From assembly GCA_016906335.1 (NCBI GenBank), contig JADEYG010000001.1, forward strand, positions 1,426,001 through 1,490,000: a stretch of DNA of 64,000 bases. The letters run 5' to 3'. Source of the DNA: Novakomyces olei (Eukaryota). The notes under the pieces were generated by a model. It ran no database searches and was not told the DNA's origin. It saw only the letters and a program-made list of their open reading frames with translations. How positions within the stretch are numbered: position 1 is the stretch's first letter; each line of letters opens with the position of its first letter. The position numbers were made by a program, and so were the translations under genes. Positions 1-64,000 of the stretch are shown in pieces.

Positions 1-1623
1 GTACTCTCGAAACTATAAGTTAGGGGAAATTGGACGAAAACGTGATGCCGATCCAAAGGCATTTCTCGTGTCTCAAGTTCGAAGGTTAAGGCGTTCACAG
101 TATCGTAAACTAGAGACTAGCAAAGAGACGGATGTGGGGAGTAAACAAGGAGGAGGAAAGAAATAAAGAAAGGGACAATTGTGGTTATTCTTTCTATTCA
201 TCTTATTAGACCTTTAATGCCCTGAATAGGCTATAGTCATTTGCCGAAACGTATACTTGAGTCAGAATTTTTACAAACATAATTTTTGTGTAGAGTGCTG
301 GTTTTACTCAGTTTGAATATTAATATCGCATTGGAAATCTGTCAGAGAGCTGTCATCTTTAGTGTCCCGAATTTTGGCGACCCTTTACCCCTTTAGGTAT
401 GACGGTATCCAAAAGCGGTATCCGAATGACCCCGCGAAATCCGGAACGCTGTTTCGCCCGAAAAGGAAATGGCCACATTACTGGGATTTTCGCAAGGGTT
501 TTCTGAAAACTGCGAGCAGTTTCTCCCATATTTCCCCACATTTTACCTGCCCCTTCCCCACCATGATGAAATGCCCTTACGTCTTTATGCAGTCAATATA
601 CGGGAAAGCGCTACTGAAAGTTGCATATATGGCAGCAAACAAGTCGCTATATTCTATCTTTTGAAGATCCAGGATTCGAGAATTACAAAACCTTTTGGAC
701 ATAGAGACAGGCAGGTAGTTGTCGAATGTAGTAAACCTTGCTTTGGCATTTGGCATCGTTTATCTCGCCACTCGGAAATTTGCAGGGTTGATGCTGATTG
801 AGCCGGACGGCGTTGATCTCGTCTGACATGGGTGGAATCCGTTCTGTAAAAAGGTCGAAGATGAGCAAATAGCCGATGAGTAAGATTGATAATTCAAACA
901 ATTCTTTGATGTGAATTTGCCTGTGGTTTCGTTGTATAGCAAGAGCCAAATATCAGATCAGATATCAGACGCTATCGCTTCAACTTCCGCTAAATATTGC
1001 TTAATTAAGCTTTAAAGGTAAAATTTCGTGGTTACCGTTATTATGGTTAGAATAGTAAATTTTAAAGGGTTATCATAAACGCATTATAAGGTTGAACTCG
1101 CTTAAATTCGCTTAATTAAGCTATGCTATCATAAACAGATTCGGTTATGAAAAAGCGCGAAATACTTTAATGGAATGCGACGTTCTGTTTGTTGGCAGTT
1201 TTCGATGGCGGCATTGCACCAGTCAAAAAATTAGTAGAACTAGTCAGGCTAAGAGAATACAATTTTAGAGGCCTAAAAATGGAATGGCTAATCTTCATGG
1301 TTTCAATTGTGATCATAAATTTATGTTAAAAGCAAGGAAACACAAATACGATTGTGGCTAACAATCAGGGGTTTATATTGATGCTCAAGTCTAAAGTGCC
1401 TCACCTTCCTAATATCGGCAAGTAGAAAAATATAAACCCAAAGCCATTTCAAAGATGCTTTATTTGAAAGATCACAAAGGCGATTAAAGCAAAACTAGAA
1501 TACAGAATTTCGCATTGATATTTCTCGGAACGAATAAATGTTGATTTAACCAATAATTGAAATCGTGTACATTGAAGATTATATATGTTGTTTCATCAGA
1601 ACAGAAATCGCGTACAGCTAAAA

Positions 1624-1760
1624 ATGAAAATAAAAATAAAAATAAAAATAAAAATAAAAATAAAAATAAAAATAAAAATAAAAATAAAAATAAAAATAAA
1701 AATAAAAATAAAAATAAAAACAAAAACAAAAACAAAAACAAAAATAACAATAAAAATAAA
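1624..1760. repeat. (AAAAAT)n hexamer microsatellite grading into (AAAAAC)n
   Basis: Directly visible tandem array; it explains the low-complexity ORFs at 1484-1842. Confidence 0.97.
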
Positions 1761-1838
1761 TCAAATAAATCCTAAAGTCCTAAAATGCCTAAAAGCTGAT
1801 GCTTCCGAGAAAGAATCTAAAGGAAGAATTAAATCAGG

Positions 1839-1853
1839 CTAACCCTAACCCTA
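1839..1853 (+). repeat. Interstitial telomere-like repeat CTAACCCTAACCCTA (2.5 x TTAGGG on the minus strand)
   Basis: Exact sequence seen; preceded by degenerate CCTAAA units. Confidence 0.7.
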
Positions 1854-1857
1854 GAAA

Positions 1858-4746
1858 TCAAACTTTTGCTTGGGCTTGCACGACGCCACTAAATTGAAAG
1901 TAGTCGTCGGTAAAGACACACTCCTCTGGTTTTTGGCCCATGAGCCCAATGTACCGTTCGCCGTTAGCGGCAATGTCATCGAATGCAGTTTCATTGGCTG
2001 CCAGGAACAGACGCGGTGCCGAATCCGCAAAAAGGCAGACAAAGGGCAGGTAAACTTGTCCCTTTGTATCAAGGCCTACAATCTTTTGAGATTCAGAGTC
2101 CTGATAGAGGATTGTCAGATGGCTGTTTTGAGGAATAGCCCTTGTCTCTGCGAATCGCAAGCGGCTGACACCGAACGCTTGCAACTCATTTCCGTAAGAG
2201 TGCAACACTCTATCGTGCGAGTCAAAGGCAATTTTACTCGAGTCGGCGGCAACAAACTCTATTCCGGTGGCAGCTAGTTCCTGTGACTCAGATGCTGATT
2301 TTGAAGCTGATTCAACGCCAGTGACGTAAATGTTTCCATCGCTATTTGGTGATAGCATGTAAATTCCGTCCGCAGAGACAAGGCGGGTCAATACCGTGTC
2401 TTGACCTTGTGCCATATCAATTTTGTCTGGGTATTCTCGCTTGTAAAGTCGAAGGCAATGGCCATACTTGGGACCATCCCATATCGAGAGATCTTTTTTC
2501 GTTTTTGACAGGGCAGTCAAGGACAGAGTATTTTTTATTTTCAATTCCAAATCGACCCCACGCTCACACGTGCTTTCGTTTTGTGATGTGTAAGAGGCAC
2601 TCAAGTACAAAGACGGCCTGTCCACCAAGGCTACCTGTGATTTAAACTTGCCATTCAAAAAGCTAAGACCGAATGCCAATTGGATTTCCAGGAACATGTC
2701 GCTGGTCAATTTTACAGTCGCTAAGGGTTTCCAGATCGGCACAACATTGGGTGTCCACCCACCACTCGTGGAAAGATCTTTGTTGCCCAAATCAATGTGC
2801 GTAGAGATTTCCGGCCATTCCAGCTTGACTCCGGCCATGAGCTGCCCGGCCAGATCGACCTTGACCCCGGCGCCGACGCTTAGTGTTACCTCCGGTCCGA
2901 GAACAAGGACGCCCGGGATTGCAAAGTTACTTAGTGGCAGGGACCCAAGCTGAAGGGACTTGCTTTTCTTAAGTGCCATCGTGCCGTCTATGCCAATAGC
3001 CAGCTGCGCCATCAAGCTACCTTTCAGATCCATGATTCCTTTAGTGATACCATTATCAATGGTGAAGGAAAATTGAGCCTCGAAGGATGTGTCAAGTGAA
3101 ATTCCACAGTTCACACAGTACAGTGCCAATTTATTCGTACCGTGATCTTCTTCAAACAAGCTAACACCCTTTTCACCAAACGGTGTATCTTCATCGGCCC
3201 AGATGCGGGAGAAACGGAAAGACGCTTCGATTTTTTTGTCGCTGAGCATATTGTTGATATTTTTTTTGACATTTTTCGTTATTTGTAGAGTCTTCCGTTT
3301 GAAATATTCCCAGATTGCTCCGCGTTTTAGCAGTATGTGACCAACACGAGAATGGGCCACAGGCACTACTTCTTGGAACAGGCCGCTTTCTTGGAAATTT
3401 TCCAGACCGTATGAATTGTCTAATTGCTCATCGTAGGCACCAGCATTTGCAGTTTCAGTGGAAGAGTTTACAAGGCCTTGAAGGCCTCCAATTCTCCAGC
3501 CGTTCATGGACAATGTTATTTCCTTATCACCTCCCACATAATCTTCAAAGCTAATACGCTCAATCTCGAGCGCAATTGCCTTTTGTTCATGTTCGAGTGC
3601 AACTGATTTGGTTAGAGCGTAACCACGTTCGCCCTGGCTGCGTGCAGCACAGCCCTCATGGTTCGTAACGACTACAAAAGGTCCGGCTGATTTCCAATTG
3701 TCAAAGGCTGCCTCTAGAGCCGCCAAAGACGTAAAAGTAATATGTGCAGAATTGTCGTCGCAAGTAACGGCTTCCACGTGATCACTGTTCTCCAATTGCA
3801 CTGCTGGGTAATTGGCCGAGGGGACGCTCATATGAACTTGATGGGGGCCTTTTTGGTCCGGCGGAGAAGTGAAAAAGAAGCGCTGTTCATCGTGAACAAA
3901 CAGTGTTTGCAGTTCAGAGGTATCGACCTCTGGATCTGTAATTGCCAAAAGGTTTACGATCTCGTTTTTGTTTGGCCGCGAAGAGGAAGGATTTTCCTCT
4001 CCGGACTGAGTACTGATTTTCGGATTTTGCTTATCGTTCACTTTTTCTTGCCCTTGTGGAACATTTTCGTCTGGAGCATCTCCCCTTGTATTTTTGACCC
4101 AAGTCGAATTATGCAGCAGAGGCAGCGTGGTATATCTTTCATCAAGAGAGCTGTTTTCCGGATTAATGTGCGAATCATTTCCAAGTAACAGGGTGCCGTT
4201 CGGTAGAACGTGGGATGATACACTTTCCTTTTCTGGACTTGTCAAATTACCCGAAAGGGTTAAATCGACAGGGATTTGAGAAGTATTGTGTAAATTGGCC
4301 GATAATGTTCCGTTTTTAGGCAATTCTGGCAAGATGGTTCCTTTACCGCTTTCCTGTGTTAAGGTGGCTAGCGGATAAGTTTCTGTGGGCAAAATGTTTG
4401 TGTTTGCCGTCAAAAGACCTGTTTCTTGTGCGAAGGACGTTGGTGGCGCCTGAGAGCCGCTTTGCGATATATTTTTCAAAGCCGCAACAGTGAATTCATT
4501 TTCATTGGTGGAAAAAGGCAACTTGGATGCAACAATTGTTGATGTCAAATTGGCTTTTGTACTTGCAGAGTCATCGGGCACAGAAAAAGAACTTTCTGCC
4601 GATAATGTTTCAGATCGTTCAAATGCAGATAGCGTCGATATGTCCGAGCTAACACTAGTGGCGTTTAAATAGCGTGGTGGCAGCAAAATATTAGCATGAC
4701 ATTCGCCAAGCAATGCCGCTAGTGCGAGAGCAGAATAGTAATACAT
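1858..4746 (-). CDS. Large secreted fungal protein (962 aa): signal peptide, S/T-rich N-terminus, conserved Cys-containing beta-rich domains (DUF7029/DUF7223-like)
   Basis: Intronless ORF; hydrophobic N-terminus MYYYSALALAALLGECHA; many N-x-S/T sites; motifs VTC...FVVVTNHEGC...GERG and LYCVNCG typical of this fungal family; KR dibasic sites. Confidence 0.8.
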   Translation of the reverse strand: MYYYSALALAALLGECHANILLPPRYLNATSVSSDISTLSAFERSETLSAESSFSVPDDSASTKANLTSTIVASKLPFSTNENEFTVAALKNISQSGSQAPPTSFAQETGLLTANTNILPTETYPLATLTQESGKGTILPELPKNGTLSANLHNTSQIPVDLTLSGNLTSPEKESVSSHVLPNGTLLLGNDSHINPENSSLDERYTTLPLLHNSTWVKNTRGDAPDENVPQGQEKVNDKQNPKISTQSGEENPSSSRPNKNEIVNLLAITDPEVDTSELQTLFVHDEQRFFFTSPPDQKGPHQVHMSVPSANYPAVQLENSDHVEAVTCDDNSAHITFTSLAALEAAFDNWKSAGPFVVVTNHEGCAARSQGERGYALTKSVALEHEQKAIALEIERISFEDYVGGDKEITLSMNGWRIGGLQGLVNSSTETANAGAYDEQLDNSYGLENFQESGLFQEVVPVAHSRVGHILLKRGAIWEYFKRKTLQITKNVKKNINNMLSDKKIEASFRFSRIWADEDTPFGEKGVSLFEEDHGTNKLALYCVNCGISLDTSFEAQFSFTIDNGITKGIMDLKGSLMAQLAIGIDGTMALKKSKSLQLGSLPLSNFAIPGVLVLGPEVTLSVGAGVKVDLAGQLMAGVKLEWPEISTHIDLGNKDLSTSGGWTPNVVPIWKPLATVKLTSDMFLEIQLAFGLSFLNGKFKSQVALVDRPSLYLSASYTSQNESTCERGVDLELKIKNTLSLTALSKTKKDLSIWDGPKYGHCLRLYKREYPDKIDMAQGQDTVLTRLVSADGIYMLSPNSDGNIYVTGVESASKSASESQELAATGIEFVAADSSKIAFDSHDRVLHSYGNELQAFGVSRLRFAETRAIPQNSHLTILYQDSESQKIVGLDTKGQVYLPFVCLFADSAPRLFLAANETAFDDIAANGERYIGLMGQKPEECVFTDDYFQFSGVVQAQAKV

Positions 4747-5786
4747 GGCACAGATAATGATGAGGCAATTGCTCTTGAGTGTTCACAATGCTGAAAGCTG
4801 AGGCAGAGAGCTGCCATTTTATAATGCAGCGAAAACCAATGATGGAGGGCAGTTTGAAGAGCAGGTGAATTGATCATCGCTTTTCCAGGGAAAGTTGGAG
4901 GTTGCGACAGCTCAAGGAAGACAATCTGAGGTGAGGCTGACGGTATTTTGGTCTTGTTTAGCTAATTTGATAACAATGACCTAAATACAAGAAGTAAATA
5001 TGTTGGGCCGGGTGACAAATTAACGGTGATCTTGGCCAAAATGCAAATCATTGTTAAGAAATGGTGCAAAAAGGAGCAAATGTTTTGTTCATCAACCTCA
5101 AGGAGTCATCTGCATTGCTCATTGTTAGGGGCTTATGCTGGAAACTGTGTAGTTAAATTGCTGTAAAAAAGGCATCGTAGCCATTAATATATCATATAAC
5201 CTTTGATTTTTCCGAGTTTGCACTGCAAATGTGGCTTATTGGAAACATAACTGCAAGCCTACCATAGTAGCAGGTCAAGAAATCAAAGTGTCTTTAATAT
5301 TTGAACGTACATTTATCGTCAAAATACGCCGCTGGCAGGTCGTACTTCGTTACACAAATTAGGCTCACAGATTTAAATAGCTTCAATTTTTTGACGTTTT
5401 ACTCTGTCGTCTATTGCCACGATAAAGTGCAAGTTAAACAATGTATTACCCTAATACTTATTATGGTATGTACGATGCTTAGTTGATAAACATGATAATG
5501 TATTATAGTAAGTGTAAGTAATACGCTTAAAGGTCGAATATGCTTAATTAAAGGTTAGATCTGCTTTTGTCTCACGTAAGCTTTATCTTCCGATAAAACA
5601 GCACTGATAAAATATAGAGTATTTGCCACACATACTATAATGCTCAATAGTCGCCGGTGACTTTAACAAATATTGTATAGTAGTTAACGTGTAACATTAT
5701 AGTACATTGTACGCAGCGTTACACATTATCAGTCTGCTATTAAACTTTAGTTTTTTGTTCCCCGCAAATAATAATACAATGCCGAT

Positions 5787-8608
5787 ATGAGGGCAGCGTC
5801 TTTGTGGCAGCAGCACCTACGCAGCTCTGTGCCTCTTGCAATAGAAAAACTTCCAGCACTAACTTTAGATGTACTTAGGCAGACCGTATCAAAGTACCAG
5901 TCTCATCGACGCGGAATTTCGCGGGGCTTTTGGCTCGTGCTGCTCATTGCTCTCTTGCGGCGTCTCAAGCATGCGATCGAGGAACAGACGGAACCCGAGC
6001 CCCAAACGCAACGGAATAGTGATGGGCGTGCTGATGTGAACGCTGCGTTTTTCCATAAACTGGCTCGTCTGCTAAAAATAATTTTCCCTCGAGGTTCTCG
6101 TGCCAAGGACGCTGGCCTGATCGGCGTCTATACTGCTTTCTTAATAACACGCACCGGTATATCGCTCTATGTCGCTACTTTGGATGGAAGAGTAGTTTCA
6201 TCGCTGGTAACCTCTTAATACTTGAATTATTTTGCTTCAGACAGGAAATAGATCTAATGCACACCTTGTTGTAGGTTAAACGACGAAGACGAGCGTTTTT
6301 CTGGTCCCTATTGTACTGGATGCTAATAGCTGTTCCTGCTACTTTTACTAATTCGATGGTAAGCTAGCTCTAGATTTTTTTATCTAATTTTTTTTTGTCG
6401 CGCACCTATTCAAGTACGGTCTTTTTTCTCTAAAGATTTGTATTGTTCGCGTTCAAATTGCAATGTTTCTGGTCTATTAGAACATCATAAATAAATAATA
6501 TATTTAATGTTCTTCTTTTGTATATTTGCCTCTTTTTGCGTTACCCGGCCCAGTGGGATTAAACATAATCAATCTTCTTTCCATGTCTAACGCTGCAGCT
6601 ATCATATTTACAAGGCGAGATTGCCCTTCTTTACCGCACGCGCTTAAACAGTTATATAAACGAACGGTACTTATCCAAGAACACGTTTTATGCTATTGTA
6701 AATCTTGATGACCGTATCAAAAACGCGGATCAATTGATAGCAGTGGACGTGGTAAAGTTTAGCCGCTCTCTTGCTTCACTATATGGGAATCTGGCTAAAC
6801 CGATCCTCGATATAGTCTTGTACAACTGGCAGCTAGCTCGTAATGTCGGCGGGGAATCCCTACTTGTTATGTCAGCCTTGATTAATCTGTCTGCTAACGT
6901 CATGCGGGCGATGACTCCTCCATTTGGAAAATACGTGGCCCGGGAAGCTGAGCTAGAGGGCTCCTTTCGTCATCAGCATGGACGCGTCATTGATTCATCA
7001 GAGGAAATCGCCTTCCAGCGCGGTTATAAATATGAAAAAGATGTGTTGGATATTGGCTACTTTTCCCTTATTAGACATGTCAATAAAGTGCTGCGAAGGC
7101 GACTATGGCATTCTATGGTTGAGGATTTTGTTATAAAATATTTTTGGGGAGCACTAGGGCTTATTGTTTGTGCTGTTCCTGTTTTTTACAAGGATTCAAC
7201 AAACGCGTTTGTCCAGACGGACACTACCAGGGCTTTTGTCACGAATAGACGATTGCTTGTTAGCTCTAGCGATGCTCTTGGACGGCTGATGTATACGTGG
7301 AGGCAAATTATGCTTTTAGCTGGTTATACAGAACGCGTATCCTCTTTTATCGATGTTATGGAAGCAGTTAGACGCCGAGAATTATCAAAATCTTTAATTT
7401 TGGCTGGCGAAGGATATCAAAACTCAACGGTTGAGTCAAAGAAAGACCTTCTGTCGAAAAGAGGCGAAATACTCCAAGGCAACAGTATTGAGTTTGATAA
7501 AGTTTCTGTCATATCTCCAAATGGAGATGTACTGATCCCGAGTTTGTCTTTTACAGTGGAACAGGGGCAGCACCTTTTAATCACAGGGCCCAATGGGTCA
7601 GGGAAGAGCAGCCTTTTTCGGATTCTCGGCAGCCTATGGCCTGTATATGGTATGATTTGCTGGATTTTGAGTCTGAGTAGGCTTTAATCTTACTCTATCT
7701 TCATTTTATGTTTTTCAACTTTTTATTTTAATTAGTTTGATTTGTAATTTTATAATATTATTTTAAATGTTTTTAATTTTTAATTTAGGCTCTCCTCCCT
7801 CCAATCTCTTTATTACCATTCGCTTCTAATACTAATGCCCAAGGTGGCCGCCTGATCAGGCCTGCATCGCGGGATATATTTTATATCCCTCAAAAGCCTT
7901 ACATGTCTATCGGCACTCTGCGTGACCAGATCATTTATCCTGATAGTCATGAAAGGATGTTGGAACTGGGAAAAACTGATAAAGATCTCGACGAAATTGC
8001 CAACACTTTAGGCTTGACTGGCCTTGTTGCACGCGAAGGAGGATGGGATTCTATTCACGAGTGGCGGGATGCTCTGAGCGGGGGCGACAAGCAGCGGGTA
8101 AGGCGACTTTATTTGAAATCAATTTCTATTTGTATATTTTACTTACTATCGCTCAAAAAGATCGCTGCTGCACGATTGTTTTACCATTGCCCAAAGTATG
8201 CGATATTGGACGAGTGCACGAGTGCTGTCACTTTAGAAGTGGAGAAGACAATATACTCCCATGCAATTGCACTTGGTATAACGCTAATGACGGTTTCGCA
8301 TCGGACGAGTTTGTACCAATTTCATCGGAAAATACTTTGCGTAAGTAGAACCAAGATAAGCATTAGTGTTGCTGTATTCAATTTGTTTACACTTTCACTG
8401 CCATTTTTAAGATGGCGCTTTATTCTGTTTTATCCCTACTGACCTTTAGTTTAATGGTCAGAAAGGTTATACATTTAGACCTTTGGTAGCGGGGGAACGC
8501 GTGCGTATGGAAGAAGAAAAGCAGGCCATTGAAGTCGAACTGGCTCATATGGAAAAGACGCAAGAGCGTATTATGATTTTGAGAGAGAGTTTGCAAGACG
8601 GCGGATAG
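5787..8608 (+). CDS. PXA2: Peroxisomal ABC transporter, subfamily D (PXA2-like half transporter), about 6 exons
   Basis: Predicted exons approx. 5787-6206, 6275-6358, 6599-7649, 7843-8097, 8161-8340, 8450-8608; EAA-like SEEIAF, Walker [10 protein letters not shown], signature LSGGDKQR, Walker [10 protein letters not shown]. Confidence 0.88.
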
Positions 8609-8690
8609 CAATTGAATTGGGAGAGCACATATATGTATTTAAGAGAACATCTGTATTTAAATGAATTTTCTTTTTTAGAGTAAATTAATC

Positions 8691-10375
<1,685 letters not shown>

Positions 10376-10825
10376 TGTTATAGTGTGCGAGAGAAAACGC
10401 GTTGGGACGCGGCACTGCGCCTGCCACGCTCGGGTTGCTTTTGTGCGTTCTCGCGTTTATAATGTATTATATACTTACTTGTTTGGCCAGATGATTCAAA
10501 TGGGACAGGATATAAGTATAATAAATAAATATATACATATAAATAAATAAATAAATAAATTGTTGAAGGTAAATCGAAGTGTCTAGGGTTATTCAGAGTT
10601 TACTCTCTGTCGTAGATCGAGTTCTTGTTAGTTGAGGGGTTTATTGATTTCGAACCAAAACATAGGAAGAGAAATAACCTTAATAAAACCTTTGAGACAC
10701 AAAACATTTTCAACATAAATTAATTAATAAACAATCAATTAATCAATTAATTAAAAACATATAATAATTATAGAGTGGCGTAAATTCGTGAACAAAAGAA
10801 CCGTCAAAAAGCGCACACCACAATT

Positions 10826-11174
10826 ATGTCTACAGATCAACTAAGGGCGCACGCTCAATTGGAGCATTTGCAAGCGCGATACGTGGGCGTCGGCCACCCA
10901 GACACAACTCGATAGTAAGCGCTCTTTCTCAGATCAATCTAAGATCAATCTAACGTTTAGTGAATGGCTTTCAAACCAGCATCGTGACACCTTTGCTTCT
11001 CTTGTCGGTCACCCTTCGCTATTAACGTACATGTCGGTAGCTCAAAATGAGCGTGAAGAGCGGTGCCGGCTAAACTTTTTGGAGGTAATATTTGAACGAC
11101 GCAGTTTATTTGTATTAATGGTGTAGAAAATGGTTCTGCCTTGCGGACCACCGCCACAGAAGGCCGACTACTAG
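10826..11174 (+). CDS. SF3B5: Splicing factor 3B subunit 5 (SF3b10/Ysf3), 3 exons; missed by the ORF track
   Basis: Spliced translation MSTDQLRAHAQLEHLQARYVGVGHPDTTRY|EWLSNQHRDTFASLVGH...FLE|KMVLPCGPPPQKADY; GTAAGC and GTAATA donors, CTAAC branch. Confidence 0.93.
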
Positions 11175-11573
11175 GCTTGTTTTTGCTTTAGCTTTGGCCA
11201 ATTTTTAAACGATTTGTATGATGGAGAGCAGACGCTCATCCGAGACGGTACAAGTGCACTCAGATTTTGAAATGTATTACAGCACTTGTGATCGGTGATC
11301 TTCCCTACGGCCTGTTCATCCAAACGCTAATCCTCTTATCGAATGAACGATTATGGCGTATATATTATGGTCAATTTCGCAAGTCTAGTAGCATCGCCCT
11401 AAGCAAGCAGGTCGACTACTTTAGCCCGATAATGCTATGGGTGAACAAGCGGCGCTCGAGAAGCACGGTTTCAAATCCTCATTATGACTAGTAATTAAAA
11501 CTAAAATAAAACCATTATTAAAAACAATAGCCAGTGTATATGTATCATGTATGTCACCAGAACCCACAAACAA

Positions 11574-14500
11574 TCAATGCAAACTAAAGTACTCTTGAAA
11601 ATGCTCTTCGTGGGCGAGCATTTCCCTTGCTACCTTCCACATGTGCAAAACCAGTAGCGGAAATCGGCTTGTAAAATAGTCACTGAAACCATCGGGTATC
11701 GAGCCAAAAGCTGCCTGCACATGAGCTGGTAGATCAAGATAATGATGACGTTTATTACGAAGGGCTCGTAATAGGTCAAGCACCTTTTTGCCATCGTATT
11801 TACGGTACTTGCCCAAATTGTCAACCACGCATTTGTCCAGACGACGATGATAATCCGTGCCCAAAATATCTGGTGCAAAAGCCTCCAGTCGCTGAATCAG
11901 CAGAGACGGCGGATCTTTAGTTTCGCCTTCAGACCGGTCAGAGATATCCATCAAAAACGAAAGCTTTTTGGCCGGTGACCAGAAGAACGGGTGCTGCAAA
12001 GCCTCTGTAGCATTAGGCCGTTTTTCCGGCTGCAGGCTGACCATTTGCTCAATCAGATCTGTTGCCAAAACACCTTCTTCCCCGAGTCCCTGGAGATAAG
12101 AAAGATCCTTTTCATCCTTCAAGATATTGCCCTCCCTCAAATACTGGTTGCCATAAGGATGGTCTCCGTTTGTCAGAATATAATAAAACAGACATCCCAT
12201 GGCGAAAATGTCAATTGCCTGTGTAGCCCGGCGGTGTGAGACTACGGACCTAGAAGCGTCAGTAGTAGGACCGCCACCACTACCGCCACTACCATCGTTT
12301 TGGCTGCTACCAGACTCGTTCTTGTTATGGTTATTGTTGATATTTATACTGATGGCGGCCGAACAGCTTTCGTTTAACAGCTCAGGAGCCCTCCAGCCCG
12401 AGGTCCCCGCAGCATGAGCCGTTGTAGCTCCAAAGCTCGACTGATTATGTTCCAACTTCTTACTCAGGCCCAAGTCTGATATCCGTATAGACAGCTCTTC
12501 GCTCTGCAGACTACCCAGCTGCTTTCTCTTCTTGGGAAAGGCCACCAAAACATTGCCCGGCTTGATGTCCCGATGAACCAGTTTTAGCGAGTGAATGTAC
12601 TCTACTCCCGAGGCAATTTGCCTGAGGACTTCTTTCGCGTTCAAGCTGGGTTCTGTATTGCCCAGTAGCTCTGCACGCCGGCCCGGCCTCTCAATCCAAT
12701 CGTACAGAGAGCATATGCACCGTTCCAGAGCCATATAGACGAACCGTGGCGTATTTTGGGTGCAATAGTACCGAACAATATTTGGGTGCTCATCACTCTG
12801 CTGTAACAATTTGACTTCGTGCAGGGCAATCTCTACACATTCTCTCAGCATCCGTTTTACCGCAATTTCTCGGCCCTCCCAGTTGCCCTTGTACACAAAA
12901 GTGCCATTGCTCCCAGTGCCTAGGACCTCGTCTGTGATCAGGAGATTGTTTAGCCAGATATGGCCATCGGCACTGACCCAGCCATAGTCGTCATCTGCCG
13001 CTCGTGGCGTCAGATCCGCTGAAGCGGCTGCGGCCGTCGTTGCAACAGAAGAGGCAGCAGCAGCTTCCATATCGTTATCGTCAGCGACGAGCGCGTCAGT
13101 CGAGTCCGCCGGTCTCGATTTCTTGCCTTTCTTGCCACGGGCACCTCTGCGTTTACGGATCCGTTGCGTCTCTGACACGGGCGACTCCAATAGAGACTCG
13201 GACGGAAGCGGATTTGGTTCCAGCTCTTGCCGAGTTTCAGAGACGGGGGCCCGTTGGCCCGTGCCGACACTGGTCTCTGGTAAAAGTTGTACAGGAGTCT
13301 GCTCTGCTACAGGACTGGCGGAAATTGTGCCAAGTGCCGAGGCCGACTGTGAGGCAATAGGGTCCTGCAGCACTGTCTCCTGAGCAGTTTGAATGTCCTC
13401 CACTTGCGCAGGCGCCAGTGGCACTTGCAGACTGTTAGCGGCACTAGTTTTAGCGCTGCTGCCAGTTCCACTGTCCCCCCTCTTTGCTACTATTGCCGCT
13501 GCTGGATCAAGCGGGTCGGCAAACCCTACACGTAACTCTCTCTGTGGATCGAGCGAGTCGTGTGCCGCACGGAGGGCAAAAGAGGCAGAGTACCGGTAAA
13601 ACAAGGCGAAAACGATAGCAGTAAACATGCCGCCCGCTACAAAGAGCAAGATCCCGTTCTCGTGTGCACGAAAGGGTGAGGAGAAGGAAGAAGAAGAAGA
13701 AGAAGAAGAAGAAGAAGAAGAAGAAGAAGAGGAAGAGCGAGCTTTGTCTGGCACTGTCTCGTTCTCGGCAGAGTCCAGTAGCGGAATATTAAAAGGCAGC
13801 TCGTCGAGTTTATCGACATAGTGCTTGCCCACCAGATCATCAAGGCGGTGGGTAGAGCGCAGTTGCTCAAGGTCCTTTGCATACGAGTACCATTTGGCCA
13901 GCGGCAGGTTGCGCACGTAAGGGAACTGTGTGTCTGACAGGGCATAGAGGCCGCCCTGGGCAGTGAGGCCGACGTAGACGCAGGGCAGGGACTGCTGCTC
14001 AGCGGCACTGTCGCCGACAAGAGACTGCTCTTGCCGGCCCACCGTCTGCGGCTGTACGAGAGCAATCCGTTCAGTGTACCCAGAGGCATTTGCCTCGTAC
14101 ACGTCAAGCACCTGGAGCACTGGCGAAGGCAGCATTCGTGTCCATAGAACCTTTGAGGCATCACTGCCATCGTGCAGGGCCACGATTCCGTTTTGCAACG
14201 TCACAATTACAGGCTCACTGCTGCTGCCACTGCTGCCTTTACTACTACTGCCTTTACTACTACTGCCTTTACTACTAGTGCCACTACTAGTGCCACTACT
14301 AGTGCCACTACTAGTGCCACTACTAGTGCCACTTCCACTACTACTGCTCTCGCGTGCCCGCTCAGCGAGTTCAGTGTCGAGGATACTGCTCGTCCATTCG
14401 GCAAAAGACGTATTCCACAGCCGCGTAAAATCGTCGACTACGGCCACCGTGTACCGCACGAGGCCAATGCCCAGAGCAGAGGGCTGTGCCGGAGCACACT

Positions 14501-15137
14501 GTGGCGGACAGGCAGCGCTGCCGAGGGACTCTGCCGCTGCTGCGACACAGCGGTCAGTGTCGACCTTGAAATTGTGTGTGCCAATCTCCCTCAGCACCTG
14601 TCCGCTCTCGAGATCGATGGAGAGCATAGTCGTGTCCCGTTTGCCGACAAAGACTTTGCTCTCGCCGGCAAAGTAGAAGGGCGAAGAGTGGACGAGCGAC
14701 TTGGCTCCGATGGGCAGACGGTGCAGTCCAGAGTCCACATCAAACACGTACATTTGGCCTTCGCCGACGGGCTCAACGAACCACGCACTCTGTGGCGGAA
14801 GCTGCGAGTCGTTGCGCTGAGCAAAAGTGCTCTGTATCCCAGCGTACCCGTCAAGCGTCCACTTGAGCCGTCCAGAGCTTCTTTCCAGGCAGTACAGATC
14901 GCCGTCCGCAGTGGCCATCAGCACATAGTCCCGTCTCCGCCAGTCGTACCCGCCCAGGGGCACACCGACTTTGCCATTGCCACTGCCAAGGCTCACGTCG
15001 CTTACGGCCGACGGTCCTGTATCCAGCGCCGTACACGCACTGGCCAGGCAGATGGCTGCGCACACGAGCAGCCAACATACTCGCGACAGAAACCGTGCAG
15101 CAGTATACGCGTCTCGAAAGCTCTGCCGTCTGAGCAT
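11574..15137 (-). CDS. IRE1: ER stress sensor kinase/endoribonuclease Ire1
   Basis: Signal peptide, PQQ-like luminal domain, TM helix, kinase (GTGSNGT, VKR, HRDIKPGN, DLG, GTSGWRAPE), KEN RNase (LLRALRNKRHHY). Confidence 0.97.
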   Translation of the reverse strand: MLRRQSFRDAYTAARFLSRVCWLLVCAAICLASACTALDTGPSAVSDVSLGSGNGKVGVPLGGYDWRRRDYVLMATADGDLYCLERSSGRLKWTLDGYAGIQSTFAQRNDSQLPPQSAWFVEPVGEGQMYVFDVDSGLHRLPIGAKSLVHSSPFYFAGESKVFVGKRDTTMLSIDLESGQVLREIGTHNFKVDTDRCVAAAAESLGSAACPPQCAPAQPSALGIGLVRYTVAVVDDFTRLWNTSFAEWTSSILDTELAERARESSSSGSGTSSGTSSGTSSGTSSGTSSKGSSSKGSSSKGSSGSSSEPVIVTLQNGIVALHDGSDASKVLWTRMLPSPVLQVLDVYEANASGYTERIALVQPQTVGRQEQSLVGDSAAEQQSLPCVYVGLTAQGGLYALSDTQFPYVRNLPLAKWYSYAKDLEQLRSTHRLDDLVGKHYVDKLDELPFNIPLLDSAENETVPDKARSSSSSSSSSSSSSSSSSFSSPFRAHENGILLFVAGGMFTAIVFALFYRYSASFALRAAHDSLDPQRELRVGFADPLDPAAAIVAKRGDSGTGSSAKTSAANSLQVPLAPAQVEDIQTAQETVLQDPIASQSASALGTISASPVAEQTPVQLLPETSVGTGQRAPVSETRQELEPNPLPSESLLESPVSETQRIRKRRGARGKKGKKSRPADSTDALVADDNDMEAAAASSVATTAAAASADLTPRAADDDYGWVSADGHIWLNNLLITDEVLGTGSNGTFVYKGNWEGREIAVKRMLRECVEIALHEVKLLQQSDEHPNIVRYYCTQNTPRFVYMALERCICSLYDWIERPGRRAELLGNTEPSLNAKEVLRQIASGVEYIHSLKLVHRDIKPGNVLVAFPKKRKQLGSLQSEELSIRISDLGLSKKLEHNQSSFGATTAHAAGTSGWRAPELLNESCSAAISININNNHNKNESGSSQNDGSGGSGGGPTTDASRSVVSHRRATQAIDIFAMGCLFYYILTNGDHPYGNQYLREGNILKDEKDLSYLQGLGEEGVLATDLIEQMVSLQPEKRPNATEALQHPFFWSPAKKLSFLMDISDRSEGETKDPPSLLIQRLEAFAPDILGTDYHRRLDKCVVDNLGKYRKYDGKKVLDLLRALRNKRHHYLDLPAHVQAAFGSIPDGFSDYFTSRFPLLVLHMWKVAREMLAHEEHFQEYFSLH

Positions 15138-15576
15138 TGGCTCATCTACTCGCAGACTGAGACTGCCGCCACGTGGCAGAACGGGAAAGCCGTAATGGTC
15201 CTCGCAAACTGCTGTGCTCTAGTGTCGCAGGAGTCGAGCTTTTTGGGATTTCGTGAATATGATGGAAATGATGGAATTTGTATTAATATGTATTAATATG
15301 TATTAATATGAATTTGTATAAATTTATATAAATATTGAAATTATTGAACATTTATTGAAATATGCTGGAAAGAATCTATTAATCTTTCCATATACTCAAC
15401 TATTCAAATTCAGATACATCGCTTGTGTATTGACCTTTAACACAAAACTATGTATATAGCGCGAATGAACCTTCAGACCTTTTCGGGACTCCGCTAAAGT
15501 TAAGGTTCGCGGGTAATTTAATTATTCTTCGTCGAGAGCTCTCGCTCGATAAGGAATTTACAAAATATTGCGTTGA

Positions 15577-15670
15577 ATATTGTATTAATATTGTATTAAT
15601 ATTGTATTAATATTGTATTAATATTGTATTAATATTGTATTAATATTGTATTAATATTGTATTAATATTG
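15577..15670. repeat. 11-bp AT-rich tandem repeat (AATATTGTATT)n in the IRE1/PMM divergent promoter
   Basis: About 8 direct copies visible; related 10-bp units at 15279-15310. Confidence 0.93.
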
Positions 15671-16097
15671 TAATGAAATGTTATTGAAAATTAAGTTTTG
15701 AAATGAATAGACATTGTGTTGGAACACGAATAGATAATTGTCTTTGAGCTGTAAATATGTTGTAAATATGTTGAAATGTTATTTTGGAATAAATGTTCAC
15801 ATTTATTGTATGTGTCGGTAGTACAAAGTGCCGTTTACCGCTTTTTCAAAGTCTATTGTGCTTTGCTACAAGTATACTTGGAGCATTGCTTGTGGCTGAA
15901 TACTAGCTACAAACTATTTGCCATACAATACCTCTCCCGGTGTCTATATTTGTCGCTATTAATACACAATTTAATACACAATTTAATATACAATTTATTG
16001 GAGTGTTGTGTGCCGATTATACGTGACAACTGCCCGACCGAACGCTCACTCGGACACCAATTGCCCGGTCAAAGAGGCAAAAGACGATAGAGCGAGA

Positions 16098-17050
16098 ATG
16101 TCTACTGTTGCTCCTATCCCGCCGGTGAAGGAACGTAAATTCCAAAAACTCTTGCTCTTCGATGTCGGTATGTTTGATCTTCTCGGGCGTAACTGCTGAA
16201 GCTAATGCCACGTGTTCCACGAGCCCAGATGGCACATTGACCCCGGCACGAAAGGTACAGTACCTTTGCCACTCAGCTGCTAATTCAAGTCTGCCTCTCC
16301 GGAAATGCTGGCGCTGCTGCAGTCACTGCGACGAATCACGCCTATCGGCTACGTAGGTGGAAGCGATCTCGAGAAGCAGCAGGAACAGCTCGGCGTCGGT
16401 GGCGCTAGCGGTAAGCTGACCCGTCTTGCTCTATGCTGACGCCAAGTGCTCGATATGTTTGACTATGTGTTTGCGGAGAACGGGCTGACGGCGTACAAGA
16501 ACGGTGAGCCACTGCCGGCGGAGTCGTTCATCACGTATGTGGGCGAGCAAAAGTACAAGCAACTAGTCAATTTCTGCCTTGCCTACTTGTCAGAGCTCGA
16601 TCTTCCAGTCAAGCGGTAAGTGCAGAGGGCTGCCTTTAGACTCTGATTTTTAGAGGCACTTTTATAGAGTTTCGCAAGGGCATGGTAAACATTTCCCCAG
16701 TGGGACGCAATGCTTCGTCCTCCGAGCGTAACCAGTACGAGGCCTTTGACAAGGAGCATAAAATTAGGGAAAAATTTATCGCCGCCATCAAGGACAAGTT
16801 TCCCAACCTTGGCCTTGAGTACTCCATCGGCGGACAAATCTCGTTTGACGTCTTTCCCATTGGATGGGACAAGACTTATTGCCTGCGGCACGTGGAGAAG
16901 GAGCATTTTGATGAAATTCATTTCTTTGGAGACAAGACTTTTAAGGGTGGCAATGACTATGAGATTTACCATGATCCCCGTGTGATTGGCCATGCCGTCA
17001 ACAACCCGGACGACACAATGGCTATACTGAAAAAGATGTTTGATCTTTAG
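16098..17050 (+). CDS. SEC53: Phosphomannomutase (HAD family), multi-exon
   Basis: [12 protein letters not shown] motif split by an intron; [50 protein letters not shown]. Confidence 0.96.
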
Positions 17051-17292
17051 CGATGCAGTCCCGTGGCTTTGAATAGGGAAATTTTGTGAACCGTTTGCCG
17101 AATAGAAATGACGCCCACATTATATACGTACATAAATAAATAGATAAATAAATAAGTAAATAAAACAAAATAAAATAACCAGATGATTATGAATAACTAC
17201 GAATTATTAGTGTAATTGGCGCGAAATCTACTTCAAATATCAATCTAGTATATTTAGGCTTCATCGACTAGTTCATGACGAGAGTTCTTTCC

Positions 17293-19149
17293 TCACATCC
17301 GCTCACGAGGCCTTGGCGCAGCTCGGAGAATCGTGTCTACACGCAATAATAATTGGCTCGCCTCTGATGCACTCGACACGACGGAACGTTTCAACTTGTA
17401 GGATTCTAGAATGCCCAATTTCTCCATGTCACCAACATCTCCCGTGTTAATATCGATACCAGCAGTCACTTCACCGGCATAATGAGCCGCCTTGAGACGT
17501 GCAACCAGTTCGCTAGAGTCCAGTCCAGCATTGTCTGCAATAATCGTGGGAAGTTGTCGCAAAGCTGTGGCAAAAGAAGCAATGGCAATAGCCCTTTTCC
17601 CTGCTTCTTTTGTAGCTGCCTCATCAACTGCCTTGGACATGAGCATTTCTGCACATCCCCCACCAAGAGTAACACGTGATTCGACAATAGTTTGGGACAA
17701 GACCGCCAGAGCATCGTGCAAGGAGCGTTCTGATTCATCAATCAGCTGTTGAGTGGCGCCTCGAAGCACAATAGTACAAGCCTCGCCAGCAGCAACTCCG
17801 GAAAACTTGATCATCATATCCTCTCCAACCATAATCTCACTAATTTTTTCACATGTACCAAGTTTAACCAGCTCTGGGTGGTCAAAGGTGGACGCAATTT
17901 CTCCACCAGTAACCAAAGCAAGACGTTCAATGCCCTCAAAGTCTGCGTGTTCAATAGACATGATACCAGCATCTGCAAATAATTGCTCAGGCCAATTGTA
18001 TATTAGTTGTCTGTTTACAAAGCAATTGATTCCGTGCGATTTGATCTTTTCGACTTTTGCCTTCATCTTTTCACGCTCTGCGCGCTCTAACTCTGCGAGT
18101 TTGCTGGTAGTGTCAACTCTAACTCTGGCGCCAAAAACTTTGACTTTATCCGTGTCCATAGCTAAAGGTTGTTAGTAAAGTCGTTCAAGATATAGAAAAT
18201 TATCCTTAATAACTAAACATAAAAGTGATAAAAAATCAAAAAAAAAAGTCAAAGATTCTGCTAGCTCATACGTGTATTCGCGACGAGTATCTTGCAATTC
18301 GTCATTGTCTTGGGGCAGTTCACGCCAATCTTTTTGTCTAAAATGAAACCTTCGTCCAAGAACGAATCTTCCAAACGACCCCCAACCTTTTTGATAATCT
18401 GAATATTTTCCAAATTTGTGCTTCCACGGAGGCGTAGAACAGCGTCCACTGCTAATTTCGCAAAGTGCTTCTTGTCTTGAGAAAGAATTTTGGAGGAAAG
18501 AGTGGTCATGGCAATATTTTCAAGATCACGACGGAAAGCAGCTTCGTTAGATCGATGATCCTTTGCAGCATTCTCAAGGGCTTTTAAAGCAGCGGAAGTA
18601 GCAATCCTGTAGCCGTCTACAATAGTCTGTGGGTGGATCTTCGCATTCACCAGCTTCTCTGCCTCGCGTAATAGCTCAGCAGCAAGCACGCAAACACTTG
18701 TAGTGCCATCACCAACTTCGTCATCTTGAACCTTGGAGATGTTGACTAGTACTTTGGCCGCCGCATTATCGAGTGAGATAGCTTTAAGAATGGTGGCGCC
18801 GTCATTTGTAACGATAATGTCGCCCGAAGAAGCGCTTTGTAAGATTTTATCCTAAGGAAAAAAATTAGACAGCCAACATGAGCAAACCTTACCATTCCCT
18901 TTGGTCCCAAAGTACTTTTAACCAAGTCTCCTACGGCTATAGCACCGACAAAAGACGACTAGAGTTTAGTGTTAGAATTAGTTGTATATTTTCGACTAGA
19001 TATGCCTTACCAGACGCGCGTTCTCGCCGCGCTCTTCTGTCGCCTGGTCGCTGAATATCTGCAGCGGATTGAATGACTGTACGTTAGATCAAGTGAATGG
19101 AAAAGCCAGCTTCTTTGTCGGCGAGTGTTTTCAAAGGCAATCTTACCAT
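17293..19149 (-). CDS. CCT2: T-complex protein 1 subunit beta (CCT2)
   Basis: First exon is ATG only (19149-19147), then [44 protein letters not shown]-terminal [13 protein letters not shown]. Confidence 0.96.
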
Positions 19150-19905
19150 AATGACCGCGAGTAGGTAAAAGTCTTTTGCCTCAACCCACAAGAACCGATC
19201 TATAATATTGTACGTTGGTAGTCTGAAGAATTATTGACTATGGTGACTTGAAATACACAAAACCCATATAAATTGTACCATGAATCGTGGATAAAATATA
19301 TTGATTAATGTTGAGAAATTGACTCTATATAATTTTTATTTTATATTATTTCTTTAAAATAATTCTGTTTTTACATGGATGATTCTGTCTTTACATTACT
19401 CATTGAATTCTCCTCCAAATTCTATATTCTGTTATTACCAGATCTGAATTTACACTTGTATTTATTGAATAATATATATATATCCCTAATCGCGCCTCTG
19501 AGCCCTGTGCCTTTTCATTCTTTTCTACAGTCAGATAGTTAATATCAGCCATTCGAACTTCAGAATACTTATAATTCAACAATTAAAATAATATAGTAGC
19601 TAAAATATAGTAACTAAAATATAGTGTCTAAAATACAGTGATCAAAATATTATTAAAATATCAAGTGCTACGTTATATTACAGTATACGAAGTATTAATA
19701 CAGGCAAACCAGTACGGCATCGAACAAATGAAATCATGTACAGGCAGCCAGGGCTATTCACACACTGGAAAAGAACAAAAGTATTGTCACTCTGAAACTG
19801 TAAAACCAATGTAAGCATGTAAGCATGATACAAACGATCATTCAAAGTATTCATGTAAAGTATTGAAGATTGCTCTTGTTCATTCCCCCTCGACCCGTCG
19901 ACACG

Positions 19906-20614
19906 CTAGTGCTTCTTAAAAATCATGTACTTGAGCCTATCGGCTAAGCCCACTTCGCTTTTGCGCTGCTTGCCTGCATCATAGCCTTCCGGTGTCGCCG
20001 GTCTATGAACATTGCCACTAGATCCCGTGTACACTTCCGGCGTAACGGCAGGAGCACTAGCCGGCGGTGCTGCTCCCGCAGCAGCGGCAGCTGTCGTCCC
20101 GGCAGCGGCAGTACCCGCGCCTTTACTGCGAGCCACTTCGGCAGATCGGCGGTGATCCTGAGAATGGCGGTGGCCAGCCGACTTTATATGGTTGAGAATA
20201 TTGCCAGCTCCCTGCCCGTGGTTAGTAAACCAGACCAGTCTTTTGTAGCCTTACCCCTCGGCCTCCCACGTCTGCCAGTTCTCCAGAGCCGTGTCCGTCG
20301 ATATTATCAACGTCCTGGCTCATACGGGCGACTTCTGGACCTTCGTCGTTCATGGCAATATTTGCATTGCCGCCTCGTCCGGTTGAGTACCGACCCTATG
20401 TATTAAGTAACGTCGCAAAAGTAATTTTCTTTTTCTTTTCCTTTTCCGCCTCGTTTGTTGTATTGTTTATTGTACGATAATTTTTCTGTCACGAACATAC
20501 CTCAAGAGACGGTACTGGCTCAAGCTCGCCAGGGATGTAGTGGCGATCGTCGTACCCCACATTCCCGTACCCACCGACTCCAGTCGAAGATTTTATACGG
20601 TTCACTGCGTCCAT
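19906..20614 (-). CDS. PAR32: Par32/Amu1-like (DUF3602) protein, 3 exons
   Basis: Spliced product contains repeated STGVGGYGNV, STGRGGNANI and GGRG|GAGNI motifs and ends GLADRLK; GTATGT and GTAAGG donors. Confidence 0.72.
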
Positions 20615-21604
20615 TGCTGCTTGTTTGCTTGTGGGAAAAAGTGACAAGAATTGATGCGAGTTGGCGACTGATAGATAATTAATAGCCTTTGTCAGCACTT
20701 CCTTTTCCGGAATCGGGTCTTACGTTTTGAGATTAGTCATTTTCTTTAATTCAAGTATTACATATGGTGCGCCAAGCGGAATTGCTTGGAACCATTGGTG
20801 TCGTAAGCTGCTGGTAAAGATTACTTGAATTCTGTAGGCGGCGATCGCGTGTGTCACGCAAGGTTTTTATTTATTTTTAATTTTTAATTTTTAATTTTTA
20901 ATTCTTAATTTTTTATTTATTTATAATTTTGGCTGATAACGATACTTTGTGGAACAGTGCTGAATTTTTAATTACTTGTGTACACGCGAAGACTCGGAAA
21001 GTCTTGTATAAATTTATATTTTAATTCGAAAGAATGCCGACTTTGTCATATAGGTGCCGAGTCGTCAACTTTAACTAAAAATTTTGTTCAAATCGAAGTC
21101 CCAAACTGGGCAGATGGCCTGTAAAAGGTACACGGGGCCCGCCTGCTTATTGAGAGCTGCTGCCGGTTGCGTTCAACAGTTGCACGGCCGGTCAGTATAC
21201 CAGTTTTAATCAAATATATAAACTAGACATATCATCTACTGGAACAGCGGTCTTTACCTACAACGACCGTCCTGGGCATTTGATGACAAAAGGAGCCATT
21301 AGTTTAATCCATTCAACGTGGACGGACGGTAATCTGTATCAACACTAAACTTTTAGGCTTCTACTGCCATGAAAGCGGCGTGGCTTTGTACTTGTGCCCT
21401 TACTCTCTCTCTTTCTGCACCTTCACAAAGCCCCACCACGTAAATATAAAAATAAATGATGCTTTTTCAATCCCTTGCTGACCACTTGCTCGGGTCCAAT
21501 CTTGCGATAAAGTTGGAAAAACCGTGAATCCTTTCAGACAAAGCCGGAAATAGTATAGGCAGCAGCTGTTGCAGAACACGTTTCTTCAAGCCTCTCCTTT
21601 TCCA

Positions 21605-23974
21605 CTACTGATCTACAGGAACAACCTCCTCGGAAATAACTTCCTCCACGTACTCCTCCACGTACTCTTGACGCTCATCTTCCTCCCTATGCCGCTGGTC
21701 ACGCTGAGGTATATTAGCCTCCTTACGTTCCCGTGCCGCCCGCTCAGAGCATTCTTGGCGCCAAGTATTCCACTCAGCCACCAAACGCTGGCGCAACTCA
21801 ACCAGCTCTCGGCTGGCCGTTGACTGCTCAGCCAAGTCTTCCTGGTCAAAGATACGGGAGAATTCACGTAGCCGGCGTCTTACGCTACGCTGCTGTTCTT
21901 TGCTCAAGAGAGTCGTCGGCCGTGGTCGCCAAAGGATCTGCTTGAACCCGTCCACTGACTCCTCGCGCAACAGCGTTCCCTTGAAATCCCACAGCTTATA
22001 CCCGTTCTCGAGACGATGGCGCCATACAGAAGAGCTGGTAAGCACGTACCTGCCGGACGGATCCCATTCCGCATCGGTTATCCCGTAATGGTCCCCTGTT
22101 GCTACCAACTGCAGGTTTGAAGAAGCATCCGCAGTAGCGGACTTGTCACCTTCGTAATCCATATCGTAAAACTCAATGTCGAACGTGGACTGACTGCCAA
22201 TAGTAGCAGCCAAAAGGAACCGGCCTTTGGGCGACCAAAAGAGGGAATTCACCGTCTTCTTATCAAAAGCTTCAATTAACTTGAAATTGCCGCTGAGGCC
22301 CTTGCTCTTGTCCACAGTGTAAAACGAGAGGATAGTCCTTAGCAGTGCAGGGACACCCGTCCCAAAATTAGGATCGTTAGTACTGACCATCGCGAAACGG
22401 TCACCGTGAGGTTCCCAGGCAAATTGCAATACAATATCGTTCTTGGTCTCAATAACTTCCACGGGGATGTTCTTCTCCCGCACCCGGAAAATCTCAAGGT
22501 TACTAAAGGAAATCTTTTTTGTTTTAGCATTCGCCTTTGTATGCCGGTCGACTTTAACGCACATAAACTCGCCCGCGTTCTGCCAGTAAAGTTTACAATC
22601 ACTAACGTTGAACAAGTTTTTAGTGCGCACCGTTTCCTTGCTCGGCACGTTCATTAGTGCCACTCGGGCCGGTGTGTTTTGTAGCTCTGGGGTCCAGTAA
22701 GCCAGCATGCACTCTTCGGTTTTCCTGTTGGGTTCCGTCTGCGCTGGAGCCCATTCAAAGTCCTCGATGCCCTCAATGCGGATCGTTTTCTTATCAAGCA
22801 GACCCATATCAGGCAGCTCGTAAACTGCAATACCGAGTCCACGGTGTAGCCGGGCCACATAGCGATCATCATGGGACCATTTAAACATGGGCCAGACCAT
22901 TTTTGTTGGGCCCATACCAAGACCACTGTTGCCAGTGCCTCGTGCCTGTTCATCGTCAAGCAACCCAGGCGCTGGAGCCGAAGGCGCTGGTCCAAAACTA
23001 CGGAGGATTCGTCCCGTGTGAATATCCCATACAAGGCAGTTTTTGCCCTCATCTTCATCGGTAAAAGGCATGGTGTCCCGGGCCGGGTGGCCGATAGGTG
23101 GGAGGGCAATAGGCTGCTGACTCCAGGTAACAAGGTAGTTTTCGTTGGGTGAGAAAGCAATCAGCCCCACGCCAGGGTGAAGCAGCCGTACAATACGCTT
23201 CCACGAAGGCCCGCCCCAGAGCTGAACACCGGGTCCGTGGCAGGAAGCCAAATAAGTTCCCTTGGGGGACCATTGTATAAAAGTATCGGTCCAGCGCTCC
23301 CGTTCAACAACCGTCTCGGGAACGTCTCCCTTCCTGTTCCACTGTACAGCGGCAATGTCTCCGTGCAATTGAGCCCACTGATCACGACCCTGTCGGTCGG
23401 CCAGCCAGCTGCGCAGATGCTCCTGCTCCACAAACTCTGAGGGCTCTCTCTCCTTGTAAACATCATCAATCTGGGAAAACTTGTCCATGTCTGCTGCCAT
23501 ATTGGCCAGCAGAGTGTGGCGTTTGTCCAAACGTTTTCCATTCACTTCCCTCACTGCCGCCAGTGCCTGTTCAGGGCTGCGGAACTCAACAAACAGGAAT
23601 CCCCTGGACCATTTGGTTCCATCACTGCGGTCTTCCATGGGCATAAAAATGCCATTGTCCTTGATCTTTCCAATGCGGGAGAGCATTGTATTGAACATGT
23701 GCAGCAAAGCATCGCGCTTAGCTTCGGGAATAACAGGTGCTCCGTCGATTATAATCATGCACTCAAAGCCATCCTCGGGCGGGACGTAGAAGCGCTGCTG
23801 AAGGTCGCCAAAATCAATCTCGGAATCGTCTACGACCACATTATCCTCCGACTCTTCGTCCAAATACTGATCAGCACCGTACTCGTCACCCTCACTATCC
23901 ACGTATGCTTCGTCTCTCGCCGTTGCTCCATTGCGGCGGTCTGCACGCGCCTGAGCTTCTTCGTCCGCGGACAT
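21605..23974 (-). CDS. PRT1: Translation initiation factor 3 subunit B
   Basis: Likely start MSADEE at 23974; RRM (GFLFVEF), EHLRSWL.D..GRDQ, WD/eIF2A-like repeats (WSPKGTYL, WDPSGRY), WRPRP. Confidence 0.96.
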   Translation of the reverse strand: MSADEEAQARADRRNGATARDEAYVDSEGDEYGADQYLDEESEDNVVVDDSEIDFGDLQQRFYVPPEDGFECMIIIDGAPVIPEAKRDALLHMFNTMLSRIGKIKDNGIFMPMEDRSDGTKWSRGFLFVEFRSPEQALAAVREVNGKRLDKRHTLLANMAADMDKFSQIDDVYKEREPSEFVEQEHLRSWLADRQGRDQWAQLHGDIAAVQWNRKGDVPETVVERERWTDTFIQWSPKGTYLASCHGPGVQLWGGPSWKRIVRLLHPGVGLIAFSPNENYLVTWSQQPIALPPIGHPARDTMPFTDEDEGKNCLVWDIHTGRILRSFGPAPSAPAPGLLDDEQARGTGNSGLGMGPTKMVWPMFKWSHDDRYVARLHRGLGIAVYELPDMGLLDKKTIRIEGIEDFEWAPAQTEPNRKTEECMLAYWTPELQNTPARVALMNVPSKETVRTKNLFNVSDCKLYWQNAGEFMCVKVDRHTKANAKTKKISFSNLEIFRVREKNIPVEVIETKNDIVLQFAWEPHGDRFAMVSTNDPNFGTGVPALLRTILSFYTVDKSKGLSGNFKLIEAFDKKTVNSLFWSPKGRFLLAATIGSQSTFDIEFYDMDYEGDKSATADASSNLQLVATGDHYGITDAEWDPSGRYVLTSSSVWRHRLENGYKLWDFKGTLLREESVDGFKQILWRPRPTTLLSKEQQRSVRRRLREFSRIFDQEDLAEQSTASRELVELRQRLVAEWNTWRQECSERAARERKEANIPQRDQRHREEDERQEYVEEYVEEVISEEVVPVDQ

Positions 23975-24562
23975 TGTACGCGGCTCTTTGGAAAAGATTT
24001 TTGCGTGCTGAATGGATATTAATCGATAAATGTTTTCACGCACATATATTATGCACATGTAAAGTCGTATATTGTTGTATATTATATATTATTTACTCTA
24101 TATATATTCAAAATATATTTTCAGCATTTCACTAAATATCATTACATCTGACAACAATATGTATGTCTGAAATATAAATCTATTATCCCCTCGTGTTATC
24201 CAATGTTTACTCTATTCCTAAATTAAATACATCCATCGTGCGTGCCTGTTCTTGATTTTTCTTCATTTGATTTCAGTTTGATAATACAAAGTTATATCCA
24301 TGCCTTGAATGAACCCTTCGATCTTTGGGGATCCAGCTGAAGCTTTTAGGAGTTTCTCGTTCAAATATTAAACTTTGAAACAATTTCCAATCTATACTTT
24401 CAACACGAATTTATATAATATTTATTGTATATCCTCTAACGTATGTACTCTACAGTATATAGGCTACTGCGTAAAACATACTCTACAACTCTTTACTATA
24501 TCTCTCCGTATATATAATACAAATATATATACGCCTTGTGCAGCTTATGAAAGACGGCAAAC

Positions 24563-25345
24563 ATGTTGGTGCCATTGGTAGCGGGGTCTAGTGCAACGTT
24601 TGCCACTCTTGTGGGACTATGTATACTGCAATTTGTCAATGCTCTCTAACAGACAGATCTTTTGTTCCACAATACTGGTGAATCCTTTGATGTCGGCCGG
24701 TTTCTAACGGAAACGAGCCCGTACTCGTGGGGGGCGCTCGGTATTGGCCTGTGCATTACGCTCAGCGTCATCGGTAAGCGTGACTTGCTGACCACTGCTG
24801 ACTTTTAGGCGCCGCATGGTAGTGGAGAGCTGTACTATAAGCGTCTAATCTATAGGGGCATATTCATAACCGGATCTAGCATTATTGGCGGTGCTGTCAA
24901 AGCTCCGCGTATTAAAACCAAAAACTTGATCTCTATCATTTTTTGCGAAGTCGTCGCTATCTATGGCGTCATTATGTCAATTGTGTTTTCTGCTAAACTG
25001 GCTGATGTAAGCGGGCCAGATCTGTACTCGCCCTCCAACTATTTTACTGGCTACGCTTTGTTTTGGGGCGGCATCACCGTAGGCTTATGCAACCTTGCTT
25101 GCGGTGTCTCTGTCGGAATTACTGGCTCTTCTGCCGCTCTGGCAGACGCACAGGACGCTGCGCTTTTCGTTAAAGTCCTCGTAATCGAAATTTTTGGCAG
25201 TGTCCTCGGGCTGTTTGGTCTCATTGTCGGGCTGCTGGTATGGCGTTGTTGTCGTTTATTTACCTTTTATACATTTCTTTTTCCAAATAAGAGTTTACCG
25301 GCTAACACACGACAGGTGAGCGGAAAGGCCTCCGATTTTAGCTAG
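24563..25345 (+). CDS. VMA16: V-ATPase V0 proteolipid subunit c'' (5 exons, including a 10-nt micro-exon)
   Basis: [63 protein letters not shown]. Confidence 0.95.
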
Positions 25346-25727
25346 GCAAAACTAAATATACAAAATAAACTGTATTTTTACACGATTTTCCACCGCCGCC
25401 ACATGCGTACTCTTAACGCAAGGCTCTGTATTCAGCCGCTGTCTGTATGTACAAAAGCTCAAAGTACAAAAGCTCAAAGGAGGCGGGTATACATAAATTG
25501 AAATAAATTGTCCTTAATTGTCATAAATTGCCAATAATTGCCGTATAATGCTTGTAACGCGACTAGTACTGCAGCGTGTTTCCCGCACCATTTCTCTATA
25601 TTATAGAGCCTTAAAGTTTGGTGTAATAGCTGCAATAGCGCGCTCAAGAGGTTTAAAAAATACACTAAAAGCTACTCTATATAGTAATAATGAGCGTATA
25701 GGTCGCAGACCCAAAACGCGTACGAGA

Positions 25728-27422
25728 ATGGGCCACGAGGATGTGGCGAGTCGGCCGCCGCAACATGATCATTTGCCCGTTACTGGCGACGACGATCCGT
25801 TCATTGATCCGACTGAGCAGTCCGAAGCTCGAACCCGAGCCGAGCACGAGAGCTTTAGCGACGATGAGGAGGAACGAGCAGCTCTAACAGGCACTAGTTT
25901 GGCGGAGAGCAACAGGCTTCAAGAAGGAGAAAAACGGTCGCTGAGGGCTGCTAAACTACGCAATGGCTTAATTGCCGCGTCACTTATGGGCCTATGGTAC
26001 CTGTTCTCCGTGTGCCTTTCCGTATACAATAAATGGTAAGGGTGGGGAATGTGGAATAAGCATTTGTAATGCCTTTACTAACACTCGGAAAGGATGTTTT
26101 CGGGCGACCACCTAAACTTTCAGTTTCCACTGTTTGTGACATCGTAAGTGTGATCGTGGCTCTTGAAATTGATTATATATATCTTTTAACTTTTAACCCT
26201 GTTAGGTTTCATATGCTTGTGCAAACGTGCCTGGCACAGCTGCTGCTAATAGCAATGCCAATGTTTCGGCCCGCTGAGGGCAGCAGGATGACATTGCGTG
26301 CTTATGGGCGGCAAGTCGCTCCCTGTGGAGTCGCGACTGGTCTCGATATTGGCCTTTCTAACGCGTCTCTTCAAACAATTACCCTTTCATTTTACACAAT
26401 GGTCAAATCCTCGAATCTCGCATTCGTTCTTTTGTTTGCCTTCTTTCTGCGCCTCGAGTCTTTTCGCATTAACCTTGTTGTTGTCATGCTCGTGATCACG
26501 ACGGGGGTGGTCATGATGGTTGCAACAGAAACGAAATTTGTTGTGGAAGGGTGAGAACTAGCTTTTTTTGTTGTCTTTTCCATTAGCCCGTGCCTGGTCT
26601 CTATTTTATTATCCAATTTTCAATCAATTGGGCTTTTTCCGCATTCATTTATCTCATTTGTTTTCAACACGTTTTAAACGTTGGCTTCTTTTCAGAAACA
26701 CACGTTACTTTTTGACGACACTAGGCCGCTTTTCTGTTTTTCAAAGCCTAACATCCAGGTTCTTTCTTGTGCTTTCAGGAAGCTTTTTCGGCGGTTTACG
26801 TTGGGCTCTTACGCAACTACTTTTGCTTCATAACCCGACTACGGCTAATCCATTCACGTCAATTCGCGCTCTAGCCCCGGTAATGTTTGTCACATTACTG
26901 GTAATTGCCATGATCGTGGAGGGTCCAGCCCGTCTAGTGCATAGCCCCTTCTGGTCAGAGCGAGGCTTGCTATCGGGCCCTATTATACTACTGCCCGGGT
27001 TCCTTGCCTTTTTTATGACCTCGGCTGAGTTTGCTCTTATTCAGCGGACTAGTGTAGTTACGCTCTCTGTTGCCGGAATTTTCAAGGAGGTTTGTACTAT
27101 TGCTATTTCTGCAGTCGTTTACGGCGATGAGCTTACCCCGCTTAATGTATCCGGGCTGTGTATTGCGCTGCTCGGTATTGCCGGCTACAATTACATCCGC
27201 CTTTCGCGTAATTCTTACACTGGCAAAGGCGACGCGTCTCGTGAACAAATTCTTCAAGCGGTTTCTGCTGGAGCTGATTATCAATCCGTACCTGAATCGG
27301 ACGAGGCAGTCGTGCGAGACACGGCTGCGAGTCCTCCTATTGTTACGCCAGAAGACAGCCGGGGCAAGGGCAAAGAAGATTTTAAACTTAAAAATATCGA
27401 CATTGCTGCCAGCCAATGCTGA
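25728..27422 (+). CDS. Nucleotide-sugar/TPT-family transporter (SLC35C2/Ymd8-like), multi-exon
   Basis: WYLFS..LSVYNKW|MF, FPLFVTS, DIGLSN.SL..ITLSFYTMVKSS, GLRWALTQ, TSVVTLSVAGIFKE. Confidence 0.88.
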
Positions 27423-27729
27423 AGCGTGTCTTGCAGATACAGACGAATACCCTATACACGAGTCGTGCAGTATACCACTGAAAGCGAAAAGCAGGCAATG
27501 GAGAATGGAGGGAGAATGAACAATGAAGGGAGAATGGAGAATGAAAAAAATATAAAGTCATATAAAAACGAAAAACACAATAACATTAAAATTTAAATTT
27601 AAATTAAAATATGTATATATACACATATATATTAGGGTAAAGATTAAATGCTGATACAATTGTCTATTGCAACTATTATTATAAACATCATCACGTATAT
27701 GTCGAGGTCTAGCAATCCTTTCGGGTATA

Positions 27730-28500
27730 TCACATCTGGTCCAAAGTCTTGGGAGCTCCTCGAAGCGGCTGGCTTCGCTGTACACGGTTGAATCCAGTAT
27801 TTGAATTAGCAGAGCTTCCATTCTTACTGCCAGTCTTGTTTTTCCCAATTTTTGACTTATTACTAGCCGCGGCTAGTAATTTTGCATAAGGCGCATTTTC
27901 CTCCCGTTTCCGTAAACTTGTATCTGAGACGCGCTCCTGTGTGACATTAGAGTCGGCCCGGCGCAGCTTTACCGGCCGAGAGCCGATATACTTGTTTTGC
28001 ATTTCTTGAAAAGCCCTTAAAAAATCCGCTGGATCAGAGAACGATACGAACCCGAACCCCTTTGTCTTGCCCGTACGACTATCGCGTACATTACGAGCCT
28101 TTTGCACTGAACGGTACTGGGAAAACGCCCGTAGTAGAGCATCGTCACTGACTTCGCCTGCCAAATCACCCACAAATAGTCTGAAATGTTTAGGGTTCCA
28201 GTTTAACAGCGTTGGGTCCTCCCATACTGTACCCCCTCCTTCACGTACAACAGTAGTACGCTTTTTATTATAGCCGTTCCCTGACGTCTGTTTTGCCTTT
28301 AAGGATGACGAAGGTGCTGCTGTAAACGTATGTTGCTGCTGCTGCTGCTGCTGCTCTTGTACTTGTGAAGATTCACTCGCCGCTACTAATGGCTTCCGCT
28401 CGGTTTCGGGGACATAAGCCGACTGTTGCTGTGAGATTTGGGTTTGCCATATAGCGTCCTGCTGGTAAGGCGAACCTGTGCCGTACATGTGCCGATTCAT
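27730..28500 (-). CDS. RBM42: RNA-binding protein 42 (RRM, U4/U6.U5-associated)
   Basis: GG.VWEDPTLL.W...HFRLFVGDL.GEVSDD, KTKGFGFVSF, KYIGSRPVKLR. Confidence 0.88.
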   Translation of the reverse strand: MNRHMYGTGSPYQQDAIWQTQISQQQSAYVPETERKPLVAASESSQVQEQQQQQQQHTFTAAPSSSLKAKQTSGNGYNKKRTTVVREGGGTVWEDPTLLNWNPKHFRLFVGDLAGEVSDDALLRAFSQYRSVQKARNVRDSRTGKTKGFGFVSFSDPADFLRAFQEMQNKYIGSRPVKLRRADSNVTQERVSDTSLRKREENAPYAKLLAAASNKSKIGKNKTGSKNGSSANSNTGFNRVQRSQPLRGAPKTLDQM

Positions 28501-28599
28501 CTTGCGTCGCACTATGTAATGGATACTGGATGGCAATTGATTAATTGATTAATTAATTGATTAATTATAATAATTATAATAATTATAATTATTATATAA

Positions 28600-28806
28600 A
28601 TTATATATTAATTATATATTAATTATATTAATTATATTAATTATATTAATTATATTAATTATATTAATTATATTAATTATATTAATTATATTAATTATAT
28701 TAATTATATTAATTATATTAATTATATTAATTATATTAATTATATTAATTATATTAATTATATTAATTATATTAATTATATTAATTATATTAATTATATT
28801 AATTAT
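28600..28806. repeat. 9-bp pure-AT tandem repeat (TTAATTATA)n upstream of RBM42
   Basis: Direct tandem array. Confidence 0.97.
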
Positions 28807-29482
28807 TGTACGATTTCTACCATGAGCTACTATGATGAGCACACAGTATAGATTATTCGACTAGCGTGAAGGCTGTGCCACGGAAATATGGGAATTGTTT
28901 AATTGAGCACGAGTCGGGAGCTGCTTTTTCTGCTAGCGCGTATATATGCTACCGTAACATTAGTGTGCCAGTCATAGAAATTGAACCTGATATGTAAATG
29001 GCCAAGTGTACAGTGTGCCAGTTGATCTTAATATTTGTCTTATCGCCAGCTACTCCTTTGTCTGCGCACAGCAAGCTGACTCGTGGCTTCCGTCCAGAAT
29101 AGGACGCGCGAAAATGTTCATACAGCAAAGTGTTGTTAACGTCATTACAGTCAACCGTTTCGTAATCATTGGCTTCGTCAGTCGGTTACATGTCAAACTG
29201 CAATCTTTTATTATTTCTATATCAGAATCCACCCAGCATGCCATGATCCTTGGCTGTATCCTTACATCACAGGCCGGCAAAGTATATAAATGAACCGACC
29301 GGACCCACTGCTAGCCCGACCAAGTCTGCAGGCCTGAACAAAAGACCGCGGTCAAGTCCGCGAAAAATATGATAAATTATAGACAGACAAACCCGAGTCG
29401 GGTCGAATTGAGACGGCTTGAATTGAGACGAAGAACAGCAAACACCACGCACCATTGCGGAAAGACCACGTGTAAAAAGGTA

Positions 29483-29924
29483 TCAGACAGCGGCTGCTAA
29501 CTTCTGAGCAAATGCGCACGCACCAGCCTCGCGGGAGACGCAAATATAATGGTCAGGGCCGATACCACACCGTTCCAAGTGTGGTAGGGGACAAGGGCAC
29601 TCTACAGGCGCATCAACACAGGCGAGACTGTCGGGACAGAGGTACTTTTGATCTGAGCATCGGACTAGTGTATCAGCAAACAAGATCCGGAAACACGTAT
29701 ACCGAAAACTATGCGAAAAGCAAACCAATACTGGAAACTAGAGGCAACTTACTCGACTTGTACTGCTCACTAAACCAGCCAGCTTCACCGCCTTGGCCAC
29801 CGGCCCCTTCAGCACCAGAGTTTCTATGATCCGCCTCGTCATGTGACGCATGGAAAAACTGCTCGAAAAAATCGAATTGCGCTGAAGCCAAAGTGGCCAG
29901 CATCGCTATTACCGCGAGACGCAT
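29483..29924 (-). CDS. LCL2: Long chronological lifespan protein 2 (ERAD-related, small secreted Cys-rich), 2 exons
   Basis: Signal peptide followed by AQFDFFEQFF; after the intron C..YLCPDSLACV..P.ECPCP....C.....YICVS. Confidence 0.88.
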
Positions 29925-30299
29925 GACAGACACGTGTGCCAATGTCGACTCTTTATACTATACTCGTAATATTTGAAGTGTTATATGGTATAATGTTGCA
30001 TTCTAATTCTCCATATTAGAATTCTCCCTCCAACTATACTGATTTTTATTAATGTACGGTAGAAGTGTTGAATATATTCTATTTTGAATTTCACTACTGA
30101 ATTTCAGTGCTGCATTTTCAGTACTAAATTTTCTGCATTAATTCATGTACTAAATTTTTGTAACATTGCCGTGCTTTAATCGTGTAGTATCAAGTACTCC
30201 TACAGTATTGGCGTACTTACAATATAGGCGTACTCTTACAATAAAGGCGTATATTGTATACAGATTGCTGTTCGTAAAGAAGCACAAAAATTTGTCGCG

Positions 30300-31302
30300 A
30301 TGGCACTGCCGTCCGGCTCAAGAAGGCTGTGCATTAATTTACCAGAGATCCATTCACACGTTTTGGCGCAGCAGCGGAATCGAAGCTGCCTGCGCTATGC
30401 CTTTGTGCAAAAAAATTTTCCTGCCAGTTTTGTTCTCGTTCGGTGTCAGACGACTGCAACGCAGCCAGAGGTGGCTCCGGCTCACGGATCCAATGCGTAC
30501 CCAGGCCTCTCCGAGCTGCGCCACAAATCTTCGCCGGTACGGAAACCAGACGATGCGGCAGTTGCACAGTTTTTCAACAGGATCGGAGTTGAGAGCAGTT
30601 CACGGTTCGCTCTTCCTTCACAGCTGCAGTTACAATCAGTAACGACAAAGAGCTATCTCAATGGAGCCTTTCCTTTCAATGAAAAGCTTTATCACATGGG
30701 TAAGTTGGTAGATAAGGAGAGGAGGAGCAGGATCTGCCTAGGCCGTTATTAATTGTGCCGTTTATTCAGTTTAAATTGTTTTCTATCTTTTTTTGCCTCA
30801 TTCAATCATTCAATTTTGTTGTGCTCACTTTCAATTTTGAATCGTTCAGTTGGATTGTATACATATTTCAGCTACAGAAATATCCATACTATTTCTCGCC
30901 TTCGCTTGGTTATTAAAGCTCTGTATTTGGATACACCAGTCTAATATTGCAGGGAGAATGGTATTAAAATTTTATGTTATGGCACATAGCGCTCGGTCCT
31001 GGACGACCGCACCCGACGGATCCGTACGTATTGTCTCACGGGCGTACGCGGGAACGTTCTCCGAAAAAAACGGAACCGCTACCGGTGCCGTTATTCAAAG
31101 TCTTGTAGATTTTATGAGCGCCCGGGATATTGGACAGGTTATGCGCTGGACTCCGCACGATCGGTTCCCGGAATCAACGGCCGTTAAAGTGTGCGCCTGT
31201 GCTATTGTGGGGGCAATAAATATGCACCATGGAATGGCGGCGGCTCTTAAATTTTTGGAAACGACAAAAGTCGGCGATGTCGTTACTGGAACTGAAAAAT
31301 AA
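30300..31302 (+). CDS. MRPL15: Mitochondrial large ribosomal protein mL57 (RNase III-like fold), 2 exons
   Basis: Arg-rich presequence; VTTKSY....PFNEKL..MG|RM; IGQVMRW.P; AIVGAI..HHG..AA..F; intron approx. 30699-30951. Confidence 0.72.
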
Positions 31303-31629
31303 TGTGTAATTATTAAATATTACTAATTTTATTTCTCGCTTTAGAGAAAAAAAGCATACCAAATCTCAAAGTGTACGTATACCTAAAAGTCTGGCGACTA
31401 GGGTTGCTATAGATCCCTGCATTGTCTTTGCTTTTCTGACGGATCCCGGACCATTTTAAAGGACCGTGTAAGGCCTTCACTTGAGTCCGAAAAGGCGTCT
31501 CTATCGTAATAAACATTATCAGAAGCAAGATATCAAATACTTTTCTATCAGCAGGCATGAAACGTTAATAAATCAATTCATCTACCAAAAGAAATTGATG
31601 TAAATATGTACAATTAAGAGCAGTCCGAC

Positions 31630-33993
31630 TCAAGACGGCACGAGATCACGTAAAAGAAACAATTCCTCGTCCGACGCAAGAGACTTGCCCAGCTCCAAAC
31701 GCAATCGTTCTTCATAAATTACAAACTTGTGCAGACGAGAAGCTGCCAAAGCATGCTCAGACGCCCGTTTAACTATGGACGCCAGCACTGACTTGGGGTA
31801 TGCGCTGGTTTTACCCAAATGTTTTCCAAGTAAAATACTATAAAGTTTGTCGCAACAGGCTCGAAGACGATCGTATTCGTGATGCATGCGGCCCCAATCG
31901 ACCAACTCGCCTACACGGCTCACAGGCAAGTCCAGTTGGATTAGCATATTTTTCACAAGATTACGTGTCTGCGCAAGTTTCCACGAGTCTAAGGTGTCCA
32001 GCTCCAATCGATCGTACTGTGCGCTGTGTATCCGTCCGCGAACTTGCCTCGCATCTGAATTTGTAAGTCTCTATTTGACAAAATTACTAGTATATCTTTT
32101 TTCTTTTGATCTTTTTTTTAAATATCATTTCATTTCGTTCAATTTTTCGATTTCTCTTTGCCCTTCTATTCTTACCATCCATCCAAGAGGGTGAAAGCTC
32201 TTCTGCAGCCTCAGAGTCGTCCTGATCCGTTTGCGACTGGTAATAAAGAGACTTTGCCGATAATTTCTTTTGCAGACCGCTTATTATCGCCTCCTTTTCA
32301 GCCAGAGCATTCCTCAAACTGGCCCGAATCCTTTGCAGGTCTGCTAAAGCAGCTGCTTGCTCTCGAGCAGCAGCCTGTTCGAATGGGCCCTTATTGTCTT
32401 GCTCAGCCTTGATCCTTTGCAGCTTTGACTCTGCGTCCATCGCGACATGAGCATATTCGTCCATTTTGGCCTTGTAAAATCTGGCTTCCTCTCTTGCACT
32501 GACCAGCTCAGTTGCTTCCCGCAATTCTAAGGCATGCCGCTCTCGAGATTCTGCGGCAGATTTAGCTCTAGTTGCGTCAACCTCCTCTCGTAATGCACGA
32601 TTGTCAGCATTTAGACGCGATATTTCGGCCTTCAAACTATTCAAATCTAAACTCAAAGAAGCAATTTCGCTACGAGCAGTCTCCCGTCCCGATAATTCAA
32701 CATCACGCTGTGCCTCAGCTGCACCCGCACGCTCATTGGCTTTACCAAGTAATAGCTGCACTGTTTCCAACTGCTTTGCCTGTTGCTCAGTCTCACGATT
32801 CTGTTGCTCGGTTAGAGTTTTTAGCCGATTAATTTCGGTTTCTGCATCATTCAATTGCCTTGCTTGTATGGTGATAGATTCCTTTTGCTCGTCCAACTTC
32901 AGGCTCTGCTCTTTTATTTGAGTCTGCAGCTCTTGTAGCTTCAGAGTCTGATCTTTATCGGTTTGCTTTCGCCGTTCCAGGTCAGCATGAGCCTCGTCCA
33001 GTTCCTGTGTAAGGTGCTCTAATTGCTCCCTTGCAGCTGCCCTCGAATGTTCCAGTTCAGATTGCGCAGCGGCAATTTCTGCCAGAGCCTTTACACGAGC
33101 GGCAGAAAGTTCATCGTTTTTGTCAGATAGGACAGTACGTTCAACGACAGACTGCTTCAACTCCATTTCAAGGCTTTCACGCTCCTTCACTGATTCCTCG
33201 AACGCCAATCGCCAATTAGAGACCTCAAAAGCTCTCTGCGTCAGACCGTCTTGAGCTTCTTGTAGCATACTTTTCAATCGCGATACTTTTACATCCTCAC
33301 TTGATGCATTTGATTCCAAAGCCGACGTCGCGTCTTTGTTAATGGCGTGGGGCTCCATGTTTGTTAAATGTCCAGAATCCGTAGCTTTTTTAGCTCTCGG
33401 TACGTTTTGCTCAGCTGGCTGCTCCATGCTCGGGTCGTTGTTTTCCTTGGACATTTCTCCCACCTGTGCCCTGACCGGTGCTCCTTCGAGCTGCTGCAGT
33501 TTATGTCGCATACTCTTCATTTCGCGCATCAGTTCGATTACTGTACTGTTTTCTTTTCCCACAACCATCTCGCTTTTATCCACAAACGAGTTTACGACAC
33601 GCGACTGCAGATCGGCATCTTTGAAAACTGCAGGCGGCTCCTGCGTATGCGCGGCCGACTTTGGCGACTTTGGCAGTTCCTGCAATGGACTCCTTTTTTC
33701 AACAAAATTGGCTCTACTTTGCGGGGTTGAAGAAGCCATCGGCCCGATTGACTCCGACATGGACACGGACGCGCGTCTGCTGCTGTCGTCCGGTAAACGC
33801 CGCTCAACAGCGACAACTATACAAAACAAATTAGTCCTTTTGCGCTTGTGCACACGTCGATCTAGAGCCGATCTAGAGTCTTACCGCTCAAAACCGATGG
33901 CGGGCAAGATATATCCTTGTTTGCAATTGCGTCATAGTCGAATGACGACTGAACGCGGTCCGGTGTCGACCATACTGAGCCGTGAAGTGCCAT
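31630..33993 (-). CDS. Long coiled-coil protein with a C-terminal globular domain (3 exons); function unknown
   Basis: Exon 1 MALHGSVW... splices in frame (GTAAGA donor) to the 588-aa ORF; heptad-rich E/Q/K/L region; last exon YDRLELDTLD..TRNLVKNMLIQLDLP. Confidence 0.75.
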
Positions 33994-34478
33994 TGACCGC
34001 GCGCTTCCACGCTGATTCGTCCTACGCCGACTTTTGTTTACGTGAATGTTTACATGTTTGCCAGAGATTTACATAGTATAGTGGACAACGTGTGTGAGCG
34101 GCTATGTAATGTACCCGTCAATTTCGATGCTGTACGCACACGGGGCCCGTGTGCGTAAAGTTTGTATACTTGTTCGTCACATCAAGTAGACGTTGACACG
34201 GGCCCCGTGCGTATTACATTGATTTCGTTTAATTTAACGCGAAACACAACCTGCGAGCAGGGTCAAGTCCAGCGACCCGATGCTCATACTAAGCGGTTCA
34301 TACTGAGCGGCTTATTGAGCGGCTTTTTGAGCAGCTTATAGTGGGAGCGCATTTGCCTGCTGGCAAATCGTGTAAAGTGGCCACTGCTTTTGGCACTATA
34401 AACTCTATGTTAATGGACCAAGCCCAGCAAGTCTGTGGGATGAGCACGACTAGGTCTCGTTAAAAAGGGCAGAGCAGA

Positions 34479-37400
34479 ATGGCTAATAGCGCACCGGAAT
34501 CACTGCCACCGCAGACCAAGACAAAGCCGGCGTCGAGTCAGCGCGTGCTGCACCAGTCGACCATCAGCAGTTTTTTCACTAGTTCCTCGCTGCCGGCAGG
34601 AAAAGTCTGTGAGACTGAGTCTGACGAGGGCTTTTCAGCGATTAAAAGACGGCGCCTGTCCCCGTCACCGACACAGCGACTGACCGGGTTCGCTTTGGCC
34701 GCTGGCGACAGTGTCTCTGCCAAAATTGCCGGTGCCAAAAGCAATGGTACTGAGGCTAAAAACGGGGAGGAAAAAAGTGCAGCCGCCAGAGTGCTGAATG
34801 AAAAGAATACTGGACCCGATAGCCTCAGCGCCGGAAAGAGACAGCGGTTGCATGAAGCGTTTGTCTCCCGGCTCGGTCCTCGCAGTGAGCGGGTCACAAA
34901 CCAGGCGGACGCGGCTAGTGCTGTAGAGAAAAGGCCGTTAAACGAGCCGGCCTCGTCAAAACTTACCCCCCTAGAACGGCAGTTTGTAGATATCAAAAAG
35001 GCCAATTTGGACACAGTTTTGGCTGTTGAAGTAGGCTACAAGTTTAGGTTCTTTGGGGAGGACGCTAAAACTGCCAGCCGGGTGCTGCACATTGCCAATT
35101 TCTTTGATCATAATTTTTATACTGCCAGTATCCCAACGCATCGACTGCACGTGCATGTAAAGCGTCTCGTAAACGCGGGACACAAGGTCGGCATAGTTCG
35201 CCAGCTTGAGTCTGCTGCGCTTAAAGCCGCCGGGGATAATAAAAGCGCACCTTTTACACGGTCACTCGCCAATGTTTACACTCGGGCAACTTACTTGGAG
35301 GATATGGATGACAATACTAATACTAATCAAACAGACCCGGGCAATTGTGCGCCTCGAACTGGCTTCATAATGTGCATTGCCGAGTCGGCCATCACTGATG
35401 CCAGTGGAGGGCCAGATTTCTGTACACGGTACGGTGTACTGGCAGTTCAGCCGGCAACTGGACACGTTGTTTATGACGCGTTTAATGACAGCTCAGCGCG
35501 TAACGAGCTCGAGACACGTATAATGCACCTGCAGCCCTGTGAACTCGTACTCTGTGGACCAGTGGGCAGTGCTACGAGCAAGCTGGCCTCTTTTTTAACT
35601 CGTAGTGGCCCCAGCGTTATGGGCGAGCGTGTACGCGTGGACGCTGATACGAAGCCTGTACTTTTGCCTTTTGCTCTATCTGCGATAGAATTGTTTTACA
35701 ATGAAAGGGGTGTTGATGTAGAAGCTGCCATGAGTGTCATTCAGAAACTGCCTCCGCTAGTCGTTGTTTGCCTGCAGTCAATGATTACAAGGATGAAAGT
35801 ATTTGGCTTGGAAGCCGTGTTCCAACAGGTCTCCCGGTTTCGGCCCTTTACAGGCCGTGAGCGGATGCTTTTAGACGGGCATTCAATAGCGAATTTAGAG
35901 ATATTCACCAGCTCAGAGGGCACAGAAGTTGGGTCGCTTTTCTGGGTGCTTGATCATACATCTACACGGTTTGGCCGGCGCAAATTACGCAGCTGGCTGA
36001 GCCAGCCGCTGCTTGATTTTGCTCAATTACAAGAACGACTGGCCCTCGTACAGGAGCTGGCAACTTCCACCAACTTGAAAGTCAACAGGTTCCGTACCTT
36101 ATTAGCCAAACTGCCAGACCTGGCACTGGCTCTCAGCAATATTCAGTACGGACGCTGTGAGCCGGCTAAACTGCTACAATGCTTGCAGGCCTTTTCCATG
36201 ATTAGTGGACAGTTTTCTCTGCAGGAAAGCGGCAAGCATAATTTTGTAGCCTCCTTTTTGAACGATTTAACACAGCTACTGCCCCGTATAGGTCCAAGTG
36301 TGCACGGGTATCTGGACGCCTTTCATCATCAGTCAGCCGCAGTTAACGATAAAGTGGGCATGTTTGCCCATGATGATACTTGCGATCATGTGACTGCGCA
36401 AAAGTGTGGCATCATTGCCGTTGAAGCTGAACTGGCTCAGCATTTAGTGGAAATCAGACGGCAATTAAAGAAACCTCATTTGGTCTACGTCGCAGTAGCC
36501 GGCACAGAGTACCTGGTCGAGGTACGTAACACAGAAGTAGCTAAAATTGTGCCCAACCATTGGCAAAAGATCAACGGAACTCGTGCCGTTTCCCGGTTCT
36601 ATACGCCTCAGGTAATACAATTACTGCGTGAGCGGGAAGAGAGGAAAGAGCGACTGGCTATCGAGGCAGAAGCAGCTTACCGCCGGCTTTTACAGCAAAT
36701 CTCCCAGCATTACACGGAGCTGGCGGACGTGGTTGATCAACTAGCAGAGCTGGACGTTTTACTTTCTCTTGCGACTGTAAGCAAACGGCCTCACTACGTC
36801 GTGCCTAGAGTGCTAGAAAATCATACTGGAATCGATATTGTCGAGGGCCGGCACCCGATTGTGGAACAGACAATGCTCGCGTCAGGCGCGTACGTTCCTA
36901 ATGATACCCATCTGTCAACAGGCACACGGGTACTCGTTCTAACTGGTCCTAATATGGGCGGCAAGAGTTCTTATGCTCGTCAGATTGCTCTTATATGTAT
37001 AATGGCACAAGTGGGCTCCTTTGTACCTGCCCAACAGGCAAGTCTGGGCCTTGTCGATGCAGTGCTCACGCGTATGGGAGCAAAAGACAACATGCTTGCT
37101 GGCCACAGCACTTTTATGGTGGAAATGCAGGAGGCAAGTGCTATTATGAGGGCTGCAACATCTCGCAGCCTTGTCATTATGGACGAACTCGGCCGGGGTA
37201 CTTCTACCCACGATGGCCAGGCAATTGCCTCTGCTATATTAGATTATTTTGTACAAAGCATTAAATCTTTGACGGTAATGGTCACGCACTACAGTTCTTG
37301 CTTGGGCGCATTTGCCCGTCGATATCCAGGCACAGTGGAGAACGGGCACATGGCTTTTGTTCAGGGCGACAATGTCCAGGTATGCATGCTGTATAAGTTG

Positions 37401-37622
37401 GCTCGTGGAGTAGCCCATCGTAGTTTTGGACTCAATGTTGCTCGCCTAGCGGGTCTTCCGGCCAGTGTCGTCGATCTGGCCTCAACCAAAGCCCGGCAGT
37501 TTGAACGACGAGAGATGCACAGGCAAAGGCAACGTCAGTGCCTGCTGATGCGGAAAATATTATCAGCAGACACTGTCACGCTTGCCGATATTGAAGCATG
37601 TGACGCCGCTGTAAATGAGTGA
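34479..37622 (+). CDS. MSH3: DNA mismatch repair protein Msh3
   Basis: N-terminal PIP box QSTISSFF; EVGYKFRFFGEDA (Msh3-type); TGPNMGGKSS; MDELGRGTSTHDG; SFGLNVARLAG. Confidence 0.95.
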   Translation: MANSAPESLPPQTKTKPASSQRVLHQSTISSFFTSSSLPAGKVCETESDEGFSAIKRRRLSPSPTQRLTGFALAAGDSVSAKIAGAKSNGTEAKNGEEKSAAARVLNEKNTGPDSLSAGKRQRLHEAFVSRLGPRSERVTNQADAASAVEKRPLNEPASSKLTPLERQFVDIKKANLDTVLAVEVGYKFRFFGEDAKTASRVLHIANFFDHNFYTASIPTHRLHVHVKRLVNAGHKVGIVRQLESAALKAAGDNKSAPFTRSLANVYTRATYLEDMDDNTNTNQTDPGNCAPRTGFIMCIAESAITDASGGPDFCTRYGVLAVQPATGHVVYDAFNDSSARNELETRIMHLQPCELVLCGPVGSATSKLASFLTRSGPSVMGERVRVDADTKPVLLPFALSAIELFYNERGVDVEAAMSVIQKLPPLVVVCLQSMITRMKVFGLEAVFQQVSRFRPFTGRERMLLDGHSIANLEIFTSSEGTEVGSLFWVLDHTSTRFGRRKLRSWLSQPLLDFAQLQERLALVQELATSTNLKVNRFRTLLAKLPDLALALSNIQYGRCEPAKLLQCLQAFSMISGQFSLQESGKHNFVASFLNDLTQLLPRIGPSVHGYLDAFHHQSAAVNDKVGMFAHDDTCDHVTAQKCGIIAVEAELAQHLVEIRRQLKKPHLVYVAVAGTEYLVEVRNTEVAKIVPNHWQKINGTRAVSRFYTPQVIQLLREREERKERLAIEAEAAYRRLLQQISQHYTELADVVDQLAELDVLLSLATVSKRPHYVVPRVLENHTGIDIVEGRHPIVEQTMLASGAYVPNDTHLSTGTRVLVLTGPNMGGKSSYARQIALICIMAQVGSFVPAQQASLGLVDAVLTRMGAKDNMLAGHSTFMVEMQEASAIMRAATSRSLVIMDELGRGTSTHDGQAIASAILDYFVQSIKSLTVMVTHYSSCLGAFARRYPGTVENGHMAFVQGDNVQVCMLYKLARGVAHRSFGLNVARLAGLPASVVDLASTKARQFERREMHRQRQRQCLLMRKILSADTVTLADIEACDAAVNE

Positions 37623-37866
37623 TGTTTGTTTAATTGAATATAGAATAACTATTAAAATAGAAAGGGCCATCAATGCGTTTGTTTAATGTCAATGAATGTA
37701 GTTGTAGAGTGGATGATGCAGTTTGACAATTAATTTATTTATTTATTTTATTAATCTATTTATTTATTTATTTACTTATTATTATTTTATTATTACTATT
37801 ACTATTATATTAAACATAATTAAAGCTCTCCAGCGCTATGCTACAAACACGTTAGGGACGCGTCGC

Positions 37867-40173
37867 ATGGCAGGACGTAAACGGGTCCTATGCGTAGCAG
37901 AGAAAAATTCAATAGCCAAAGCTCTTGTCGGTATTCTGAGCGACGGATCATTTAATACTGTAACGCTTTTATTCATTTTTGCACACACTGACATTTATCA
38001 GCGAAACAGTCCAAACCAGTACGTTAAGAATTACGAGTGCAGTTACAGCTTCCCAAGCTGGGGACCTTGCAGTGTCACGGTGACAAGTGTAGCTGGGCAT
38101 TTATGCGAAATTCATTTTGAACCGCAATTCAAATCGTGGACAGGATGCGATCCTCGAGCCTTATTCGACGCTGCTTGTCGCGTCGAAGTTTCAGATGTAC
38201 GTCTAATGTTCAAGCCTTTATTTCTATTTTCTTCAGCTAATACGATTTTTTGTAGCAATCTAAAGATATCGAACGCAATTTGCTCAAAGAGGGCCGAGGC
38301 GTCGACATCCTATTTATCTGGACAGACTGCGATCGGGAAGGCGAGGCTATTGGTGACGAAATTGCTTCTTGTGTACGCAAAGTAAACTCAGGAGTTCGAG
38401 TTTTCCGTGCGGTTTTCAATAACCTCGAGCGCTCGCACATACTTAATGCCGCTGCGAGGCCTACCACTATTGACATGAGACTTGTAAATGCTGTTAATAC
38501 GCGTCGCGAATTGGACCTTAAAGTTGGAGCCGCTTTTACGCGGTTCCAAAGTCTACTCGTGCAGAAACGCTACCAAAGTTTCCAAAATACTGTTGTTTCA
38601 TTCGGGCCCTGCCAGTGGCCAACCCTAGGGTTTGTAGTTGACCGGTACCAGCGCTGTATGCGGTTCGTTCCGGAGGATATTTTCCACATTGACTTGTCTA
38701 TCAAACAAGAGAATCAGGCGACTACCCGGTTTCACTGGGGCCGAGTCCAAATATTTGACCGATTATTGGCATTGATATTGTACGAGCGTTGTGTCACGGA
38801 TACCACTGGAGTGCGAATCGTCAAAGTCGACGAGAAGCGCAAGCAGCATTGGAAACCGTTGCCCTTGACAACAGTAGAATTACAGAAACAAGCGGTTCGT
38901 TTGTTTCGTATGTCTGCATCAGACGTGTTGAAAAAGGCAGAAGAATTATATCAAAAGGGGTTTATAAGCTACCCGCGAACGGAGACGGACCAGTTTGATC
39001 CGGCTATGGACTTGCGTGCCCTTGTGCAGAAGCAATCAAACAGCCCAGTCTGGGGAAATTACGCTAAAGGGTGAGCACTGACGTCTATTTGCCTATTTGT
39101 TTTTCTTTTACTTTTTTTTCATTTTTAATCTATTCTTTTTTTTAATTGGTTCGCCGAGTTTGGTCATTGAATCGATTTGTTGACTTTAGTTTTTATCTTT
39201 TAATAATTAATCCGTTATTTTTTTATTTATCAATTTATCAATTATCTGTTTTACGTTCGTTATAATTTTCTACTTTGAGTTTGAATCTATAATCTAGTCT
39301 TTTTAGTTATATCCTGTGCTATCAGCCCACTAACAAGATAGCCTTTTGGACGGTGGATTTAGGCAGCCTCGGCAAGGAACACATAACGACAAGGCCCATC
39401 CCCCCATTCACCCTATTGCCTTTGTCGACAGGTCAGCACTAGACCCGAGGCAGGCGGATATATACGAGTTCATTACGCGAAGGTTCCTGGCTTGTTGTTC
39501 CGACAATGCTCTTGGCAAGGAGACTAGTGTTACGGCAAAATGGGGCCCAGAAACATTCTATACGTCGGGGACAGTGGTCCTAGAACGTAATTTTCTAGAT
39601 ATTTATAGGTACGAACGATGGGAGTCTTCTGCAGTAATACCCAATTTTGAGCGGAATCAAGTCTTTCCTCCCTTTGAGTCCAAGCTAGCTACGAGCAAAA
39701 CTACCCGTCCACATTTCCTAACGGAGCCAGAGCTCATATCGCTGATGGATGCTAATGGGATTGGGACAGATGCTACTGTGGCCGAGCATATCAAACGCAT
39801 AGAATCGCGAATGTACGTGGATAAAATCACCGATGGCGGAGGGGCTCCTTATTACCTGCCCACTAATTTTGGTATGGCGCTTGTACAAGCGTACGATCGT
39901 ATTGTTGAAGGACTATCAAAACCCTTCCTACGTAAAGAGGTACGGCAATGTATTATATTTCTTTAGTTATTTAGTTATTTAGTTAGTTATTTATTTATTT
40001 ATTCATTCATTTCCTGATTTTAGACCGAGGATCAAATGAAGGCAATATCTGACGGACGTCAGCAACGAAGAGACGTGCTGGCGGTGAACTGTGAGAAGTA
40101 CCACGAGATATTGGCACGGGTAATGCAGGCTTCTGACCGTGTAATAACGTGCTTGGACGAATACTTACTCTGA
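37867..40173 (+). CDS. TOP3: DNA topoisomerase III (type IA), 5 exons, short yeast-type without C-terminal Zn fingers
   Basis: VAEKNSIAK, TSVAGH, WTDCDREGE, GPCQWPTLGF, catalytic ISYPRTET, AHPPIHP, GIGTDAT. Confidence 0.96.
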
Positions 40174-40340
40174 GAGCTTTTTGATACCCTTAAATTTGAG
40201 AGAATGCTATATTATTCTCATTTATTTATATAATACTATCAATCCCTAAAAAAAAATATACTCTATTATCCTAAATCGACCCATTTATTATTATGAGACC
40301 CAATAGCATTTTCAATTTCATTCTTTCTCTCTGGTCCACT

Positions 40341-41411
40341 CTACGAGAAAATGGCCTTGTCCGACAGCGGATCTGCTTCTAACTGGTACTTGTGCTGCCG
40401 GCCAGCCCGGTCCGTCTTTGCATCGATTCGGTCGACTGCTTGTTGCGCCTTTTGTCTTCGCAGAGCCGAGCGTACAGCATTAGCCGAAACGAATCGCTCA
40501 TTTTTGTAAATTACTGGTCCTCCAAAGCTTCCCTCCAATACCAAGATTGGTGTAAGAACAAAACGAGGACCGATTTCGATCAACTGCATGTCAGAGTCAG
40601 ATGAACGTTTCTCCCCCTCTTTTTGAGCAATTTGATAATGCCGAACCCAAATTTTCCCGTCCGCGAGTGAAAATGTGAGTACACGATCGATAAACGGTTT
40701 AGTCTTGCGTGCACCTTTAGGGACACCAAACACCTGTTTTGTGAGCAAATTGTTAAATCTTATAGTCGAATAGTACCTGAGTTAAAACTTCCTTCATTAA
40801 AACAGAATGCGCATTATCTTCAAACGATTTGTCAAATGATACAATAGGCCGTGAGCCTTTCAAACAGTTTCCAGTCATATTTAGCTCGTCCATCGTGTGT
40901 ACTGTATAAATTAGTAAACAATAGTCTAAGACTCTACCTCGTTTTATTCTTTTGCCTTTTTTTCTGTCTTCCTTCCTTCCCTTTTTTCTACTTTTCTTGC
41001 TTGAATCTCTTCCATATGTGATTAAACTTACAATTTTGAACGTGAAATTTGATCGTTGGACCATTTGGAGGCTTTGCCAACCACATGTACAGATCCATTT
41101 TCTTGCGGGCCTCAAAATACAAGACATTATTGCAGTTAAAAAGCTCGGCCAGCTCATTTAGCTGGCGCAGTTGTGATTTGCTATCCAGCTTTGTATCCTT
41201 TTTTGCATGTGGCATTAGATGCAAAAGATCTTCCAGCAAGTGTCGTTGTCTATACGTTAGAACTAGTTATAATGTTGCAGTACCTAAACGTTGTGCCGCG
41301 AGATGACAGCACAAGAACTTTTTGCCTGATTTTCTTAAATGAAGGCTTTTTGCCGTCATTGGCTTCAGCGCCCGCGGCAGATGCCGTCTTCATCTTGTAA
41401 AGGGCACTCAT
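40341..41411 (-). CDS. BRX1: Brix-domain ribosome biogenesis protein
   Basis: VLVLSSRG, LMPHAKKDTKLD, FEARK..DLYMW, HTMDELNMTGNCLKGSRP, EIGPRFVL...LEGSFGGP. Confidence 0.95.
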
Positions 41412-41924
41412 TGCGACGATGCTGGAATCAAAAAAAAAAAAAAAAAAAAAATTAAAAAAGAAAATAATTGTAATATAATTATATTAATCTCGAAAATACA
41501 CAGCAAAACTCATCCTTAAATCCAAGCGTCAGTGTCACCGGTAATTTATATGTAATGGTACCGCTATGCAATATCTATGTTTGCCGTAGAATATTATCTA
41601 CGAGCGATGCTCTTTGGTAGAATAATCAAAACAGCAACTGTAGCTGAAGCTTCAGCTGAAGCGGCAAAAGTCTGAGAATTCGTAATGCACTTCAGACTTG
41701 ATGCGTATAAAAGCCAATATGAACCAGAAATCGAACAAGCTGCAGTAGTTCAAAGAGGAGATGATAGGTTCATATCTCGACATTAGCCATATATAATTGT
41801 AATTTATGGTATTTTATATCCATTATTGTTCTTGTCCTTCATACTGTTACACTTATCAAAAGCATTCATTTTTCTTTTAGTTTTATATGCCGACCGATAA
41901 ATCGCAATATTGATCACAAACAAA

Positions 41925-42467
41925 ATGGACAAAGACGTTCGCGCAGATGAGACACCGTCGCAAGTAAGACGCGGCCGAATTGCTGTGCCAGTTCGACGCC
42001 TGCCGCTCTTTCGTAAAGACTGTATTTGATAATTCGGTTTTGGAGTCATGTTTAACGCTATAGTACGGTCGTTAATGTACGCGTACGGTGACGACATTAA
42101 TCCAGCAAATGACAGTGTTGCCGTGCTGGAAGATATTCTCGTTGATTACATCAACGATATGGTACGTTCTTATTATTTACGTTCAATTCTATTGTTCACG
42201 TTCAACTCTATTGTTCACGTCGAATTCTATCGTTTATCTGTTGATACAAATGCTTTGAATTTAAAAATGCCTTTTGAGCTGGAGCTAAATGGATAGTGCT
42301 TGGAGGCGGCAAAGGCGTCAGGATCAAGACAAAAGATCAAAGTGGACGATTTCCGATTCGCACTAAGACATGACCATGTCAAATTAGGTCGTATTGAAGA
42401 GCTTTTGGCCATGCAAATGGTAATTGCTGAAGCTCGAAAACAGTTTGATGAGAAAGATTCTGCGTAG
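41925..42467 (+). CDS. TAF13: TFIID subunit 13 (histone fold), 3 exons
   Basis: LFRKD|RSLMYAYGDD.NP..DSV.VLEDILVDYI.DM|C...K.KVDDFRFALR.D..KLGRIEELL. Confidence 0.9.
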
Positions 42468-42655
42468 GCTTGCGCTTCCGAGTGTGCTTGGGTTGTGTAC
42501 GTTGGGCTTTTGTATATATACGGAGGGATTCTGTTGTGATTTGTTTCGTAAATACTCACAAACACGATTAATACTTGTCCTTGTAATTCATATTATGTCA
42601 ATTTTGATCTAAAGTACACTTTGCCTACTGCAGTTTTTGCCTCCCTTATTTACTA

Positions 42656-44105
42656 CTACACATAGCGAAGGCACGCCCGCTCAAGATCCTTCGCGTTTAA
42701 TCCGCTGAGCGAAATGCACTCGTTCAGGGTTTGCGCTGTAGGCTTCTCATGAGCTTCGTCCAGCGGCTGTCGTTTCCGCAACAACTGTGCTTCCCAAAAC
42801 AGTCCTATCACAGAGGCTGCTTCCTTGTGGGTCAAAAGGCCCACGTGTATCAGGGGCAGGGATACATCTTTTTCTTTGCGCTCGAAATTAACAAACGCCG
42901 CCCTGCGCTGAGTGAGTTTAGGGTACGCTGCCCTATAAGCGGCTGGTAGTAAAGATTCGCAGGTCTCGTCGTATACAGCCTTTGCACTCATTTGAGAGAA
43001 ACCTAAAGCGTAATCCAGAGGCTTAAAGCCCAACTCCTTTGTCACCCGAGCACTTAGAACGGTAGAGTGTGGCTGCTGCCGGGTCCCATTGACGAGGGAC
43101 GTGATCAATGATCCCAGTTTAAACTGTGCCGGGTGAATACAGTGGCCATCGCGGTCGAGGTATTCCGTCTTGATGGCCAAGTAATCGAGCCCGTCAAGGG
43201 TAAAGAGTGTAGGCACTTTACTGGCTCCCAATTCGTGCAGCACAGCCTCAACGCCCCGGAAGGGATCTGTGTCCAATCCAGCCAGCTGCGCTACTTTTGA
43301 AAGTGCAGTCCCCGGCTGGAGAGTTTGAGCACCAAACTTGTAAGGCTCAACGGTTATAGTAGCGTCAAATATCTCTCGGTTGGCGGTTCGCCAGCTGTTT
43401 AATATTTGGCTGCACAGAACCGGTTGGTCCCATAAACTTGTCTCTGCATCAAGGGCATAAGCAGAGCTGCCGTTAGTAAGAAGACGGGCGTGTGGGAATC
43501 CAAGGATAGCAGTTCCCAGCTGCGAGGCAAACATTTGTGCTTGTGACAATAAATGTGATTTGCCGGCTCCGGGTTTGCCGTAGAGCAAAATCTGCTTTGA
43601 TCCCTCCTGGTGTTGCAATTCCTTTAGCAACCGCAGGGACACGTGCCGGAGACATGTGAAATTGCGGCCCAGCAAATCTTGCACAGGTTTAGGGTTAATT
43701 AGCCCAAACTCGGAGACGGCAGTGGCAACAGCTTGGGGAACTTCAAACACGAGTCCGGAATAATCTTCTTTGCCTTCGTCAGACAAGGATTTCACGTCAA
43801 GCAACGGAAGCGACACGGACAGTGGAGTAAGGGTTTTCAAGTCTATGATGGACGAAGTGCGGACGGCATCCGTCTCAGCGTACGCTTTTTCTTCCAAGCT
43901 GCGCTTGTCGCGCGGACCAAGAACTTCAAACTTGTTAGTCTCCGTAATTGCTTGATCTATCTCTGTTGGTATCAAAGGTCTTACGTTTTCGGTGTTTGGC
44001 CGCCAATGCCGGCGTCGTTGTTAGACCGCGACGGAAAACGGAGGAGGCCAGAGTCTGCCGCCACTGCGGTCCTGCCGCGTGCCTTACGCAAGCGTAGCAC
44101 TTCAT
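42656..44105 (-). CDS. RSM23: Mitochondrial small ribosomal subunit protein mS29 (DAP3 family)
   Basis: Presequence exon starting at 44105; P-loop G..GAGKS.LL.Q; L.NGSS.Y; WDQP; LFTLDG; SGLN..L at the C-terminus. Confidence 0.82.
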
Positions 44106-44346
44106 AAAAAAGAATTTGTGCCAATAGTTTTAATTATTTTTGTCAATTAATGTATCTAGTATTGTAAGAGTATCAGTGTAAATATCAGCGTAATTATTAG
44201 TACAAGTTAACTATATCCCAAACTTTTATACACGATTTTGTCGATAATATGCTCGATAATAATACTAAGGCGTCAACATATTTAATTCATTTACAAAATT
44301 CATTAATAAAATTAATTAATTTTTTCAGACAAAATAAAATTGTCAA

Positions 44347-45102
44347 ATGGTCCAAAGCCGAACGGAGACTGCCAATGGCGGCGGCAGCGCACCGGAAAAG
44401 TAAGTCGAGACATGTCAGACTGCCTTTGCTAACATTTTGAGGTCTATAAATGTGGAAAAATCGGTGCCATTAGAGTTTGATTTGTCGCTTTTAGCAGCGT
44501 TTGACCACGATGCTCTTGACCGCTCACGTATTTCCGGCGCCGATAACGCTCAAGCAATGAACGCTTACCTGCGCGAGTGCGCGCGTGATGATACTCAGCT
44601 TTTGATGAATGCCTTATTATCGCTGCCCAAGGTCAAATCACAAGACGGTGTCTTTTTACAACTTCCAGATCGGACTACACAGCTGCCACGTGCTAAGCCT
44701 TTACCCCAGCGAAGGCCAGAGACGGTGTGGGAACGATTCGCCCGAACCAAAGGTATTAAAAAGAAGCCTCGTGAAGGTAGAATGGTCTATGACGAGGCGA
44801 GTGGCGAATGGGTGCCCCGATGGGGTTATGGAGGCAAGAACAAGACGGACGAGAACCAGTGGCTTGTAGAGCTGGGAGACGATGATGAGGAGACTAGCGA
44901 TCCACGGACGCGAGCTCGTAAGGAGCGCCTTGCACGGTCAGCGAAAAATAAAGCACAGCAAGACCGGAATATTGCTCTTGCCTCGGGAGAACGGCTGCCG
45001 CCTGCTCCAGGCCGAACAAGCTCCCTGTCTTCCCGTGTGGCTAAAACTTCAATTGTCAAGAACAAGTCAAAGCCGGCTAAACGTCATAGTCGAAGGCATT
45101 AA
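44347..45102 (+). CDS. RRS1: Ribosome biogenesis regulatory protein, 2 exons
   Basis: FDLSLLAAFD, ARDDTQLL.N, LPRAKPLP...T.WERFA..KGI.K, VYDE..GEWVPRWGY. Confidence 0.95.
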
Positions 45103-45836
45103 TGTTGTAGAGCTTGTGTACGCTGAATACAGGAATGGGGTTGTTGAAATTTAATTATTTTCTGTGTTTGCCGCGATCGCTTTTGCACTATAGAATATTC
45201 CTGTTAACGCAGTTACCAGTTGAATCTACTCTTATTTTTTTACTGTGGAATGGAGAAATGTCTGCAGATTACCCTTGCACTGTACAATTTGAACAGATAA
45301 TGTTTTCGTGATTATCATAGTATGCAAGTACGCACCTGAGCTGTTCTACTCGACGTGTATTGTTATGAAGCTGCCCTGAGCCTCAATTCTATTAAAAGCA
45401 TGCTATATAAAACCCAACGCATGCATGTCACCGGTCTAAAATGACCATAAAGCCATTGCCATTCGCGTCCAATCTCAGAGCTAAAAAGGTCTCGCTATAG
45501 ATTATTAAACGCTGAAACAGTAAATCAAACTAAATATAATGCCGTGCGAGTCAATCTAGCACCATTTAAATTGCCAAACCCCGTAAATGACCATCTCCAT
45601 GCAAAAAATATATATTCTTTGTTTATTTCTGTCAACCGTCCTTGCTTATTTCGTTTTCAAGGTATCGGTTTCCAACCTTTTTAGGTTCTTTTTGCCTTGT
45701 TTCCTCTTTAGATTGCCCAATTAATGCACTTTTCTTGACACTCCCATCCATGTTTTGCAATCGTTCTGCTGCTAATGCTTCCCATTTCCAGTCATTTATC
45801 ACGCTTCCGGTTCAAGTTTTTAGTATAGTACTCGTT

Positions 45837-48011
45837 TCAAAATATGGAAGATGCCATCTTGTGGGCCTTCTTTTGTAAATGCTTTGCAAAATTGGTTTTG
45901 CCTTCAGAGCCCGATTTAGGTTGCTGCTCCTGTACAGATGACCTCGCTTTAATCTGTTCATTAACCGCGCTCGCCGTTTCCAAAACACTTTTAGTCGCTG
46001 CCCGAAGAACCTCGTACTCCTTGATATCGGGTGACGTATACTCTTTAATACGAGCCAGTATCAAAGGGTACTTGAGGAACCGCTGAACCGGTTTTATAAG
46101 CAAGCTCCCTAAATCCCAAGCATTCGACCGGCGCATAATTTCTGCGTTTTGGCAGTCCAACCATGAACTGACGGCGGGTTTCTGCCGCGCCTTTTGTAGC
46201 CGTGCCATACTGTACTCCTGCTGAAGATAGTATTCCGAGTAAACGGGTATTAGCGATGCCATCTTGTCACAAAACGCCTCTCCAACTGTCGTCTGATCCT
46301 GTTTAAAGTCCATTAAATTTTCCGAGTAAACTTGAATAGCGTGGGACCTCAGTGTTTCGGCAAACACTGTGGCCACTTCTAGCACGTCCCTAACCCGCCC
46401 GAATATAGCATCATAGTCCTGTGCTGATAGGGGACAATTATCTGTCCATTTCTCCCCATAGCAATCAACGACGAGCCTCATATCGCGAATAAACGTTTCC
46501 TCTGTTTCAATGAGCTCATATATATTGTTTCGTTTCCTTTTCCATCGCCGTAGATCCTGATGCCGCCATTCTTCGCCGTCAAGGGCCGCTTCATCGATTG
46601 ATGAGGAGACAGCTGAAGCACAACTTTCAATTGACAAGGAACGTGACGATCGCAGTGACGAAATGTTGGGCAATGAGTTCCTTTTCCTATGGCCATGCCT
46701 ACCTTCAGTCCCCTGTGAGCCATCAATTTGGCGGGCACTGTCAAGCGCCACGCGAGGCAACGGCTTTTCCAGGAGCAAACCCTCTTTGGGCTTCCGTTCA
46801 GCCGTGTCAGCAGTCTGTAGCATTAGTGGATCGTCAGTGTACTTGGGTGGCTCAGTAAAAGGCCTCCCAGTCTCAGATATCCTGGGCTTTTCGACTCGCT
46901 CAGTTGCGCTTTGGTCGAGCCGTTTAGGCTGGTGTTTTGAGCGTGAAGGCGATGACGGATTTGCTGAAACTTTAGACGCTTTATCACCTCTGCTCTTTTT
47001 CTTGGGCGTTATCGGTGGAGGTGCTATAGCCTGATGCAAGTGGATCTGTGGCACTGAACCATCTGTCCTAGACGAAGAAGGTGGCCGTGTTTGTAGTGGG
47101 CCCGATGGACGGGTCGTTGGCACGGGTAGCCGCTCGTCCAGCTGAGCCTCAAACTTTCTAATCATGGCCGCCATTGAAGAAAGAGAGCTTGACACTGACG
47201 CATTATCTGACGTAGTGCTGTCGTGCGTGTTTGACCGCTTTTCCAACCGCGGCCTGACGGGCTGTTTTAAGGGTTCGTTTCGGCCGGATCCCTGTCGATA
47301 AGACTCTGTCCGACTACTCTCGTGCCGACTTGACAACGAGCTGGTTAAATCGCTTTTCGCTGTGTAATCGTACCCGCTGCTCCGATCGCCCAGATCCTCC
47401 GTCTCGTGCCGATCTTCCCTCTCGTGGCGGCTCGAGCCAGACACTAATCGTGAATCAGGTTTACGTGTGCCCATCGTCCGAGGAATGTGCGCGTCTTTAC
47501 GCGGAGGCGTTGGAGGCAGTGGCTCGTCCCACGGCCCTTTGGGCCCATTTAAAAGGAGCGGTATAGACGCGTAATTTGCGTCGGCAGTACCCTCGCCAGA
47601 CACTTGGTTCCCCGTGTTTTGCTGCTCGTACTTTGAGCTGTCGCCAAGAGTCGGGATCCGCGACATTGAGGGCACTCTGTGTGCCGATTTGAAGGGCACT
47701 GGAGGCGGCAGTACGGTCTCATTGGCCGCAGTGTGCGGAACGAGACGGCCGCGGCCCAGATCGGTGCTCTGTACGTTCTTCATACTCGTGAGCGGTCTTC
47801 TCACGACGAGCGGAGAGCGACAGCGGCTTCGGCAGCGATTGCCGTTGCTGTTCCGAGTGCCGCCGCTGCTGCTGCTTCCACCGCTCTCTGAGCCTGTGAC
47901 GTAATCACCGGCAGTATATGCAATCTGATCTGACGCTTTACAAGCACCGCCACAGCGGCAATGGCGGTTGTAGGCACATGTCGATTCGCCTTTTTGGCTC
48001 AGAGCAAGCAT
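45837..48011 (-). CDS. Dbl-homology RhoGEF (Gef1/dynamin-binding-protein-like) with a long disordered N-terminus
   Basis: KR..IYELIETEETFIRDM; AWDLGSLLIKPVQRFLKYPL; proline-rich PxxP segments. Confidence 0.85.
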   Translation of the reverse strand: MLALSQKGESTCAYNRHCRCGGACKASDQIAYTAGDYVTGSESGGSSSSGGTRNSNGNRCRSRCRSPLVVRRPLTSMKNVQSTDLGRGRLVPHTAANETVLPPPVPFKSAHRVPSMSRIPTLGDSSKYEQQNTGNQVSGEGTADANYASIPLLLNGPKGPWDEPLPPTPPRKDAHIPRTMGTRKPDSRLVSGSSRHEREDRHETEDLGDRSSGYDYTAKSDLTSSLSSRHESSRTESYRQGSGRNEPLKQPVRPRLEKRSNTHDSTTSDNASVSSSLSSMAAMIRKFEAQLDERLPVPTTRPSGPLQTRPPSSSRTDGSVPQIHLHQAIAPPPITPKKKSRGDKASKVSANPSSPSRSKHQPKRLDQSATERVEKPRISETGRPFTEPPKYTDDPLMLQTADTAERKPKEGLLLEKPLPRVALDSARQIDGSQGTEGRHGHRKRNSLPNISSLRSSRSLSIESCASAVSSSIDEAALDGEEWRHQDLRRWKRKRNNIYELIETEETFIRDMRLVVDCYGEKWTDNCPLSAQDYDAIFGRVRDVLEVATVFAETLRSHAIQVYSENLMDFKQDQTTVGEAFCDKMASLIPVYSEYYLQQEYSMARLQKARQKPAVSSWLDCQNAEIMRRSNAWDLGSLLIKPVQRFLKYPLILARIKEYTSPDIKEYEVLRAATKSVLETASAVNEQIKARSSVQEQQPKSGSEGKTNFAKHLQKKAHKMASSIF

Positions 48012-48159
48012 TATCCACTATATAATATATTTAATATAAGGCGGTAGCGCGATACCCAAACTGTGTATTGCGCACCAAAATACTGGAATATATGAAGAAT
48101 ATTGGGGATAATAAGTCTGAATGTGAATATTGATAAAATAGAGTATGAATAATAATAAT

Positions 48160-48285
48160 AATAATAATAAAATAGAATAATAAAATAGAATAATAAAATA
48201 GAATAATAAAATAGAATAATAAAATAGAATAATAAAATAGAATAATAAAATAGAATAATAAAATAGAATAATAAAATAGAATAAT
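48160..48285. repeat. 13-bp tandem repeat (AATAATAAAATAG)n upstream of the RhoGEF
   Basis: About 9 direct copies. Confidence 0.95.
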
Positions 48286-48538
48286 AGTAATAAATAGAGT
48301 AGTGAAAAGAAGCGTTGAAAAGACTAGCCAATGAATAGCAATGACAAAAAGAATAGAAATTGGCGCAAGAGACTGTAAAGGCCTCCGAGTATCGATGAAT
48401 GGGCGATCAAGTATCAGATCAAATTCGAGAATGGAGAATGATTTAATTCTTCGACGCAGAGTCGAAAGCAACTGGAAAAAGTGTTTAATATATAGTGAAT
48501 GCGTAAAAGTGGCCACTATTTGCTCAGATTATAAATTA

Positions 48539-48581
48539 ACGCGTCGTGATGGCAAATGCCTTTAAATGAGACGCGACGCGT
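48539..48581. promoter_or_regulatory. Cluster of MCB-like elements (ACGCGT x2, ACGCGA) in the RhoGEF/TERT divergent intergenic region
   Basis: ACGCGT at 48539 and 48576; ACGCGA at 48571. Confidence 0.45.
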
Positions 48582-49891
48582 TGATTTTGCGCATGGCTTG
48601 TCTTTTCTATAAAGTGCGATGTTTTGAATTGAAGTTCTAGCTAGTGTATCACAATATTCTCACCGCTAATCTGGGGGTTTGTGTGATTGGGTTCGTGGAA
48701 ATCTCGGAATCGCCTATCAGATTTGCGCTTTTATTATGAGTTTAGCCGGGCTCCGTTGCTGGGATTCCATTCAACTTTGTCTAGTACCAGAAGCAGCAAC
48801 TCAAAGTAAAATGATACACTTGAAGGGTACCAGGCAAGCGTGCATTGTACAACCCGTTCATTCGGCTTAAATCGTTTAAACTAGTATTGCTGTTTGTGTA
48901 ATGATAAGCGGACTAGCGCAAGCTTTCAAGTATTTGTCCAAGTTCTCCGTGTTTCTCTCAAGGCGCGCCCAGAGACATGGCGTAATCAACGTGGCGCGCA
49001 ATTTAATCCTTGAAAGAAAAAATAACTACAGATAGAGCAAATGCTCGTTGGCAACTGTCCGCACCAGTGCCTTAAAATTAATGCTTACAATCTGCTGTCC
49101 ATCAACTTTTAATTTTTAAAATTACGGACGTACTACAAGCAGTATTTGCTCCACTGGTCCTTGCTCATTGGTGCCCCTGGAAAGGCGTTTTAGTTCATCC
49201 CCTCACCCAGGACTAATTTCAACTTTAATTTCTGTCTTATTGCTTATACCGTTTGACTCACTCGACCCCTATCTTGTAGCGATTGTGCCATTCAATTATC
49301 CCTTGCCATCAATAAGGTAGTCTTGTTTACCGCTGTATCACCATCATTTCATAACAGGAAATTCGCCGTATCATTTACAGAGCTACGCTAACGATTTTAA
49401 GAATTGCTGATCAATAAATATTCCAAAACATAAATTGAGCCATGCATGTTTCCTATGGGTTCCTAGTGGAACAAATCATCTATAGTCCCGGCTTATCGTT
49501 TCGTCTCCGATGTCGCGAGCATTGTACATATATTAATAATATTTATTAATCATATTTATTAATAATATTTATTTATATTTATTAATATTATATTCGTCTC
49601 CAAAATAAATAATAATTCAAGCATTTTTTAGCACTGGCTCATTGTTAAGAAGGATAGCATATTTTGGTAGGCTATCCAAACTAACCCTAGCTAACCCTAC
49701 ACCTAACATAAGTTTGGGTTCTTATAGATGACCACTATCACAGTCCATTCGTTCTTCAGCGGGAGAAATGCCTTTAGTCATTTTCATTCGAAGAATGAGG
49801 GTCGATTAGACTTGGCTATGAAAGATTTCTGTCGATAGATTTGCAATTGCGCTCTGGCAGTTCAAACGCGGGAGACGGTGTCTAGTGGTGC

Positions 49892-52800
49892 ATGTTTGCA
49901 CGCGCTTATTTGGAGGCAAGGACGAATTTGTATACATTGGGCGAGTATTTACAGCACGTTTTGCCATTACGCGTTTACTCGCTGCTTGTACAATATGGAG
50001 ATCCGCCAGCCTATCGCTGCTTGTTGCAGCAAATATTGGTGGCCATAGATTCACCTTTACCTGAGAATCTGCCAAAGGATACTGCACCAGGACACAATGC
50101 AGTTCCTCGTATACATGAGGTATGAGCTATTGAAGTAACTGCTTTCTGTGCAAGACAAATGATGTAAAAAGAATTCTGCAATGCCTATGGGTTTGGCACA
50201 ATGTGCACATAACCACTGCGGACCCCAATTCACTACATTCGATCTGATGTCGTCGCCAGTAGACAACAGTATAAATGTGTTTTATACTTATTTATTATTT
50301 TTAGTTTAGTTTGTCTTTTTCGTCTTGCTAACAATAAGGTCGTGCAAAGCATCATCTATCGTCTGGCACGTGATAAACGCGGCAGTACGAATGTTCTGAC
50401 CTTGGGTTATGAACCCGCATCAGACCGTGATTTATTGCAACAGCAGCAAGGTCTTTCCAGTTTTGGTCTGACTTGTCGGCATCCTAATAGCAATGTTACA
50501 CGGTTACTGGGTGATGAATGGGCGCTTCTTTTGAATAGGTATAAATACATGAATTCTGTAAACGCTGATCGTCTTACATGAACAGAACTGGCGAAGACTG
50601 TTTTATTCATTTATTGATGTCTCATTCATTGTTTTTACTCTGCGACAATGATAATGCTATTCAAATTGCAGGTACGCCGCTGCACTTTTGGAGCAATCGA
50701 AAACGCCCTGCTGAGACTGAGTTGCTAAACCCGCAAAGTCGTCGTCTTCATCAAAGCAGTACAAGATTGTTTCGTTCGTCAAATGAAATTACGTTTGTCC
50801 GCCAGAAACATTTTTATTCCCGGCCATTTGTTTCGAGTAGTGGAAATGTGCTTTTTGGTCTACGCCCTAACCGTACGTTTAAATTTGATCGAGAATTTTA
50901 TTTCTACACCATTATCTTATTCTTTTATTTTCTGTTTCCGCGTTTCTCGTTTGTCATATTCCTGCTTTTTCTAACAAAACGCATTAGACTGTCTCCAGCG
51001 CTTTGCGAATGCGAGCGAGAAGGATATCAGTACAGTATTGGCATATATATTCCCGGTCCAGTTTAAGCTGCATAACGTTTTTACAAGCCGTACGGACAAA
51101 CGATTAACAAATTTTCAATTTCAGGACTATACTTGTCGCGATGAGGAACTGCAAAAATTTATAGACCTTAATGGGCCATTACCCCGCGCATGCCCAAAAC
51201 GTCTGCTGCCAGGATCGACTGCTTGGCGGTTGGTGCACCAGCTTATTTGCAATCAGAAAAAAATTAATTATAAAACATTGATTGACCGGTTTTGCAGGTC
51301 CAAGGTGACTGGCTCCGTCCCAGTTGCTAACACCCGACGCATAAAATTCGATCGATACGCTATTGAAGACCAGAAAGTCACACTATTCTTCCAGTCTGTA
51401 TTGATAAAATTGATACCTCTACAATTTTTTGGTACTCGCCAAAATCAAAGACGATTTCTAGCTCATGCAAGCAAATTTGTGTTACTACGGAGGAATGAAA
51501 ATTTTAGTCTTCACAGTGTAACTCAGGGCATCAAGGTGAGTTTTGTGTCGGTTGGCTCGAGTGTCGCATTTCCACATTACCTGGAAGTGCCTGTTGTTTT
51601 CTATACCATTGTTTTCAATAATATTGAGTTTTTTTATTTATTGCCTTCTATAATCGCTACTTTCTGTTATTACTGCTTTAATTGTTTGTATGCGGAGTTT
51701 TTCAAGTTTTCAAAACAAGTTTTTCTCCATTATTTGTATTAACCAGTTATAGTTAAAAGGCATTCCCTGGCTGGCACCAGAAAACTTTAGCGGCTGCTTG
51801 TCAGACTGGATAAAAAGAGAGCAGTTGTTTCTCGAATTCTCGTATTTCGTTTATGATTCAATTATCCTGCAGTTACTGTCCAACAATTTTTATGTCACTG
51901 AATCAAATGCTCATAAAAACAGACTTCTGTTCTTCCGCCAGGATGACTGGAGAAAGCTGGCTCGGCCGATTATTTCCGACATAAAGGACGAAAGCTTCCA
52001 GGAACTAGACCCTGTGGTTGGACAGATCATGGAGCCGACACGTAAACTGGCGTATGCGAGTGCCAGACTGCTACCCAAGGCAGAGGGTGCGCGTTTGATT
52101 ATGAACTTGCAGCGTCGGCAGCTGGTTAGCCGTTCGAGTCGGATCTATCTGCCCGCTGCCAATACTACTCTGGCTCCGCTCTATAATGTCTTGAAATTCG
52201 AAAAAGGCCGGCATTTAGATGGCGTAGGCCCGCCCATATTCACAATCCCGGACAGGCACTTTGTGCGCACGCGTCTGGCTGCTTTGAAGGATCGGTATTT
52301 CCGTGGAGGCAAGGGCCCTAAATTGTACATGGTGAAGACGGATATTAGCAACTGTTTTGATTCTGTTGATCGGAACTCTGTCATGGACATTGCGTCGTCT
52401 ATTATTCGTGAGCACGAGTACACTTTGATCAAGTATACGCGTTTAACTTTCACCAAGACCGATATGTACCGCTACTACTCCACTCTTGCCTCTGCCTCCG
52501 ATGACTATGTGACCTTTGACGAAGTGGCCAGATCTCTACTCTGCAGTTACTTCCACACGATCTTGATTGACCAAGTGGCTTATCCAACAAAGACGGGCGG
52601 CAAGCTGCTGGAATTGCTACAGGAACATTTAAAGGACCACCTTGTAAAAATTGGTGGTAGAACATTTATACAAACCCACGGAATTCCACAGGGATCCAAG
52701 CTCTCTGTGCTTTTGTGCAACATGTTTCTGGAGAGGATGGAGCGCGAGCATCTCGCTTTTCTTGCACGGGAGGATACAGTACTGTTTAGACTTGTCGATG

Positions 52801-53829
52801 ATGGGCTTCTTGTCACGCTGGACAAGAGTGTTGCTGACAGGTACGTGCAAGTAATGCACGAAAAGCTGCATGGCTACGGGTGCAGTGTTAATCAGAGCAA
52901 AACCCTGCTTGTGAATTTTGATGCCAGAGTCAATGGGACAAGGCTGAATAGGCTCGAGGGCTCACGGTATATTATGTACTGTGGCAGTCTCATTAATATC
53001 GATAATCTCGAAGTTGTGCGCGCGGATCCTCAAGAACGGCAGATGGTTGCTGATAGTCTGTCTGTGGAATTCAATAAACGGCCAGGTGCCTTCCTGCGAA
53101 CAAAGTTGCTTAGGTATGTACCTGAGATTATAATTAAGATGGCAATAAGAATTGAATTAACTATTAAATAAAGTGACAATAACAATTAAAATGCCAACTA
53201 TAACTACAATAACAATAAGATCAAAAAAGCAGTTAAAATCAAAATAATAATTATCATCAAAATAACAATAATTACAATAGAAAGCTAATCGTTCAATATA
53301 GGATACTTCGATTGTACCTTCGCCCTCTTTATTATGGGACCTCATTCACTTTGAACAAGACCATGATAAAAAATCTGTACCAAGCATTTCTTTCAATTTC
53401 CCATCGGTATTCTCAGTCCGTTCTGAGTCTTGGACGGAAATGCTACCCGTCTTTACAATTTGCAATTGGTATTTTCATCATTTTGACCTTAACCTTTCTA
53501 ACTTTTTAGACCTTACTGAAGATCTCGCCGAGACTGCGTACTCACTGGCGTTTGCCAGACGCAGCCAGAACAATGGAGTAATTAATTTTTCTCGTCCAAC
53601 AATCAAATGGTAATAACTATGACGAATAAATATAGAATGAACGAATTTAGCTTACACTTTCAGGCTTTTGACTCGAGCCTTTTTGTCTTCGCTCTCCCGG
53701 CAAAGACGCCATTTGTCTGATATTTGTGATCACTTGGAATTGAAATACGCCCGATCGATACGGCCTAAAGAACGGTGTAAATTACAGGCAATCATTGGTG
53801 AAACTAAGAGTGATGCAAGACAGCCTTGA
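49892..53829 (+). CDS. TERT: Telomerase reverse transcriptase, 8 exons, about 1018 aa
   Basis: Exons 49892-50119, 50339-50538, 50586-50872, 50988-51535, 51753-53113, 53302-53468, 53510-53609, 53664-53829 join in frame; TEN (NVLTLGY, IQIAG.P), T motif FYVTE...RLLFFR..W, RLLPK, KTDI.NCFD, GIPQGS.LS, RLVDD, YCG. Confidence 0.96.
50154..50251 (+). ncRNA. Candidate intronic box C/D snoRNA guiding 5.8S rRNA Gm75-equivalent methylation (functional analogue of SNORD96)
   Basis: GACA stem (50154-57), C box ATGATGT (50159-65), guide GAATTCTGCAAT (50171-82), D'-like CCTA (50184-87), D box CTGA (50244-47), TGTC stem (50248-51); lies inside TERT intron 1. Confidence 0.68.
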
Positions 53830-53997
53830 CCATGCACATTGAGCATGAATTGCTGAAACGGATATTTAATTAATTGGTTGTTTATACCAATTGTTATCAA
53901 TTATATTATACGCGTCAAGAACTATTCTTGTTTTCACAGTTTTATTTAATGCTTTTGTCTATGCTATCGTTACAACCTTTCAAGGCAAACTGCTCAA

Positions 53998-56031
53998 TCA
54001 TTTCCTCGTGTCTGCGACGGACCGGGTCCATCGCTTGAAATCGTCGGTAGCGCGTGGGACTGCGCGACTGTTAAACACGCGTTGCAGTTCCAGCAAGTTC
54101 ACATCACAGGCCCATTTATCAAAATCACGCTGGGCTCTACCCGGATTATTTACAAAATTGTTTGAGCTTGTTGGCAGAATCAATCCGGCACCAACAAGTA
54201 CAGCAACGGCGTGCACAAACACGGAAAACGGCCAAAATTTTACGTGTCTTGTAAGCGTAGTTGTAGCTGTAGCCACAGCTGAGGCCATTGGCAGAGAAGC
54301 CATACTCGAAGACGAAGCTAAATTTGCCTCTGATACCATTCGTTTGTACTCAGAGTATAGCTGGGCAGTTGTAAATATCTTTGTATCACGTGCGCTAAGC
54401 CTAGCCCCGGCAACGACAGCCATTAATTCAACAAGGCTGAGCGACGAAAGTCGAGAGATTTGAGGGTCTGTCTCGGGCAGAGTGTCTGCGCCAATTTCTG
54501 ATTTCTTCATTACATTATTACGACGCCGGGGATGTCGCATAGTCTCGTTCAAGAGAAAGACGGGTTGCTCACTGCAAACGTCACTGTCTTGCCTTTGGCA
54601 GGCGTAAAAGTAGGGCAAAACAGAGGCAGCTAAAGCTTGTAGCGATCTATTAACACAGAAACACTTGTCTAGCAGGTTGCGGAAAGACGGTTTCAGCATT
54701 TGCGACTGATGTTAGTTTGAATAGAAATATTTGAATAAATGTATGAACATATGACTATATGAATGATAAACGAATAAACGAATAAAACATGAACATTCGA
54801 ATAATAAGTTGAATGTATCGACTGAAAGCTAAGATAATCTATCGCGATAACATGATTGAAAATAGTACTTTCATACCTTGATCCAGCTATTCCACTTGAT
54901 GATATCATCGTCACTAATATCTCGTCGATCTAATGAATGAGAATCAACAATTAACAAGCGTTCAGCCATGTCGACTAATTCCTCGCGACTGCAGCAAAGA
55001 CGCGTAGTGATTATTCGTTGGGAGAAGCGCGATTTCACCCGTTTTTCTAGACCTTGAATGCAATCCTAAAGAGACATGTTAGTAGGGGAGGGGTAGAGGA
55101 GAATGGATAACAATTTGAACCAGACATCAATTTAATTAAATTAAAGCAAAAAGATTTAAGCAAAAACAAATAGGAAAAGGCTTTAATCAGTCACAAGGCC
55201 ACTTACAATTCGTGAACTTATCCCAATTACGGCACTGGGAGCCTGCCGTGATTGGCAAATGTCAAAGAGGTTATAGAGAACAGTCTGCCTCGGGTGATCG
55301 ACAAACCTTTCAAATTTGTCCAGCACAAATACAACACTGACACTGGTATTCTCGCCTTCAGCGTCACCCCGGCTATCCAACACGTAAAGTAATCGAGAAA
55401 ACATATCGCTGAACGACAAGCGATTTTCCATTTCAGACAGATCCTCAAGGTCCACTGCGAGTTGCCGCGCAATCTCAACAAGAGCCGTCCGTGCGTCCGG
55501 CTGTACGCGTCCATCTAGTTTTACCAAAAAGAAAGGCTGGTTTTGATCAGTTTTGACGCTGTTGTATAGAGCATGCACAGCCTGGCTTACAAGCGTCGAC
55601 TTGCCACTGCCATTGGGCCCAACAACGAGTAGAGAATTGCTCTCTCCTTCATTCACAGTCTTTTCCAGTAATTCGTAGACGGCCTTGAACGCGCCTGCCG
55701 TGCCCACGAGATCGCGACATACAAGAGGCTTTCGAAAACAGAGAGATTCAAGAACATTGCGCTTTAAATTTGCAAACGCTTCATCCGTCATGTCTTGCAG
55801 AGTCACATTTTCTATAATTTTTTCTGGTTGTGGAGGCTTCAAAGCAGCAAATTCTGTTTGTAAATTGCGTCGAGCACTCGTGACATTGTCCGCCTCGTGC
55901 AGCACGGTATCGCTTTCGCGCCTTTGCCGTTTCACGCTTCTTTTTTGCTCTTCCAAGTTTTCCATATTCGCGTCCACATAAAACACCTGTTTATTCACAT
56001 CGTGCAAAGGATTTGGCGGCCGTTCGTTCAT
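53998..56031 (-). CDS. ORC4: Origin recognition complex subunit 4 (AAA+), 3 exons
   Basis: LLEKTV.EGESNS.L..GP.GSGKS; RQT.LYNLFD..QS; LEKRVKSRFS.R; LSLVEL winged-helix region. Confidence 0.92.
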
Positions 56032-56118
56032 AGTCGCTCTGCTGCGCGACTATAATGCGCGGACGCGAGACACGTTTCTTGCCTTATTGTCTCGCTCGCT
56101 TAGCGTTATTCGTTTTAT

Positions 56119-56610
56119 ATTGAACTTCTATTGGAACTAAATTGGAACTAAATTTGAACTAAATTGGAACTATATTATGACTGTATTATACTGGAACTAT
56201 GTTGGAACTTGTTATATTAGAACTTTATAATATTGGAAGTGTATTGGAACTAAATTTGAACTAAATTATGACTGTATTATACTGGAACTATGTTGGAACT
56301 ATGTTGGAACTATGTTGGAACTTTGTTATATTGAAACTTTATATTGGAAGTGTATTGGAAGTGTATTGGAAGTGTATTGGAAGTGTATTGGAAGTGTATT
56401 GGAAGTGTATTGGAAGTGTATTGGAAGAGCATTGGAACTATATTATATATTGGAATTGTATTGGAACTGTATTGGGACTGTTGGAACTGTTGGAACTATG
56501 TTAGAACTATGTTGGAACTATGTTGGAACCTCATAATATTGGAACTGTATTGAAATTGTATTGGAACCGTTGGAACTATGTTGGAACTATAATATAAATA
56601 TTGAACTGTA
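56119..56610. repeat. Degenerate TTGGAA-core minisatellite (10-11 bp units such as GTGTATTGGAA and CTATGTTGGAA) with a roughly 110-bp higher-order duplication
   Basis: Dozens of TTGGAA(C/G)T cores between divergent ORC4 and the TBC gene. Confidence 0.92.
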
Positions 56611-57005
56611 GTATATTGATCTGTATTATAATCTCGATAGAAATGTACTATAATTAATGTATACATCGGGCAAAGTGTTGCGTACTTTGTACGATTAAAT
56701 AGTATTTAATACGAATAAAATAAATGTATATTATTTCTTTACGGGTTGTCGAGCCACCTTTGGAGTCAGACGGGGCCGTGGGCATTGCGGTAACGCCAAT
56801 TTCCACGGCACAAGTGTGCATATATATGCTGAAACGTAGCAATTACCGGATTCTCTATCCGGAGCTGTTTGGTGCCTAATACGCAACTGCGGAAAAGATA
56901 TATTTTATAATTTTTTGTCTCTGGTTTTATTTTTCTGTGTAGTTGGCAAGTTCAGTGCTCTTCAAGTTTGAGCGAGTCTGCGGGCAAAGCTACCATCTGA
57001 GTCAA

Positions 57006-59115
57006 ATGGAAAACGTAAACAGTCTCAGGTTTGACGAATTGAATATTCAATCGCCCAGTGAAGGGCCGAGGCGCCGGTTTATGCGTCCAACATCAGCAGC
57101 AAATGCAACTCGCCCGAGCTATGAAGAAAGGCTGTCCACATTTGAGCACCGGCAAATGGTGGCAGCGACCCGGCAATTGCCCTCGCGGCGACCGCGGCTG
57201 CCAAATTCCTCACGATCGTCTCTCAGGTCAATGTCTTTCCGTGAGGACGAAAGCTTTTCTCTTCCAACAACACCGCTTGCGAATACAGGTGTCTATATGC
57301 AGCAAAGGCACCTGAAATCGGCAGAGGGTTTAACAAATCGGAGAAGGCTCCAATCACCCGTTTTTGATGATCTTTCAGACGACGAATGTGAAGTGCCAGA
57401 AGATTTAAGGTTTGCCAATGTGCCTCTGGGCACTCGATCTCTATCTGTTCGTACTGAATCTGATTCCTCCCGATCATCTACACTTTCCGCTGGGCATCGG
57501 AAACCTTCGCTCGAAACGGGGGCTAAAAATTACGATTCGGCCTTTAGCGATCTGGATATCGACGCGAAAGAATTGACAGAGCAACTAGATTCTTATGCGC
57601 GGACAAATGAAGGCCGTCGTGAATCTACTCGGAGCGAAGACTTAAGGCAGCGCTACCGATTGGACGCAAAATTAAAAATGGAAAGCCCTGACGGTACACT
57701 AGACTACTTGGGTATGAGCAAGGAAAAGGAAGCTGCTCTTTCTCGGACACGGCCAGCGTGGTTGCCGCCAAAGTCTCGTGGCGAGGAGAAGAAGCATTTA
57801 AAGGAGTATCAAAAGATGATGCGGGCTTCAATTGAAGCAGGTACTTTATACGGTCTTTCTCAGTTTATCACACTGGCTCTTTTGTTGCATATGGTTTCCT
57901 TACTAACGCCCAGAAAAAACAAAGCGTTCTTCCCAGATCAAAGCTGAGATGGAAAAGCAGTCTCATGACGCGCATGTGTTGAGGGAGTGGAGCCATGTCT
58001 TGGAAGATTATGACAAATTGTAAGTTGAATTAATTTTTTTTGGCCTCTAACGTTTTAGAATCAAGACGGCCGACTGTCGTGAATTATGGTGGAGTGGAAT
58101 ACCGTCCCAGCTACGCCCTCAAATATGGTATTTGTTCATTTACAATTTTCCTGCTATTCTATTTATAAATATTTCAATAATTAAACTTAAATACTTTTTG
58201 TCGTATACTCTTTTGCAAAAAATTGTTTAAACTTGACTAATAGAAAGGCCACGGGCTATCAAAAACATTCTTGCTCTAAACAGCAACACGTTTCAAATCG
58301 CTCTCACAAAGGCCAAAGAACACGAGCAAGTTATTGTCGGGTACGTGCCGTCGGGCGATGAAGAGCCCGAAATGCTGGCCCAGAACAATCGGATTAAGCA
58401 AAAATACACAAGGCTGCGGCGAGACGCAGGAAACACGTTGCCTTCGCTCGGTATCTTCTCGCCAAAGGGTCCTCTGCATGAAGCTCTTGTCGATTTGCTC
58501 TTGGCCTACGATTACTATCGGCAAGACATTGATTACTGCCCGCATATTCGGTACATTGCGGCGATGCTACTTGTTAATCTGGACAAAAGCCTCTCTTTTA
58601 TCTGCCTAGCCAATATAATGAATCATCCGTTTTTGCTCGCATTGCTAGCCGGTGATGCGTCTATGGTAAGAAGGCTTCTCTTTACATTTTAAAATTTTCT
58701 TCTTTTTCTTTTTATTTTGTAATGCCATTTATTTCGGTTTCGCTAATTCCTACAGTCAAACCGATATTGTTCAGTATTCGAAGAGGCCTTGCGGAAAAAA
58801 TGTCCCTCACTTGCAGCCCATTTTGAAGAAGTAATTCATCTCCCAGCTATCAAGTACGTGGAGCCAATAGTGCTTTCTCTCTTTGGAAAATATGCGTCTG
58901 TTGATATCGCTTCGCGTATTTTTGATGTATTTTTATTTGAAGGCGATACGTTTCTGGTTCGTGCCCTGTTGGGCTTGTTCATTAGCCTGGAATGGCGACT
59001 GTACGGTAGTATGGAAGATGTTCTTGCCACATTGTTACCCATAGAAGACAATTCATGGGATTTGGGCAACGAAGATCATTTTATGCAAATTGTCAGGGAC
59101 GCAGGGCGTTTCTAG
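57006..59115 (+). CDS. TBC-domain protein (TBC1D12/14-like), multi-exon
   Basis: SRTRPAWLPPKS..EEKKHLKEYQKMM; ELWWSGIP..LRPQIW; GPLHE.L.DLL.AY; ASRIFDVFLFEGD.FL.R. Confidence 0.85.
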
Positions 59116-59490
59116 GGTTGAGTGCCGATGTGTGATACTATACCTATTTTGTTTTAATGCGTTTTGTGTCGCATTCATTTTGCGCGACAGTCTGTCATTG
59201 TTACAAGTTGCATAAGCATTTGCATTGTTTAAGAAAAGAATCGTTGGTGCATTTATATTTGTTTTGAATATTTAAAGAGTCTACAATATATGTATATTAT
59301 TAGAAAAGGTTTGATTTGTTCAATAAGTTGGTCGAGAACCTATGCTGATATCAAATCATGCTGAGCAAATAGTGTTAATTCATGTCTGTTCATATCATCC
59401 TATAATCTTGGGTATACAAAATGGCTGACCCGCTGATGTTATCCAAAGCATGAATGATTTCCGATTCAAGTCTAATGCTTTTTGCGTCCT

Positions 59491-60101
59491 CTATAAAGAA
59501 AGAACAATCTGGCCATTTTTGTCCTTTTGCACCTTTAAACGTTTAATGACAGCCTTTTTGAATACTTTTGGGTCGCTCGACGAAGAAACTTTCTCGAGCA
59601 CGTCCCTGAAGCTTTCGATTTCAGTTCCAATTTGAGCCAGAAACACAGCAGCAGGTGACGTGTCTTTTAATGCCTTTTTTGTTATATTGCTGTCTTTTTG
59701 CGCCGTATTTTTTTGCTTCTTATTAGACGAAGCCTTTTTCTCGTCCCCCTTTTCGGCATTAGCGCCAGGCTCTTTTGGCTCTAACCCTTTTACCTCTGGT
59801 ATTCCATTCGCCTGTCCATTTGCTTGGTGATTCGTTTGATCATGCGAAATTTTCTGCTTTTTCGCTGGTTTATAAAGGCTCTTTTGGTATCGTTCTGCCT
59901 CACTCACACATGAAGTATGGCTTCGATATTCGACACCAGGAAAAGTCGAATTGCAATCGAGGCATGTAAAATAGGCACCCCGGCAACGTCCCTTATGTTG
60001 GTCAAGCTTCGGCTTTTTTACTGTGTCCTGACACACTGGATCCTGTTAGACTGAAACACTGCAATTGAAGACTGCCTACCCTCACAACAAAACGAAACCA
60101 T
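59491..60101 (-). CDS. LYAR-type C2HC zinc-finger nucleolar protein (YCR087C-A-like), 2 exons
   Basis: MVSFCCE|.CQDTVKKPKLDQH..RC....FTCLDC..F....YRSHTSCVSEAERYQK. Confidence 0.92.
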
Positions 60102-60807
60102 TTGTAGTCTGTTTTTTTTTTTTTTTTGAAACCTCACGTGAAAATGTCTAGACAATTTTTCTTTATAAATTCAAAATCATATATGCATTTCTCGTATATG
60201 ATGGGTTTTATTTATTCATTTATTACTCTTATTTATATATATTTTTTTTTTCAATTTATTTATTTTTTATATATATTAAAAAGATAAGCTTATGATATTT
60301 ACTTATCTAACTATAGGGACAGCGCATACTTGGAAAGGGTTCGCAAATAATAGCATTCCCTGACTACCGCATAATACTTGCCCTTTATTGCTGAACTAGG
60401 CTAGTAAATTAATGTTTCAAAACTCATTGTCATTCTAAAACATTATGTTTCTCACACTAGAACAAGTTAATGCTGCATGAGGCTTCTCTATCAATAATGG
60501 TGGTACATGGACAAAATTGATAACGTAAATGAATCAATTGTCAAATATTCTTTGTCTATTACTATACTGCAATCTGCTAACATTCTGCAATTTGAAGAAC
60601 TGCTCCCCTGAAAAGGTATTTTATATCTTAATCGTTGTAATCACGATTTGAACCAATGTATAATGCCATTAGTCAAAACAGCATATCACGAAGACGAGCG
60701 CTTGTGTAAAAAAAACACTTAAAAACGTAATTTAAAACAAAATAAGAGCATCCCGGACACCCTTACGGATAACAAACAAAACACAACATGTATGGCGCCA
60801 TTAACAT

Positions 60808-61765
60808 CTATGAGTGGCCTTTTGCAGAATGATCCTCCTTGCCTCTTTCGCCTTCTTCGCCTTCTTCGCATCCACATTGATAATCCTCTATTATTTTGGA
60901 GCAATCATAGGCCGGCTTGTGTAATCGCTCATTTACAACATTATGCACGTGGCAGCTCCAACCAGCGGCTGCATCACGCGAGCTAATTTGCGGAGGATAC
61001 TGCTTTAAAATCTTCTGGAAATGCGATGCACTACGCAATTAGTAACATAAGGCATTTCACGACAAAGTCAGTGAATAAACTTTACCATTCGCCACTAAGC
61101 AAGTTAGTATTTTTAAAAGGATACGAAATACGGACAAAGCAATTTTGTAACATCATACCAAGGATAAAGTCGAGAAAACAGATGAATAAACTGCTTTAAA
61201 GTCTCCTGCTCGTCGGGTGAAGGGCCTTTTCTTAGTGAATAGGAATTAGAATATAAAATTACGTTTTGGATATCTCGCCATCATTGTATGGAAAAACTAG
61301 ATATTAGTAAGAAGATAAATGACAAAATTTAAAGGGCTTTAGTCTACCTTCCATGTTGCCCGGCCAAGCTCTGCTCTGCGAATGATTAGCTGCATTTAAT
61401 TATAAGAAATCGGACTTTTGTGTTTCGTTGCCAAGTCGCGGCATGATCGTGATTTCGCTGATCGGATCAACCTCAGCTGCTAATCCACCACTGTTTTCTT
61501 GGTCGGATCTAAGCAGTGGATCTTGGTCAGATTGAAGTAGTGGAGGCTCTATCGCCGGCTCAACTAGATACTCTGGCTCCGTCTTGGCTTTTTGTCGTGG
61601 AGAACCAACGAATGTATCGAGCTCTGCTTTATCTCCAATTGTAGATGAGGCAAAGTCGTCAGATGCCCTAGGTAGAACATTGTTATGATATTGATGTTTG
61701 AACAAAAATACAAGACAGAAGACAGCTGCCGCCACAAAGACAAGTGAACGGCTGCGGCCTGCCAT
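60808..61765 (-). CDS. ERV2: FAD-linked sulfhydryl oxidase Erv2, about 6 exons
   Basis: N-terminal TM; IMPRLGNET.K|AELGRATWK|FFHTMMARYP; LYPC|GEC|ASHF; W.C.VHNVVNERL.KP.YDC; C-terminal CGC tail. Confidence 0.92.
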
Positions 61766-61812
61766 TAGACTAATGTCGTGACTAGTTGAATTTCCGCGAG
61801 ATTTCAAAACAA

Positions 61813-62063
61813 TTTATATTTATATTTATATTTATATTTATATTTATATTTATATTTATATTTATATTTATATTTATATTTATATTTATATTTATATTTA
61901 TATTTATATTTATATTTATATTTATATTTATATTTATATTTATATTTATATTTATATTTATATTTATATTTATATTTATATTTATATTTATATTTATATT
62001 TATATTTATATTTATATTTATATTTATATTTATATTTATATTTATATTTATATTTATATTTAT
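61813..62063. repeat. (TTTATA)n hexamer microsatellite of about 250 bp immediately upstream of ERV2
   Basis: Direct perfect array. Confidence 0.98.
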
Positions 62064-62184
62064 AATTTTTTGTTTATACCTGAACACTTTTAGATGTTTA
62101 TATTATGCTAAATTCCACAAATATGCTACAAATGCACCATGCCAAATAGTACGCCTTGAAGTAATGCAATTCGAGTCACAATGC

Positions 62185-62889
62185 TTAGGCAGAAGAAACT
62201 TTCCTGCGTGGCACGGCAAACGAAAAGCAGCATGAGCAAACTGTTACAAAAAGGCAGTAGAACCAAGCAATGGCGAGTATACAGACTGCCGTCCATAAAA
62301 GCCCGTAATCTTGACGGCCATCGACAGCACTAACGCCGCTTATTTGCGCCTTGTTGATTTTTGAGCGGACCGACTGGTAAACAAAAGTCATTGTTGCAGC
62401 ACCAGAAAGCGTTGTAGCAGCACTGAGAAACGCGAAAAAATTAATAAAGCAATCAGTAAGCGAAAAGAAGCAAGACAAGACACTGAAGACAAAGCTGGCG
62501 GCGCAGAGTCCGGCACCAGCGATAAGTAGGCCTACGCCAGCATTGATTGCCCGCAAATTCACTATACGCGATATAAAGTCTTGCGGAGTCCTGATGGCTT
62601 GACTCAGAATATCCTTGGCTCCAGTGACTCTGAAAATGATATCCCCAATATTGGAGCCGATGGCGTTAGGACGCGGAGGAGTGCAGACCATATTCTTCTC
62701 AGCTGCCGATCGGATGCAGTACCCCAGTATTCCAAACTGTGCTTGTCCACCGGGACCATTGATCTTTAAAAAGTAAGTATCGCGAATTGCTGTCACGCTT
62801 GATTGAACACTGGAAGCCAGGCAAAGAGCTTGCAGAGCAAGAGCGGCAGCAAAAGCTAAAACTGGCACAACCAAGAAAAGGGCACGCAT
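62185..62889 (-). CDS. SUR7/PalI-family (claudin-like) tetraspan membrane protein
   Basis: Four hydrophobic segments; FG..GYC........C..P extracellular motif; G....LLW.A before TM4. Confidence 0.78.
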   Translation of the reverse strand: MRALFLVVPVLAFAAALALQALCLASSVQSSVTAIRDTYFLKINGPGGQAQFGILGYCIRSAAEKNMVCTPPRPNAIGSNIGDIIFRVTGAKDILSQAIRTPQDFISRIVNLRAINAGVGLLIAGAGLCAASFVFSVLSCFFSLTDCFINFFAFLSAATTLSGAATMTFVYQSVRSKINKAQISGVSAVDGRQDYGLLWTAVCILAIAWFYCLFVTVCSCCFSFAVPRRKVSSA

Positions 62890-64000
62890 TGCACTTTTAT
62901 GGGATTTGTAATATCAATATCGATCCCAAATTTGGCCTCTGATCAAGACTCGGGAATTCGACAACGGCCAAGCCGTCCCTTAAATATACGCGTTGAGCTA
63001 CTTCCCCAGAGTGGTTGGTCCTTCCCTTTTCATCGAGCGTATATACTATTTGGGAACGCAGACAGCCTCGGAGTTCCCATGCTTTCGGTAAATTAAATTA
63101 TTTTATTTCATGTACATTTTAACATGATGTAATTATATCTTGGGCACAAGATTGCTTGTAAGTAGATAGCAGTCCGCGGGCTTGAGATTATGAGATAACG
63201 CCCCAATCAATAACTAGGATATTGAGGTTATGGAGGTCGTCGAGGCAAAGGTAGGCAAAGGTATTTCCTGCGAATATATCGCCATTTTCACACAATGCTA
63301 AATATAGGAGTTCGTTCGATCCAAAGATTAATAAATCACGCAGTATCTTGGCTCATTAGCCGTTACCAAACTGGAACGTGGGGTTCACATAACCGTTATT
63401 CATAAAGCGATTACGATAAGTTCTCTTTAACAAAACGATTGAGGAAAGGCGTCTCGTATGGTCGTGTAGCTTTGGGCCTATCGCGCTTGACGCTACAGCC
63501 AAATTAATTCTAAATAGTAACAAAGTCCTGTTTGGAAGATTTCTGAAAGCATTGTCTTACGACCCTGAAAGCTCTATTCCAAGACTCGTTGTAAATCTGA
63601 ATTAATATTGATTTTTTTGCCAAATGTCATTTCGTGTCAATATTCTGACGGCCACTTTGATTCATCCTAAGATTAATTTAACTCGCTAAACATTAAAAAA
63701 TTGAAACATAATTGAAACAAAAGGCAGATTAATCAAGGACAATGGCCAAAAAGATAATGATTCTTTGTTATAAGGCAAAGATAGACACAGATTGCCCTCC
63801 ATCATCTCTATAATCTTGTGCGCAATCAAAAATTTAAGCATGAAAATTAGATGCCAAGTATAACCCTAATCCTAATAATAACTCTTTTCACCAAAAGAGT
63901 TTTTGCCATCTGAGTTAACTCGTCCTCCCTCTGTTATATCACAAAACTAGACGATATATTCATGTGACTTATTTACGTATAATAAACTTCTCATTCATAG

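Follow-up and report, generated by a model that had tools for sequence, protein, structure and literature searches.

A probable box C/D snoRNA of the Afu-191 family in the first intron of a telomerase gene

The closest described counterpart of the element reported here is Afu-191 of Aspergillus fumigatus, which was recovered as 11 cDNA clones with a length of 92 nt, gave a Northern signal at 90 nt, and is listed with 5.8S Gm75 and U2 snRNA Am32 as its predicted targets and with an intergenic location between Afu1g10270 and Afu1g10280 (PMC2377427). In the other papers found to name these two genes, they appear only as borders of the nrps1 cluster. Human 5.8S Gm75 is described as guided by SNORD96A, hosted in GNB2L1 (RACK1) (PMC7812721), as had been stated in the first-pass annotation of the present locus. 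The window, meaning the whole 64,000-nt stretch of DNA that was analysed, very probably encodes a box C/D snoRNA of the Afu-191 family at positions 50154-50251 of the plus strand, in sense orientation within intron 1 of a telomerase (TERT) gene, as judged by sequence comparison.

Host gene and anatomy of the intronic element

The gene model of the host was derived from homology and reading-frame logic, and its predicted parts are as follows.

49892-50119, plus strand: TERT exon 1, 76 codons from the ATG, N-terminal part of the TEN region, ending in GAG before GTATGA, phase 0
50120-50338, plus strand: TERT intron 1, 219 nt, GTATGA donor, CTAAC at 50328-50332, AG at 50337-50338, phase 0
50339-50538, plus strand: TERT exon 2 (TEN region), tblastn match to Pneumocystis jirovecii TERT aa 77-145 and to other TERTs
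50975-53113, plus strand: TERT RNA-binding and reverse-transcriptase exons, Pfam Telomerase_RBD (1.7e-12, 3.2e-19) and RVT_1 (6.2e-15)

The best named relatives of the RNA-binding and reverse-transcriptase exons are TERTs (37-38% identical). The frame of exon 2 is closed upstream by a stop at 50210-50212 and holds no ATG, so that translation must start in an exon that precedes the snoRNA. A motif of exon 1 matches the N-terminal region of a basidiomycete TERT (aa 53-71; pairwise E 7e-4). Exon 1 alone gave no match in Pfam, and its comparisons with PDB sequences (best E 0.63, retroviral capsids) and with a profile built on 22 TERT N-termini, where it ranked fourth among 1205 ORFs (E 3.6), were uninformative; its pairwise comparison with Pneumocystis TERT gave E 1.2. 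As is expected of an intron-encoded snoRNA, the element would be the only one in its predicted spliceosomal intron and lies in the sense of the host, with 34 nt between it and the 5' splice site and 87 nt between it and the 3' splice site, which is typical intronic placement. Intron 1 had been singled out in the first-pass annotation for its length; the 219 nt stand, and the intron is not uniquely long, since the same gene has an intron of 188 nt (53114-53301) besides one of 47 nt (50539-50585). The parts of the snoRNA, all on the plus strand, are listed below.

50154-50251, plus strand: predicted box C/D snoRNA, about 98 nt, Afu-191 family
50154-50157, plus strand: 5' arm of the terminal stem, GACA, pairing with 50248-50251 and present in the centroid fold
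50159-50165, plus strand: C box AUGAUGU, read directly, last base off the RUGAUGA consensus
50171-50182, plus strand: D' guide GAATTCTGCAAT, exact complement of 5.8S AUUGCAGAAUUC, with C50179 opposite the target G
50184-50187, plus strand: degenerate D' box CCUA, aligned to CNGA of relatives
50190-50214, plus strand: internal hairpin between D' and C', folded, with a hairpin at the same position in 12 relatives
50217-50222, plus strand: C' box UGCGGA, aligned to AUGCGGA, AUGUGGA or AUGUCGA in relatives
50226-50233, plus strand: CAATTCAC, second 5.8S complement of 8 nt, read directly
50231-50243, plus strand: D guide CACUACAUUCGAU, U2-type, with two substitutions (U50238, C50240)
50244-50247, plus strand: D box CUGA, read directly
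50248-50251, plus strand: 3' arm of the terminal stem, UGUC, present in the centroid fold

All the elements that the first-pass annotation had placed in the intron (GACA, ATGATGT, the 12-mer, CCTA, CAATTCAC, CTGA, TGTC, CTAAC and the boundaries GT 50120 and AG 50338) were found at their positions, and its proposal of a sense-strand box C/D snoRNA in TERT intron 1 is borne out by the anatomy, the TERT domains, the homology of exons 1 and 2, and an ORF of a relative (P0255, below). The general layout of the class is present, with a C box near the 5' end, a D box near the 3' end and a short terminal stem, and both internal boxes are found, C' as in relatives and D' in degenerate form. The final U of the C box has a parallel in 2 of the 12 relatives, which carry C at the last position; the D' box reads CNGA in 11 of the 12 and CUUA in the remaining one (L111), and the usual G is absent from the window copy. 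At the position of the hairpin, 6 of 9 pairs show compensatory changes across the 12 relatives. The stability of the predicted fold is at the level of shuffled sequences (z +0.68) and lends no support, as is usual for C/D snoRNAs.

Family assignment and chance controls

The window holds a single copy of a composite pattern (ATGATG, 5-7 nt, the 12-mer, 55-65 nt, CTGA), and none of 100 shuffles contains it. Taken by itself, and with up to one mismatch allowed, the 12-mer is no more frequent than expected by chance: it has one match in the window, the shuffle mean is 0.67, and 44 of the 100 shuffles contain at least one match. A 15-mer joining the family's D guide and D box, which was taken from the relatives and is independent of the features named in the first-pass annotation, has a single match with up to two mismatches, at 50233-50247 (shuffle mean 0.08; matches in 8 of 100 shuffles).

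The top Rfam match of the intron is RF01499 (Afu_191), with 25.5 bits and an E value of 0.038 in a 351-nt search; the alignment covers the whole model (1-93), and the guide and the D-guide/D-box segment are identical or nearly so. This score falls far short of the gathering score of 60 bits, and at gathering scores Rfam returned 0 matches in the whole window. RF01499 is a narrow model, whose gathering score was reached by one of 13 family loci (L112, 64.6 bits) when 20 loci were scanned. SNORD96 and fungal C/D models had both been named in the first-pass annotation as a check on the intron; the fungal model aligned at full length, below its gathering score, and SNORD96 was not one of the 6 matches that Rfam gave for 50050-50400 at E up to 10.

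Two covariance models were built from family members. The full-length model, R1, gave 35.8 bits at 50152-50255, and 100 loci outside the training set that simply carry the search pattern reached up to 35.6 bits. With the window barely above these controls, the R1 score was dropped as an argument; it is uninformative because the training set had been picked with a pattern taken from the window. For the second model, R2, nothing but the region past the 5.8S guide in 7 metagenome relatives was used; its best match in 128 kb of window strands is 50218-50250, with a rough E value of 0.023.

That the element is a decaying copy or a chance look-alike, giving no functional snoRNP, would fit the degenerate D' box, the C box ending in U, the altered D guide, the sub-threshold Rfam score and the thin R1 margin. 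It is nevertheless very improbable: two independent halves co-locate in the correct order and at the correct spacing, identical box variants are found among the relatives, and the motifs recur past TERT exon 1 in a relative with just 43-44% protein identity over that exon.

Guides and predicted targets

C50179 is the fifth nucleotide upstream of CCTA and pairs with the G of AUUG at position 74 of the Rfam 5.8S consensus model. The +5 register that had been proposed for the equivalent of Gm75 thus holds against the Rfam consensus, with which the D' guide forms 12 perfect pairs, the target being a consensus that may differ in this organism. Pairing of 50171-50182 with AUUGCAGAAUUC of the organism's own 5.8S, which is presumed to carry this segment, would set the equivalent of human G75 at the fifth pair from D' and direct its 2'-O-methylation. 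The further suggestion of a second 5.8S complement in CAATTCAC fared less well: the complementarity is real, 4 of its 8 target bases are already taken by the main duplex, the region is variable among relatives, and the area is partly the family's second guide, which has been assigned to U2 snRNA (PMC2377427). Both the Afu-191 family and the U2-type D guide had been missed in the first-pass annotation.

The same annotation had counted fission yeast among the species methylated at this G, which is wrong, since the modifications given for S. pombe 5.8S are Psi76 only, with no 2'-O-methyl group (PMC4605285). S. pombe is the closest studied relative with modification data, and on that account the methyl group is absent there from the predicted target site. 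Methylation of the Gm75-equivalent G is present in human and Arabidopsis and absent in budding and fission yeast; the occurrence of a family member in an early-diverging ascomycete lineage suggests that the modification is ancestral, with more than one loss.

The D guide would derive from the U2 snRNA guide of the family, with which it agrees at 9 of 11 positions. U50239 is the fifth nucleotide upstream of box D, and, relative to the family consensus, C50240 creates a mismatch at the fourth position and U50238 a G-U wobble at the sixth, both flanking the target-facing nucleotide. Mismatches beside the target nucleotide would be expected to block methylation. Activity of this guide is accordingly doubtful, because wobble and mismatch stand on either side of the target position. 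Among the 12 relatives the D guide is U2-type in 6 or 7 and unrelated in 5, from which it follows that it changes readily. Search for another target of the altered guide gave no other good match to its 13-14-nt complement in the window and none with up to one mismatch in 705 kb of loci that include partial rDNAs, the latter being a weak test.

According to PMC2780460, the U2 guide is what CD29 of Neurospora crassa has in common with its filamentous-fungal cognates; U2-Am31 was confirmed by primer extension. U2 snRNA could on this precedent be the main target, in the manner of a scaRNA such as N. crassa CD29 or human SCARNA9, and the 5.8S guide secondary; the 9 family positions still kept in the window and the amino-acid imprint of the D guide (TTFDLM) retained in P0255 would agree with this. 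It is considered unlikely in view of the mismatch and wobble beside the target-facing nucleotide and of the ease with which the D guide is replaced.

Genomic setting, recurrence and known systems

The only credible match of exon 1 among 1.84 billion representatives is P0255, a Logan ORF from a contig of 2465 nt, whose first 77 aa are 43-44% identical to exon 1 (E 9e-6); the other two matches were TPR/CHAT proteins and spurious, and a final protein search for further relatives of exon 1 and P0255 gave P0255 only. P0255 runs from TERT exon 1 directly into snoRNA motifs. When back-translated, it shows a C box, the 12-nt guide, a CNUA D' box, a C' box and the D-guide/D-box segment, with 50 of 71 fully determined positions identical to the window. 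Boxes and guide, whose conservation across related TERT loci had been put forward as a check, appear to be kept in one relative. The snoRNA at the P0255 locus is reconstructed from a back-translated protein, not DNA, and since the ORF reads through from exon 1 into the motifs, the TERT-intron arrangement seems to be conserved in a Taphrinomycotina-like lineage. In practical terms, gene callers can take read-through ORFs of this kind for proteins.

The setting of the family is different elsewhere. TERT was found in 0 of 119 metagenome loci, and among 10 ORFs tested next to copies of the family, 9 are aldo-keto reductases. The snoRNA of 9 metagenome loci lies tail-to-tail with the reductase gene on the opposite strand, and therefore outside any sense intron of it. 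The reductase and adenosylhomocysteinase neighbours of the metagenome copies are absent from the window. The TERT protein of A. fumigatus Af293 is encoded on a contig of at most 2.06 Mb, which, from chromosome sizes, we take not to be chromosome 1.

By the proposed route, the TERT pre-mRNA would be transcribed with the snoRNA in intron 1; Snu13, Nop56, Nop58 and Nop1/fibrillarin would assemble on the C/D kink-turn closed by the GACA/UGUC stem; and, after splicing and debranching, exonucleases would trim the intron to a snoRNP of about 98 nt. A real snoRNA could instead be expressed from a transcript of its own, driven by a promoter located within exon 1 or before it and terminated in the AT-rich stretch that follows the snoRNA, so that TERT splicing would not be needed. 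The 87 nt past the snoRNA have 28% G+C and contain GUAG and UCUUG motifs, which presumably resemble Nrd1/Nab3 sites; the tail-to-tail metagenome copies do not lie in a sense intron, and Afu-191 is listed as intergenic (PMC2377427). Against these points, the snoRNA is sense-oriented between a good donor and a CTAAC/AG acceptor, its distances to the splice sites are those of intronic snoRNAs, and the same position directly after exon 1 recurs in P0255, so that independent transcription appears quite unlikely and processing from the intron is the favoured route.

Hosts of snoRNAs are mostly well-expressed genes, often linked to translation, and TERT is a classical example of a gene with low output. 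What is unusual here is the TERT host, the snoRNA being an ordinary one: a known family in a new host. The first-pass annotation knew of no such arrangement, and no report of TERT as a snoRNA host was found in the literature searched. The lack of precedent and the placement that appears conserved in one diverged relative could be held to favour the inference of the first-pass annotation, by which the arrangement would serve regulation and tie the expression or splicing of telomerase to ribosome biogenesis. This is very unlikely, since the same snoRNA works from non-TERT sites in other sampled fungi and simple inheritance accounts for the persistence of an intronic snoRNA. In its strongest form, the TERT pre-mRNA would be the conserved and only source of the 5.8S (and perhaps U2) guide in the Taphrinomycotina-like lineage, which is poorly sampled, and snoRNP assembly on intron 1, or competition of snoRNA 3'-end formation with splicing, would set the amount of productive TERT mRNA; we regard this as a long shot. 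If true, the dosage of telomerase would be linked to how much modification of ribosomes and spliceosomes growth demands, and any effect of the placement on TERT expression would constitute a new regulatory link. The window snoRNA extends the Afu-191/CD29 family to an early-diverging ascomycete lineage.

SNORD96A of human and snoR39BY of Arabidopsis target the equivalent 5.8S G (listed as Gm75 and Gm79, respectively) from different hosts, and are functional analogues of the window snoRNA, not demonstrable homologues. Metagenomic fungal orthologues (e.g. L112, L105, L017 and L023) share its C box, 5.8S guide and D'/hairpin/C' layout, but are convergent with an aldo-keto reductase gene and have no TERT nearby. 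The window snoRNA is related to N. crassa CD29 and to human SCARNA9 (mgU2-19/30). As described in PMC2780460, these carry a D guide for the A30-32 position of U2 snRNA, and CD29 is likewise intron-encoded with a 5.8S guide at D'; the D' guide of CD29, however, is directed at 5.8S Am42 and not at the Gm75 equivalent, and the U2-type guide of the window is imperfect. Of the double-guide layout of Afu-191 (RF01499), with a 5.8S guide at D', a U2 guide at D and a hairpin between D' and C', the window has an identical D' guide and both hairpin and C' in place, and a D guide that departs from the family at 2 of 11 positions. The Afu-191 and window RNAs are both of the box C/D type and of similar size (about 92 nt in A. 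fumigatus), and they share the 13-nt D' guide AGAAUUCUGCAAU and its register, a similar C' box, and a U2-type D guide beside the D box; they differ in the D' box (CUGA there, CCUA here), in the two substitutions of the window D guide, and in location, which is listed as intergenic in A. fumigatus and is TERT intron 1 here.

The candidate snoRNA and its host intron

A candidate box C/D snoRNA lies at 50154-50251 (+) in the first intron of a gene for telomerase reverse transcriptase (TERT). Every element claimed in the first-pass annotation was found in place when the sequence from 49800 to 50700 was read, and the hairpin and C' box added here agree with the layout of 12 relatives.

Elements of TERT intron 1 and of the candidate snoRNA (by sequence reading unless stated)
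50120-50338, +, TERT intron 1, GT at 50120 to AG at 50338, 219 nt
50154-50157, +, GACA, followed by a single A
50159-50165, +, C box ATGATGT
50171-50182, +, 5.8S guide GAATTCTGCAAT
50184-50187, +, D' box CCTA
50190-50214, +, hairpin between D' and C' (folding)
50217-50222, +, C' box UGCGGA (matched to the layout of relatives)
50226-50233, +, CAATTCAC
50244-50247, +, D box CTGA
50248-50251, +, TGTC
50328-50332, +, branch-site CTAAC

The guide GAATTCTGCAAT is the exact complement of AUUGCAGAAUUC, positions 71-82 of the Rfam 5.8S consensus model, and C50179, the fifth base 5' of CCTA, is opposite the G at model position 74, which is the equivalent of human G75. From the candidate it is 34 nt to the 5' splice site, 87 nt to the 3' splice site and approximately 80 nt to the branch A, distances typical of intronic snoRNAs. 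In mammals, the optimal distance to the 3' splice site is 70-80 nt. In N. crassa, 41-60 nt separate intronic snoRNAs from the 5' splice site, according to the accessible part of PMC2780460. The intron, 219 nt as stated, is not the only long one in TERT: another, at 53114-53301, measures 188 nt, and a further one, at 50539-50585, 47 nt. Repetitive and strongly AT-rich, the 188-nt intron carries GTATGT and CTAAT...AG signals, and no snoRNA boxes were seen in it by eye.

The host of the candidate is TERT. The downstream ORFs contain the Pfam domains Telomerase_RBD and RVT_1, and their closest named relatives are fungal TERTs (37-38% identity). Exon 2 (50339-50538) aligns with Pneumocystis jirovecii TERT (residues 77-145) and, over the same stretch, with about 20 further TERTs; its frame has a stop upstream at 50210-50212 and no ATG, and therefore the start codon must come from an exon 5' of the snoRNA. 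Such an ORF begins with the ATG at 49892 and ends at GAG|GTATGA in phase 0, the phase of exon 2. It comprises 76 residues, as does Pneumocystis TERT before its exon-2 equivalent, and one of its motifs is matched by a basidiomycete TERT at residues 53-71 (pairwise E 7e-4). Exon 1 alone was recognized neither by Pfam nor by the PDB sequences, nor by a profile made from 22 TERT N-termini.

Neighboring genes (Pfam)
1858-4782, -, DUF7029/DUF7223 protein
6569-7687, +, peroxisomal-type ABC transporter
11574-15218, -, IRE1-like kinase/RNase
21605-24088, -, eIF3b
34464-37622, +, MutS homologue
42656-44020, -, mitochondrial ribosomal DAP3
45837-48017, -, RhoGEF

Several of these are long uninterrupted ORFs, and thus introns are not dense throughout the window.

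Strength of the signal and metagenome relatives

The 12-mer alone is no more than chance: with up to 1 mismatch it occurred once in the window, and 44 of the 100 shuffles had a match as well. Combined at their spacings, C box, guide and D box occurred once in the window and in none of 100 shuffles. An Rfam scan of the whole window gave no family at gathering score. In a permissive scan of 50050-50400, Afu_191 (RF01499) topped the list over its full model length (50154-50249), though at 25.5 bits (E 0.038 in a small search space) against a gathering score of 60; candidate and model have in common a 13-nt guide and the closing 15 nt, which span the D guide and the D box.

A search pattern combining the window's C box, 12-mer and D box matched at least 119 metagenome loci. 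The 119 matches listed were sorted by inspection and regular expressions into 19 cases of rDNA on the antisense strand, 13 clear family members (12 distinct sequences) and 87 others, mostly bacterial-looking coding sequence, with a small number of possible snoRNAs from other eukaryotes. In all 12 distinct relatives the order is C box, guide, D' box, hairpin, C' box, D guide and D box, with a D' box of CNGA in 11 and CUUA in 1, an AUGYSGA-like C' box, and compensatory changes at 6 of 9 hairpin pairs. The 5.8S guide is necessarily conserved among them, being part of the pattern by which they were collected. At L030:91-193, an AT-rich contig (26% G+C) has a C/D-like RNA with the identical 5.8S guide (35.6 bits with the full-length model described below), which may be an analogous snoRNA of a non-fungal eukaryote.

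A full-length covariance model built from the 12 relatives scored the window at 35.8 bits and was set aside as evidence because 100 control loci merely containing the pattern reached up to 35.6 bits. Two tests were largely independent of the pattern used for collection. A model of the 3' half, trained on the region after the 5.8S guide in 7 relatives, had its best match over both window strands at 50218-50250 (rough E 0.023), and CUACACUUGAUCUGA, a 15-mer of the family, occurred once when up to 2 mismatches were allowed, at 50233-50247 (shuffle mean 0.08). Both matches fall within the candidate of ~100 nt in the correct order and spacing.

Nine of the ten neighboring ORFs tested at family loci encode aldo-keto reductases, each convergent with the snoRNA. 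This tail-to-tail arrangement with PF00248 was observed at 9 fungal loci (L017:7899-7994, L105:2537-2642, L112:1115-1216, L014, L023, L057, L095, L111 and L113), or 10 with the duplicate L070. It is a conserved microsynteny of another kind than TERT hosting, and the site probably corresponds to Afu1g10270/10280 of A. fumigatus. An aldo-keto reductase gene of that kind was not found within the window.

The D guide and conservation of the arrangement

Afu-191, the A. fumigatus snoRNA of RF01499, was represented by 11 cDNA clones of 92 nt and a Northern signal of 90 nt, and was described as 'intergenic; Afu1g10270/Afu1g10280'; its putative targets, 5.8S Gm75 and U2 snRNA Am32, were predicted rather than mapped in the accessible part of PMC2377427. 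Given this putative U2 target, the stretch 5' of the candidate's D box was assigned as the family's U2 guide. A second 5.8S complement had been claimed at 50226-50233; the sequence is there, and it lies partly in the region now read as this U2 guide.

Two bases of the window, U50238 and C50240, depart from the consensus of the U2-type relatives; with the target taken as the complement of the consensus guide, they are predicted to place a G-U wobble and a C-A mismatch on the two flanks of the target-facing U50239. Mismatches beside the target nucleotide block methylation, and U2-type guide activity of the candidate is doubtful. In 5 of the 12 relatives (L014, L095, L111, L113 and L057) the D guide is unrelated to the U2 type and the 5.8S guide is kept; the D guide is therefore readily altered in evolution, and the U2 guide was repeatedly replaced or lost. 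A weak test found no alternative target for the altered D guide in the window or the metagenome loci. The 8-nt complement of 5.8S GUGAAUUG at 50226-50233 could add no more than 4 bp (GUGA) beside the main duplex, and the region is not conserved in relatives. Accessory pairing is reported for some yeast snoRNAs; this one might be such a pairing, or chance.

The window eIF3b is 75% identical to a protein in the Logan collection; its best matches among named relatives are those of Saitoella (58%), Protomyces (54%), Pneumocystis (53-54%), Neolecta (52%) and Schizosaccharomyces (51-52%). These identities suggest an early-diverging, Taphrinomycotina-like ascomycete. The contig that encodes A. fumigatus Af293 TERT (XP_749051.2) is no longer than 2,058,334 nt, and Afu-191 is at an Afu1g locus. 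From chromosome sizes, that contig is presumably chromosome 7, not chromosome 1. The arrangement is not conserved in distant fungi.

A search of exon 1 against 1.84 billion representatives gave 3 matches, two of which were spurious (TPR/CHAT proteins). The best (E 9e-6) was P0255, an ORF of 121 aa from a single Logan contig of 2465 nt; its first 77 residues are 43-44% identical to exon 1 up to the exon end (AVPVSE vs AVPRIHE). It continues with no stop as VGSIAPAR-DDE-C-EFCN-TY...HMRI...YTTFDLM, and its back-translation yields GAYGAYGAR, which includes the C box; GARTTYTGYAAY, with which the 12-nt guide is compatible; ACNTAY, with CNUA as D' box (cf. CCUA in the window); ATGMGNAT, for the C' box; and TAYACNACNTTYGAYYTNATG, in which the D guide shares the window's C-to-U change and is followed by the D box. 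Of the fully determined back-translated positions, 50 of 71 are identical to the window. Chance is not a credible source of such peptides in this order and spacing. As judged from back-translation, the TERT exon 1-snoRNA arrangement has apparently been kept in a nearer relative, and its recurrence argues for selection on the snoRNA, D guide included.

Among the 119 listed metagenome loci, tblastn with 120 TERT proteins and the window TERT ORFs found no TERT. The sole match there concerned a fused protein, in its non-TERT portion; 876 to 7439 nt of sequence lay 3' of the snoRNA on its own strand in the 13 family loci. P0255, called as a protein, appears to be a read-through from TERT exon 1 across the intronic snoRNA, an example of a non-coding RNA made into a spurious ORF in protein collections.

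Target and comparison with known systems

Human 5.8S Gm75 is 92% methylated (PMC4605285, accessible part), and its assignment to SNORD96A, in an intron of GNB2L1 (RACK1) (PMC7812721, accessible part), bears out what the first-pass annotation had stated. Its statement that S. pombe is methylated at the same G is contradicted by PMC4605285, in which S. pombe 5.8S has Psi76 alone and no 2'-O-methyl group. The Arabidopsis equivalent is Gm79, with guide snoR39BY and no yeast counterpart listed (PMC8583080).

The candidate looks like a genuine Afu-191-family box C/D snoRNA within TERT intron 1. It would most likely be released from the spliced intron and, once released, would most likely guide methylation of the G75 equivalent of 5.8S. 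Functional coupling of telomerase and ribosome biogenesis, as had been proposed, is speculation. A limited literature search found no published report of TERT as host of such a snoRNA; the family and mechanism are already known, and the host gene is new. A double guide related to the Afu-191 family (5.8S at D', U2 at D) is N. crassa CD29, which is intron-encoded, has been called homologous to human SCARNA9, and directs 5.8S-Am42 through its D' guide and U2-Am31, verified by primer extension, through its D guide (PMC2780460, accessible part).
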